Shown here: positions 1 to 64,000 of the stretch, in pieces | How the letters are laid out: every line of letters begins with the position of its first letter | How positions within the stretch are numbered: position 1 is the stretch's first letter | From: Schmidtea nova | Lineage: Eukaryota | Direction of reading: 5' to 3' | NCBI GenBank assembly: GCA_044892505.1 | Contig: CM097882.1 | Location: 543,430,001 to 543,494,000, forward strand | DNA: 64,000 bases | Program-made: the position numbers and the translations under genes | Notes under the pieces: generated by a model | What the model was told of the DNA's origin: nothing | Database searches by the model: none | The model's input: the letters and a program-made list of their open reading frames with translations, nothing else

Positions 1-3000
1 ACCTTGTTACCCGTCACTATGTAACGTTGGTACTGTAACAAGTGGGTGGGTATTCGCAATCAGTGAGCGTCGTCAATACGAAACTATGATTGACCGAATA
101 TCTCCTGGGTCCAAGGGCTACCGATAGAAGGTTTCTTGCCCATTTTGTCCCCTTCTTCGACGATTTATCTTTAAGCATTCAACAAAATTTTATCGGCAAT
201 TCAACATTAATATTCTACCTAACTATAAATTCGTGATTACATCCAAATAAATCATTCCGAGCATCAAAACACTAATAAAACATTAAATTTTACTTATATT
301 ATAATTTATGTTAATTATTAATGAAAGTATTCTAAAATAAAATTTTTAATTTACATTTGCATTTACGATAAAATCAAGACTTTAATTCTTAATTTGTGAA
401 TATTTATAACTAATTTACTTTTATAACTAATTGATATTCCGAAACAATTTGTTTCAATCCATCATTCAATCCACAACAAGCCGAACACCATTCAAATTCA
501 CCAAGCATAATTTTCTACGCAAATCATTTCTCTCTATTGGCAAAACAAGTAAATTTTTAAATTAATTGATATGCTGAAATTAATTCTTTTCATAGCCCTC
601 AATTTCAAAAACACAGGTGGAAACTCAGTTCGGAAATCTTAGCAACTACGTCTTATCACTTTAATCTATTTGACAGATTTGAATATCTAACAATTATCCA
701 AACCATTAATCCAATCGACAAATCCCAATTAATCAACAATCCGCGACAATGTCTAATGATCATGACTCCAATAAACCAGCGTTGTGGTCATCCATGTCAG
801 TGACAAATACTGCTTAACAATATCTTTTCTTAGTGCTGAATTTAATATATGTACTTTATTTGCATTTTTACTTTTTATGTAAAATGGTTTTTATCATACA
901 AAAGGGTAACAATTAATTATTTTAATTAAAATACTTAAAGTTTTGCTAGACGAAATATAATAATCTTTGAATTTCATGTGAAAATAAATTGATTGTCACT
1001 AGATGAAATATAATATTATTTTAAAATAATATACCAAATTTTACTTTAAAAGGCACCATAAATTCACAATAATACAATTTTTTAACTTAAACATTATTGA
1101 TTTTAAAGGCAATCTTGAAAACTTCCTAATATCCGTTACAAATAAAAAGGTTCCACACCAAATGTTTGTGGTGGGTGAATGGATGAAACCTTGGCATTGT
1201 CCTTCTGGAGGCATGCATGTCTACGCATGATGTGGGATACTATCATTTCGAGCTTGATTGTTGATACACTTTTACAGGTTTATTATGAATTTTTCATTGA
1301 TAGTGCAGGAGATTGTATGTGATTATATGTGTCTGTATGTTGACTTGAATGTTGGATGAGAATAAATAATTTATTGGTGGATGAGGTGTAGTATGATGAC
1401 TGTGTGTTCTATTGTTACTGTTGGGTTTGTGTGTGATTGTATGATGAGCGATTTAAAAACAATTGAGTGCTTGTGAGTGTGGTTGGACGTATAATTCTAA
1501 CTAGCATGTCTGTGTGAAATTTTTGGGGTAGCTGGTTGGTGTGTATGTGATTGTTGAATGTTATTGAGTGATACGGTGTAGGTGTGTCTATTGTATTTTA
1601 TACGTATGTTGTTTGTATATTAATATGGATGATGCTATTGAGTGAAAAGGGTGTAAATCTTTGCAATGGGTGATGTATTAGTATTTTAAGATGTCGTGGG
1701 GGGTTATATTATAAATTAAATAAATTGTATAAAATATTTCTAAAGTTAAAATAAAAATAAAAAAAAAATTTTTAAAGTTAAACTAATGGTAATGATTTTT
1801 AGATCAAGATAATAATAATAATTTTTAGATCGAAATAATAATAATATTTCTCATAATGCTTTTTTACAAATTTTTAAGTTTTAAAATTTCTACGAAAAAC
1901 AATTAACGATAAGGTTTATAATTTTTTATAATGTCGATTTGAATTTACAATTTTTATACTTTAAGAATAGAATAAAAAAAAATTTCTATAAAATCTCGAA
2001 TTCAGATTTTTTATAAAATAATAAAATTTATTAATATAATAATAAAATTTCAATCTAAATTTTCATGGGGTTTAATATAACTTTTGATTTTCAAATTCTC
2101 GGGAATTTTACGAAATGATAAAATCCTTTTATATATTAATAATATTAGGAACCAAATTTGGTTTACAATTTTTCCATATAAAATCTTTTCAACATAATAA
2201 AAAGCAAATTTCTATTTCTGATCCAAATGAAATGATAATAAATTTTTATCCATAAATTCAAGATCTAAATAAGCATTTAATCTAAAAAAACTTTACCTGC
2301 TAAATAAAAATAAAATAAAAATAAGTTATAAATTTTTCAACGAGTATTTTTAACCTCAAGCAAAGTAAATTTCGGTTTTGTTGAGCATGAATTTCCCAAC
2401 TAAGTGTGCGCGAACCTTTCGGGACACTTCACTCAGGAATTTCAGGCTCTCGAAAAACAAGATTCACAGGAAAACTTATTTAGACCATAATGAGCTTTAA
2501 TTCAGATTAAATCAATACTTGTTTCACAATTTGTTTCACTTCATGAGCATTATTCTAGACTTGAGCATTATTTCGAACCATTTTCTTTTCATCATCAGCA
2601 TCCATTTTTCTTGCATTTTCTTATGAGATGAACGTTGTTGAGAGTGCGAAGGTGAAGGCGAGTACGAGTCGATTTTTTAATCAATAATATTTCCTATTTT
2701 AGATTTCAAGACATGAGTTAGAAATTATTATGTTGTATTACGAAATTGCTTATGTAGATAATAAAAATATGATACTCTATTATAATACAAATCATTAGTA
2801 TAACAAAACCTTGCTCTTGGCCAAACCGCGATTCCCCAGTTGGGATGACGCGAATTTGGATGTATGAGCCTCACCTTAAAGTGGAAATATGGGCTGGCCG
2901 ATTACCAATCAGACAACGATCCACCCAGGCTACTAACAGATCCGCACAACCAAGGCTGGACGGATCGTCAGAAGATATGGGAGAAAAAAAAAAAAAAAAA

Positions 3001-4171
3001 TTTTTATTTATTTTCATAATTTAATTTAGTTATCGAATTTCAATGAGATCTTTCCTGAATTATTTTGGGAATTTGTGGCTCGTGATAATGATTATGACAA
3101 CAAAAAAGAAACTAAGCTATTAATCATGAAAATACTTTAATAATATAAAATTGACCATAATAAATAAAATGACAAATAACATATTAAATAAAAAAGGGGG
3201 GAATGGGATGATCGTCAGGCATGACGGACGACCATTCCAATCCCCAATGAGAATAACCAAAATCAAACAAATCCTTACGTTTGTCCAATTAACTTCTGCT
3301 ACGATTTCTTTCAAACAAATTAATTTTTTCTTAGAAATTTGGAACGATTTTTCCACAAATTTTCTTGGAATCAACTTCTGATAGTAACTTCTTGGAATCA
3401 AATTCTGATATTAGCTTTTCTCTTCTCTTCTTGAAATCAAATTAGCTTTTCTTCTTGCAATCAAATTCTCAAGTTGGATTTCACAAAAGTTATTTTTCGC
3501 AATTTCTCCGTAAATTAATCAAGAAAAATTTTCCACCAAATTCTGAAATCTGCCATTTTGATGGCGGTATATATACCATCAAATTTTTTCTATCTCCGGT
3601 AGTGCAATAAAACAAATTGTTCTAGAAGTTTCTCTTAATTTTTTCTAAATTAATTCTAATGATTTTCCGAAAATTAATTCCATATTTTTGTATAATAATT
3701 TTTTATAAACTATAAATAATTTATTTTAATTAAAAATTTTTATGTTTGAATCGAAATTTGTTCGATTTGATTTAATTTATGATTTTCGATCCATATTAAT
3801 TCTTTCTATTGTTATATGTGAAATTTTGTGATAAATTCACAATTTTCCTCTAGAATTGTGTTAATTTTTCTGCACTGAGGATTTTTATGACAAAATTCTG
3901 TTCTTTATGGGCACTTTCAATGGGTTTTCCGCCTATTCTAGCTTCCAAACATTCTGCTTTTAATTTCTCTCGAGATTTCCGTGGAAATATTTACAAATTC
4001 GCAGTTAGCGCGTACTCTACCGGTTGATGTATTTTGATTCCACTTCACCTTCTGATGCTTTCCGCTTAATTGTTAGATTTTTAATGGCAGCTAAGGCTAA
4101 AATGAAATCTTGCGCGCTCTCTACCTATTGGGTTATCGTTTTATTAAAACAAATTGCGTTTTGGCCCAACA
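1..4171 (-). repeat. 3' LTR (partial, continues left of window)
   Basis: Matches 24387-28558 and diverges right after ...ttggcccaaca at 4171. In spot checks the only difference found was an A9 vs A10 homopolymer (about 1974-1982 vs 26360-26369). Confidence 0.93.
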
Positions 4172-4420
4172 TAAAATACTCGGGGGCCCGCAAAAATTGC
4201 GTCCCGCAATTTCTCAGAGGGGTTAAGAACCAAGACTAATCAAAGGTCAAAAGGTTGTACATTATACACGAGCTACTTGGTCGTGATCATGCCGTTCGCG
4301 ACAATAAAAATAAAAAGTTTATATAAAAAAAAAAAAATAAAAATTAATAAAATTATACATATACATAAATATGAGTCTACATCGACTCGCAAGCAAAATT
4401 AAATGTAATGTAATATATGT

Positions 4421-4540
4421 GCCTGCAGCGGCTAATCAAAGTTCGATATGAGTCTACAACGACTCGGATAAAAGTTTTACGCCTACAGCGGCTAATCAAA
4501 GTTCAATATGAGTCTACAACGACTCGGATAAAAGTTTTAT
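4421..4540. repeat. Tandem 60-bp duplication in element 3' UTR
   Basis: 4421-4480 vs 4481-4540 differ at 3 positions. A partial third copy lies at 4371-4389. Confidence 0.9.
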
Positions 4541-5058
4541 AAAGTTCAGTTAAATTGTTTATATTCTGGAACTTGACGAACAGTACTGCATTGATTGTTC
4601 CATTGCAAATTGATGATTTGTTTCTCGTTTTCTGAGTCATCTTGGGGATTGTTCCGCTTTGGTTGACATAGTTGACAATTCGTTTGGTAATAGAGTGGAG
4701 CGATTATGAGTTGATTGGGTATGCTCCGTAATGTTTATCCATTCGGTCTTGATTTGGATCATGTAATTCGGGTTTTTTCGGATGTGACCGCTCGTAACTG
4801 GCCATTAGAAGTTCATCATTTGACTTTGTCCATTCTTTCATAGATTATCTGATCTCGATTCATTGGACGATTTATTAAGGTAATTGTTCTGGAATTTGAT
4901 TGATCGTAGGTGGGGATTTTGGTTCTTGCTTCAAAGGTTTGATTTTTCTCTTGATTGGAGCTTTGTTTTAAGATTTTGCTGGCTCCTTTTTCGCATTATT
5001 GCGTTTAATTGTTTCTTTCAAATTTTTCTTGATTGTTTTTGTTTTTGTTTTTGTTTTT

Positions 5059-5059
<1 letters not shown>

Positions 5060-5098
<39 letters not shown>

Positions 5099-5119
5099 AC
5101 AATTAATCATACTTTTATT
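5060..5119 (-). promoter_or_regulatory. AATAAA followed 20 nt later by an encoded A34 tract
   Basis: Plus-strand TTTATT at 5114-5119 and T-run at 5060-5093, about 160-180 nt downstream of the polyprotein stop. Confidence 0.7.
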
Positions 5120-5274
5120 ATAATATATTTTGTACATTATTTACACTTCATTTTGTTTGTTACCCCAACGTCTTCAAACACATTTTTTGATTTTTGGTGT
5201 TTTTCATTATACAATTTTCTCATACTTTTACGATACTATATATTTTATACATTATTTACACTTTGTTTCGTTTG

Positions 5275-7212
5275 TTACACCAACGTCTCCTGAGGGCCGA
5301 AATGTAGGTTTCGCATTCCCCCATATAATTCATTTGTAGTTCGATATATATCTGCTTCTATTATTGACGGATTTATCGTTGGTGGTAGTCCTTGCATCCA
5401 CATTCCATTGAATTCTGATCCATTGCATATCTCATATTCGTCTTCCGTCTTTACTTCTTCTAAACTGATTCCATATTCGAACTTCTCGATGCTTGGCCAC
5501 TGTCTCTTTCTTTTCGTTTTTCTTTTACATCTTCCAGTGATTTTTGCATGTTGTGTGAGAATCAAAACCAATATTGCGCCTATTATTCCGGCAGTTATCC
5601 ATATCATTTTGATTGCTATTTTTGATTCCTCTACTGCTGCTGATATTGTTGTTGGAGATTCCGTTGTTGTTTGTACGATTTTGATCGGTCTCCCTCCTTG
5701 AATTATTCGTTCGGCTTCTTCCTCCGATATATATTTATTATAAACTGTTGGTTTGGTTGTTGTTAGTATTTGATCTTCTATACTGAATTCTCTGGTATCG
5801 TCTACTCGTCTAGGTAATTTCGAAATAAATTGACATGTTGGATCTTCATTTAATTTTTTGTAGAGGCATACCCGGTATTTAGTTCCTCGTTCCCATCCGG
5901 CTACATAATATTCCTCTTCTTCAATGAATGATTTTTCTTCTTTATTGCTCACACTTTTACACTTTTCTTGTTGTAGTTTTACTTCATAAATGCATATTCT
6001 AGCAATAAGATGTCCTTGTACGTTCTTGACTTTTATAATATCATTTTGAAAGAATTTTTCGGTTTCCTTTTGTATTTGGTTTGGAGTGATTGATATTTCT
6101 ATTTCTTTTCTGTAACCTTTGACTATCGTTGGTTTTTCTGTTACAGTTATTGTTGCTCTTGGGAGTCTTATTGCTTTTTCATCCGGTTCTCTCCCGCTTT
6201 CTGTGCTTGTTATTATTTGTTCTGTCGTGGTGTGTTCTTGACAAATTGGGACGAAAGTTCTCCATATGCATATTAGATACGTTGTTTTTGATTCTAACTC
6301 TTTGATTATCATTTGCTCCTTTCCCTTTACTGACTGTTGATAACATTTGCTAGGGTTGTCAAGCCCACTATTCATATCGACCTTTCTCCAACAAACCTTT
6401 TTGATTACTTCCTCGTGGTTGTTTATTAGTATTATTTCCGTGGATTTCGTTTCTACTATCAGAGGGTAATACGTAGTTGTTCCACTGGTTGTTGTAGTTG
6501 TCGTTATGATTTCCTTGGTGGGTTTTTCTAGACATAGTTTTTGTGTCCATATTCTTCTTATGCATATCGTATAGCTTGTTCCTGGCTTCAATCCTGGTAT
6601 TCTGAATTTTCCATTTTGGCCTGTCATTTGAAATTTACACGATAATTGTCTGTCCTTATTTTGCATATGGATGGTTTTTATCCAACAAATTTGAGTTATA
6701 GGCTCTCTCACATTGTTTGTTACCATCATTTCTTTTTCTTTCACTTCTATTGTTGTTTTGTTCTGGATCGTCATCATAACCTTTTTATCTTGTTCTTCTT
6801 CTTCGTTTTCTTCTTCATTTTCATCTATTGGGGTTTTTGTGACACTTTGTATTTTTTCTAGCCTGTTCCTCTCGTTTCCCATTTTCGTAATCATTTCTTT
6901 AGCTGCACAGATTGCTCTTATTTGATTTGTTCGATATATACATATTATATATGTTGTTCCTGATTCGAGTTTTTCGACCTTTTGTTCTTCTCCTATTGCT
7001 AATGCTGTTCTTATGCATTTCTGGTGATCACTGACTCCATTTTTCCGTATTGCAACTGTACATATTTTAATTATTAGCTCTCCTTTGATATTCGTTATCC
7101 ATATATTTTCTGTATCTGTAACTATTCTTGCCTCTGCTCTCCTCTGATCAAATATATAATCGATTGCTTTCACCCAATTCAACATTGTCAATAATATTGT
7201 CATAATTATTGT
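5275..7212 (-). other. C-terminal type-I membrane module: signal-like peptide, four Cys-containing FN3-like repeats, TM helix, cytoplasmic tail
   Basis: IIMTILLTMLNWVKA/ID at 7165-7212. Repeats end LESGTTYIICI, LKPGTSYTICI, LESKTTYLICI, WERGTKYRVCL. TM IWITAGIIGAILVLIL (5556-5604) is followed by a basic stop-transfer KRKTKRKR, and the protein ends ETLV*. Confidence 0.72.
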
Positions 7213-10200
7213 ATTTTTACCTGGATTTTTAAGTAGACATACCGTTCGATTTTCATAGTTGGAATTTTCTTGTTCATTCTTGTTCTCTTTATTTTCATCT
7301 TTGTTTTCATTGTTTTTATTCTCCCATTTCTCACTGTTTCCGTGATTTCCGTGATCACTGTTATCATCATTTTGCTGCTGTTCGTTGCTATCGTTGTCTT
7401 CATCGTCTGGTTTATCGTTTGATTTATCGTCATCGGGGTCGTTTAGATCACCCTCGGTTTCTTTTGAAATGTCGTCCTCGACATTTATATCCTTTATTAT
7501 TTCCCAATACAATTTGATAATTCTTTGTTCATCTAGTTTTATTTCACCCATTTTGCATTTCAATGTTCCAGCATCGTCGTGGAGATAACTCTTGTCTTTA
7601 TTTTTGATCTTTTTTCGCCATTCTTTAACCAATTCAAGTAGTTTTTCTCTCTTTGTTTTTATTTTCATTTCTTCGTTTGGCTTGTTTGTGAATCTGAAAT
7701 CTGGTCTTTTTAGTAGTGCTTTTGCTACTCTAGGTAATGTCCAATTTTCAATCAAAGCTCGCTCCATTAACACATTTTTATCATATTTGAACTCGTTGTT
7801 CACATTCATCAGTCCTTCTCCAGAGAGTGGATCTTTCCATTTTATCATTTTTGAAGCTACTATTTCATCTTTTCTTATCACTGCCCTTAATAATGGCTTT
7901 GGATTTAAACTCAGTATTTCGATGTCCTCTTGACTTGCTTTTGATAAAAGATACTTGGCTATTGTATAATAAGGTGATCTGTAGACATATGATAATACAG
8001 TTTCATTGTTGTTATCCCTTTCTTTGATACTTGACCCTGTTCTTAATAACTCCTCGATTAAGTCTTTGGACCCTCCTTCTTCTACCGCTAGCATTAATGG
8101 TGTTTGTCCTTTCCAATTTTTTATATTCGAGTGTTGTCCGCATCTTTCCATGAGTTTAATTATTTCCATAGCTCTTTTTCCTTCTCCCTTCCTCAAGGCT
8201 ACATTTAGTGGTGTTTCCTCATTAAAATCAGTCATTGTAAATAATATTGGCATCCGCTCCTTGATTATATCAATGAAATTTGGTGTTGCCTTTCCTCTGG
8301 CATACTCATTTATTATCCGATTTAGTCCGTTTATTATTTCGAATACGTGTTTGCCTTCTGTCCATTCCGGCATAATTTCTTTTGCTGTTCCTATTATCAG
8401 ATCCATTTCTTTTATATGTTCCATTCTCGCATCATCCGTTATTTTTTGCTTAATTTTTAATGTTGGACTTCTCATCTTTGGTGCAAAGAATGTTGCTCCA
8501 CAACATCCACATCCTTTACTCTTTCTAAGCATGCATATTTGTCTTGTCTGTGATCTGGTCATTATCCTCCTTTCCTCTGGTTCTTTTGTCGCAGTTTTTT
8601 CTACTCGTTTACATCTACACACGTTCACGTATATCGGTCGAACTAACGGATTGTTGACTAATTTTACCCGGATGTTATTTTCGCTAACAAATATGACTTC
8701 ATATGGTCCTTTTCCCGTTCTCTGTAATTTTTTCGCTGTTCCTGGGATGATTTCTGGTGTTTCGACTATCACCCAATCGCCTAGCTTGAACTGATGTTCG
8801 TGTACATTTCTCTTTTTGTCATGTAGTTCTTTGTAGCTCTCTTGATTGAATCGTATATTCATACCTGCAACTTTCCAAATTTCTTGCATTCGCTCCTTGA
8901 ATTTTGTTACGTAATCGTCGATTTCCATATATTGTGATATTGGTGGTTGATATTCAAGATCCATTGGCATGTTACATTCTCTGCCGTACATCAATTTAAA
9001 CGGACTCATTTTTGTTGCCGAGTGAATCGACATACGGTATGCCATTAGACATAGATTCACATATTCATCCCAATCCTTTTGGTGTTTACTGACATAATTT
9101 GACATCATCTCAATCAATATTCCGTTAAATCTCTCCGTTTGTCCATTTGTTTGGGGGTGATATGGTGAAGTTCTCAACTTAGCAATTCTGAAATAATTGG
9201 TAACTTCGTTGATGATCTCGCTCATAAAATTTGTTCCTTGATCGGTTAATATTTGTTTTGGTGTTCCATATCTACAACATATTTCTTCGACTAATATTTT
9301 GGCTATTGTTCTAGCTTTCTGATCTGGCATTGCAAATGCTTCTGGGAATTTTGTTAAGTAATCAGTTATTACTAATATATAAACATTTCCATGATTCGTT
9401 TCTGGTAATGGTCCTACTACATCCATTGCGATCATTGTCATAGGTTCTGGTGGAATTGGCATTGGTTTTAAAGGTGTTTTCATTTTACTGCCAGTGCTTT
9501 TTCGCGTTGCACATATTAAACAATTCCTAATCCATTCTTTCACATCTTCTCCAATATTTGGCCAAAAATACTTCTGTTTTAATCTCGCTTCCGTTTTCTT
9601 AGCTGACATATGTCCACCAAGTTTTCCATCGTGGTATTGCATCAAGATGTCTTTCCTTCTACCTTCTGGTAAACACATGAGTCTTTTTTCTCCGTCCATT
9701 GCTAATAACCAGCCTTTTTCGATTGTATATTTGTGCCTGTTTTTCTCCATATGCTCCTTTAGTTGGCTGTTATGATCAAAGATTTTCATATCATTCTTAT
9801 TCAAATATTCGATGATTAATTTTAGCTCTTCATCTTCATTTTGTTCTTGTTGTAGTTTAGTGAAATCAATATCTTCTGCGATTATCATACATATTCGCCT
9901 GACATCTTTATCCATTAGTTCCTCAAACATAAACCTTGACATGCAATCCGCATTTGCATTCGCTTTCCCTGACTTGAACTTTATATATGGCGAATATTCT
10001 TGCAGCTGCATTGCCCATCTCATTAATCTGCTTGACGCTTCTTTGTGCTGGCCTAACCATACTAACGGTTGATGATCTGTTGTGATGTATATTTCGTGAC
10101 CCCATAATAGATATTTGAAATGTTTAATCGCCTGAATGATTGCTAGCGCTTCTCTTTCCGTTACCGAGTAATTCTTCTCGTGTTTTCGAAAGGTTTTGCT

Positions 10201-13200
10201 GTAATATCCTATCACTCTTTCTCTCCCATCTTCATCCCATTGTCCTAGTACGGCTCCTGACGCGTATCCACTTGCGTCGGTTGCTAATAGAAATGGTTTT
10301 TTGAAATCTGGGTGTACTAATATTGGCGATGAAATTAACTTGTCTCGCAACTCTTCAAATGCATTTTGTTGCTCTCTTTCCCAGATAAATGGTGTATCTT
10401 TCTTGACTAGCTCTTGTACAGGCTTTGCAATTCCGGCATAGTTTTTAATAAATTTCCGATAATAACCACATAGTCCTAAAAATTCTTGTACTTGGGTTAT
10501 GGTTTTCGGTATAGGACAATTTTTTATCTTTTCGATATTTCTTGGGTCCGGCTCTTTTCCTTTAGCTGATACAATGTGACCCAAAAAGGTAACTTTTGGT
10601 TTTGCCCAATCACATTTTGATGGTTTCAATTTTAATTTCCATTGCCTTAATCGGATGAATACGTTTTGGATATCTTGTAAATGTTGTTCAAACGTACCCG
10701 AGTAAATCAATAAATCGTCAATATATACCATACATTGTTTTATCCCGTGAGTTACAAAATTCATGCATCTTTGAAATGACGCAGGTGCATTAGTTAAACC
10801 AAATGGCATCTTCTTGAACTGGTACAGATCTTTTCCGATGGTAAACGCTGTTTTCTCTCTGTCCTCTTCTTTCACTTTAATCTGCCAGTAACCGCTTTTC
10901 AAATCTAATGACGTGAAGTATGCTGCACCATGTAATGTTTGTAACATTTCGTTGATATCTGGTAACGGGTATGTATCTCTCTTGGTTACTGCGTTCAATT
11001 GTCGATAATCAATACAAAATCGTTGGGTACCATCTTTCTTTTTTACCATTACTACTGGAAATTGCCATGGTGAACAACTTGGTTCAATCACATCTGCGTC
11101 TAACATCTTTTGCACTTCGGCTTCGGCCACTGCTTTCTGCGCCTCTGCTAGTCGATATGGTCTCAATGTGATCGGTGTTTCGTCTGTTAGGGGAATAGTA
11201 TGTTGAGTTACATCACTCGTTCCCAAGTCTAAATCTGATGCTGCAAAGATGTCTTTAAATTCTAACAATACTGTTTTTAGTTTTTCTTTTTCAATATCGT
11301 TTAAAATTTCACTGTCGATTACCCATAACTCCTCCACTTTACTTTCATCCTCTTGAATTTTAGGTAATTCAATATTCATCATCGGGGTTAATTTTCCCAA
11401 TCTCTCATTTTCGTAAATGATTTTGTCTTCCTCATCGAAATTGGTGATGTTGATTGGTATTTCGTTTTCTTTATTGACGTTCACTATTTCTCTTGCCAAT
11501 GGTAACTCTTTTCTCATCTCAAAATTTTGATTTGGCTCAAATATCATTTCCCCGACTGCCGTGTCTTTTACTTTGGTGAAACATATCATTTGCGTTCTTC
11601 CTGGTACGACAATTTTCTTTGAACACCTTACTTCCGTTTTCATTGAACAGATTTGTCCGCTTTTATCTTTCAATCTCATCGTACTCAAATCGATAACAAT
11701 CTCCTTTAATAATTCTGGCATTAAGTCTGTACCAATGATACATGAGGCACCCAATTGTTTTATTACAGCTAAATAAGTAGACATCTCTACGTCTTTATAC
11801 TTAATATCTGACCATATTTTCCCAATAACTTTGACTGATTCTTTATTGCACGTGACCACATCCATTGGTGCTTCTTCAATGCAAGGCCATAACATGCCTG
11901 GTATCATGTTCATGTTTATTGCTGATATATTTGCACCGGTATCTATCATTGCATCCATTTCAACACCGTTGATTTCAATGGCAATAGTAAGGGTTGGTCC
12001 AGCTGATGTTCTCATCATGGCTATTGTCATTGTTTCTAGATTTTTCTCTTCGCTTTGTGGTCTGTTTAGTATTGTTGGGTCTGGTCTGTTTAGTATTGCC
12101 GGGTCAATCATTGCCCAATTTGGTTCGTAATGTGCTGGGTAGAAATTTGGCATTGGTAACATTCGTAGTCCAGCTCGTGTTTTTTCTCTCACTGTTCCTG
12201 GTCTTTGTGGGTTAGGGTATGTCATTGGTGGTAAATTTTGACCTTCCCATTGTTTTGATTTTTCTGCTTCCCATATTGGTGCGGTACCATTTGATCCGGA
12301 GTTCGTTCCTCCTTGATTTCCTTTGTCATCGTTATCACTATCGTCATCATCCGAATCTTTCCTTCGGTTATCCCACCATCTTTTCCATCCACTAGGTCTG
12401 GTTTCTTTATATTTCGTTCTCTCTGCTTCGTTTTTCATAATGAATCTAAATTTTCTACCGATCTCTTCGTCGGTTCCTTTCATCTTGGTCAATATTCCAA
12501 TTAACCTCTTTATTCTATGAATGTCTTTTGAATGCCCATGCAATACCATAGTTTTAGCCAAAAATGGTAGGAATCCAAGTGCCATTTTCCAATTGATTTG
12601 TCTCTCTCTTTTATAGATATCAAAACAAGCTAGCATCTGAGTTATAATAACTCTGACTATTTGAATAATTAGGATTATCCCTAATATTCCTGCCATCATC
12701 TGTCCAAATACTAAGAATCTTCCCCACATGGCTTTCATCATATTATTGGTTGCGTGTTTAAAATGTTCTGGTGACAACAATAACTCGTAGTTCGGACTTC
12801 CCACGAAATTTGTTCCACCGGTTATGGCTATAATATTTGATAATACTGCTTGTCTTTGGGTTGGAAATAGTATATGCTTTCTCGCTGCTTCTAAATCTGC
12901 ATCTCTGTACACTCCACTGTGTGAAATATCTATGGGTTTAAATTCTATTTCTGTTGTTAACTCTGTTAATCCAAATCGTTTAGGTGCTGATACAATTTGC
13001 CGATTTGGAAAAACTACCCATTTTGCATTTCCCATGTCATACATTGGTCCATACGCATTACTGCAATTGAACTGATGGGGTTCGTAATTTGGTGGATTTA
13101 TTATTCTCGTTACTGCTTGTACAAATCGACTTCTTCCCTTGTAGAATATTTCCAATTCGTTAGTACATCGGTTTTCTGGTATTCTTGGTCTTTCCGGTAG

Positions 13201-16200
13201 TCTTGCTATCTCTTTTTTGCATTTGTATGTATACATAACTTCTCCCACAATTCGACCGAAATGTCCTTCTTGCAGTGGTAATAGTGGTATTGCGTTATCT
13301 GGATTCGTTATAGCCATTGCTAATTTGGTTCTCAAAATTTCTCTGTTCAATATACAATCGTTTTGTATCAAATCATGATATACTTTCTCTGTGGTTGCCA
13401 TACCTCTATGGTATAAGAAATCCATTTTATTATTTGCGTACAAATACGTTTTAATGTCCACTGTATCTGGTTTTGGTGCTGCTTCAGCTATCACTGTTGT
13501 AGATAGGAAAATTCCTTTGTAATTCGTTTTTATTACTAATCTTCCGCATTTACTGACGGTTTCACCTTTGATGAATCTCATTCCCACTCCTGGATCTTTT
13601 GCTAAAATTGTTGTTGATATAATTGCTGTTGGTGTATTTACTAATTTAAGTTTTTCCGTCGTCTCTTTATGCTGGAATGTTCTTGTTCTTTTGAGCTGTT
13701 CCATTTCTTGTCTGGTTGAATCATCTTTGGGCTCGTCATAAACTTTTCCTAGTATTTCCTCGAATTCAGCTTCTTGTAATAACATTAGTCGACATTTATT
13801 CGCATCTGCCTTATAAATCAATGTTGATGCACCAGTATTACACGAGGTATGTTCTGCAGAACAACTTGGGAATTTTCTCATTGATAGCGTGTCTGGATCA
13901 AAATATCCCGGATATGTTTCTAGTTTCACTTGATACATCTCTATTACTACTACATTGCTGACCACTTTTCCTAATAGAGTGTATGCTCCTCCTTTACAAC
14001 TTCCGTCCGGTTTATTGACGTATCCGGCTGCATAAACTCTTGTTATTTTAATTGCTCCTGGTTGGGCAGCTATTATTATGTTTCCTGCTAACGATATCCG
14101 TTTTGAGGTAAACGCTTCATTGCACTTTTCGCTATCCAGTGATATTACGGTTGATTCCATTCCTGGTTCGATAATTGTTGAATATGAATATTGTCCACAG
14201 TAATACGCAAATAACTTTCTCGTAACCGTGCATTCTCTTATTTCTGCTTTGATGAGGTCTGATTCCTGATACACGTTGTAACTTATTTTATTCACAATTC
14301 TTTCCAATTTTTTCGGCGTGGCTTGTTTACAATCTTCCGTATCTTTTAATGAATATTTCTCGCTAAGCTCGATTTTGTCACAATCGTATACCACAAACGC
14401 TGTTGCTCCCTTTATGCACATCATCCAAATCAATATTGTGGTCAATATCGCATTCATACTCTTCCCATATGTTTTTTGATCGCGAAAATTCATTGATCCT
14501 TCGAATTCTGTTAATAATTCTCTCAACTTTACTTGCATGGTTTCTGTTTGATCTATTTTATCTACTGAGTTGATGAATGTTTTCCAACCTCCTTGTTTCA
14601 TTACATACGGCTCTATCAGTTTCTCAATGATTTCCGTTATTGTGAATATATGACCATTTGAACTGTATCTGGGTGTTCTCCGTTTGTACAAGACGATCAT
14701 ATTGTACATTAAATATGCCAAGCTTACTAAATATTTTGCTGGTTCGTTCGTGTTGTTTGTTAATTTTTCGATAATTTCTTTCATTTCTGCAGGATTTCTC
14801 AACGTCATTCGTACTTTTCCTTCGATGATTTTTGAGATTATTGGTTTAATCGTTATCCACAGTTGTTTGGCTTCTTGTTGGATGTGGTCTCTTTTTAACG
14901 CTCTTTTTATTTCTGGGTTTGCCAATGCAAGCATATCAGATACTAATTCATTTATCCATCGGATTCCTTGTTCGGTTATTGGTGTATTACCTTTCACTTG
15001 ATTTGCAACTGACACTAGTTTGCTTACTTTTAGTTGTAATTGTTCCGTCCTGCTTACTGATGTTGGTTTTTGATTTCTTTCTGTTTGATCTTTCGCCGGC
15101 CTCCCTCTTGGGCGTTTATCTATCATCGTTCCAGCTTCTCGTCTACTTAGCTGATTATTCGCGATTTCTCTCGATGTTGTCGCTCCTCTATCTGTGATCC
15201 AATTACTCCATTCGTCAGTTGTAGAATTTTCTCTTGCTCGTTTTTGTACTTTTTCTCGGTCGGTTTCATCATCGGTTGCTGTGATTTTTTGCCGTTTTAC
15301 CCAAGGAATTCTCTGGTCATCGGTTGTTGTTTCATTTTCTATGTTTGAGAATAAATCCCCTGAGTAAAATGCTGTTTCATCGTTTTCTCTATTCGCAATA
15401 TTTGTCAGTTCTTCTAATACGTCTTCATCAGTTGTTTCGACAATAATTTCACTTGCAGCTTCCGGTATTTCTGGTTCGTCTAAATTTCCGAATAATTTTC
15501 TCATTTGGGTTCGATTTCCCTCTTTTCTGATTAGTTCATTGCCTGCAATTTTAGAAACAGTTAAATGATTACTTGTTCCGATTCGTATCGGGGTTACACC
15601 AATTTCTATCTCATCATCGAGTGATCTTCCTTCGTACTGTAGATGAAATGGTAATTCAAATGGCAGTTTCTTTTTAATCTCTTTTATTTTCGTGGTTGCC
15701 AATACTTCCATTTCTTCCTTTCCAAAGTCTGGAAAATGGATTTTTAATCCACATTTTTGCGGTTCGTCACTTTCCCATTCCATTTGCCTCCATTTTCTTC
15801 TAAGCTCATCGAATTGTTCTGGATACCAAGTGTATACTCGTCCATATTCCTCGATTTCCTTCACGAGCATTGTCATGGTTAATCTATCCTTGCCATTCTC
15901 GAGAATCCATTTTGCTAATTCGACTACCGCTCTTCGTTGATTTTTGGCACCTTTTTCTAAAATATCGATTAACTGTCTACTTTTTTGGGCTTCAGTTCTC
16001 TCTAATACTTCAGGGTCCATCAGTTCATCCATATCTACAGGACGTAATCTCGAGGTTGTTTCTTGTTTTCTTAGCACGCTGATTCTGGGAATTGTCAGCT
16101 TTTCCCTTACGTCTTCCTCAATTTTGCATGAAACATAAATATCTCCTTCACTTTGATATCGAGATTTTTTATCTAATAGCAAGTGTTGCAAGATAAATTT

Positions 16201-19200
16201 TGGTGCTCCTGATGCTATATTTTCCTCTTTTTCTGGTTTATGATAGCAGCTGCAGAGCTTTTCTGGATAAATTTCTTCACTATGACCCTTCTCTGAATTG
16301 TAGGATGATCCTATAGACAATGTTACTTTTTGATCGAACGGCCATGTTAATTCCTCGTCATTGATCCCTTTACAGATGATATAAAATAATGACGTATGAG
16401 TTCCTTTACCAACTCCATCTCCGTTTGGATAAATTCTCATTTTTAATTTATATCCGCCTGGGTAAGTGTAAAATTGTGGGCTTGTCAATCGCGTTACTTC
16501 ACCCTCCTTTGCTGCTCTCACTTTATCTGCCCAATTTGAAATTCTCCATTTGAATGGTGCAAGATATTTCTCTTCGCATATGTTCTCGTCGACTTCCAAA
16601 TGTTTCCCAGTTATTTCTGATGGTTCGTAAATCTCATGGGTTTCCTCATATAACAGTTCCTCAGGTATTCGTTCTGGTTCACATGTTACCCATCTATCCT
16701 CCACATTTGGTTGTTCCCATCTGTATCGATTTTCTAATTCTATCCATGTCTTTATCCACGGCGTTGGTTTACAATCTCCATAATGAAGAGGTTTTATTTT
16801 CCCCTTTATTTCATTATCCGCTCTCCAAAAATTATATAAATCGATTATCTGGTCTAGTTTTCCGACCATTTTTCTTTTAAATCTCCTCACGTGACCATCG
16901 TCTTTCTCTGGTTCGTCCATTGCCCATATTTTAACTGTTTGACCGTCTTCCCAAATACCCAGTTTATATAAAGGTGTCTGATCATCTTTTTCTAATACAT
17001 GTTTATTGTACACGATTATTACATCTTCTATTAATCCGTCATCACTATTTTGTTTCACGTTATGCATAATTTTCTCATCGATTATCCGTATGAATTCGTC
17101 TACCGTACAATCTGGTTCTATTTCAATTGTTTGTTCGTCTCCACTTGGCAACGTTAGATTGACTTTTATCGTTTCCGCTCGATTCTTTGATCTCTGATAG
17201 CCGCCATATTGACTTATTAATTCGATTGCTCGTTTATCATCTAATCTCACTAACTCGGTATCTCGTACGAACTCTACAAATCTCTTCATTGATGCTGGTC
17301 TTCTTCTATTTATACTATCGATCATTTTCCTCGTCTGGTCTATTGCTTGTGTCGAAAGCATTAATCGATTTTCCCATATTGCTTGTTCGGCCAATTTTAA
17401 TAATTTTGGTCCGATTTCATAATCGTATCTATCTCCAATTCTTGTCAGTAGTTTCATCACCGTTTCTTCAATCGCGTTCTTCTTTAACGTTAAGATATTC
17501 AACTCGTTCGGCCATATCATAGCATCTACTAGATGTATTCCCTTTTTGATTCGCCAATTATTCAAATAAAGATAATCGTTTTTAAAACTGCTACCCATTT
17601 TCTCTTGCATCCAGTCATATAATGCGTTAGTATTTGGGTCGTTTATTTTTATTCCTAATACATCGATTTCGGGGTGGTGTACTTCTATCGTATACTCTTG
17701 AGTTGGCGTTTCTTTTAATTGCTTCTTGTATTCCGCTATTGAGTTGTTCCACGCTGCGGTGAATACTTGATTTTCTACCTGATTTGCTTGGGTGACTTCC
17801 TTCATAAACTTCTGATATACTTTTTCATCAATAAACTCCCGATTCTTCATGGCTAATTCAACCTTGCCTGTTACTTCTCCGATGATATTCCAATCGTCTT
17901 CACTTAGCAACGCGTTGCTTGATGTTTCGGTATCACTTTCTTCGCTAGCCAAAGGTGCTTTTAAATCGTTGTTTTCCTCACTTGACGGAAATAAGTCACC
18001 TCCTAAACTACTTACTTCGCTAATCTCGTCTTCTGGATCTGTTTGATCATCATTTCGCATTCTCATCATATTTATTTTATACACATTTTTAAGATCTCTT
18101 TCTTTTTCCTTTTGCGTTCTTGCTTGTGACCAATTCATTGTTGCGTCCCATCGTTTTCTTTTCAGTGCTTCTACTTCTTCATCTGTCAATGTGTTATTCG
18201 CTTTTCGAATTGAAGCTTCAATTTTCTGCAGTAGTGCTCGTTGAAGTCGGTTTCTGGTTATAATTTTTTGAGCTTTCTTTGTGATCTCTTCAACTTCTTC
18301 AGTGCTAGTTTTTTCCAATTTCTGATTTAACTTTCCTACTTCATTCGCGACAATAGTTGTTATTTTCTGTTCTATTTCCTTCGCTTTTATTTTCACTATT
18401 TCTTCCAATTCCTCACAGGTGTTGCAAACATTCCCACTGTCTCTTTTTTCTTTTCTTCTTTGATTATATTCTTGAATGAATATTTTCCTTTCTTCTTCGT
18501 TCATTGATTTTATTGAAACTTCGAATTCTCCATCTTTTTCATTAATCTCTACATCTGGTAACTCTGTTATCATTTCCTTCACTTTTTCTATTACATTCTT
18601 CTGCAATTTACTCATTTCCTCTGGATCTTCTTTATCTTCGCTTTTAACTCTCATCATGTTAATTTGCCTTGTGTTATTTCCTCGATTTTTCCATCTCTCT
18701 TCAATTTCCCGTGCTTCCTCCAACTGAAGTCTCTGCCATTCTGCTTGTTGTTTCGTTTGATTTTTGTTCGTCCTTAACTTGTGAGGCTCGGTGATTTGCA
18801 AAGCATTAATTCTTGGCTGTTGTGGTTGGCTGACTGTTGTTCGTTCGATTAATTCTCTCAGTTGTTCAAGTTCCTGCATCACATTGATTTGTGGTGTTTG
18901 ATTTTGGTTTTCGGTTCGCTGTGGTGCATTGACTTGGTTTGGGCATTCTCTCGCCATATGTCCAGGTTGTTGGCATTTGAAACAATTGGCGTTTCTTCTA
19001 AAATTTCCTCCATTATTGTTATTTCTTACGTAGTAATTTCCTGCACTAGCATTTACGGTTCTGCATACATTTTCTGTATGACCTTTTCTACCACAACTTT
19101 GACATGTTTTAGTGCTATAACATTCATGACTCAGATGTCCAGATTTTTGACAAATGTTACATATTTTGCTGGTGAATAAATTGTTATTCCCGTAATTATT

Positions 19201-20067
19201 CCTATTACTATACGCGTTGCTGTAAGTATTGTTATTTCTGTCTGTATTGTTTCGATTACGGTTGTCCATATTTGTATTCTGATTTCTCATTGGAGTTTTG
19301 AACATTTGTTGCGCTCTTGGTATAAATTGATTCATCATTGGAGTCGTGTTGTCTGGTTGATTACCTTCATTGGTCGTATTGGTTGTTGATTTTGTTGTTG
19401 GTTCCGCTGTCAAAACAGCAACTGTCAATGGTGGTTTTAAATACATTTCGCATCGATTCGCGATTGTCAGTGCTTCCTCCAACGTTTTTGGTGCCTGACA
19501 TCCGATATTTGCACGAATATCATCTCTTCTGAGTCCACTCAGAAATACTCCTACCAATCCTTCATCTTTTACTTTTTCCTCGCCGTAGGCATCTCTTGCC
19601 ATACGTTTTAATTCGCACGCGAACATCGCATTGGATTCGTTGGGTTTTTGTTTTCTGTGGAAGAAATCTAACATTTTCTGATTTTCTTCTTTCGCCACTC
19701 CAAAGGTTTTTTCTAAAAAGTCCTTGATTTCTTTCCATGTTCTCAATTTTTCATCATCTCGTCTTGCCTCTAAATAAACATCTTGTGCGCTTTCTTTTAA
19801 ATATAGCGGCATTCGTTCTCGGGTGGCTTCGTCTGACCAGCGACAGATCGTAATATAAACCTCAAATTCCTTTAGGAAGGTTTGTAATTTACTGATATTA
19901 CCATCAAATGGTTCTCCACGGAATTTTTCTTTAAAATCTCCAAGGTTGGCTGCTGACGTGGTACTCATTTTTATCCCTTCTTTCTCCTCGTCCGAGTTTA
20001 AACTTTCTGTGTAATTCTGGTTAATCTGTTCAATATAATTCCTTTCTACTTCCTCGCTGGTATCCAC
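5275..20067 (-). CDS. Giant Gag-accessory-Env-Pol-accessory polyprotein (4930 codons from GTG; frame open to 20268; true start probably upstream via splicing)
   Basis: Uninterrupted ORF with recognisable gag, MATH, glycoprotein, PR, RT, RH, INT, ankyrin, FN3-like and TM segments. The ORF-track start is GTG, and the first in-frame ATG is MSTTSAA about 33 codons later. Confidence 0.97.
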   Translation of the reverse strand: MDTSEEVERNYIEQINQNYTESLNSDEEKEGIKMSTTSAANLGDFKEKFRGEPFDGNISKLQTFLKEFEVYITICRWSDEATRERMPLYLKESAQDVYLEARRDDEKLRTWKEIKDFLEKTFGVAKEENQKMLDFFHRKQKPNESNAMFACELKRMARDAYGEEKVKDEGLVGVFLSGLRRDDIRANIGCQAPKTLEEALTIANRCEMYLKPPLTVAVLTAEPTTKSTTNTTNEGNQPDNTTPMMNQFIPRAQQMFKTPMRNQNTNMDNRNRNNTDRNNNTYSNAYSNRNNYGNNNLFTSKICNICQKSGHLSHECYSTKTCQSCGRKGHTENVCRTVNASAGNYYVRNNNNGGNFRRNANCFKCQQPGHMARECPNQVNAPQRTENQNQTPQINVMQELEQLRELIERTTVSQPQQPRINALQITEPHKLRTNKNQTKQQAEWQRLQLEEAREIEERWKNRGNNTRQINMMRVKSEDKEDPEEMSKLQKNVIEKVKEMITELPDVEINEKDGEFEVSIKSMNEEERKIFIQEYNQRRKEKRDSGNVCNTCEELEEIVKIKAKEIEQKITTIVANEVGKLNQKLEKTSTEEVEEITKKAQKIITRNRLQRALLQKIEASIRKANNTLTDEEVEALKRKRWDATMNWSQARTQKEKERDLKNVYKINMMRMRNDDQTDPEDEISEVSSLGGDLFPSSEENNDLKAPLASEESDTETSSNALLSEDDWNIIGEVTGKVELAMKNREFIDEKVYQKFMKEVTQANQVENQVFTAAWNNSIAEYKKQLKETPTQEYTIEVHHPEIDVLGIKINDPNTNALYDWMQEKMGSSFKNDYLYLNNWRIKKGIHLVDAMIWPNELNILTLKKNAIEETVMKLLTRIGDRYDYEIGPKLLKLAEQAIWENRLMLSTQAIDQTRKMIDSINRRRPASMKRFVEFVRDTELVRLDDKRAIELISQYGGYQRSKNRAETIKVNLTLPSGDEQTIEIEPDCTVDEFIRIIDEKIMHNVKQNSDDGLIEDVIIVYNKHVLEKDDQTPLYKLGIWEDGQTVKIWAMDEPEKDDGHVRRFKRKMVGKLDQIIDLYNFWRADNEIKGKIKPLHYGDCKPTPWIKTWIELENRYRWEQPNVEDRWVTCEPERIPEELLYEETHEIYEPSEITGKHLEVDENICEEKYLAPFKWRISNWADKVRAAKEGEVTRLTSPQFYTYPGGYKLKMRIYPNGDGVGKGTHTSLFYIICKGINDEELTWPFDQKVTLSIGSSYNSEKGHSEEIYPEKLCSCYHKPEKEENIASGAPKFILQHLLLDKKSRYQSEGDIYVSCKIEEDVREKLTIPRISVLRKQETTSRLRPVDMDELMDPEVLERTEAQKSRQLIDILEKGAKNQRRAVVELAKWILENGKDRLTMTMLVKEIEEYGRVYTWYPEQFDELRRKWRQMEWESDEPQKCGLKIHFPDFGKEEMEVLATTKIKEIKKKLPFELPFHLQYEGRSLDDEIEIGVTPIRIGTSNHLTVSKIAGNELIRKEGNRTQMRKLFGNLDEPEIPEAASEIIVETTDEDVLEELTNIANRENDETAFYSGDLFSNIENETTTDDQRIPWVKRQKITATDDETDREKVQKRARENSTTDEWSNWITDRGATTSREIANNQLSRREAGTMIDKRPRGRPAKDQTERNQKPTSVSRTEQLQLKVSKLVSVANQVKGNTPITEQGIRWINELVSDMLALANPEIKRALKRDHIQQEAKQLWITIKPIISKIIEGKVRMTLRNPAEMKEIIEKLTNNTNEPAKYLVSLAYLMYNMIVLYKRRTPRYSSNGHIFTITEIIEKLIEPYVMKQGGWKTFINSVDKIDQTETMQVKLRELLTEFEGSMNFRDQKTYGKSMNAILTTILIWMMCIKGATAFVVYDCDKIELSEKYSLKDTEDCKQATPKKLERIVNKISYNVYQESDLIKAEIRECTVTRKLFAYYCGQYSYSTIIEPGMESTVISLDSEKCNEAFTSKRISLAGNIIIAAQPGAIKITRVYAAGYVNKPDGSCKGGAYTLLGKVVSNVVVIEMYQVKLETYPGYFDPDTLSMRKFPSCSAEHTSCNTGASTLIYKADANKCRLMLLQEAEFEEILGKVYDEPKDDSTRQEMEQLKRTRTFQHKETTEKLKLVNTPTAIISTTILAKDPGVGMRFIKGETVSKCGRLVIKTNYKGIFLSTTVIAEAAPKPDTVDIKTYLYANNKMDFLYHRGMATTEKVYHDLIQNDCILNREILRTKLAMAITNPDNAIPLLPLQEGHFGRIVGEVMYTYKCKKEIARLPERPRIPENRCTNELEIFYKGRSRFVQAVTRIINPPNYEPHQFNCSNAYGPMYDMGNAKWVVFPNRQIVSAPKRFGLTELTTEIEFKPIDISHSGVYRDADLEAARKHILFPTQRQAVLSNIIAITGGTNFVGSPNYELLLSPEHFKHATNNMMKAMWGRFLVFGQMMAGILGIILIIQIVRVIITQMLACFDIYKRERQINWKMALGFLPFLAKTMVLHGHSKDIHRIKRLIGILTKMKGTDEEIGRKFRFIMKNEAERTKYKETRPSGWKRWWDNRRKDSDDDDSDNDDKGNQGGTNSGSNGTAPIWEAEKSKQWEGQNLPPMTYPNPQRPGTVREKTRAGLRMLPMPNFYPAHYEPNWAMIDPAILNRPDPTILNRPQSEEKNLETMTIAMMRTSAGPTLTIAIEINGVEMDAMIDTGANISAINMNMIPGMLWPCIEEAPMDVVTCNKESVKVIGKIWSDIKYKDVEMSTYLAVIKQLGASCIIGTDLMPELLKEIVIDLSTMRLKDKSGQICSMKTEVRCSKKIVVPGRTQMICFTKVKDTAVGEMIFEPNQNFEMRKELPLAREIVNVNKENEIPINITNFDEEDKIIYENERLGKLTPMMNIELPKIQEDESKVEELWVIDSEILNDIEKEKLKTVLLEFKDIFAASDLDLGTSDVTQHTIPLTDETPITLRPYRLAEAQKAVAEAEVQKMLDADVIEPSCSPWQFPVVMVKKKDGTQRFCIDYRQLNAVTKRDTYPLPDINEMLQTLHGAAYFTSLDLKSGYWQIKVKEEDREKTAFTIGKDLYQFKKMPFGLTNAPASFQRCMNFVTHGIKQCMVYIDDLLIYSGTFEQHLQDIQNVFIRLRQWKLKLKPSKCDWAKPKVTFLGHIVSAKGKEPDPRNIEKIKNCPIPKTITQVQEFLGLCGYYRKFIKNYAGIAKPVQELVKKDTPFIWEREQQNAFEELRDKLISSPILVHPDFKKPFLLATDASGYASGAVLGQWDEDGRERVIGYYSKTFRKHEKNYSVTEREALAIIQAIKHFKYLLWGHEIYITTDHQPLVWLGQHKEASSRLMRWAMQLQEYSPYIKFKSGKANANADCMSRFMFEELMDKDVRRICMIIAEDIDFTKLQQEQNEDEELKLIIEYLNKNDMKIFDHNSQLKEHMEKNRHKYTIEKGWLLAMDGEKRLMCLPEGRRKDILMQYHDGKLGGHMSAKKTEARLKQKYFWPNIGEDVKEWIRNCLICATRKSTGSKMKTPLKPMPIPPEPMTMIAMDVVGPLPETNHGNVYILVITDYLTKFPEAFAMPDQKARTIAKILVEEICCRYGTPKQILTDQGTNFMSEIINEVTNYFRIAKLRTSPYHPQTNGQTERFNGILIEMMSNYVSKHQKDWDEYVNLCLMAYRMSIHSATKMSPFKLMYGRECNMPMDLEYQPPISQYMEIDDYVTKFKERMQEIWKVAGMNIRFNQESYKELHDKKRNVHEHQFKLGDWVIVETPEIIPGTAKKLQRTGKGPYEVIFVSENNIRVKLVNNPLVRPIYVNVCRCKRVEKTATKEPEERRIMTRSQTRQICMLRKSKGCGCCGATFFAPKMRSPTLKIKQKITDDARMEHIKEMDLIIGTAKEIMPEWTEGKHVFEIINGLNRIINEYARGKATPNFIDIIKERMPILFTMTDFNEETPLNVALRKGEGKRAMEIIKLMERCGQHSNIKNWKGQTPLMLAVEEGGSKDLIEELLRTGSSIKERDNNNETVLSYVYRSPYYTIAKYLLSKASQEDIEILSLNPKPLLRAVIRKDEIVASKMIKWKDPLSGEGLMNVNNEFKYDKNVLMERALIENWTLPRVAKALLKRPDFRFTNKPNEEMKIKTKREKLLELVKEWRKKIKNKDKSYLHDDAGTLKCKMGEIKLDEQRIIKLYWEIIKDINVEDDISKETEGDLNDPDDDKSNDKPDDEDNDSNEQQQNDDNSDHGNHGNSEKWENKNNENKDENKENKNEQENSNYENRTVCLLKNPGKNTIIMTILLTMLNWVKAIDYIFDQRRAEARIVTDTENIWITNIKGELIIKICTVAIRKNGVSDHQKCIRTALAIGEEQKVEKLESGTTYIICIYRTNQIRAICAAKEMITKMGNERNRLEKIQSVTKTPIDENEEENEEEEQDKKVMMTIQNKTTIEVKEKEMMVTNNVREPITQICWIKTIHMQNKDRQLSCKFQMTGQNGKFRIPGLKPGTSYTICIRRIWTQKLCLEKPTKEIITTTTTTSGTTTYYPLIVETKSTEIILINNHEEVIKKVCWRKVDMNSGLDNPSKCYQQSVKGKEQMIIKELESKTTYLICIWRTFVPICQEHTTTEQIITSTESGREPDEKAIRLPRATITVTEKPTIVKGYRKEIEISITPNQIQKETEKFFQNDIIKVKNVQGHLIARICIYEVKLQQEKCKSVSNKEEKSFIEEEEYYVAGWERGTKYRVCLYKKLNEDPTCQFISKLPRRVDDTREFSIEDQILTTTKPTVYNKYISEEEAERIIQGGRPIKIVQTTTESPTTISAAVEESKIAIKMIWITAGIIGAILVLILTQHAKITGRCKRKTKRKRQWPSIEKFEYGISLEEVKTEDEYEICNGSEFNGMWMQGLPPTINPSIIEADIYRTTNELYGGMRNLHFGPQETLV
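7845..8235 (-). other. Ankyrin repeats (about 4) C-terminal to integrase
   Basis: FNEETPLNVALRKG, WKGQTPLMLAVEEG...LIEELLRTGS.I..RDNNNETVLSY and KPLLRAV match the TPLH.A / L.LL..GA ankyrin pattern. Confidence 0.88.
8640..9635 (-). other. Integrase (HHCC, DDE core, GPY/F)
   Basis: H...GGH...C..C, MDVVGPLP, TDQGTNF, YHPQTNGQTERFN, GKGPYEV. Confidence 0.97.
9935..10300 (-). other. RNase H (Ty3/Gypsy type)
   Basis: LATDASG..GAVLGQ...IGYYSK.....EKNYS.TEREALAII...TDHQPL...NANADCMSR. Confidence 0.96.
10550..11150 (-). other. Reverse transcriptase
   Basis: SPWQFPVVMVKKKDG..RFCIDYRQLN...LDLKSGYWQI...KTAF...MPFGLTNAPASFQR...YIDD (10714-10725). Confidence 0.98.
11690..12000 (-). other. Aspartic protease
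   Basis: IEINGVEMDAMIDTGANISAI (DTG at 11935-11943) and downstream CIIGTD. Confidence 0.95.
12500..14457 (-). other. env: Envelope-like fusion glycoprotein, chuvirus/Monjiviricetes type, embedded between Gag and protease
   Basis: Signal-like MNAILTTILIWMMCIKGATA followed by FVVYDC...SL.D..DC. Cys-rich ectodomain with GEVMYTYKC...C..EL.I...G..RF...VTR...C...Y....W, and a C-terminal TM (12643-12718). Confidence 0.8.
14570..15030 (-). other. Bcl-2-like helical domain
   Basis: About 150 aa amphipathic helical region ending YVMKQGGWKTF (14575-14607), matching the BH2 consensus WI..QGGW..F. BH1 is divergent, with no NWGR. Confidence 0.65.
15555..15747 (-). other. Second ubiquitin-like domain (divergent)
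   Basis: LKIHFPDFGKEEMEVLATTKIKEIKKK...HLQYEGRSLDDEIEIGVTPIRIGTSNHLTV matches the L.y.Gr.L.D...I ubiquitin motif. Confidence 0.6.
16114..16560 (-). other. TRAF-type MATH (TRAF-C) domain within polyprotein
   Basis: FKWRI...SPQFYTYPGGYKLKMRIYPNGDGVGKGTHTSLF...G.ND..LTWPFDQKVTL...P..E.NIASGAPKF is a near-complete TRAF-C signature. Confidence 0.95.
16921..17172 (-). other. Ubiquitin-like domain within polyprotein
   Basis: TIKVNLTLPSGDEQTIEIEPDCTVDEFIRII...IIVYNKHVLEKDDQTPLYKLGIWEDGQTVKI follows the beta-grasp ubiquitin pattern. Confidence 0.75.
18940..19165 (-). other. Three CCHC zinc knuckles (nucleocapsid)
   Basis: CNICQKSGHLSHEC, CQSCGRKGHTENVC and CFKCQQPGHMAREC all fit CX2CX4HX4C. Confidence 0.95.
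19430..19930 (-). other. gag: Gag capsid-like domain
   Basis: PFDGNISKLQTFLKEFE...W...LYLKESAQDVY...W..IK..L...F...QKPNESNAMF..EL...GL...EAL..A resembles the retrotransposon Gag capsid pattern. Confidence 0.85.
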
Positions 20068-20944
20068 AGATAAACTTTCCGATGTTGCAAACTCTGTTTG
20101 TTCGGATGAAGGCCTTCTGTTGTGTGTTCTTGAAGATTTCGCAGTTTCTTTCTCTTTGTTTTCTAGTAGACTTAGCTCTCTGTCTAAATTTTGATCTTTG
20201 TCTTGATTTTTACGCTTTAATAGCCGCTCTGCGATACTCCCAGTATTCCCTGCTTTGTCAATTGTTGATTATTTCTCTCTTACGGTTAGATTCTCTTTTA
20301 TATTTTTCTTCTTTTACTTCTTTCCTCTTCAATGAGTCTTCTTTTTCTTCTTTTTCTTCCTTTATTCCTGTTTTCAAAACTGATTCACTTGAATTTGATG
20401 GTTTTGGTTTGATGTTATCTAAAAATATAAAAAAATGGATCCATTTATAATTAATTTTGTTCATCATTTTAGGCTTCTTCCTCTTTCCCACCGTTCCGAC
20501 ATCGTCGCTACTCACCCCCCATAATTTAGGTGGATTTTAATTTATCTATACCTCGTAATAATTATCTATGTAGGGTCGTACGGTTTACCTGGTACCTTCA
20601 TCCATAATAATAATGATAATAATAATAATAATACTAATTATAATAATAATTTGCACAAAACTTTTCTTAACATAACTCTCATACTTCGTTTCGAAATCAT
20701 GATTTTCACAAATACTTTATTTATTTATTGTCGTCGTTCTCTTTCAGATTTTCTGATGTTTCCAGCTAGCTTTTTATAATATTTCTTAATGGATGTTACA
20801 ATTCTTACGCTGTCATTCTATCCTATTTTTCCTAGATGTACCTTCTTTAATCTCTTTTTACTAACTTCTATTTTCTCAAAATGCATTTTATTTCTTCTAC
20901 GAGCTCTCAAAATTTCTCACATGCATGAATTTCTATATATTTTT

Positions 20945-21517
20945 GGATCCTCAAAGTCTCTCATACATGAACTCTCAAAGTTTCTCAATTATCTGGACTC
21001 TCAAAGTCTCTCATACATGAACTCTCAAAGTTTCTCAATTATCTGGACTCTCAAAGTCTCTCATACATGAACTCTCAAAGTTTCTCAATTATCTGGACTC
21101 TCAAAGTCTCTCATACATGAACTCTCAAAGTTTCTCAATTATCTGGACTCTCAAAGTCTCTCAATTATCTGGACTCTCAAAGTCTCTCCCAGAGCGCTCA
21201 ATTATCTGGACTCTCAAAGTCTCTAAATTACCTGGACTCTCAAAGTCTCTAAATTACCTGGACTCTCAAAGTCTCTCAATTATCTGGACTCTCAAAGTCT
21301 CTCAATTATCTGGACTCTCAAAGTCTCTCACATACATGAACTCTCAAAGTTTCTCAATTATCTGGACTCTCAAAGTCTCTCACATACATGAACTCTCAAA
21401 GTTTCTCAATTATCTGGACTCTCAAAGTCTCTCATACATGAACTCTCAAAGTTTCTCAATTATCTGGACTCTCAAAGTCTCTCACATACATGAACTCTCA
21501 AAGTTTCTCAATTATCT
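20945..21517. repeat. Tandem array, 50-bp higher-order unit built from 24-26 bp subunits sharing ACTCTCAAAGTYTCTCA
   Basis: TCAAAGTCTCTCATACATGAACTCTCAAAGTTTCTCAATTATCTGGACTC recurs at 20951, 21001, 21051, 21101, with subunit shuffling thereafter. Confidence 0.95.
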
Positions 21518-22488
21518 CGGCCGTCTTCAATTCATTCTCTTTATACTATTTAATCACTCATTTTCCTATTCTCAATAAATTCGCTGTTACTGACTGTTTT
21601 TCTCAGATTGTTCTACTACTTCTCAATTATGAATTCATCAGGGTAAAATCGTCGAAATTCACTTTCTACTCTTTCGACTTTCTAAAATCTGCAGCCTCTT
21701 TCTCTTTATTAATGTTACTGTCTCCTACCTCAGTGTACCAATCATGCCTTGGTAAACTGATGTATAAGACGAACATTACGGGTTTGACCCTTTCTCCTAA
21801 GTTAAAATCGTAAAATAATCGCGTCGACTCGTTCTGCAAATTGTGATGATCAGTCACAAACAAAATTTATCAACATTTGCGATGGATCCTATTCTACATT
21901 TTCTCCTTAAGGTGATCAGGTTTTTCCCAGTTTGTTGTTTGCTAATTTTTCAACAACAGAAATATTGGCGTACTATCTTTTGATAGCTCTGTTTAAACTT
22001 GGCGTACTATCTTTTGATAGCTCAGTTATGAATTTGTGGACTATTTTCTCGTTTCTACTCAGATACTCATTTCTCGCTTAATTTAAGAGGATTCTCCCTA
22101 TAAAATCAACTTCTATAACTCTACTTATTGCTTGTCCTAATACATACATTTTTATATTTATGATCAGTATGATAATCAATATAATAATGATAATAAAGGA
22201 GATTTATAGTAATGAAATTCGGAATCAATGTAATAATGATGATGAGGAAGATTTATAATAATAATAATAAAGGAAATTCAAAAAGAAAAGAAAAGTAACT
22301 TGTCACAAATTCCCATTTTCCTAATGTTTGATTTTTCGGCATTAGCCGTTACTTGTTATGTTTTTTACACGATTCTCAGTCATTAATTACCTAGTGTTCT
22401 GTGTTTATTTAATTTTTACGACGATTTGGATTACTGGATGATCGACGAAGTTCAACATGACCAAAACGTTTATTTCGAACGACATTCT

Positions 22489-22815
22489 TTATGAACAAAA
22501 TACTACGATTTTGTCATCAGTTGTCTGTTTGCAGATTACACATCTCTTTATTTCTCTAGAGCACGGCTGGCAATAATACAAATGCCCACACGGCATGAAT
22601 AAAATGTTCGCTTCTCTTTGTCGACAAATATAACATCCTTCGAACAAATCGATCTGTTGATTTATCGATCTCTCTAGCTTGTCCATAATTTTATCGATTT
22701 TACCAATCCATTCTTGTATTTTTAAATTAAAACTCGGATTATTCGGTCGCAATCGTCGTAATTCATAAATTGTCTCTAACGAAATATTGTTTGTTGTTCC
22801 TACAATTCCTTTCAT
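22489..22815 (-). CDS. Small IAP-like C3HC4 RING finger protein (108 aa from first ATG) in element leader
   Basis: CYICRQREANILFMPCGHLYYCQPCSREIKRCVICKQTTDDKIVVFCS* fits the IAP/MGRN-type RING with an aromatic C-terminal tail. The ORF-track start at 22848 is GTG; the first ATG is at 22815. Confidence 0.85.
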   Translation of the reverse strand: MKGIVGTTNNISLETIYELRRLRPNNPSFNLKIQEWIGKIDKIMDKLERSINQQIDLFEGCYICRQREANILFMPCGHLYYCQPCSREIKRCVICKQTTDDKIVVFCS

Positions 22816-22974
22816 TTCATTTTCTCGTTCGAATCTCTCGCTCAACACTCAATTCACCGTAACATATGCTCAATCGCTTCCATCTAAAATATTCATGATG
22901 ATCGGTGTTTATAACTTTTTGAATTAACCATTCATTATGATTTGAACGAAAAATAAATAATAAATTATATTTTT

Positions 22975-23075
22975 ATATTTTTATATTTTTAACTAACAGA
23001 ATATTCAGCCATTTTTATACATATATTTTTATATTTTTATATTTTTATATTTTTATATTTTTATATTTTTATATT
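22975..23075. repeat. (ATATTTTT)n low-complexity repeat
   Basis: Repeated ATATTTTT units, interrupted once. Confidence 0.8.
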
Positions 23076-24133
23076 TTTATAATTTTCTCCATTCGTCCAT
23101 ATTCGATATTTTTCGAATAAAATATTAAAATAATCAGCCATTATATACATAATTTTTATGATTTTTTAATATTTTTTAAATATACTAATATTTCCTAAAT
23201 AAAAAAAAATAATTAGACATTTACTTACACAATTTTTTTTTATGATTTTTACACTTTTTATCAATTTTAAAATAATTATATTTTTTATTTACAGTATTCG
23301 CAATTTGGGTAATTTTTCGTTTACGGAAAGCAATTTTTGTATACTCGAATATTTATTTTCTAAGTGATTTACGTGGACTCTATCCCGTATCGTATGATCA
23401 TATAACATTTCCTTTTGCTAGGTTCCTAATTTTGGGCATCTCACAATTTTCGTATTTACGTTCAGTCTCACGTTTTCTTGTTTGATTATATTTGTTTTTA
23501 AGTCATTGTTGAATATTATTTTATGATTTCATAAGATTTTAGAGTTATTCCCGATTTCGATTCCCGAATAGAGTCGCGATCAACATTCCAATATCACCAT
23601 GCATCATTTTGACTTCAACAATCTATCTTTTTCAACATTCAAACTCCAAACTTATTAGATTATATCATTCATTCTCTACTGTATCATTATATCAATTAAA
23701 ACAATTAATTCACGCATTGATCTATTTTCGTTGTTATCTCTTTTAGACCCGATACTTTCCATGTCCTTCTTTGACAACAAAATAAAATTACAGGGGTCAT
23801 ACCTCAGTCATTCTCAATCAAATAACATAACACCGATATCGTTAGTAATAATAATGACATCTACAGTAACACTCATGATAATAACAGTAACAATAATTAT
23901 ATTAATAATAATAATGATAATAATAATTATAATAATAATAATAATAATAATTATGCTAATATGCTAGTAGTACTACNNNNNNNNNNNNNNNNNNNNNNNN
24001 NNNNNNNNNNNNNNNNNNNNNNNNNNNNNNNNNNNNNNNNNNNNNNNNNNNNNNNNNNNNNNNNNNNNNNNNNNNNNNNNNNNNNNNNNNNNNNNNNNNN
24101 NNNNNNNNNNNNNNNNNNNNNNNNNNNNNNNNN

Positions 24134-27100
24134 AGTAAAATCAAACACAATTTTCCGCTGTTTCTGTCAAAATTTTATTTAACAGTTTGTTGATGTTTTA
24201 TGAAAACTTTCATTAAGTCTCGCGCGAACTCGTTTTAGTTGCTTTTCGATTTTTTCAAGCAAAACAAACTCAAATCCCGGCTGAGCCCCCAAATTTTTAT
24301 ATGGTGGGTCGTTGATCGTCAATATGACCTTGACGTTGCTATGGCCCTCATCAACAACCCAACACACAAAAATATTGAAATTTACCACCTTGTTACCCGT
24401 CACTATGTAACGTTGGTACTGTAACAAGTGGGTGGGTATTCGCAATCAGTGAGCGTCGTCAATACGAAACTATGATTGACCGAATATCTCCTGGGTCCAA
24501 GGGCTACCGATAGAAGGTTTCTTGCCCATTTTGTCCCCTTCTTCGACGATTTATCTTTAAGCATTCAACAAAATTTTATCGGCAATTCAACATTAATATT
24601 CTACCTAACTATAAATTCGTGATTACATCCAAATAAATCATTCCGAGCATCAAAACACTAATAAAACATTAAATTTTACTTATATTATAATTTATGTTAA
24701 TTATTAATGAAAGTATTCTAAAATAAAATTTTTAATTTACATTTGCATTTACGATAAAATCAAGACTTTAATTCTTAATTTGTGAATATTTATAACTAAT
24801 TTACTTTTATAACTAATTGATATTCCGAAACAATTTGTTTCAATCCATCATTCAATCCACAACAAGCCGAACACCATTCAAATTCACCAAGCATAATTTT
24901 CTACGCAAATCATTTCTCTCTATTGGCAAAACAAGTAAATTTTTAAATTAATTGATATGCTGAAATTAATTCTTTTCATAGCCCTCAATTTCAAAAACAC
25001 AGGTGGAAACTCAGTTCGGAAATCTTAGCAACTACGTCTTATCACTTTAATCTATTTGACAGATTTGAATATCTAACAATTATCCAAACCATTAATCCAA
25101 TCGACAAATCCCAATTAATCAACAATCCGCGACAATGTCTAATGATCATGACTCCAATAAACCAGCGTTGTGGTCATCCATGTCAGTGACAAATACTGCT
25201 TAACAATATCTTTTCTTAGTGCTGAATTTAATATATGTACTTTATTTGCATTTTTACTTTTTATGTAAAATGGTTTTTATCATACAAAAGGGTAACAATT
25301 AATTATTTTAATTAAAATACTTAAAGTTTTGCTAGACGAAATATAATAATCTTTGAATTTCATGTGAAAATAAATTGATTGTCACTAGATGAAATATAAT
25401 ATTATTTTAAAATAATATACCAAATTTTACTTTAAAAGGCACCATAAATTCACAATAATACAATTTTTTAACTTAAACATTATTGATTTTAAAGGCAATC
25501 TTGAAAACTTCCTAATATCCGTTACAAATAAAAAGGTTCCACACCAAATGTTTGTGGTGGGTGAATGGATGAAACCTTGGCATTGTCCTTCTGGAGGCAT
25601 GCATGTCTACGCATGATGTGGGATACTATCATTTCGAGCTTGATTGTTGATACACTTTTACAGGTTTATTATGAATTTTTCATTGATAGTGCAGGAGATT
25701 GTATGTGATTATATGTGTCTGTATGTTGACTTGAATGTTGGATGAGAATAAATAATTTATTGGTGGATGAGGTGTAGTATGATGACTGTGTGTTCTATTG
25801 TTACTGTTGGGTTTGTGTGTGATTGTATGATGAGCGATTTAAAAACAATTGAGTGCTTGTGAGTGTGGTTGGACGTATAATTCTAACTAGCATGTCTGTG
25901 TGAAATTTTTGGGGTAGCTGGTTGGTGTGTATGTGATTGTTGAATGTTATTGAGTGATACGGTGTAGGTGTGTCTATTGTATTTTATACGTATGTTGTTT
26001 GTATATTAATATGGATGATGCTATTGAGTGAAAAGGGTGTAAATCTTTGCAATGGGTGATGTATTAGTATTTTAAGATGTCGTGGGGGGTTATATTATAA
26101 ATTAAATAAATTGTATAAAATATTTCTAAAGTTAAAATAAAAATAAAAAAAAAATTTTTAAAGTTAAACTAATGGTAATGATTTTTAGATCAAGATAATA
26201 ATAATAATTTTTAGATCGAAATAATAATAATATTTCTCATAATGCTTTTTTACAAATTTTTAAGTTTTAAAATTTCTACGAAAAACAATTAACGATAAGG
26301 TTTATAATTTTTTATAATGTCGATTTGAATTTACAATTTTTATACTTTAAGAATAGAATAAAAAAAAAATTTCTATAAAATCTCGAATTCAGATTTTTTA
26401 TAAAATAATAAAATTTATTAATATAATAATAAAATTTCAATCTAAATTTTCATGGGGTTTAATATAACTTTTGATTTTCAAATTCTCGGGAATTTTACGA
26501 AATGATAAAATCCTTTTATATATTAATAATATTAGGAACCAAATTTGGTTTACAATTTTTCCATATAAAATCTTTTCAACATAATAAAAAGCAAATTTCT
26601 ATTTCTGATCCAAATGAAATGATAATAAATTTTTATCCATAAATTCAAGATCTAAATAAGCATTTAATCTAAAAAAACTTTACCTGCTAAATAAAAATAA
26701 AATAAAAATAAGTTATAAATTTTTCAACGAGTATTTTTAACCTCAAGCAAAGTAAATTTCGGTTTTGTTGAGCATGAATTTCCCAACTAAGTGTGCGCGA
26801 ACCTTTCGGGACACTTCACTCAGGAATTTCAGGCTCTCGAAAAACAAGATTCACAGGAAAACTTATTTAGACCATAATGAGCTTTAATTCAGATTAAATC
26901 AATACTTGTTTCACAATTTGTTTCACTTCATGAGCATTATTCTAGACTTGAGCATTATTTCGAACCATTTTCTTTTCATCATCAGCATCCATTTTTCTTG
27001 CATTTTCTTATGAGATGAACGTTGTTGAGAGTGCGAAGGTGAAGGCGAGTACGAGTCGATTTTTTAATCAATAATATTTCCTATTTTAGATTTCAAGACA

Positions 27101-28558
27101 TGAGTTAGAAATTATTATGTTGTATTACGAAATTGCTTATGTAGATAATAAAAATATGATACTCTATTATAATACAAATCATTAGTATAACAAAACCTTG
27201 CTCTTGGCCAAACCGCGATTCCCCAGTTGGGATGACGCGAATTTGGATGTATGAGCCTCACCTTAAAGTGGAAATATGGGCTGGCCGATTACCAATCAGA
27301 CAACGATCCACCCAGGCTACTAACAGATCCGCACAACCAAGGCTGGACGGATCGTCAGAAGATATGGGAGAAAAAAAAAAAAAAAAATTTTTATTTATTT
27401 TCATAATTTAATTTAGTTATCGAATTTCAATGAGATCTTTCCTGAATTATTTTGGGAATTTGTGGCTCGTGATAATGATTATGACAACAAAAAAGAAACT
27501 AAGCTATTAATCATGAAAATACTTTAATAATATAAAATTGACCATAATAAATAAAATGACAAATAACATATTAAATAAAAAAGGGGGGAATGGGATGATC
27601 GTCAGGCATGACGGACGACCATTCCAATCCCCAATGAGAATAACCAAAATCAAACAAATCCTTACGTTTGTCCAATTAACTTCTGCTACGATTTCTTTCA
27701 AACAAATTAATTTTTTCTTAGAAATTTGGAACGATTTTTCCACAAATTTTCTTGGAATCAACTTCTGATAGTAACTTCTTGGAATCAAATTCTGATATTA
27801 GCTTTTCTCTTCTCTTCTTGAAATCAAATTAGCTTTTCTTCTTGCAATCAAATTCTCAAGTTGGATTTCACAAAAGTTATTTTTCGCAATTTCTCCGTAA
27901 ATTAATCAAGAAAAATTTTCCACCAAATTCTGAAATCTGCCATTTTGATGGCGGTATATATACCATCAAATTTTTTCTATCTCCGGTAGTGCAATAAAAC
28001 AAATTGTTCTAGAAGTTTCTCTTAATTTTTTCTAAATTAATTCTAATGATTTTCCGAAAATTAATTCCATATTTTTGTATAATAATTTTTTATAAACTAT
28101 AAATAATTTATTTTAATTAAAAATTTTTATGTTTGAATCGAAATTTGTTCGATTTGATTTAATTTATGATTTTCGATCCATATTAATTCTTTCTATTGTT
28201 ATATGTGAAATTTTGTGATAAATTCACAATTTTCCTCTAGAATTGTGTTAATTTTTCTGCACTGAGGATTTTTATGACAAAATTCTGTTCTTTATGGGCA
28301 CTTTCAATGGGTTTTCCGCCTATTCTAGCTTCCAAACATTCTGCTTTTAATTTCTCTCGAGATTTCCGTGGAAATATTTACAAATTCGCAGTTAGCGCGT
28401 ACTCTACCGGTTGATGTATTTTGATTCCACTTCACCTTCTGATGCTTTCCGCTTAATTGTTAGATTTTTAATGGCAGCTAAGGCTAAAATGAAATCTTGC
28501 GCGCTCTCTACCTATTGGGTTATCGTTTTATTAAAACAAATTGCGTTTTGGCCCAACA
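24134..28558 (-). repeat. 5' LTR (at least 4.2-4.4 kb; inner boundary probably in or near N-gap 23977-24133)
   Basis: 24387-28558 is a copy of 1-4171 with terminal TG on the element strand at 28558. 24134-24386 is assumed to be LTR but cannot be compared within the window. Confidence 0.9.
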
Positions 28559-28957
28559 GAATCAAACAATTGTTAAAAAACAATATGAAGTCAGATACCA
28601 AAATCAAACAGTTGAAAGTGAAAAAACATCGATAGTTTTACATTACATAAGTTTATTCATATTAATAATGATCTTGATATTGGCAACATCGATAAGGTTA
28701 GAGAATATTAATAAGAATAAAATTCCTGTAAATAATGTTCCTATGAATAATATTCCTAGTAGTAATAATTTTGAATCCAAATTTTGTACACNNNNNNNNN
28801 NNNNNNNNNNNNNNNNNNNNNNNNNNNNNNNNNNNNNNNNNNNNNNNNNNNNNNNNNNNNNNNNNNNNNNNNNNNNNNNNNNNNNNNNNNNNNNNNNNNN
28901 NNNNNNNNNNNNNNNNNNNNNNNNNNNNNNNNNNNNNNNNNNNNNNNNNNNNNNNNN

Positions 28958-29062
28958 AGAAGAACGCGCGTTTCACGCGCGTTCAATGCGTACTGTGATT
29001 TGTCTTATAAAGCAAGGAAGAAGAACGCGCGTGAAACGCGCGTTCAATGAGTACAGTAATTT
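28958..29062. repeat. Two 61-bp units each containing a 9-bp-stem CG-rich hairpin
   Basis: GAACGCGCG-TTTCA-CGCGCGTTC (28962-28984) and GAACGCGCG-TGAAA-CGCGCGTTC (29023-29045). Confidence 0.85.
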
Positions 29063-29211
29063 GTCTTAAACACACACACACACAATTTATCTATGTACAA
29101 AAAATTATTATTATTAAAAATTATATTTCATTAGTCTTTGTTTCGTTGCACATGGATTGCAATGTCTTTGTTTCTTTGCACATGGATTGCATTGTCTTTG
29201 TTAATATTTGT

Positions 29212-29354
29212 TGATGAGTCATACTGATGAGTCATACCAATGAGTCATACTGATGAGCCATACTGATGAGTCATACTGATGAGTCATACTGATGAGTCAC
29301 ACTGATGAGTCATACTGATGAGTCATACCAATGGGTCATACTGATGAGTCATGG
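29212..29354. repeat. Minisatellite, 11 x 13 bp (TGATGAGTCATAC)
   Basis: Eleven units counted, 8 with perfect ATGAGTCAT. Confidence 0.95.
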
Positions 29355-32300
29355 TGCACACTTCTGTCTACTTTAGAGGTTGATCGAATAACTCCACAAT
29401 AAAATCAGTCACACAATCGCCGAAACTCTATTAGTTGCTACGGGCAAATTCTCAAGCCTTCGTCAATAATCACATTCCGGAACCTATATTATCTCATATT
29501 TATATAGAAATGAATCTTGATACGGACTGCGACCAGGAAACAGTTGAGATGATAAATGGTATAAATCTCCAGTCTCAATGGGTTGTTCGTCGACGAGAAA
29601 TCTAAGATCCTCTCTAACAACTCCCAGCTGAAATCAGGCAGGAAGTTGACGTCGCAAACGAGACATTGAAGAATGGGATTTAAAACTCGAGCCCCATTCT
29701 CAATTTGGGAAACGGATCAAAAAGACTAAGTGTGATGGCGCGGTAGTTCTCGATGGTCAATCTCAACAGAACATGACTACTCTCGCAAATAGGGTACATG
29801 GTTTGTATTATTATGACACCGACAGGATTGACCCAACAAGGAGAATTATACGGATTACATTCCATACTGGAAATTCAGTCAACTTGGATTTATTCTATTG
29901 ATTTCACCACGTCCGATCCGCCAATCCAAAACGGGCTGGAGTACTCGCAGGTCCAACTTTAATCTCCAGAGAGATGTCTAAAATGTGCGAATGGAAAAGG
30001 TCCATACAAGTTCACAGTGTTTTCTCATTCGGAGAGACAATGTTTCTGGACTATGTATTCGATACAAAGAAGGAGATTTATTACCAATGGTAAGAATTGG
30101 TTTGATTGATAAAATAAATATTTAGTGTTCAAATTGTTAATAAGTTTGAAACCTTATTAAATTATGTTAAATTTACGAATCCACCGCACACATAACCAAA
30201 TAGTAAACCATGAATGGAGAAAAGTATGAGTTTCACAACGCTCCTAGTATTATTACACGAAACTAAATGTATTTTGTAGGGATATAACTCTGTATGTAGG
30301 GAACCAACGCATCAGATTGTTAATATCATCAGCAGACTATAAAATCGCAAAGCCAGGAGTTAGAACACTTAAAACTGAACAATAGACTACTAAAAATAAA
30401 AAACGATGAGATCGAAAGACATTATTTCTTACCATTCCAAATGAAATCACAGATTCTAAAGTCCGAACGGGTACACGTGACTTGGTGGACGTTCAGTTAG
30501 AGATGGATGCCATCAACACTTTCAATTATTTGTATGTGTGATACATTTGATGATATATTTAATGAAGTTGGAACTATCTATAAATGACATAGTGTTGGGC
30601 AAAACTAAGTGCAACAAGTTCTTGTTTAATCGAAGCCGTAACACAGCAAGTAAAGATCGCGCACGAAGTGAATTTGAAATTATCAATAGAAAATACCAAG
30701 TAAAAAAATTAATAATAAATGCATCGAATAAACACGTATAAAATACAAAAGTAACACAAAAACACTAATTACAGAATTTCACTACAGATTTGTAAAAAAT
30801 TTTAAACGTTTTATGGGAGAATCTTTCGACTTCTACAAGTTTAAATAATAAAATGTAAAAAATATATTTTAATAAAAATTTATTAAATTTCGATAAAATA
30901 GTAAAAACTTTAATTTATAAAATTTCACAATAAAATAAATTTATTTTGTAATTCTTATAAAATTTTACGCAAAATTATAATCTAATTTTTAATAAAATCA
31001 AAAAGTTATATTTAGAAAATTCGACCTAGAAAATTTGCTTAATTCATCAATACAAATAAGCAGTGAAAATCGAAGTATAAGCCACTGTCGAAATAAAATC
31101 TCTTTCTTAACTTCCTAAATCTCACATTCAATTTGGTAAAAAAAGCAACAAAGCTACTTCGACATTCTCAAGTCCCGCTCTCAGTCAAAACAGAATCAAC
31201 TCAATTCAAACTGGTCGTGTCAACTCCAGGATACCAATCTACAGAAGAAATAATTTAAACCGAGAGTTTTATTCCGGTTAATTTAAATCTGAAATGTAAA
31301 AATGGCTTTTATATCAGCGTATGGAACATTGGATCATGCCCCGGATAGTTACATATATGATATTTTTTCTTTTATTATTTGATTTATTGCTTTTAACATT
31401 TTATGATATTGTTTAATTTTTCATTTTGTTTAATATAAATTTCCATTGAATCAAAATTTCAAATATGTCTCTTTTTACCATATAAGTCAATTCTTTCCAA
31501 TAATCTAGATAACTTACTCAAAACACTATTTTAATATAATAGTCTTATAAAATTAAATTTTCTTTTTCATACCTTCCGAAGTTGGTGTTAGTTGCGCGAA
31601 AAGCATGATAGCTTAAGTGGATCATAAGTAAATAGCAGTATGCTATTTACTGATTCCATGTCTCAATAATGGCAACGCTAATCCACCTCCAACACCTCAT
31701 CTTGTACTCTGATTTGCAGGGACGGTGGCTTGGCCAAGTGCAAGATATTGTCAAATTAATAGTATTTTTTTAATTAATTATATCGCATTTTATTTGAATT
31801 TATAATATGGTATTTTTTAAAAAAAAATACATAATAAAACATAACATGCACCTACTTTATAAATTCTAGTCAATATAAACAAAATTAGGATATATATATA
31901 CTTTAGAAATACCTAATTTAGCTAGTTATCTTCGTTAAAACTTAAAGAATTGTCGATTTATTTACCGTTTTCAGACTAATTCTACAAAAATCCCGGAAAT
32001 AACTTAGTAAACACTTAAGTTGGAGTTATTTAAATAGTCATCGAACCTCGAAAACAGTAAAATAAGTTATTGTATCTGTATATTTATATCCCTATCAAAA
32101 AGATTTACGGCGGAAAAAGAGCATAATCGTGATTAAACCGACTAAAATGAAAGCTGAAACGATGAAAGACCTCGAAGGATCAAATTGACTTGACCTTTAA
32201 TTGACAAAAATTAATCAGTGACAGTGCTCATTTGTGATAATTCGACACTGTACAATTATATAACCGTAGAATTATATGTCCGTGTTTAAATGTTGCATTA

Positions 32301-32364
32301 ATAATGCATTGATTTACAGAACTTATAAGTCTACAATTAAATGTATCTAGTTCATACTTATTTT

Positions 32365-33294
32365 CAGAGGCGTATCTATGATATTTTGCGCCTGGGGACG
32401 AATTATAAAATTGGCGCCCCAGCCCCCTCCCCGTTTAATCACATTTTTCTATTACATTAAATAAGGAAAACAATTTAAATTTTAATAAAACATTATATTT
32501 AAAGAAGCAAATTTATAGAAATTATAGTAAATGACCCACTCAGTCACTGTCGTAGACTGGCTTACATAGTCTACAAAAGATTTATTTTTCTTGATTTCAC
32601 TGTCACAAACTGGTCAATTACGCAATCAAAATCTGTTTTTTCAAATGTTTCTCTTTCAACGCTAAGAAGAGCAAGATCGCTGAGACGATCCTGTTCCATT
32701 GACGCACGCAAATGCGACAAAATAAGTTTCAATTTGCTGAACGACCATTCACAGCTTGCAATTAAAACTGCTATTGTTAATTAAATTTGCAGTGAAATTC
32801 GCAGATTCGGAAATATGTCGTTTCCATAAAACACAATAAAACCAAGAAGATCCAAAGGAGTTTCTAGTAGAACTTCATTCCGGTTACTGAGCAGTATTCT
32901 GCAATCTCCAATTTTTGTGAAAAGTTCGTGGCCATTGATGTCCGTGTCGTAGAAATTTTCAAAATCTGTGCAATTTCGATGAATTGCATCGACATCTATG
33001 TCTGATAGAAGAGTCTTAACATCCAGCAGAAACCCAAATTTTGTGTTCAGGTCTTTTAGTCGTGTGCAGACGGAACCAGCTGTACGCAGAATCCGTATAT
33101 CGGCTGGCTGCAGTGGTTGGCAGGCATCATCATCACTGTGGATGGCAGACGTATCAGATGAGACGTCTGCTGAGCCGCTGCAGCGATTTTGTGACCGATT
33201 TATTACCTTTGTTTACTTATTATAATGTAACGTTGTAAGCCTCATTTTGGCGCCCGGGGACATATGTACCCCCGCCACCCTAGCTACACCTCTG
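32365..33294 (-). mobile_element. Internally deleted hAT element with transposase C-terminal dimerisation domain remnant
   Basis: TIRs CAGAGGCGTATCT / AGCTACACCTCTG, 8-bp TSD cttatttt/tttatttt. Minus strand 32571-33050 reads FPNLRISLQI*LT....SCEWSFSKLKLI...LRASMEQDRLSDLALLSVE. Confidence 0.85.
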
Positions 33295-34518
33295 TTTATT
33301 TTAGTTAAATATTCATTAAATTGATATCTTCATTCGAAGGGTCTTGTAACAAAAATTATATACAATTATCGAATAAATTATTAAGTATTTATTTATTGAT
33401 TAATAATGTATTTATAAATTTTTATTTTAATTATAAATAGAATTTTACAGAATAATTATAAGAAATATATTAAAAGCTGGACGAAAATGGGCATTTCACT
33501 TATCGGTCGCCATTGAACCCACTAGATATATTCGGTCAATTATAGTTTCAACCCATTGAAAGTTCACGTTTTGCGAATGTCCACCCAATTCCAACGTTAC
33601 TAGAGACAGATAACACGGTGATTTTTATAAGGTTTATATGTAGGGTTGTTGAGGAATATAGCCATAGTGACAGTTAGGGTTATTTTGTTTACCAGCAACC
33701 CATCAATATAATAGAGTAGCTACTTATGATTTGAATCTCAATTGTACGAGACGATTGAAAATCTTGAAGATACCAGAGGCCTACATGTTACTGATTTGAT
33801 TCCAGTCATTTCTGTTACTAAACAGAAAATCAAAAATTAAATTTTCTCATGTTTGAATGTTTTTTAGTGATCAAATCAAATTGATTTATACCGAACGAAT
33901 TGCTACTATTGTGCAAAAAAATGTAATTCTAGTGTATGAGATTTTTTGATTCAATGTAAGTCAAACAAGATGGGTTTCAGATTTATTGGCAGAACATTTC
34001 TTAAATGCAGTGATGCAAATTTTCTCAGCTAATGATACATATTGGATCAGATGAATAGAAAATCTTTAGACCATTCTATGATCTTGAGCACCAATATAAG
34101 CAGTGATCTACTGATCCAGTTCTTGTAAAACATTTCTTAATTATAACACTGAACACAAAAGATTTTCTTAAATAAAAGTATCGAAAATAATTGCCAAGTC
34201 ATGCATCCGTTTCGCTATTTTTGATTTCTTTAGGACACTCGACGAATGCATTTAACGCATTGGTCATAGTGAATACATTCAGACCATTTTAGAAATAATA
34301 AATCGTGTGGAATAAGAGATGAACTTTTTTTGTTGAACTTTAAAACTGCAAAAAAGTTTAGGAGTATATATGACTGTTCATTTGTCATGAACATAAATCA
34401 ATTTTATTACAATACCTTTTCTAAATTTTGTTTAAATAAAGTTTAAAAACCTGTAAAAGTTATGTGTAATATGTAAAGGTTCAATTTCTATTAGTTGATT
34501 ATATGTTGTGGATGCATG

Positions 34519-35345
34519 TGTTGGGGTTTGTCAAAGTGACTCAAAATTTAAAATTGCAAAAATCACCAAATTAATTAAAATATTAAAACATTAATTAAAA
34601 AATTAATAAAATTTAAAATCAATATCATGGGGGAAATTGGTATGGGTGTGTGCCAAATTATGAGACGAATTCAAATAAATAAAAATAAAATCGATGGGGG
34701 GTCCCCAGAAAGAAATAATTAAAAAATTAAAATATTAATTAAGAATTAATTGGCTAATGGAAAGCCCGAGACAATGGGAAGCCCGAGCCAATGGAGAGCC
34801 CGAGAGCTAATGGGAAGCCCGAGCCAATGGAGAGCCCGAGAGATGAGAGAAACCCGCTCAAGCAAAGTGACAGTTCAATTTGCTCCAAGGATGTGGAAAC
34901 GACGAGAGCTACTAAATTACACTATGACAGTTAATTTGAATCGCGGATTCAAATGTCAAAATTGGGAGGCAGAACAATCAAGCATTAAGGAGGGAGCAAT
35001 ATAAAAACAGAAGCAAATTGCAATGTGCCGCCAGTTGGTCGAAGAGATAAAATTTCAACAAACAGATTGAAATTAGAAGAAGAGTCAGAAAAGGTAGTGT
35101 TGTAGAGTAAAACTTAATTCATTTGTTTGCGCACCAGAAAGGGAGATCTTCCTTCGGGAGACTTATCCCTCGCAGCAAGTGACTTGAAAGCAGTTCAAGT
35201 TAAGTGTAAAAAGACAGTTCTTATATTATTCAATCATTGTGATAAATTGTGATAGTGAAATAAAAGTTATTGTGTTGGGTCAGTTATTTGTTAAAAGAAC
35301 ACCAGGAGTCAGAAATTAGAACCGACTTTAAACAAATACCCAACA
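34519..35345 (+). mobile_element. Solo LTR (827 bp), TSD CATG
   Basis: Starts TGTTGGGG, ends ACCCAACA, flanked by catg on both sides. Contains GGGAAGCCCGAGCCAAT sub-repeats. Confidence 0.85.
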
Positions 35346-37078
35346 CATGTTAAAGGTTCAATTTATGTTCTGTGTTGATTATATGTGGTAGGTGCATAAT
35401 GGTTCCCCCAAATATGTTTATTAAATAAAGAATTAAATTAAAATTCATAAAAAAATTTAAACCAAAAAAAAATCAATAAAAATATGAAAACAGATAATTT
35501 ATGAAAATAAACTACGGGAACAATCTGTGAAATAGAAAAAATAATTTTAACCGAAATAAGGAAAAACAAATTGCAGATAAATTAACTACTGAAACTATTA
35601 ACAAAACGTAAAGAAATATTTTAATAAACAAGGAAAACAAAATAAACAGACGTCGCAGTTGTCCACAATCAAATCAAAATTACAATTACGATCCATAATC
35701 AGATCAAGATAAGATTAAGATCTCCAATAAAAGAATAAATACAATTCTCCACCAAATCAAAATATATTTCTCAACCAAATCAAAATTTGGAAAAAAAGAT
35801 TTTAAAAAGAATTATAAGACTACAGTGACCTTATACTGTAAGTACCGTTTTTATTATATGTCTATATTTCGTTTTAAAATAAAGTTGTTTCATTAAATAT
35901 TTTATTTGTTATCTCCCCATACACGCATCTATATAACATTCACCCCAGCTGTCCCGAGACAGTTTATCAGAGACTGGGCTGGACAAATTCTCCCTTACAT
36001 ATCACGATATAATAAACATATTACATTATGGTTTAAAAATGCAATTATTAGAAATGAATAATTTTTACTTAGGAAAATGAATTAACAGTTTGTTTAAATA
36101 TATGAAAGAGTAATTTTTTAGAAAAGGGTACAAACTTTAGAAGATGGGCGTAGAATAAGGGTTTTAAAATTAAAATATTATACAGTATGAAATGGAAGGT
36201 ACAGAATAAATATACAAATGGATCAGATGTCAATGGAAATTCAATAATCAATGGAAAATATCAACTTCAATGACATTATGATTTTAGTGATTCTATATGA
36301 TGATAATTTCCTGTTGATCTTATTTGACTTTTGTTTTGTGATGATAATTATCTATTGTATATTCATGACAATTATGTGATTAAGCTGTGAATATCTGACA
36401 ATTTTTTATGTGATAATTTTTTTTCTGTTACTGTTAATAAAATATTGTTGACAATTAAATTTTGTAATGACAATTTATCAGCATGACAATTAATCATTTG
36501 TGATCTTGCAAACATATTGACATTTTTTATGGTGATGGACAAAATTTAATATAATTTTGAAAGAATATTTTGTTTTGAAAATATTTTATGTAAATTAATT
36601 TTTTAACTATTTGGAAAATGGATTATATTTTCATTTATATTTTAATTCAATAAATTATAAGAATAAAATAATAAAATAAAATAAAATAATACAGATTGTT
36701 TAAATAAATTAAAAATAAATAAATTACTGTTTGTTTAAATAAATTATATTTATGACCTACAAAGGTCAGCAAAATGAAATAATATTCCAAGGTTAAAAAA
36801 TAATTTTTGAAAACAATTCTGTTTTGAAAACAACTCTATTTTCAAAACAATTTCATTCAACTCAAGAAGCAAAATAACAATCATTATTGAATATTAAGTG
36901 CCTTAAAATTTAATATATAAACTGAGTGATTTTTCAGTCAAATCACCCATAAGATCTTTGCGTAAGAAGAATTTCATAGTTGTTATCGACTATTGAAATA
37001 ATAATTTCGAGCGTACAAGATATCGAGCTCAGAAGGCATTCACACATACACACGCATACATATATATACACATTAAAA

Positions 37079-37560
37079 CAGTGTTGTCCAAACTTTTTTG
37101 AGCCACGGCACACTTGGCTGAATTAAAAATTTTCGCGGCACACCTAAATTTTTTTTGGTTTATTTGCAATTTATTTGCACTTTTACTAATCTTTTAATAA
37201 GAAATGAAAAACTTATTTACTTGAAATAAATTTAATATAAAAAATTTAAAATTTAGAAAAATTAGTGAATGAAAAATTCATAAAACATAGTTAATGAGAT
37301 TTATGTGCTTGATGTTCCGAACAAATAAGTTCCAATCGTGGTGGAATTTTTGACAAACATTTCTTAATTCTTGATCAATGTTAACCATACGTTCCCGCTT
37401 CTTTGATTTAATTGTAGTTAGAGTTGAAAATCCCAGTTCACAGAGATAAGAAGAACCAAATGATAATAATATTTTAATTGCCTTCTTACTCAAATTTGGA
37501 TATTCGTCTTTAACAAAAACCCAAAATTCAGACAATTCAGACAGAATCTAAATAAACATA
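37079..37560 (-). mobile_element. hAT (Charlie/Buster-type) 3' fragment
   Basis: SEFWVFVKDEYPNLSKKAIKILLSFGSSYLCELGFSTLTTIKSKKRERM (37278-37535) plus terminal CAGTGTTGTCCAAACTTTT at 37079. Confidence 0.8.
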
Positions 37561-37982
37561 ATTAAGCTGCTTACGTATTTTAGATAGTCAATATTTCTAG
37601 TAAGAAATATAAATATGATTGTAAACAAATAAATTTCGCACTTAATTGACTGATTATCATTTGAATTTCAAATAACTGTTAAAATATTCACAATTCAATT
37701 TCCTTTTATTAAGTTGTTTGGAAAAACAGGGGCACACATGATTAAAGGAACAATATTGTGAATCTGTAATAATTTTTTTAGGTAATTTGTATTTGTTGTA
37801 TTTGAATAAATTCTTTGAACCAGTGTTATCTTATTTATTTATATAAGATACCAAGTTGAGATTCTGGGAACCTTCACACAAAGTAGAAATAAGCAACCAA
37901 GATGCAAATTATCAGTAAACGAAAATTAAATCTACTCCACAAAATCAAACGATAAGTAGTCAATTCATGTTGAAAAAAATCT

Positions 37983-38790
37983 TGTTGGGTTATTAGTATT
38001 AAGTCGGTAGTTTCTGACTCCGGTGTCCTCTTTCAATTACAAAATAAACAAAACCCAACACAATAACTTTCTTTATTTTTCAAATGATCACAACTCTTTT
38101 TATCACAAAAAGTTACTCAGGTTCTGCACTCTTCGCGTGAGGGTAGAACACCCAATGGGATATCTCCCTCTCTGATACGCAAAAGATTAAGTGTAAATTC
38201 TACTTTTGATTTCCTTTCAACGTCTCCTTCAAATATCTTCTAACGGTTTGCTTCACTTTACGCCTAAAATTTATCTTCGACCAACTGGCAATTTCGGCAC
38301 TTTGCTCTCCGTTTATATACTACTTTTTGTTGTCATCCTGTCGGCTTAATTGGATCTGTCGAAAATGAAATAATTAAATTTGTTTGACCGCCGCCTAATT
38401 GAGTTTCGCCGCTAATGGTTTTTCGTCTCTTCCCGGGGCATTAAATTTATTTCGATAATTAAATGATTTTGTTGATGCCCCAAGTTTCCCACATCGCTCG
38501 GGTTTCCCATTGGCTCGGGTTTTCCATTAGACGATTAATTATTTTTAATTAATTTGTATTTTCTTAATTTATCTTTCTGGGGGTCCTATTTCAATTTTAT
38601 ATACCCATATTTGAATTCGTCTCATCATTTGGCATCTTCCCATACCAGTTTCCCCCGCTCAAACTTTATTTTAATTTTTTATAAATTTTTAATTAATGTT
38701 TGAACATTAATTATTATTTTTTCAATTTTTATATTTTTATTGATTTATGCAATTTTAAATTTATTTTCTGTGATTTTCACAACCCCAACA
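37983..38790 (-). mobile_element. Solo LTR (808 bp), TSD ATCT, same family as 34519-35345 in inverted orientation
   Basis: TGTTGGG...CCCCAACA termini, atct on both sides, and reverse-complement sub-repeats CTCGGGTTTCCCATTG. Confidence 0.82.
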
Positions 38791-38848
38791 ATCTGTTAAT
38801 TAATACTTTGCTTATCTCACACGTTATTTCATTATATATTATACATAT

Positions 38849-39383
38849 TGTTGGGGTTAGTATAAAAAGCACGAAAGTAACAAGAAATATCAAAATAAAT
38901 AAGTGCAAAAAATTAATTAAAATTTATCAAAAATTTAAAATTAATATCCATCGGGGGAAATGGGTATGGTTGAATGCCAAATCAAAAGACGAAGCCAAAA
39001 ATAATAACAGAAATTTAGTAAGAGGTCCCCAGAGAAAGTTATATAGTAAAAACAAACTAATTAAAATTAATTAATCGCTCAATGGGAAACCCGAGACAAT
39101 GGGAAGTCCGAGGCAATGGGAAACCCGAGACAATGGGAAGTCCGAGGCAATGGGAAACCCGAGCGCAGTAGAGACCCGAGAGATCAAAGCCAGGAGATTG
39201 CGCAGGGCAATTAGAGAAAAGCCACCCTATCGCAATCACAATAATTTGTTTTTAAATCAATTAAGCCCGAGATTGGGTAACTTTTAGTTATTGATAAAAT
39301 TAAATTGTCATTTGCGAGAGGTATAAAAGTGTTCTGTGTTGGGTTCATTGATTTCGATAATTAAACAGAACAATAACCCAACA
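38849..39383 (+). mobile_element. Solo LTR (535 bp), TSD ATAT
   Basis: Starts TGTTGGGG, ends ACCCAACA, atat flanks, GGGAAACCCGAGACAAT sub-repeats. Confidence 0.85.
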
Positions 39384-40465
39384 ATATTATAATGGGAATA
39401 GAATCATTTTGTAGACTTTAATATAAATCTGCTTGCACAAATCAGTTCTTTATGTACATGTATTGTATAAGTGGCGACATTAAATTTTATACCAATCACT
39501 GTATATGCAGTATACGACCACAAAAGTGTGAACTTAGAATCTATCTAAAATATATGAATGAAAAGAATTTTGGAAAATAAGATAAAATATTCAATACAAA
39601 GAATTTTAATATTTGAAGCCAAAAATTCGAAAATTGCGATTTAAATAAGCTAAAATTTAAATTTGTTCAAAATAATTTAAAAAAATAACAATAAATAAGC
39701 AAATTTAAATAATAGAAATTCAATTAAAATTTATTTCTTGAAAAAATAATAGTAATAAATCATTTATCGTAAAAATACATAACAAATAGTACATTTTCAT
39801 GAGATCGCATAAAATAAAAATATTGCACAATATTAACTCGAATCCATCTGCTGAAAAATAAAAATAAATTAAAAATAAAACAAATTAACTATCAAAAATT
39901 TATATTTTCCATTTTTAAAAATGTTATGTCGAACCAATGCAAAATTATAAATGGACAAATAGTTTACTTCGGTACTCATTTTTGTCAACTTTAAAAATAG
40001 ACACCTGTGACACTTATTTAGGTTTTTAAGAAAATCCTTATTACATCATTAAAAATTCTTTAAATAACGTCTGAATAATTTTCAGTCTAAATTGCTTTAC
40101 AAAATCAAATATTATTTCTTAAAATCTGATTTCTTGACTTCCATATCTTTTAATATTAAAATCAATTAACAATTTCATCACTTTTTACTCAAAAATATTA
40201 ATTAAATCAATATTCATAATGATAATTGCGAGATAGTGTCACTCAAGGTTCCATAGGAAAAATTGAACATTTGAAAATACTAAGTGCTTGTTGCTATTTT
40301 TCCTTTTTAGGTGTAGATCAATAGTTTTCATTAAAACTTTTAATTTAAGGATCATTTAGAGGTCCCTCAAGGCTAGTATACAGTCAGTACAATATATGTA
40401 GCAATATGTCAGTTTTCAATAAACATTGTTTTTCTTGTAAAATCTGCAAAGTAAGCCAGACGATG

Positions 40466-41158
40466 TTAAAAAGGCCATTGTTTGAAAGAATTTATCAAAA
40501 TCTTTGAAAAAAATTGAACGGCCAAATAATAATTTTTATTCCTAGCAACCAATTTGTCCTTCATAACAGCATCAATGTCAATCATCAAATGAAAGGCCAA
40601 ATAAGCAACCAATAGGCCTCCAAATGTTTCATTTATTTGCCAATAAGTGAGCAACTCGAGCCTTTTACCATCAGGCTGCGGCCTGCAATGAACACTACGA
40701 AAAGGAATAGAGAAAGGCTCTCTGAGATTTGTTCGGCTATTGATTTGAGACCAAGAAAACCAGCACGCTTCAGGGATTTGTATAACGTTGTTGAGTTGTT
40801 TATTTGCACCATGAATAAATGGTATCACACCAGGCACAGTGAAACATTTTACGCAATCATAATCTCTTTTTATTACTTTTGCGGTGCACATCTTTGTAAA
40901 TATGACCAATGATTTAGCTAAATCCGTCCTCAAAGACACTTCTGAATCGTTGTAAATTGATATTAGAATAGTCAATAATGATGATGAAATGTTGCTGCTG
41001 TTTTCTGAATATCGTCGGCTCTGAATATACATCATGGCTTTTTGAAACGTTTCAAAATTTTCATCAGGTTCAGGTGATTCTGTATAATCGGGAAGAGGCC
41101 ATTCATCAAATTCTATATAATCTTCATTTTTGTATCTCAAATTTCCAGCCAAAATCAT
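40466..41158 (-). CDS. Uncharacterised 230-aa single-exon ORF
   Basis: ATG-initiated, stop-free 693 nt in very AT-rich DNA with normal amino acid composition. No family recognised. Confidence 0.5.
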   Translation of the reverse strand: MILAGNLRYKNEDYIEFDEWPLPDYTESPEPDENFETFQKAMMYIQSRRYSENSSNISSSLLTILISIYNDSEVSLRTDLAKSLVIFTKMCTAKVIKRDYDCVKCFTVPGVIPFIHGANKQLNNVIQIPEACWFSWSQINSRTNLREPFSIPFRSVHCRPQPDGKRLELLTYWQINETFGGLLVAYLAFHLMIDIDAVMKDKLVARNKNYYLAVQFFSKILINSFKQWPF

Positions 41159-41385
41159 AAATCCATTGAATTATTCAAAATCATCAAAATAGAAAAATAA
41201 ATTGTTCTCATAAATCCACAAATCAATTAATATTCATAATAATTCCAAAATCCATTAATCCGATCATACATTTTTAAAAAAAAACCCAATCCCAAAACTC
41301 CAAACTCACACGATAAAACAAAAACTCCAAAATCTAAATAAAATTAACTAAAATCAATTTCACCAAAAAATCCAAATTACCCAAA

Positions 41386-41533
41386 CGCACACAGACGCTG
41401 ATAGCAGAAATATACAAACTACGCGCACACAGACGCGATATAAAATAAATATTTAGCTACGCACACAGACGCAGTACAAATTATTAACTACGCACACAGA
41501 CGCAGTACAAATTATTAACGCGCACACAGACGC
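41386..41533. repeat. Five exact copies of CGCACACAGACGC with variable spacers
   Basis: Copies start at 41386, 41424, 41460, 41491, 41521. Confidence 0.85.
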
Positions 41534-41585
41534 GAGACCATGTCAAGTTAGAAACCACCACTAATAATGCATTAATAAAGGAAAT

Positions 41586-41849
41586 TTGAAGCTGTCTATT
41601 AAAGAAAGTAGCCTTAAAACAAATACTTTAATTAGTGCAGTAGAAACAGCTTTCCAACAATTGGATCGAGACACACTTGATAGTGTATTCTTAACACTAC
41701 AAACATGTATGGAAAATATCATGATATCAAACGGAAACAACTTTTATAAGATTACTCATATAAATAAAGAAAGACTTCGAAGAGAAAGTCGACTCCCCAT
41801 AAATTTAAAATGTAATGCCGAAGCCGTGGAGAATACAAATTTTTTTTAA
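41586..41849 (+). pseudogene. Tc1/mariner-superfamily transposase C-terminal remnant (DD39D-like)
   Basis: LISAVETAF...TLDSVFLTLQTCM..I...G.N.YKITHINK..L.R...LP resembles the C-terminus of plant-type mariner transposases. Confidence 0.55.
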
Positions 41850-42659
41850 ATATTGAATAACTGAAATAAATGTTACTACTATAAAATTAAAAAAGAACTT
41901 ATTTCTGACTCGCAATTTTTTATTCACCTATTGATCACCTAATTTTAATTGCCCAAGCTTGTTAGAAAGCATTGAGTAACCCCTTTCAACAAGCTATTAC
42001 TTTTGAAAATCGGTCTAACACAAGCGAAGCTATAGCTATAAAAGTTTTATCAAATGGGACAAGTATTATGGAACAAAATTTATGCTTCAAATGTGACAAC
42101 TATTGTGGAACGGAGGTAGTATTTTTTTATTTTTATGTTTTGGATAAAAATGCTAAAACATTCTACAGATAAATTGCAATGATATGATTGCAAGGGATCG
42201 TTTATGCATTAAAGACTTGTTGATGTTAGTAATCTCAACTTGTTCTAATAGTATAGAATCTAAACTATAGATGGCCTGCGGGGTTGATGTCATTTGTTTT
42301 GAACCATAGACTAACAGTGTTCATTGAAAACTGGTGTGTTGCAATATAATTTGTCTGGAGTGCATGCATTGCATACTCATTTTAATAAAAATCGAGTTTT
42401 TGTTTTATATTCACACATTTTGTAAAGCTTTTGCTTTTGTTAAGAAACATCGATGTTTTAGCAACCAGTTTAAATCTGCAAAAGGTAAATTACCTTTTAA
42501 GCCTTTTAATATTTTCATAAGTGTCATGTTGTTGAAAGTATTGAAATATTGATAAATTGAAATATTTATAGAACGCTAGTTCTTTGCTATATTTTTTTCT
42601 TGCTGCATATTTTTTGTCAATGTAATAATATAATTTTTTATTGTAGGGTACGTGACATG

Positions 42660-44900
42660 ACGACTGATATTAATCTTCGGAGTAACAATCACAAATTGCT
42701 GCTTGGGAATATAATATGGAAATTACCTACTAACTTGCTGCCTACTAATGGAGATGTATTGAAGTTATTTTTTATATTTATTCTGTCGAGAAGAAGACAG
42801 ACATGGAAGCAGAAAAACTTACTGGAAAGAAATTAATGGAGATCTGGGACCGGTTGAGAATTCCAATAAAAGAGTAGAGGAATATTATTTCGATGATTAA
42901 AAAGTTGCATAGTCAATACCAGCTTTTAGAAAAAATTAAGAGGAGAGAAGACAATGCCCAGAAAGCTAGAGAAGATAAGATGGAAAAGAAAATGACAGCA
43001 ATTTTTGAAATTACCCATAAAGAAGTGGATTCCAAGTTAAGAAATGAAGAAGATAGTATATTTCTAGAAGATCAAAAGACTGTAAGAAAAATGGCAATGA
43101 ATGGGATAGATAAGAAATTGTCTTGAAAGGAGAAAAGGTCAACAGAACGAAAAATAAAGGAAGCGAAAAGAGCTATAAAAGAGCGTGATGCAGATTTCAA
43201 TTGTACTGAAAGTGTTGAAGGAAATGATTCACATAATGACTACCAACATTGTTTAAAACAAATGACACATACTTCCCACAATGATGGCACATATTGGCTG
43301 ACACTAAAACTGCCAAGAAGTATTTTGAAGACAAAAGCGGTGTGTTAAACATCTGATAGGTATGAATTATCTCACTATCAAACGTTTGCAACTGTTGCCT
43401 CAGTTATCCAATCTTTTACTACGGAATCTGTTATTGATCAATTTGTATTATTCACAAGTTCTGCTAAATGAGGAAAAATGAAGGTTAGAAATGAAGTAGT
43501 GATGTCGATGAAGGAAGAATTTCAAAATGACGATTGTTGGCGTTTGTTGTTCATTGGGATGGGAAATAAGTAGAATAATTTATTGGTGTGAAGAAAGAAA
43601 AAATAGGTACCATCGTGATTAGTAGAAAAAATAAAAGTGGGAAGCTTTTGGCAATTCCTTTTATTTAATCTGGCAGTGGAGAAAGCAAAGCTAAACTGTT
43701 TTTGACGAGTTAAAAAATTGGAATATTGACAAAAATGTTATTGGACTATGTTTTGAAACTACTGCATCCAACACTGCAAATTTTCTGATGCTGCGGTCAT
43801 CCTTGAAAGGTTATTTCAGCGAAAGTTATTATGGTTGGCCAGGCGTCATCATACATTTGAACTTGTACTAAAGTTCGTTGTGCAGGAAATGTTCGGAGCC
43901 ACCACCGACCATCAAACAGTCTTTTCAAGCAACTACATTCATCATTGCATATGTTTGACAAATCAAAGTTTTATGTTCTTCTAGTAAAAGGAGAATGGCT
44001 GAGTTTGCTGAAAATTAATACTATTCAAGAGCTGCATTCGGTGCATGATTCCACTTTTTTGAGTGATGACTACCTCGAAGTTGCTGAAATTGTACCTATC
44101 CTACTTGGATCAGATATGTCTGGAAAGATCTTTAAGAAACCGAGAGCTTTTCATCACGCAATATGGATGTCAAGCATTCTCTAATTTGCGAAGATGTATC
44201 TCTTTGGAAAACAGATGCATTATCCTAATGAAAAGTTGGAAAAGTTAAGACGAGTAAATACATTCATTTCCCTTTTTTTACGCCCTAACATGGTTGCAGA
44301 CACAGCTGTCCACTGAAGCACTAGCTATTGATGTCAAACTCTCCAAGGACATGAAAGGATATTGCTATTATTATATTGTTGTATTGCTGAAGCGTCTTTG
44401 AAAGTGATTATCGTCATCAGTGGTACCGAACACCCGAACTTACCACATTTGGTTTATTAGTAGTAAAATACCATCCAGCGACAAAGAAAATGCAACAAAG
44501 AAATTTCTACTGCACTCAGAAGACCACAAACGTGGAAAACCAGAGAAGACATACCAGGACATTGGCATGGAAACCTGTTTTGCTGATTTCATAACTGGGA
44601 AATCGTTGCTTCTTTTTCAAATGTTGGGACTAGCTGGTGCCTGGCTGAGATTGCGTAAAAGAGAATGACAACATGACGAAGAATTTCTTCAGGTTCAAGA
44701 ATATGTAAGGAATGTAATGGTTGTAAATGAGCCAGCAGAAAGGACTGTTAGACTTATGGAGTAGTTCGCTCAGAAGGTATGATTTTTTCCATTTTTCAGG
44801 AAATGAGTTTATTTTTCATACTATTGTTGTAGGTTACAAGAGATGAAGCAGAACGCCGACTTTTGCTGCAAACTGTTAAAAATGCGAGGAAAAGGATGGC
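42660..44900 (+). pseudogene. Degenerate hAT-like (hATm-type) transposase
   Basis: Broken frames read RIPI...IKKLHSQY, EEDSIFLEDQK..R.M...GID, HWDG, CFETTASN, RRHH(CxxH-like)TFELVL, VVNEPAERTVRL, with many stops and frameshifts. Confidence 0.7.
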
Positions 44901-45372
44901 TGTGGTGAAAAAGACAGCATTCAAGACTTTAACAAGGCCCACGTGACTTTATTTGAAGTTATTTTAAAGAAATCATGGAATTTTCATATAAAATATTATG
45001 CAATATTTCACATGTGTTGCTTTTATACAAAAAGGAAAAAAAATTATCAACAAGCATTGTATGATTTCGATAAAAGTTTTTTGAACGACTCTATTGTGAG
45101 GTGCATCAAATGGAATTCTTCACTATCCTCCATACTAATAGACTTAATTGATCAATGAGATTTATTCCTATAATCACGACTGATAAAGAATAGAACAAGC
45201 AGAAGACTAACCCAGATACCAAGAAGTTTTGAATGTTAAATACACTGAAGAAATTCGGAACAAGAACTAATAATATTTTTATATTAGAACTTTGGCTAGC
45301 TTAAATTATTTTGACATAATTATATTTTTGTTTTACCTTTGATCTCTTTTAATTTATATCAATAATTTTATG

Positions 45373-45541
45373 ACTATAGATCAAAGTATTTTTGGATTTT
45401 TTGGTTGTTAAGTACACGATATTACGGCACAGCATTTATAAAGTGTGTATTTCAATATACAATAGAAACACACACTTGATAAAGATTGTGCCGAAATATC
45501 GTGTACTTAACAACCAAAAAACAAAAAAATCGATCTATAGT
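45373..45541. mobile_element. Fold-back element with inverted hammerhead-like motifs (probably Penelope-terminus derived)
   Basis: Long imperfect inverted arms ACTATAGATC...GATCTATAGT. The plus arm has TTGATAA-A-[stem II]-GAAA-TAT-C-GTGT at 45476-45504. Confidence 0.65.
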
Positions 45542-46800
45542 TATACAATTATGAAAATTATTGATATAAATAAATTATTTTGGCTATTTTTATTTTATTT
45601 TTAACAGTTATATTTGCAAATCTGCCAGAAACAAAAAAGCTCAATTGACAACCAAATCAAAAAATTATCAAATAAAGGGTGCCTCATCGTTAGCGCACAA
45701 GACAGAAGTGCACCGTCAATAACACCTAGTTATATAATAGAAACACAAAATAAAAACTTAATAAAAAACGAATTTATTTGACGGCTTTTACATTGTCTTC
45801 CTAGCTTTCATTGATTGAAATAAGTTTTGGAAGCATTATTTACACGTCTGCAATTGAAACAAAGCTGAGGGTTAATATCATTTAGACATGCAAGCGATAA
45901 TGTTCATAATTGTGATAAGTATCTGTGAAATCATATTCTCGTACTTGTAACTATAAACATTGGCCAATATGGACACAGAAGGCATTTGCATATGCGTTTA
46001 GAGTGGTTAGTATGCAGCTCTGGGATGGTAATATAATTAAGCGCAGTTGCGTAGACAGATAGAAGATTGTTTCGCTTTTTCCGTCATTCAATCACTCTCT
46101 GCAAGACAGTATACGATGGCAACATACTCGCCATCAAAAACAAATATTGAAAGAACTTTGCATGATTATTTGCCTTGATCACTCGGCAGTGGTCACTGGT
46201 CTTCAAAGAATCTCTACTAAAGTTTTATTCACTTTGTTGTGCTCCGGATTTAGAACATGATGTATTCAGTTACTACAGTGCTCACGAGCTCCTTCATCCC
46301 ATTAATTCGACCTTTGAACTGCCACAGCACTAACTCTGTCTTTATAAATCGAAATCTTCCAATTATGATATGCTCTTTATACTTCAATTCTAGTGGAAAA
46401 TAGTACAGTTTTGCAATCTACGCTGCGTGCAATTGACAGGGTTTTTAAATGAATCGTTTATGAAACAAAATACTTGAATAAATTAAATGATATTTATTTT
46501 AAATGAAATTGTAGCTAAAAGTATAAAAATTTACTATAATTCTTTTTCATTTAATTGTAGGACAATTCAAAGGCGCCAGCAAGAAGAGTAAGAGAGTACA
46601 TTTGTCCTTGACATTTTGAAAACCCAAATTTAGAAATTATAATTTATAAATAATTTTTGAAGACAACAGCGAATGTCACAATTTGGTATTTTTATAGGAA
46701 AGATTAACCCGTAAAAGATATTGTGAATACGAGGTTCTTAAGTTTACAAGAACATTCATCGGTATTTTATCCTTTTGATTTTTAGGCAATTAATCTAGAC

Positions 46801-47445
46801 CCGGAGTGGGCAAACTACGGCCACCTAATAGTATTTTGCGGCCCGTCAATGATTTGGATACAAATCCGCTTTTGTTTATTATGATTGTCATGTTCTGATG
46901 TCCAAAACCACACAAGAATTATGGCAAGTTAAGACTTAACTATCACATTTCAAACTAATGACAGCTATGTTTTAAAAAATTGTAATAAAAAGTATGTAAC
47001 TATACTATACAAGAAAAACTGAGGTGTTTTAATAAAGTTTTTCCTTCTATTTTTATATTTGTGAGGGTTCGATATGATAGCATGGATAATTTATAACCAA
47101 TAGCATCTGGTCAGATAGTGGAGGATATTGAACCTAAGAGAAGATAATAAATTAGTTTGAAATGTTTGAAAAAGTGATTAAATCAACCTTTCTATTTAGG
47201 AATGGCTTTAAAATATATAAAAAGTTGTAAGAGTAACGAACACGAATAAAATAAAAAAAAGATTTAACATTTTAAAATCAAACCTGAGAGAAGCCCCTCC
47301 ACTGTCAAGAATGAGACGGGTACAGCATATATGATTATTGTTATCAATGTAAAATACGTGTCCATATGGCGAGTTTCGCTGATGGGGCCCACTTTGCATA
47401 GGACAGAAACCAGTGCTGTCAGTTTAAAAAGTTTGCCCACCTATG
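46801..47445. mobile_element. hAT-type MITE
   Basis: Ends ccggAGTGGGCAAAC / GTTTGCCCACCtatg, with imperfect 8-bp flanks atctagac/ctatagac. Confidence 0.55.
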
Positions 47446-47844
47446 CTATAGACCTAAAATTTCCATAATTTATTGCATAACACTATATTCATGATTAAAA
47501 CCCTTTTGCGACCAACAATAGTAGAGAATAGAATAAATGATCTTTGCATGATAAGTGTTCATCGATATATAATAAAATAAATGAAAAGGGAATATTTTAC
47601 AGGTTTTATACTTCAAATTCAACCTGCACACACTTAATAAAGGATGTGCTATAGTCATACAATTATGAAAATTATTGATATAAATAAAATGAGATCAAAG
47701 GTGAAACCAAAAGTTAATTATGATGTGCAATGATGTTGAACTTGAATTCCAAAACCTGTATATATACTCGGTAAGGCTGAAATGTCCTTATACTTGTATA
47801 GAAATAATGAATTAAACAAAGTTCTTCTATATTTGAAATAAAAC

Positions 47845-48225
47845 CAGGTCCGGATTTAGGGCGATTGGGCCCCGCATCACCACCAAAATTATCAAAAAGT
47901 TATTTTTCGAAATTTAAAGCAAATTGCTTTTGACGATAAAGGATAAATTATAAATTATTCAAATAAATAAAAATATATTTATTTTAAGTTTGCATTGATG
48001 GATGAGATTTACTATTGTGTTTATTTACAGAATTAACAGAACAATATTCAATTCACATTCAATGATGTAAATTTGTATTCAATAAAATGTAATTGTTTTT
48101 GTATTTTGTTTACCTATTAAGTATTAAGTTTACCTATCTTAAATTGCATTTTATTTAAATATTTATTATATAGAGGGCCTCGAAAAAAATCCAATCGGGC
48201 CCCGCACTTATTAGATTCAGGTCTG
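47845..48225. mobile_element. hAT-type MITE with perfect 8-bp TSD AATAAAAC
   Basis: Degenerate TIRs CAGGTCCGGATTT / AGATTCAGGTCTG, aataaaac on both sides, and an empty paralogous site at about 53663-53670. Confidence 0.8.
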
Positions 48226-48269
48226 AATAAAACGCGTATAAAGGTTATAATTCTAGTTAGTTTTAATAT

Positions 48270-48800
48270 ATTATTATTTAATTTGAGTCTTCCTGTAATT
48301 TTAAAAAAATGTTTGATGCAGTAGCATTTAGATGTGTAATTCCCTTTTTACTTAAAAAAAGATAGAACAGAAATAAATTATAGTGATGAAAGGATCTTTC
48401 ATGAGCAACAATATATATAATTGGATTCAGGAGTTTACGTCCAGCAGAACAAGTGGTTTTGACTGTCAAATAAGTGGAAATCCTGTAGAGATTGATAACG
48501 AATACATTGAAAACTTAAAGGAAATTGTATCTAAGAATAGGTAAATCACACAAATGAAGGTGTCTGCAAAACTAAATGTTTACAAGAAAAAAATACATAT
48601 TATGTTGCATTAATTGGGAATCAGAAAATTGTGTAGCAGGTTCATTTCACGGTATTTAACCGCAGAGATGAAGGATAGACGAAAATTTGCTTATGGGATC
48701 AACCTTTTACCATTGGATTACGTAGGGACAAGCTTTCTGACAAATATCGTAACAGGGGATGAGATACCTTTGACCCCTACATGTCCCTATCTAGATGAGA
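48270..48800 (+). pseudogene. mariner transposase N-terminal remnant
   Basis: Homologous to 53750-54040, followed by GIRKLCSRFISRYLTAEMKDRR (mariner LgmrKlcsRwvP..Lt.e.k..R). Confidence 0.7.
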
Positions 48801-49901
48801 ATCTATAACTTTGTTATAATCAACTATTTTTATGAAATCAATAATTTTGGTATCTAATAAAGTTTAAAATTCTTCTTCTGTGTTTATATGGATTATCCGC
48901 TGATAGACCTTACATGAGTAATTTCGGATTCCAATCCGGAAACACAAGTCATCAATCCTGATTAAACTATTGGTAGAAATAAAATTAGACTTAACTTGGA
49001 GTTGAACAGAGTACCTTCAACGAAGATGTAGTCAAACTGAGGGACTGGGGCTCTCTATTATTTAAAAAAATTTCTTTTATCAAATGTATTTTTGCATTTC
49101 CTTTCAATTTTCGATACAAAATTTTGAAAATCAAATGGGCTCAGGAGAAAAAAATTAATATTTTTCAAACCCTTTCGCAGGCCGGATAAAATCACCTGAC
49201 GGGCCATAGTTTAGACACCTCTGAGTTAGACGATTAACAGGTTACATGTAAGTCGAAACCGTGTACGTCAAGTTCAGAATCAGAGCAAAATTATCGAATA
49301 ACTGAACGATAATGTACCTTAAGTGTAACTTGTAGTTAATTTTAACTTTAAAAAGATTTTGTAAAATTCCATAAAATAATTTAATTTTAATCAAAATACG
49401 AGACAAATTAAGTTTTAATGAAAAAGCTAAAATCCAATTTTTATGTAAACAAATTTAAACACAAATATAAAAATATTACTTCTTGAATAATAGATAGTTT
49501 CTGATCTGTATCACAATCCATAGAACCGTTATCTTTATCAATCGAAAATAAGTGTGTTTCTTCCGCTGAAAATCCTCTAATTAACTGACGTTTCAAGAGT
49601 CTTTGGCGATTGAGATTAACCACAGAAAGCTCCATAGCGGAATGAGATTCATGTATAGAAATGTTCGGCTTTAAGTTAATGTCACAAGAACCAAACTTTG
49701 TGTCCTCTTTGATCTAAAACAATTTCGATAATAAAGATTATGCATTTATAAATATTTATCATTAATTTATATAGAAAAATATATAAAATATAAAAAACGT
49801 AGTTCATAGATATATAATCAAATTTTACATACAATTGATATTTATAAACTGACATTTATGTGATTTATTTTATATCACTCCATAATCGCGAAGACAATTA
49901 A

Positions 49902-50143
49902 CCCATATTAACCTAGCGTTGCCATATGGCAACGCCGCGCAATAACTTTAACCATGATAAAAATTAACACCCTTATAGCAGTATGACTGCTTAGCGTTGC
50001 CATATGGCAACACGGATTTTTTCGTAACATAGATTAAATTTTGATAAATAATATGGAAAATAATCTTAAATATTAATAAAATAATAGATTTATCCAAAAA
50101 AAAATTTTAAAATTAAAAAAAAATTAATTCAGGTCATTAAGGG
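49902..50143. mobile_element. piggyBac-like MITE
   Basis: TTAA-CCCATATTAACCT ... AGGTCATTAAGGG-TTAA (10/13 TIR match, TTAA TSD), with two internal GTTGCCATATGGCAAC palindromes. Confidence 0.6.
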
Positions 50144-50260
50144 TTAAAACAGATGTAAAATAAAAAAAATGAATTTATAGTTTATTCAAATAATTCTCAT
50201 AGTACGAATTTGATTATCCAAGCTAGTATTCAAGTTTATAAAAGAAATAAACATCAAAAT

Positions 50261-50264
<4 letters not shown>

Positions 50265-50320
<56 letters not shown>
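50265..50320. repeat. (TA)n microsatellite
   Basis: Pure TA run. Confidence 0.95.
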
Positions 50321-50325
<5 letters not shown>

Positions 50326-50944
50326 TTAAAGAAAGTCCTATATTAAGAGTCACCATACCATCAATTTCTTAAATAGCGGACAACCTCGGACCCACGAATG
50401 TTTTCTAAATATGCATAATAAACTGCCAATGAAAAATATATCTCATGAAATGATTTTATTTAATGTTTCTATTAAATTGTTTATAATATTTTTAAGTCTT
50501 TAAATTATTTAAATTTGTGCAATAAGTCAAGTCATGAATAAACAGCAGTATTTTACAAAAACGTACAAGTACAATGAATAATATAAAATTGTTTATGGTA
50601 ATTTTTATTATACGATTTTAATAAAATTGTGGAAAGCTAATAAAAAGAGGGGCCTACTTGTGCTTTACTGGCATTTTATTCGACCCACCTCAAGAAAAGA
50701 AAGTCTGCACTACCCTTGCTCTAGAAGTTAAATTACAAGATATAATTCCCTGTGTAAGTAAAACTGCAAATGTAATGTAACAAAAGGTTACTGATGTTCT
50801 CAATGAGGATTCAAATGTCCAAAATGGACTAGAAGAAATAACAAAAGACCCAGTAACTTAACGTAAAATAACTAATCACAGAAATAATAAATATTAAAAA
50901 AATAAAATAATAATATCAATATCAATAATTCCCATAATGGTAAG

Positions 50945-51068
50945 ACTATAGATCAAACTTTCTCTAAACAAGTATTCAAAATTTCGGCACATCCTTTATA
51001 AAGTATGTATTTGATAAAGGCTGTACCGAAATATTGTGTACTTGTTTAAAGAAATATTGATCTATAGT
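50945..51068. mobile_element. Fold-back hammerhead-like element, same family as 45373-45541
   Basis: ACTATAGATC...GATCTATAGT arms and TTGATAA-A-GG..CC-GAAATAT-T-GTGT at 51011-51039. Confidence 0.6.
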
Positions 51069-51183
51069 ATTATCATTATGGGAATTATTGATATTAATAT
51101 TAAAAAAAGATCAAAGGTGAAACAAAAAGATAACTATAATAATATTAATTATGATGATAATAAAAATAAAAATAAAAATAAAA

Positions 51184-51240
<57 letters not shown>

Positions 51241-51241
<1 letters not shown>

Positions 51242-51660
51242 AGGAATACCTCGCATAGTACGGTTTCGATCAGTACGGTTTCTCTATAGTACGGTTTTGA
51301 AATTTTCAAAATATGATTGTCTTTAAAATGATTAAATGAAAAATGAATCTAAACATTAGAATTTAAGTGAATTGCTTTTGTTGATCTTTTTTAAATTAAA
51401 TTGTTGTGTTTATTTAATTTTACTTACTTGTTTTTCATCAGCTATTTTTAATATTTTTAAAATGAAATAAATTCTTTTTTTGATTTAGTTGCAATGAATT
51501 GGTATTTTTTGTTTACTAGATTATAATCACGATTTTTAAATTTCTTAATAGGGGCACTAAGCCGTAAATTTATTAGCGCCAGAATGCCTCGAATAGTCCA
51601 GTTTCAAATAGTACGGCTAAATTCTAGAACCGATTAACCGTACTATTCGAGGTATTCCTG
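51241..51660. mobile_element. pogo/Tigger-like MITE
   Basis: 23-bp TIRs CAGGAATACCTCG(C/A)ATAGTACGG (22/23 match), flanked by TA on both sides. Confidence 0.88.
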
Positions 51661-52439
51661 TATTAATAATAAACCAAAATAATAATAGAGATAATAATAA
51701 CCAATAGTTTCATCAAAGGATAATTTAATATAAAAGTTCACATAAACAATTTCCAAATTATTGAGTCTAAAAAATTCAACGACACATTGTTTATATGCAC
51801 ATACAGTCAGTCTCCTGGTTAGATCTGACCTTCGTTCAAAGTGAACTGTACCGAGTCAATATACTATATACACAACTAAAAAAAACAATCGAAATCTATT
51901 GGTTGGAGATATCTAGAATATATTCATAATTCAAGAAATAATGAGACTGTAAATTTACATAGAAAAAACTCGACAAAGTTGTCTACAAATTATAATCATG
52001 CTTTGTAATAACATATCATTAGTTTCTAATTCTCATTGCAATTAATCATATTTCTACTGTCGTTGTCAATAAATTGACTGAAAAACCGAACAAAAATAAA
52101 TTCAATTAGAAGAATAAAATATTGTTCAGATAACATGAGGATTGTGGTAATTCTGAAATAAATTACCAACAATAAATAACATTTATTTAAATAAATTTTC
52201 TTCAGCGTTGCGATTTGAATGCATAGAATTGATTTGATGTTCATCTTGGTAAGATCTGCTGTCTATTTGAATTTCTCTTTTATCTGCTTTTTGAATTTTA
52301 ATTTTATCTGCTTTCTGAATTTGAGTTTTATCTGTTTTTTAATTTGTCTACTATTTTTTGTCAATTAAAACACCACTAATTAATTTTTATAAATAATCTA
52401 TATTTAATTTAATTATATATGTAATATATTACAATAATT

Positions 52440-52442
<3 letters not shown>

Positions 52443-52522
<80 letters not shown>
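52443..52522. repeat. (TA)n microsatellite
   Basis: Pure TA run. Confidence 0.95.
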
Positions 52523-52524
<2 letters not shown>

Positions 52525-53649
52525 CGAAGGTACTACAAAGATAAACAATGAATAAAATGCAGGTAGGTGCTACAGAAGTGANNNNNNNNNNNNNNNNNNN
52601 NNNNNNNNNNNNNNNNNNNNNNNNNNNNNNNNNNNNNNNNNNNNNNNNNNNNNNNNNNNNNNNNNNNNNNNNNNNNNNNNNNNNNNNNNNNNNNNNNNNN
52701 NNNNNNNNNNNNNNNNNNNNNNNNNNNNNNNNNNNNNNNNNNNNNNNNAAATGAATTCACTTTTAAATATGTCAACAAAAATTAAATTAATTGTTTTATC
52801 TTTAAAGTAGATGATGCTTTGGGTGAAATAAGAAATGTCACGAAAAGAGAAACACTAATTTTTCAACGAGTTTTTTCTAGTAATATTAATAATTCCATTA
52901 ATTACAAAATTAATCTAACAACAAATACTGATATTTGGTTGATATTATGATTCCAGATAAACAACAACAAAACTGTCACAAAGATCCAATCTCAAAATTC
53001 CGCCCAAAAAAAACCAAAATAATATAATCAAGTCAAACAAACTGTCAAATGTTTTTTAAACTTAAATGTTTTTTAGAATAAAACCGCCAATGATTCCATT
53101 GATTTATTTAACTGCTAAGCGAAATTCGGTTCTCGCGTCGGTGTGCGCACCCCGACTCCACGATAGATAACATCACCACCGCACACACAGACGTTGTTGT
53201 TTAAATCCAAGTTGTTGTTATCACTATCGGAATTCGCCCCACTTGCATTTGCATCGACGATACAATGCAATCCATCATCGTTGTCATAGATGATATAAGG
53301 CTCACCGCCCATGTCAACCATTTGTCCATTGGCATCATTCAATTGAATAATATTCTCTTTGTTACCATCTGCTATTGTGTAGCCTTGTATACTATCAAAT
53401 TGTATATTTCTCTCATCGGCTATGATATACATCTGTTCTTCGGATTCTCGGTTATCATTTTAATAAAGAAATAAGTTATCAGAACTATCCATCGTCATAT
53501 AAGATTTATATAGATTTCGATAAGACCGTCTAACGGCTTCCAGGATCGCCCCACAATCTCTCACACCAATCAAGCCCCGCTTCCAATTATCTAATTTTTA
53601 TTTAATTATTTTTTAAATATTCTATTAAGCGGGCGCGACCAACAATGTT

Positions 53650-54150
53650 CTTTTATATTTGTAATAAAACCCGTATAAAGGTTATAAATCTATAGTTGTT
53701 TTAATGTATTATTATTTAATTTCAGTTTTCCTGTGATTTTAAAAAAAAATTTCGATGCAGTAGCATTTAGATGTGTATTTCTGTTTTTACTTTAAAAAAA
53801 GATAGAACAGAAATAAATTATATAGAGAAGAGGCTCTTTCAAGAGCAACAATATATAACTGGATTCAAGAGTTTACGTCCAGCAGAACAAGTGTTATTGA
53901 CTGTCAAAGAAGTGAAAATCCTGTAGAGATTGATGAAGAAAACATTGCAAACTTGAAGGAAATTATATCTTAGAGAAAAGGGAAATCACACAAATGAATG
54001 TCTCTGCAAGACTAAATGTTTGCAAGAGAACAATACATATTATGAATATAAAGAGTGGATATTATTTGGAGAGAAGCCACCAAAGGTGCTTCGTTCAGAT
54101 ACTTCACATCAGAAATGTGTGATGTTGTGTATATTTTGTGATGTCAAAGA
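53650..54150 (+). pseudogene. mariner transposase remnant
   Basis: YREEALSRATIYNWIQEFTSSRTSVIDCQRSENPVEIDEENIANLKEII (HTH) and GEKPPK...VMLCIFCD. Confidence 0.72.
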
Positions 54151-54179
54151 AGTTTTGAAGGTCAATTGAAATGGGAATC

Positions 54180-54520
54180 ATATTCAAAATTCGGTAAATA
54201 ACAGAATTTTCACCGTACGAAGTTATTTTTGGTCGAAGATTAATTTTTGATGAATCGCTTGATGGTTCATTCTTAAAACAAAAGAAAATTGATATGGAAG
54301 GAATTCAAAAATGTGCATTAGAAAACAGCAAAAACAAAACAGGTTATTCAGAAAAAAAACAATATGACAAAGGAAGAATTCACAGAAAAATTGGAATTAG
54401 AGACATGTTTATGGTCAAGAGATAGAATGGACACGTTAGTGCTTCTAAATATTATGGTCCTTTTCAGGTTGAATAAAGCAGCGGAGTTATTTATTAAGTG
54501 ATAAGGGAGGAAGAATTATT
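54180..54520 (+). pseudogene. Gypsy integrase C-terminal remnant
   Basis: EFSPYEVIFGR and KYYGPFQV motifs in broken frames. Confidence 0.45.
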
Positions 54521-55040
54521 CAGAGGAACTACAATCAAGCTAAAATAATTCCTGACGATACACAGACTGTCCACTCTCCAGAATGAAGTATTTGAACAAG
54601 GAAACCAATGCACCGTTATCCAGTACGTTCAACTAGAAATGGCTCTCCTCTGCATATCGCAGAGGAGAATGTAGTATACGTTGTCCAACATGCGATTAAC
54701 ATTAACATATTACATGTTGACATATTTATAATGTGATTATAGTTTCCAAACATTATGTCATAATATTGAGTTATAATTATTAGTATTTTTAATAAATAAA
54801 TCAGTTTTAGAGTCCAAATATATCTTTTACACTTCATTTCAGATAGTTTTGGATTCTGATAGTTATTTACGATAAAAAACAATTTTTAATTAAATATGTG
54901 ACATGACATAAGTATCAAAACCTCAAAGAGAGCGTTTTCTACTAATTGATGTCAAAGTTTATCATGAATTTTACTGTCTAATATCGAAAATACCTTTAAA
55001 ACGACTACATTTCCTATATATTGTCAAAACAATTTAGAAA

Positions 55041-55668
55041 ATGAAAGAATTTAACCATGATATTCTTTGTTGTACTGAAGTCCTGCATCGTAACGGATAC
55101 CATAATATTAACGAGATCAACAAAATAAAATTCAACCAGAGAAGGCAGAAAAACCTACAAAAGGAAAAAAAATATTTCTACCTTCGAATTCCTTTTATCA
55201 GTGACCAAATAAATTTCAAGATCATCAAAGAACTTAATCTCACTAGCCTTCCGATTCGTTTGGCACATAGATCTAAGACATTAAGGCAAGCTCTAGCTAA
55301 CAACACGAGGAAGGAAAATACATGTAAGATGGAAAATTGACAAACACTAAAGAAATTATGCTTTCGCAAGAACATTGTCTATAGCATCATGTGAAAAAAA
55401 TGCGAAGAAATTTACATCGGAAGCACCCTTCAGACTTTACATCAGAGAATTAAAGAAAATCTTGATCCTGGTGGAAAGTCATCTGTATATAGACATCTTC
55501 ACCAATGTCAGACAGAAAATAAGGAAAAATTAATATCAGTGAGAATATTGACAAATGAAAACGACGAAAAAAATCTCAGACTTAAAGAAGCTATTCTCAT
55601 TAGAGACAAACACCCAAAAATTAACTCTAAAGAGGAAGTAAGCGAAATCGCCCACTTGTTATCTTGTT
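55041..55668 (+). pseudogene. Penelope-like element 3' part (RT thumb/linker plus GIY-YIG endonuclease), disrupted
   Basis: YLRIPFISD...NIVYSIM*KKCEEIYIGSTLQTLHQRIKE...SSVYRHL..C...LRLKEAILI....PKINSKEE. Confidence 0.85.
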
Positions 55669-56198
55669 AAAAAAATGTGGTTCTACAAAGACGAAAGTAT
55701 AAAAGTAAAAGGAAGATATAATAAAAAAAAGAAGAAAGAAAAGTGATAGTACAGAGAATTTATGGGCATTTCAAAGAGATATAATTAAATTTTAAAATAA
55801 AAAAAATAACATTCAAATATAAAGGGTTGGAAAATTAAAAGTGTAGAATACAGACAATGGAAAATTTAAAAATTTTCAATTTTTAAAAAAATGGATAAAT
55901 TTATTTATTCTGAAAAAAAATTTAGAAAAAATTTTTGAGAATTTTTAGAGTTTTTATTTTATATTTTTAAATTTTTAACAAAAAACATTTAAAAACAATT
56001 AAGAATTTAAAAAATTTATATTAATCAGATTAACATCCAATGAAAAGGAAGAGAAATCACGAAAAAAGAAACAACAGAATGAATGAAGATACCAGTTATT
56101 TGCCGAATTAGAGATTGACGAGGATTATTTTATAATCGAAAATTTTCTCATTTAATAAAATTATTTTTGCAGCAAAGGCTAATTTTGTTACTTATTTA

Positions 56199-56645
56199 TT
56201 AATTAAAGATTTGTCTTCTTAAACTATGAAAATAATGAATCATCTGAGAAACCGGAACTGCAATGTTTGCTATAAGAACCAAATAAAATTTTACTTCATC
56301 ACTGTCTGGCTTAGTCCAAATTGGTTGAATTTCTCGAACCGAACTGTCAATTAGAGTGACTTTGTCCTTTTTTGGAAATTTTAAATTGAACTGATCATTT
56401 TGTGATATTTTCCGATTAACTCTTTCGATAGCAGCCAAATCAGCAGCATCCTCATCTCGCATGAATGGAGAATAATACGGTAATGGTAAAGGTTGCTGAT
56501 AGTTCAACAAAGAACAATCCACTTTTGTGTCAACTCCGGCCAGCTGCATGTTGCTTTTAATTTTGAATTCAGAATTTGGCATTTTCGATATCGAATGAAT
56601 GAAACCGGGAAACCAATGGAAATACATCTGAGAAGTGGACGTAGG
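56199..56645 (-). CDS. Exon of unidentified host gene (3' end uncertain)
   Basis: ttttattttag acceptor in phase 0, open frame PTSTSQMYFHWFPG... to the stop at 56199. A donor may occur earlier. Confidence 0.5.
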   Translation of the reverse strand, partial: PTSTSQMYFHWFPGFIHSISKMPNSEFKIKSNMQLAGVDTKVDCSLLNYQQPLPLPYYSPFMRDEDAADLAAIERVNRKISQNDQFNLKFPKKDKVTLIDSSVREIQPIWTKPDSDEVKFYLVLIANIAVPVSQMIHYFHSLRRQIFN

Positions 56646-57601
56646 CTAAAATAAAAGAACATTAGACGATATAATGGAGTGCGATAATAACACATTAAAA
56701 CTATTTAATTTAATATATTCAATATATTCGTTATAGTTTTACACTTTAAGATCTAGATAAGTGTTTCTCAATCAAGGTTGAGCGGTGATAATTTGTAGTC
56801 TATTCAATCATTTCCGCGTTAACATTTGCTGTTAAAATTAAATTAATCAATTTTATGTAAATACTAGATGTATTCCCATGCCTCGCTATGGTTATAATTT
56901 TCTAATTAATTAATGTTTTAATAAATTACTAAGTTTCATTTTTCACATTATTTATAATTAGCATAATATTAATAGTTACAATATAAAAAGTTTACAAAAT
57001 AAGATTGCCGTTTTTGAGGTTTAATATTGTGTAGCAATACTATTGAATCTCCCTGTTTGAAAAAAAGTCTCGAATAATTTAGGTGAAGGGTATACAAAAA
57101 CTCAACTGGGTAGCGAATCGTATTCTCCCTCATATACTTCAATGATTCATATGTTACTACTCTTCAGATGCTAACTTCATTAATAATTAATTGTTCATAA
57201 CTATTTCCATGTCATTTGTAGAGGTTGAAATCTCCTTACCATTCAACAATGAAGATTCTTTAATGCTCAAGTTCTTAATTCCGGGTCCATTCTCTCAGTT
57301 TTAATATTGAAATATCTAATTAGTATCTAATTAAATCTAATTATTGAAATATCTAATAGCTTTTTCGTAAAATTAATTTTCCCGTCCTCTTCTTTAACTT
57401 ACCCATTTCCATCAAGAAAAGTAGCAAAAATCGATCTAATCACACTGAGTCGATATATGTGTTAGTATTACTTATTCTGCGTGTTTCAGAGAATTTAAGA
57501 ATAAGATTCTTAAGCATGTAGACAAGGATCAATTTAGGGTTGTTTCCCCATCATGCAAAGTTAGCAGTATATTCACTAATAAATGTCCAGCGCCACTTAG
57601 T

Positions 57602-57910
57602 TTGTGTTCTGAGCTTGTGTATGAATTTACATGTAATGGGTGCAATGCTACATACATTGGAGAGACTGCTCGCCATCTCTGCACCCGAGTTCTTGAGCAT
57701 TGCCCACTAAAAGGACTGACGAATATTAGTGATCATTTTAGGAAATGTATCAGTAATAATATAGGTATCTCTGATTTTAAAATTATTTCAAAAGGTTTAA
57801 GTAATTATTGGGAACGAGTAACTTGTGAGGCATTGTTGATTAGATATTTAAATCTAAAAATTAATGCTCAAGTTGCACGTTCCACGGATATTTTAAATGT
57901 GTTTAAGTAA
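57602..57910 (+). pseudogene. Penelope-like GIY-YIG endonuclease remnant
   Basis: LVYEFTCNGCNATYIGETARHLCTRVLEH...H...C....DFKII...ER..CEALLI.....IN.Q. Confidence 0.88.
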
Positions 57911-58443
57911 CTGGATGTTGTATGTTGCGAATTGTGTTTGTAGTATAATTATGTTTGTTTTTGTGAATATTTTCATTTTTTAAAAATATTTTTAAATTGT
58001 ATGTTGAATTTTATATAAAAAATTATGCTTGTTTATTAGTTAATTTTTTAAAATTTTATGTAAAATTAAATTAAAATTTTATTTTAAAAATAAAATTTTG
58101 ATACAGTTTGAGAATGATTATTATTAATTAATTGGTTTAGATATTGCATATTTTCTATTTATTATTATTGATTATCCTGATTGCTGCTTGAAGAAGACTG
58201 TTATACAATCGAAATATATAGCGTTTATGTTGAATTTACCTAGTTGGCGTTTTTCTATAACTATTNNNNNNNNNNNNNNNNNNNNNNNNNNNNNNNNNNN
58301 NNNNNNNNNNNNNNNNNNNNNNNNNNNNNNNNNNNNNNNNNNNNNNNNNNNNNNNNNNNNNNNNNNNNNNNNNNNNNNNNNNNNNNNNNNNNNNNNNNNN
58401 NNNNNNNNNNNNNNNNNNNNNNNNNNNNNNNNNNNNNNNNNNA

Positions 58444-58484
58444 GCACCTGATGAAGAGAATTAAGTTCTCGAAATATATTGTGC
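58444..58484 (+). ncRNA. Minimal type-I hammerhead ribozyme motif of Penelope terminus
   Basis: GCAC-CTGATGA-A-GAGAA(TTAAG)TTCTC-GAA-ATATAT(palindromic helix III)-T-GTGC. A degenerate sister copy lies at 58186-58222. Confidence 0.7.
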
Positions 58485-58641
58485 AAAATATATATTTGGA
58501 TTGGCGTTTGTTGTTAATAATAATAATAATAATTATTATTATTATTTATTTTTATTTTAAAATTCGTATGTTATGCAAACTGTGAAAGCATATCAATGTG
58601 ATTACAATAACGAAATGCTTGTTGAATTCATTTACACTCAC

Positions 58642-58744
58642 ATGTTTTGAATCATCAGTAGACGTTGAGATAGGCGATGATTCAAATGTTTGATGTGATT
58701 CTTCAGGTTGAGCGGTATTTGAACAACTGATGGAATCTGGCACA
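58642..58744 (-). CDS. Internal exon of unidentified host gene
   Basis: tatttaag acceptor, gtgagt donor. Phase-compatible with 60503-60633 (CT+T = Leu), reads VPDSISCSNTAQPEESHQTFESSPISTSTDDSKH, ends phase 0. Confidence 0.6.
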
Positions 58745-60502
58745 CTTAAATATAAAATAGTTTTAATTTCATTTAATATAATAATTGACAATAGAAAATT
58801 TCTCACGACAACAATGAAAAATAGTATTAAAATTATTAATTATTAATTAATTTCAATAGCTTTCATTTAATTTTTGACTAAAGATCAATGTTTTATAGTT
58901 TTACACAAACTTTTGAAATTTTAAATTAAAAGAATCAATGGTATTGAAAAAATGATGCCTTCGATACTGCGGCTGGGATACCAACAACGAAAGCCACGAA
59001 GATTCCTTCATCGAATATTCTCCATAACCCTAAACCATAATCGAAAATTTTCAAATTATTTAATACTCATTTGAAGCTGCTACAAAGAAACCACCATTTT
59101 ATAAATCAATAAAAGTCAAACTAATTTAAATTAGTATCTTCAATCAAACTAGTATTTTCAAGACAAATATTTAAAATGACAAAAAATCCCCACATTCACA
59201 AAAAATAAAGAAATAAAAAATCAATTTATTCATAACTATTAGATTATTCACTAAAATCATCAAAATTTTAAACGCTAACTTGGTTGCCTTAAGAAACTTT
59301 TGAACAAGACTATTATTTGTTTGGTTTCTTAAATTTAGAACATCCATAATTTCAAAAAAACTATATTTTTAACACAATACAAATTTCAAACATTACTCAA
59401 ACAATTTCCGTTTTATATTTGCGAATATTTTAGCAAGCATGAGTAACCGAATAGGGAATTTTCATATATAAACATCCAATAAATATTTTATATTTTTAAT
59501 TCCCAATCATTCTAAAATGAAATTTACAGTCAAGCCAATTAATAAGTTTAAATTTAATTTATTAAGTTAATTTATAATTTTATTATAGTTTTTAAATCCA
59601 TTTAAACCTGAAAATAATATACTATTTCTATTTTAATTATTTTCAAAGGATAAATTAGATACCTACATTTCTATATTTAATAAGAGCTTATTCCAAAATT
59701 TCTATTTGCAAATTTATTCTGTTAAAAAAGAACATTTTACAGTCTAAATAAAAAGATCAAAAAACAGATAGCTCAAATTTAAATTCACAAAACATTGCAA
59801 CACTTGTACAAAAAAACTAAAACTTTATCCACTGAAAATTGACTGAAAATTCTTTTGCAGACTTGCATTTATTGTAGGAAAGTTAATTTGTTAATAATTC
59901 CTATAGCGTGTGACGATAAAAAAGTGTTTAATAAAAGTTTAGTTTTTTTTCTAAATCAACCGACCATTTATATTTTGATATTATTGACCTTAACAAATTT
60001 TACTCATTCAAAAAGAGAATATTAAAATAAAAATTTTCNNNNNNNNNNNNNNNNNNNNNNNNNNNNNNNNNNNNNNNNNNNNNNNNNNNNNNNNNNNNNN
60101 NNNNNNNNNNNNNNNNNNNNNNNNNNNNNNNNNNNNNNNNNNNNNNNNNNNNNNNNNNNNNNNNNNNNNNNNNNNNNNNNNNNNNNNNNNNNNNNNNNNN
60201 NNNNNNNNNNNNNNNNNNNNNNNNNNNNNNNNNNNNNNNNNNNNNNNNNNNNNNNNNNNNNNNNNNNNNNTGTTTGCCTAACGCATTTCCTTGCAGAGAC
60301 AATTTTAATAAAATCGTGTTTCTGCAGATTTATCTAATAAAATGACATGAAATATAATAAACACTTGAAATTATTATAAATAATTTTCATATGATTTTTA
60401 AAAATAAATTTCATTAAATCATGATTTATTAATATTTTTAAATAACTATAAGTCTTACAATAATAATTAATAATAAGAATGAATCAACAGATAAAATCTT
60501 AC

Positions 60503-60633
60503 AGTGTTTTTCTTTCATCGAGAGAATATGTAAATTTATTCTTAGATGAAGCTGACTTAGTTGAATAGTCACCAATGGAATCCTCGTGTAAATCGTCCTG
60601 CTCAATTGGACTTAAAGAAATCGAAGGAATAAT
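60503..60633 (-). CDS. Internal exon of unidentified host gene
   Basis: ttttcag acceptor, gtaaga donor, open frame IIPSISLSPIEQDDLHEDSIGDYSTKSASSKNKFTYSLDERKT, ends phase 2. Confidence 0.6.
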
Positions 60634-61819
60634 CTGAAAATTGACAAATTATTTGAATATGATCAATAGATGATTTGGTGAAAAATGATTTTAATTTTAA
60701 ATAATTGTTTAGGAATTAAGCAGTCACTGGGTTTGAAAAGCTAACGAGAAAAGGTCAAAAGTAAAATAAAAGTTTCACTTTATAAAACTTCCAAAAGAAA
60801 GTCAAATTTAATCAAATATCAATGTAAATAATAAAAAACAATTATTGATTAAAAAGATCAATTAAATACACTTAATTTTAAATTCATAAAATGATAATAA
60901 AAATTTAATAATTTTTTTTAAATTAAAAATAATATATAAACTACTTATGATCATTTATAAATTACTTATAAAATTGGTTAACTGACACTTAATAAAAGCT
61001 ACGCGGGAAATTTGACTTTATTTTAAATCAAAGTATCAAATAATGACCACTGAAATATATATTTTATGTCACACTTAGAATATTGATAATTATTATATTC
61101 TAATACAAAATTTTCTATTCCAAAAGTAAAAATAAATGGTAAACAATAACTATTGTTTAAAATGAAAAAAATCTAGATAGGATAACATTTTATTTTTATT
61201 ATATTTACAGTATTTATTTTAACAACAAATATTGTTAAAAATATATTTTTCATTTAGATTTATTTTTATTATATTTATAATTCTAATCTAGTAAACTGGG
61301 AAAAGTAGTAAAATGCAGACTTCTTAATGTTGAGATCAGTAAGAAAAAAATTGGAAGATTTTATTAATAGATCTGTTTAGACAACCGGTTTTATCAAGAT
61401 GGTTCAATGATAAATAGACAGTAGTACTACATTACCCTTTTAGACAAATTAAATGAAAAAAATCGTGAAAAAAGACATGAATTAGCAATTAAAAATAAAT
61501 TACCATAACTATAACGCACAAGATTTTACACTATGGAAAAATTGTCAGATTTTGAAGTACGATATGCTTATTTACTTTTGACAAGAACTATTATTAATCA
61601 TATATTTACAGATTAACAGCACTATCCAACTATTCATCAAATCATTGACAAAATTAACATATTTGTACTCATGACAGTAATTGTTTAAATTTATTTAATA
61701 AAATGTGTCCCTTTTCTAGTGAATTTATTTTTATTTATATTTTTACAATGAACTTTTATATAATATACTACTTACAGCTACAATCATAATAAAAATATTA
61801 AATAGTTTTAAAAGATAAT

Positions 61820-61830
61820 CAATAATAATA

Positions 61831-61885
<55 letters not shown>
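61820..61885. repeat. (AAT)n microsatellite
   Basis: Long AAT run. Confidence 0.9.
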
Positions 61886-61889
<4 letters not shown>

Positions 61890-62701
61890 TAAAAATGAAA
61901 TATAAGTAAATAAACTAAATAAATAAATAATACTAATAAATAATATTAATACTAATACAAATAAATAATTAGCGTATTGTAAATAATTTTAAAAAAATTA
62001 ATAAGTTAGAAATATACAAAAAATAAAAATAATTAAATAAACAAACATAATTCAAGCTCCAATTAAACTTTATTTAAATAAAACAAATCTATGTGTATTT
62101 TGTTGAATAGTAAATGGTTAGCAAAAAGTATTGCAGCGGGAAAATAAATCACTACTTTGTATCAATAATAAATCATTCAACTAAAATTCTTTTTAAATGC
62201 TATTAAATCATGTACCAATACAGATATTTTATCTGAAAGTTTTAATTAAATCAGCCTCTAAGATTTGTATCAGAATTTTGAAAAAAAAATATTATTTGAT
62301 GGATTTTTTTTCACACCACAGTATACTGAGTTCATAAAAATCAATAAATTTCAACTAGTTTATTATTAATTGAAAATTAATATTATTAAGAAAATAAAAA
62401 AAAACAAATAATAAAACAAACCATTAGAGAAGAATTTGACTGCGGTTTTGCATTGTCATCTTTGTAACTCGTAATAGTAGTCAACTGAAAATAATTCACT
62501 TTCCATNNNNNNNNNNNNNNNNNNNNNNNNNNNNNNNNNNNNNNNNNNNNNNNNNNNNNNNNNNNNNNNNNNNNNNNNNNNNNNNNNNNNNNNNNNNNNN
62601 NNNNNNNNNNNNNNNNNNNNNNNNNNNNNNNNNNNNNNNNNNNNNNNNNNNNNNNNNNNNNNNNNGATGACTAAAGATCAAAATTTTTTTTATAAACAAT
62701 A

Positions 62702-62734
62702 ACACAATATTTCGGCACGGCCTTTATCAAGTGT
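62702..62734 (-). ncRNA. Hammerhead-like motif with U3-A8 core variant
   Basis: Minus strand ACAC-TTGATAA-A-GGC(CGT)GCC-GAA-ATAT-T-GTGT. This is the best-paired copy of the fold-back family. Confidence 0.55.
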
Positions 62735-62824
62735 GTATTTGAAATTTTGATCTATAGTCATCATTATGGGAATTATTGATAATAATAATAAAAAAAGATC
62801 AAAGGTGAAAAAAGATAATTATGA

Positions 62825-62856
<32 letters not shown>

Positions 62857-63239
62857 GATATTAAATATGACAAAACTTCAGAATAAATATTGATATTTGA
62901 TTACGGTTTAAGAAACACAATAGAAGATTAATCCATAATTTAATTTAATTAATATTATATCATTTATTAAATTAGTCAAGTATATTAATTAACACCTTTA
63001 TTGCCCTAGAATAACACGTAATTCCTGATAATTATTAATTTTTACGACCATAATATCTATCTGACTCATTAGTCAGTTCAAATATAGACGTAAATATCAG
63101 AATAAATATGAAAAAATACTCTAAAATAGTTGCAGGGCGTCAGCAAATTATGTTTTAACATTGAATATGTTAAATTAAATAGTTTATTTAACTAGATCCC
63201 TACAGTAAACATTATATTTGATTTTAGATTCAGTTATGC

Positions 63240-63560
63240 GAAGAATCATATTCTAAAATCTAGATGAAAACGGCAATATTAAAATACTAGTGTATTCAAA
63301 ATAATTGCAGCATAGATGTTGCAAAAGAAGATCAGATATTTCCAACACTAAATTGGTCTTCGTGATTACCTGATCTAAATATTATGAAAAATGTATGTAA
63401 CATTATTTCTAACCAAATTTATGTTATGGGACACAATAAAATTAAATAGACTTAGAAACAAATAATCAAGCGTCTAGAATGTAAATAAACACGAGCATGT
63501 AAAATGTTTCCTAGGAATTTTATAATGACTTCAGAACAAGTTAAATTGAAACATTGAAAT
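63240..63560 (+). pseudogene. Tc1-like transposase C-terminal remnant
   Basis: LNWSS*LPDLNIMKNV resembles WPxxSPDLNPIEN. Confidence 0.45.
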
Positions 63561-63807
63561 AGAAGGGAAACTCATAAAACCGACGTTTTAAAAATATCAA
63601 GTATGAATGTATAAAAAGAATTCGCCTTTTAAGTCTCATAAATAATTTATCTGTTTCAAAATAAGTTATTAAAATTTTTTAATAAATACTTTGTTGAAGC
63701 ATAGTTTGATAAAATGTGTAATTTATATAAATTACACAAATGTAAAATAGTTATTTTTACACAAATGTAAAATATTTATATCAATAATTTTCATAATTGT
63801 ATGATTT

Positions 63808-63966
63808 GATCAAAAAAATTTTTATTTTGGTCTTTGGTTGTTAAGTTCACAATATTTCGGCACAGCCTTTAATAATGTGTGTATTGGTGATGGTTGATAA
63901 AGACTATGCCGAAATATCGTTTACTTAACTACCAAAAACCAAAATAAATTTTTTTGATCTATAGTC
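63808..63966. mobile_element. Fold-back hammerhead-like element, same family
   Basis: Inverted arms with TTGATAA-A..GCC-GAAATAT-C at 63894-63918, ending GATCTATAGTC. Confidence 0.55.
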
Positions 63967-64000
63967 ATACAATTATGAAAATTATTGATATAAATCAAAA

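Follow-up and report, generated by a model that had tools for sequence, protein, structure and literature searches.

Giant LTR retroelements of the Burro/GYPSM1 type encode gag, MATH, an in-frame fusion-glycoprotein env, PR-RT-RH-IN and ankyrin in a single polyprotein of ~5,000 aa, and they have multi-kb LTRs (PMC6431247). The cargo published for Burro comprises MATH, BIR, BCL2-like, ubiquitin-like and ankyrin regions and accessory ORFs, and an element of Dugesia tigrina has been described as having accessory ORFs upstream (PMC6431247). The RING+BIR region of Burro1 (B-IAP; Lee et al. 2026, Dev Cell), a captured IAP region, is reported to protect planarian stem cells, as cited in PMC13465017. 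Among wheat LTR elements, the RLG_Cereba/RLG_Quinta and Wilma/Sabrina/WHAM systems contain partners that share the LTR and PBS, lack RT and IN and keep selected ORFs, and RLG_Quinta has been proposed to contribute protein back to its autonomous element (PMC11302176, PMC9744471). In planarians, TRAF genes are reported to have expanded (PMC6109357), and mRNAs for traf, E3 ligases and ankyrin to be turned over through piRNAs (PMC6824462).

Here we analyse a 64,000-nt stretch of Schmidtea nova DNA (the window), in which an element of this kind has a RING ORF in its leader. The flagged ORF is a real gene but a shortened copy, a remnant of a 160-aa helix-plus-RING gene. It shares with B-IAP, which has a reported role in stem-cell survival (PMC13465017), an element-borne, IAP-class RING, and differs in having no BIR and in its leader position. 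RING+BIR cargo in Burro and helper/partner LTR pairs in wheat are known already, whereas the BIR-less RING gene and the helper/partner split of this family appear to be new. We found no description of a BIR-less leader RING or of a cargo-bearing partner in the literature, which is weak evidence since Lee 2026, Grohme 2018 and Jurka 2007 may cover either; the excerpts of PMC8532177 and PMC11410931 contain nothing on a BIR-less leader RING ORF.

Results

The element in the window

The features of the window element are as follows.

24302..28558, minus strand: 5' LTR, 4257 bp, TG...CA, with a 4-bp target-site duplication at 28559-28562
24274..24291, minus strand: PBS-like 18-mer, 10 nt inside the LTR end, which may resemble a tRNA-Pro primer site
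22854..22885, minus strand: acceptor-like YAG with the family start codon (22883) directly after it, a context found in 27/27 intact long copies
22809..22849, minus strand: two deletion junctions relative to the majority form, 34 nt near 22848 and 54 nt near 22810
22489..22815, minus strand: 108-aa remnant ORF (long helix, C3HC4 RING, VFCS*) starting at a downstream ATG, a truncated form of the 160-aa family gene
22531..22635, minus strand: RING domain with eight zinc ligands, by profile match and ligand check
22500-22498, minus strand: terminal aromatic Phe of the RING, spaced from the last Cys as in cIAP2
21700..21990, minus strand: second leader frame, decayed here; 1/10 other copies checked has it open for up to 103 aa
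20904..21517, no strand assigned: 24/26-bp tandem array in the leader, differing in length among copies
5275..20268, minus strand: 4997-aa Burro-type polyprotein frame, first Met at 19968, with gag, CCHC, MATH, fusion-glycoprotein env, PR, RT, RH, IN, ankyrin and weak fn3, and no BIR
16554-16120, minus strand: MATH of the polyprotein (Pfam)
1..4171, minus strand: 3' LTR, running 85 bp past the window start, with one indel relative to the 5' LTR

A single indel separates the two LTRs and a 4-bp duplication flanks the pair, so this is a very young insertion. By its layout the element fits a Burro/GYPSM1-like one, with the difference that it has no BIR; the excerpt of PMC6431247 names no separate BIR-less RING ORF and no TRAF/IAP partner. 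No BIR was found in the window element with Pfam or by comparison with a 399-aa IAP, an ORF of a partner element in which a BIR is present. A candidate degenerate BIR after the integrase was rejected, having no Pfam match and no likeness to the 399-aa IAP. The assignment of a Bcl-2-like region comes from PMC6431247, and this region gave no match to a Bcl-2 protein in Pfam or in a PDB sequence search.

Several other sequences were observed in and around the element. The second leader frame (21700-21990, minus strand) is open for ~94-103 aa in some partner copies. At 20258-20536 (minus strand) lies a charged 92-aa frame that has an acceptor-like site and stops just at the start of the polyprotein frame, which in 15/15 gag-bearing copies compared is closed upstream there. 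Polyprotein residues ~4300-4900 (window 5500-7400) contain repeated fn3-like modules (weak Pfam E of 0.004) followed by a C-terminal hydrophobic segment, which suggests a possible surface protein at the end of pol. Mutually related, MITE-like palindromic repeats of ~190-220 bp lie at 45362-45552, 50911-51102 and 63774-63995.

The RING gene and its full-length form

The minus-strand frame of the flagged ORF is open from 22848 to 22489 and gives 108 aa from the ATG at 22815 to the terminal VFCS*. Its RING matches PF13920 in Pfam above the cut-off (E 2e-13) and has 8/8 C3HC4 ligands, and a RING pattern occurred in 0/2000 shuffles of the leader. The ORF sits between the 5' LTR (28558-24302) and gag, on the strand of the 4997-aa frame, 2.2 kb from the start of that frame and 2.5 kb from its first Met. 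A hint from paired matches that the RING lies inside the LTR was discarded, as the LTR ends at 24302. These observations agree with the initial annotation, which described a complete C3HC4 RING with a terminal VFCS* on the same strand as gag and ~2.3 kb upstream of the predicted polyprotein start, preceded by a helical segment and lacking BIRs; Pfam found no BIR in the 108-aa form, and helices N-terminal of the RING are predicted in a model of the 160-aa form. The annotation of the ORF as complete and stand-alone did not hold. Measured against the majority form, the window copy is short of two segments of 34 nt and 54 nt, with about a third of the protein (the N-terminal helices) gone, and because of these two deletions the family start codon at 22883 is cut off from the RING frame and opens only nine codons.

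The majority form of the gene encodes 160 aa and starts directly after the acceptor-like YAG. Exact junction patterns gave 1,720 copies with the first deleted segment (long form) versus 548 copies without it (short form). A search of 1.84 billion proteins found P0006, a 160-aa homologue that aligns gaplessly over 158 residues at 38% identity. P0155 is a near-twin of P0006, P0156 is another gapless 160-aa homologue (36%), and P0071 (176 aa) is more distant. P0006, P0155 and P0156 cover both segments deleted in the window copy, at 36-38% identity, and are not from the scored copies of this genome because the best identity to P0006 among its 150 scored places is 40%.

With Pfam, no BIR, UBA or CARD was found in the RING gene (108- and 160-aa forms, and P0006 for BIR). 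A search of longer proteins gave convincing matches of IAPs over the RING part alone, and 13 loci in a metagenome scan matched in the RING region only. The N-terminal helical part had no recognisable match in Pfam or a fold search and no usable match in an atlas search, and a word-based protein search with a 145-aa variant returned no match. An apparent N-terminal homology to the 606-aa IAP P0159 was based on one short shared word and was taken as chance. The flagged gene and the 399-aa IAP are 31% identical over 93 aa, and the middle helices may bear a weak UBA-like likeness to that IAP. A structure model of the 160-aa form, modest at pLDDT 67, places five helices before the RING, and in this model the two deletions take out the first helix and parts of the second and third. 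Elsewhere in the genome, three tandem 160-aa RING ORFs with 1,243-bp spacing were observed at G000:C1:371971001-371973960.

Both deleted segments end at the same YAG/G word. The 34-nt segment begins with GT in most long copies, and the 54-nt segment begins with AT, a GT variant of it having 0 matches. Judged from these borders, the deletions could have arisen in two ways that fit equally well, as cryptic introns that became fixed through reverse transcription or by deletion at microhomologies.

Intactness and selection

We compared two samples of copies. Of 1,918 exact matches to the RING core, Sample A took the first 40 by position, with 36 long and 4 short copies; its search pattern does not recover a variant frequent in short copies and therefore under-counts them. 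Sample B, the first 40 of the 548 short copies, lacked both segments in 40/40. The long form was intact in 27/36 copies and the short form still open in 7/40 (Fisher p 6e-7). Of the 40 short copies, 12 share one stop and 7 another, which implies that broken versions were amplified.

The full-length 160-aa gene is under purifying selection. Its pN/pS is 0.22 over 24 distinct intact copies, and the codon-model omega of the distinct intact long copies is 0.435 (p 1.3e-6 versus 1), compared with controls of 0.12 for gag (12 distinct copies) and 0.25 for the partner IAP (11 copies, picked for alignment from 30 as ORFs of 399 aa, so that 11/30 is not an intact fraction). We note that sampling was confined to the first part of a single contig, that tandem duplicates among the copies and recombination between them make the samples less than independent, and that this recombination also weakens tree-based omega values.

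The non-autonomous partner

Many long copies belong to a non-autonomous partner element (~18-22 kb plus LTR) in which as many as nine ORFs lie on the same strand and whose LTR, PBS and leader are common with the gag-bearing helper of the window type (examples are loci L124, L130-L131, L150, L155 with L163-L171, and L176-L182). The shared cis sequences suggest that the partner is mobilised by such a helper. Gag-CA, env, RT, RH, IN, the Bcl-2-like region and the polyprotein MATH are absent in 9/9 partner copies read, and the protease is kept. The LTR pairs are 99.76-100% identical in 8/8 copies with both LTRs read.

By Pfam domains, the cargo of the partner includes a 492-aa TRAF (RING, zinc finger and MATH) and the 399-aa BIR-RING IAP, together with two coiled-coil-like ORFs and two ORFs with hydrophobic ends. 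The ORF after the RING gene (~1,045 aa) has a weak ubiquitin-like match, protease and ankyrin, and its identity to parts of the helper polyprotein is 39-64%. The composition of the cassette is modular: TRAF and IAP are missing in some copies, and order or content varies. A full TRAF stands beside the IAP in 6/9 partner copies read and is missing in 3/9. The RING gene and the 399-aa IAP travel together in many partner copies, and the RING gene occurs without the IAP in 3/9. A BIR search of the genome gave 1,295 candidates, and among 150 scored, many lie 8-9.5 kb downstream of a RING match. The 399-aa ORF is likely the counterpart of B-IAP, which is known here by its description (PMC13465017). 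Compared with the wheat pairs (PMC11302176, PMC9744471), the flatworm partner keeps no gag-CA, and the ORFs that it retains encode host-signalling cargo (RING, TRAF, IAP, coiled-coil and predicted membrane proteins).

Two types of ORF were noted individually in these copies. At L134:8692-9999 and L160:8679-10000, a 484-aa ORF takes the place of TRAF/IAP, with a signal-peptide-like start, a cysteine-rich stretch that looks EGF-like by eye and no significant Pfam match. At L167:3230-4120 and 4222-5046 (minus strand), ORFs of 297 and 275 aa have hydrophobic N- and C-terminal segments around coiled-coil-like stretches, again with no significant Pfam match.

Distribution of the two forms

The two forms differ in the elements that carry them. 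Among 36 long copies, 32 are in partner-type elements, 1 is in a gag-type element and 3 have neither context. The 40 short copies precede gag (18), an internally deleted helper derivative (12), a partner (9) or nothing (1). Form and element type are thus associated (long, 32 partner and 1 gag; short, 30 helper-derived and 9 partner; p 4e-11). The helper derivative is a third class, with a period of ~14 kb, in which the leader is joined to polyprotein residue ~3619; it was found at the following loci.

L188, L196, L200, L202, L204-L206, L212, L213, L218-L220: helper-derivative class

Sample C, the first 59 of 249 gag-bearing copies, contained 9 intact 160-aa ORFs, 7 open 108-aa ORFs, 41 broken ORFs and 2 copies without an ORF. 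Most of the gag-bearing copies sampled (43/59) therefore have no open RING ORF, an outcome that the initial annotation had named in advance as counting against its reading and that holds for this class of element. The helper/partner split is not absolute, as the 160-aa ORF is kept in 9/59. With 249 gag matches for the helper and an estimate of roughly 1,500-1,700 copies for the partner, the partner is the more numerous element.

The RING class

The RINGs of cIAP2, cIAP1 and XIAP are the best PDB matches by sequence, and cIAP2, IDOL and cIAP1, in this order, are the best by fold, none with E below 0.001. The same RING class among the PDB matches includes IDOL, MUL1, MDM2 and MIB1, and an IAP origin is therefore not proven. 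The terminal aromatic residue of IAP RINGs has a role in dimerisation. The C3HC4 pattern with a terminal aromatic 11 residues after the last Cys is present in 27/27 intact long copies and in four outside homologues. In these ligands and this spacing the gene resembles the cIAP1/cIAP2/XIAP and IDOL/MUL1/MDM2 RINGs, from which it differs in having no BIR, UBA or CARD, an unmatched helical part and a replaced Pro before the last Cys pair. The gene thus has the sequence features of a C-terminal dimerising RING and is not an IAP in the sense of a protein with at least one BIR. The cIAP RINGs must dimerise and bind E2 (PMC3172091, PMC6349121), and the positions aligned to the cIAP2 dimer/E2-binding residues V568, L585 and I590 (PMC3172091) are hydrophobic in the copies of this genome.

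Discussion

We believe, with a probability of about 0.6, that the flagged ORF is a twice-deleted 108-aa remnant of a selected 160-aa helix-plus-RING accessory gene, carried mostly by a non-autonomous partner and likely encoding a dimerising IAP-class ubiquitin ligase that would support host-cell survival. The two forms, their counts, the helper/partner distribution, the omega below 1 and the partner gene content are direct observations, from which we infer the rest. In 9/10 cargo ORFs the first ATG is preceded by an acceptor-like YAG no more than 21 nt away (42% background, p 0.003), and because of this the 160-aa protein would be expressed from a spliced subgenomic RNA. Its RING would dimerise via the terminal aromatic residue and bind E2 as in cIAP, and its N-terminal helices, a large part of which is missing in the window copy, would bind a substrate or partner. 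The protein may act jointly with the TRAF and BIR-RING IAP of the partner. Selection may be relaxed in gag-bearing helpers, with the several-fold more numerous partner copies supplying the product in trans. Judged from sequence features, the likely function is that of a spliced, dimerising RING E3, or a RING partner, in survival signalling.

MDMX works with MDM2 as a RING heterodimer partner. By analogy, the 160-aa protein could be a weak or inactive ligase that pairs with, or inhibits, the BIR-RING IAP of the partner or host IAPs, a reading that we consider improbable though worth keeping in view. Directly after the last Cys, five family members of 160-176 aa have K, D, D, D and I (K in the copy of this genome, D or I in the outside homologues) and the 399-aa IAP has R, with the terminal aromatic kept in all, and the Pro before the last Cys is replaced in all family members compared; these changes may mean weak E3 activity. 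The co-travel of both RING genes in many partner copies also agrees with such pairing. However, the positions of cIAP2 V568, L585 and I590 are hydrophobic here, and some partner copies have the RING gene without the IAP.

The initial annotation proposed that the RING ORF is a partner E3 of the polyprotein MATH/UBL/Bcl-2 region, forming one anti-death cassette in the window element. The two are in the same element and on the same strand, the MATH is confirmed by Pfam, some open RING ORF is present in 16/59 gag-bearing copies, and the product could act in trans on the helper polyprotein. A fixed cassette is not supported because an open RING ORF is missing in 43/59 of the gag/MATH-bearing elements, and intact copies are found mostly in partner elements that lack the Bcl-2-like region and the polyprotein MATH. 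The cIAP-TRAF precedent for this pairing involves other parts: the cIAP1-TRAF2 contact runs via BIR1 and the TRAF2 coiled coil (PMC3172091), which neither a BIR-less RING nor a lone MATH has, whereas the 399-aa IAP and full TRAF of the partner have parts of the BIR and coiled-coil kinds. We therefore regard this pairing as unlikely; what stands of the proposal is a selected IAP-class RING in an element family loaded with death-pathway cargo.

It is still less probable that the 108-aa form works as a short isoform from a start codon of its own, for instance as a substrate-less RING that modulates the long form. Three findings speak against a dead remnant: the downstream ATG is present in 33/40 short copies, the omega of the short form is 0.55 over 18 gap-free copies (p 0.011 versus 1, after removal of 4 stop columns), and variants shared within the short versus the long form showed no significant difference (p 0.15). 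In the window, moreover, the short form is intact within a very young element. However, 33/40 short copies are not intact, with stops or frameshifts common to many, and in the window a short ORF from the old start lies upstream. The residual omega below 1 may reflect variation taken from long copies by recombination. A ligase aimed at a host restriction or silencing factor, unrelated to cell death, is similarly doubtful: the gene has no BIR and its N-terminal part no recognisable match, and BIR-less RING proteins of the same class are found in many viruses, but the adjacent cargo is TRAF and IAP, and the RING+BIR region of Burro1 reportedly shields stem cells from caspase-mediated death (PMC13465017).

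Beyond the remnant reading of the flagged ORF, we tentatively suggest a two-part giant retroelement with divided labour, in which a gag/env/pol helper is shedding its survival gene and a helper-dependent partner carries the row of spliced RING ligase, TRAF and IAP. The dependence would be mutual: the partner would rely on the helper for movement, and the helper on the partner for host-cell survival. The reported TRAF expansion (PMC6109357) and piRNA-degraded traf, E3-ligase and ankyrin mRNAs (PMC6824462) would fit element-borne cargo, which could explain part of both.

The flagged copy itself offers an ordinary lesson, that of a remnant. The family carries a second RING gene, which lacks a BIR and whose age has allowed divergence to 36-38% identity without gaps, and most of the intact survival cargo has moved into a defective partner that outnumbers its helper. 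This opens two questions to testing: whether host-modulating proteins supplied by a non-autonomous element can pay for its mobilisation, and whether retroelement cargo accounts for some of the 'expanded' planarian TRAF and E3 genes.
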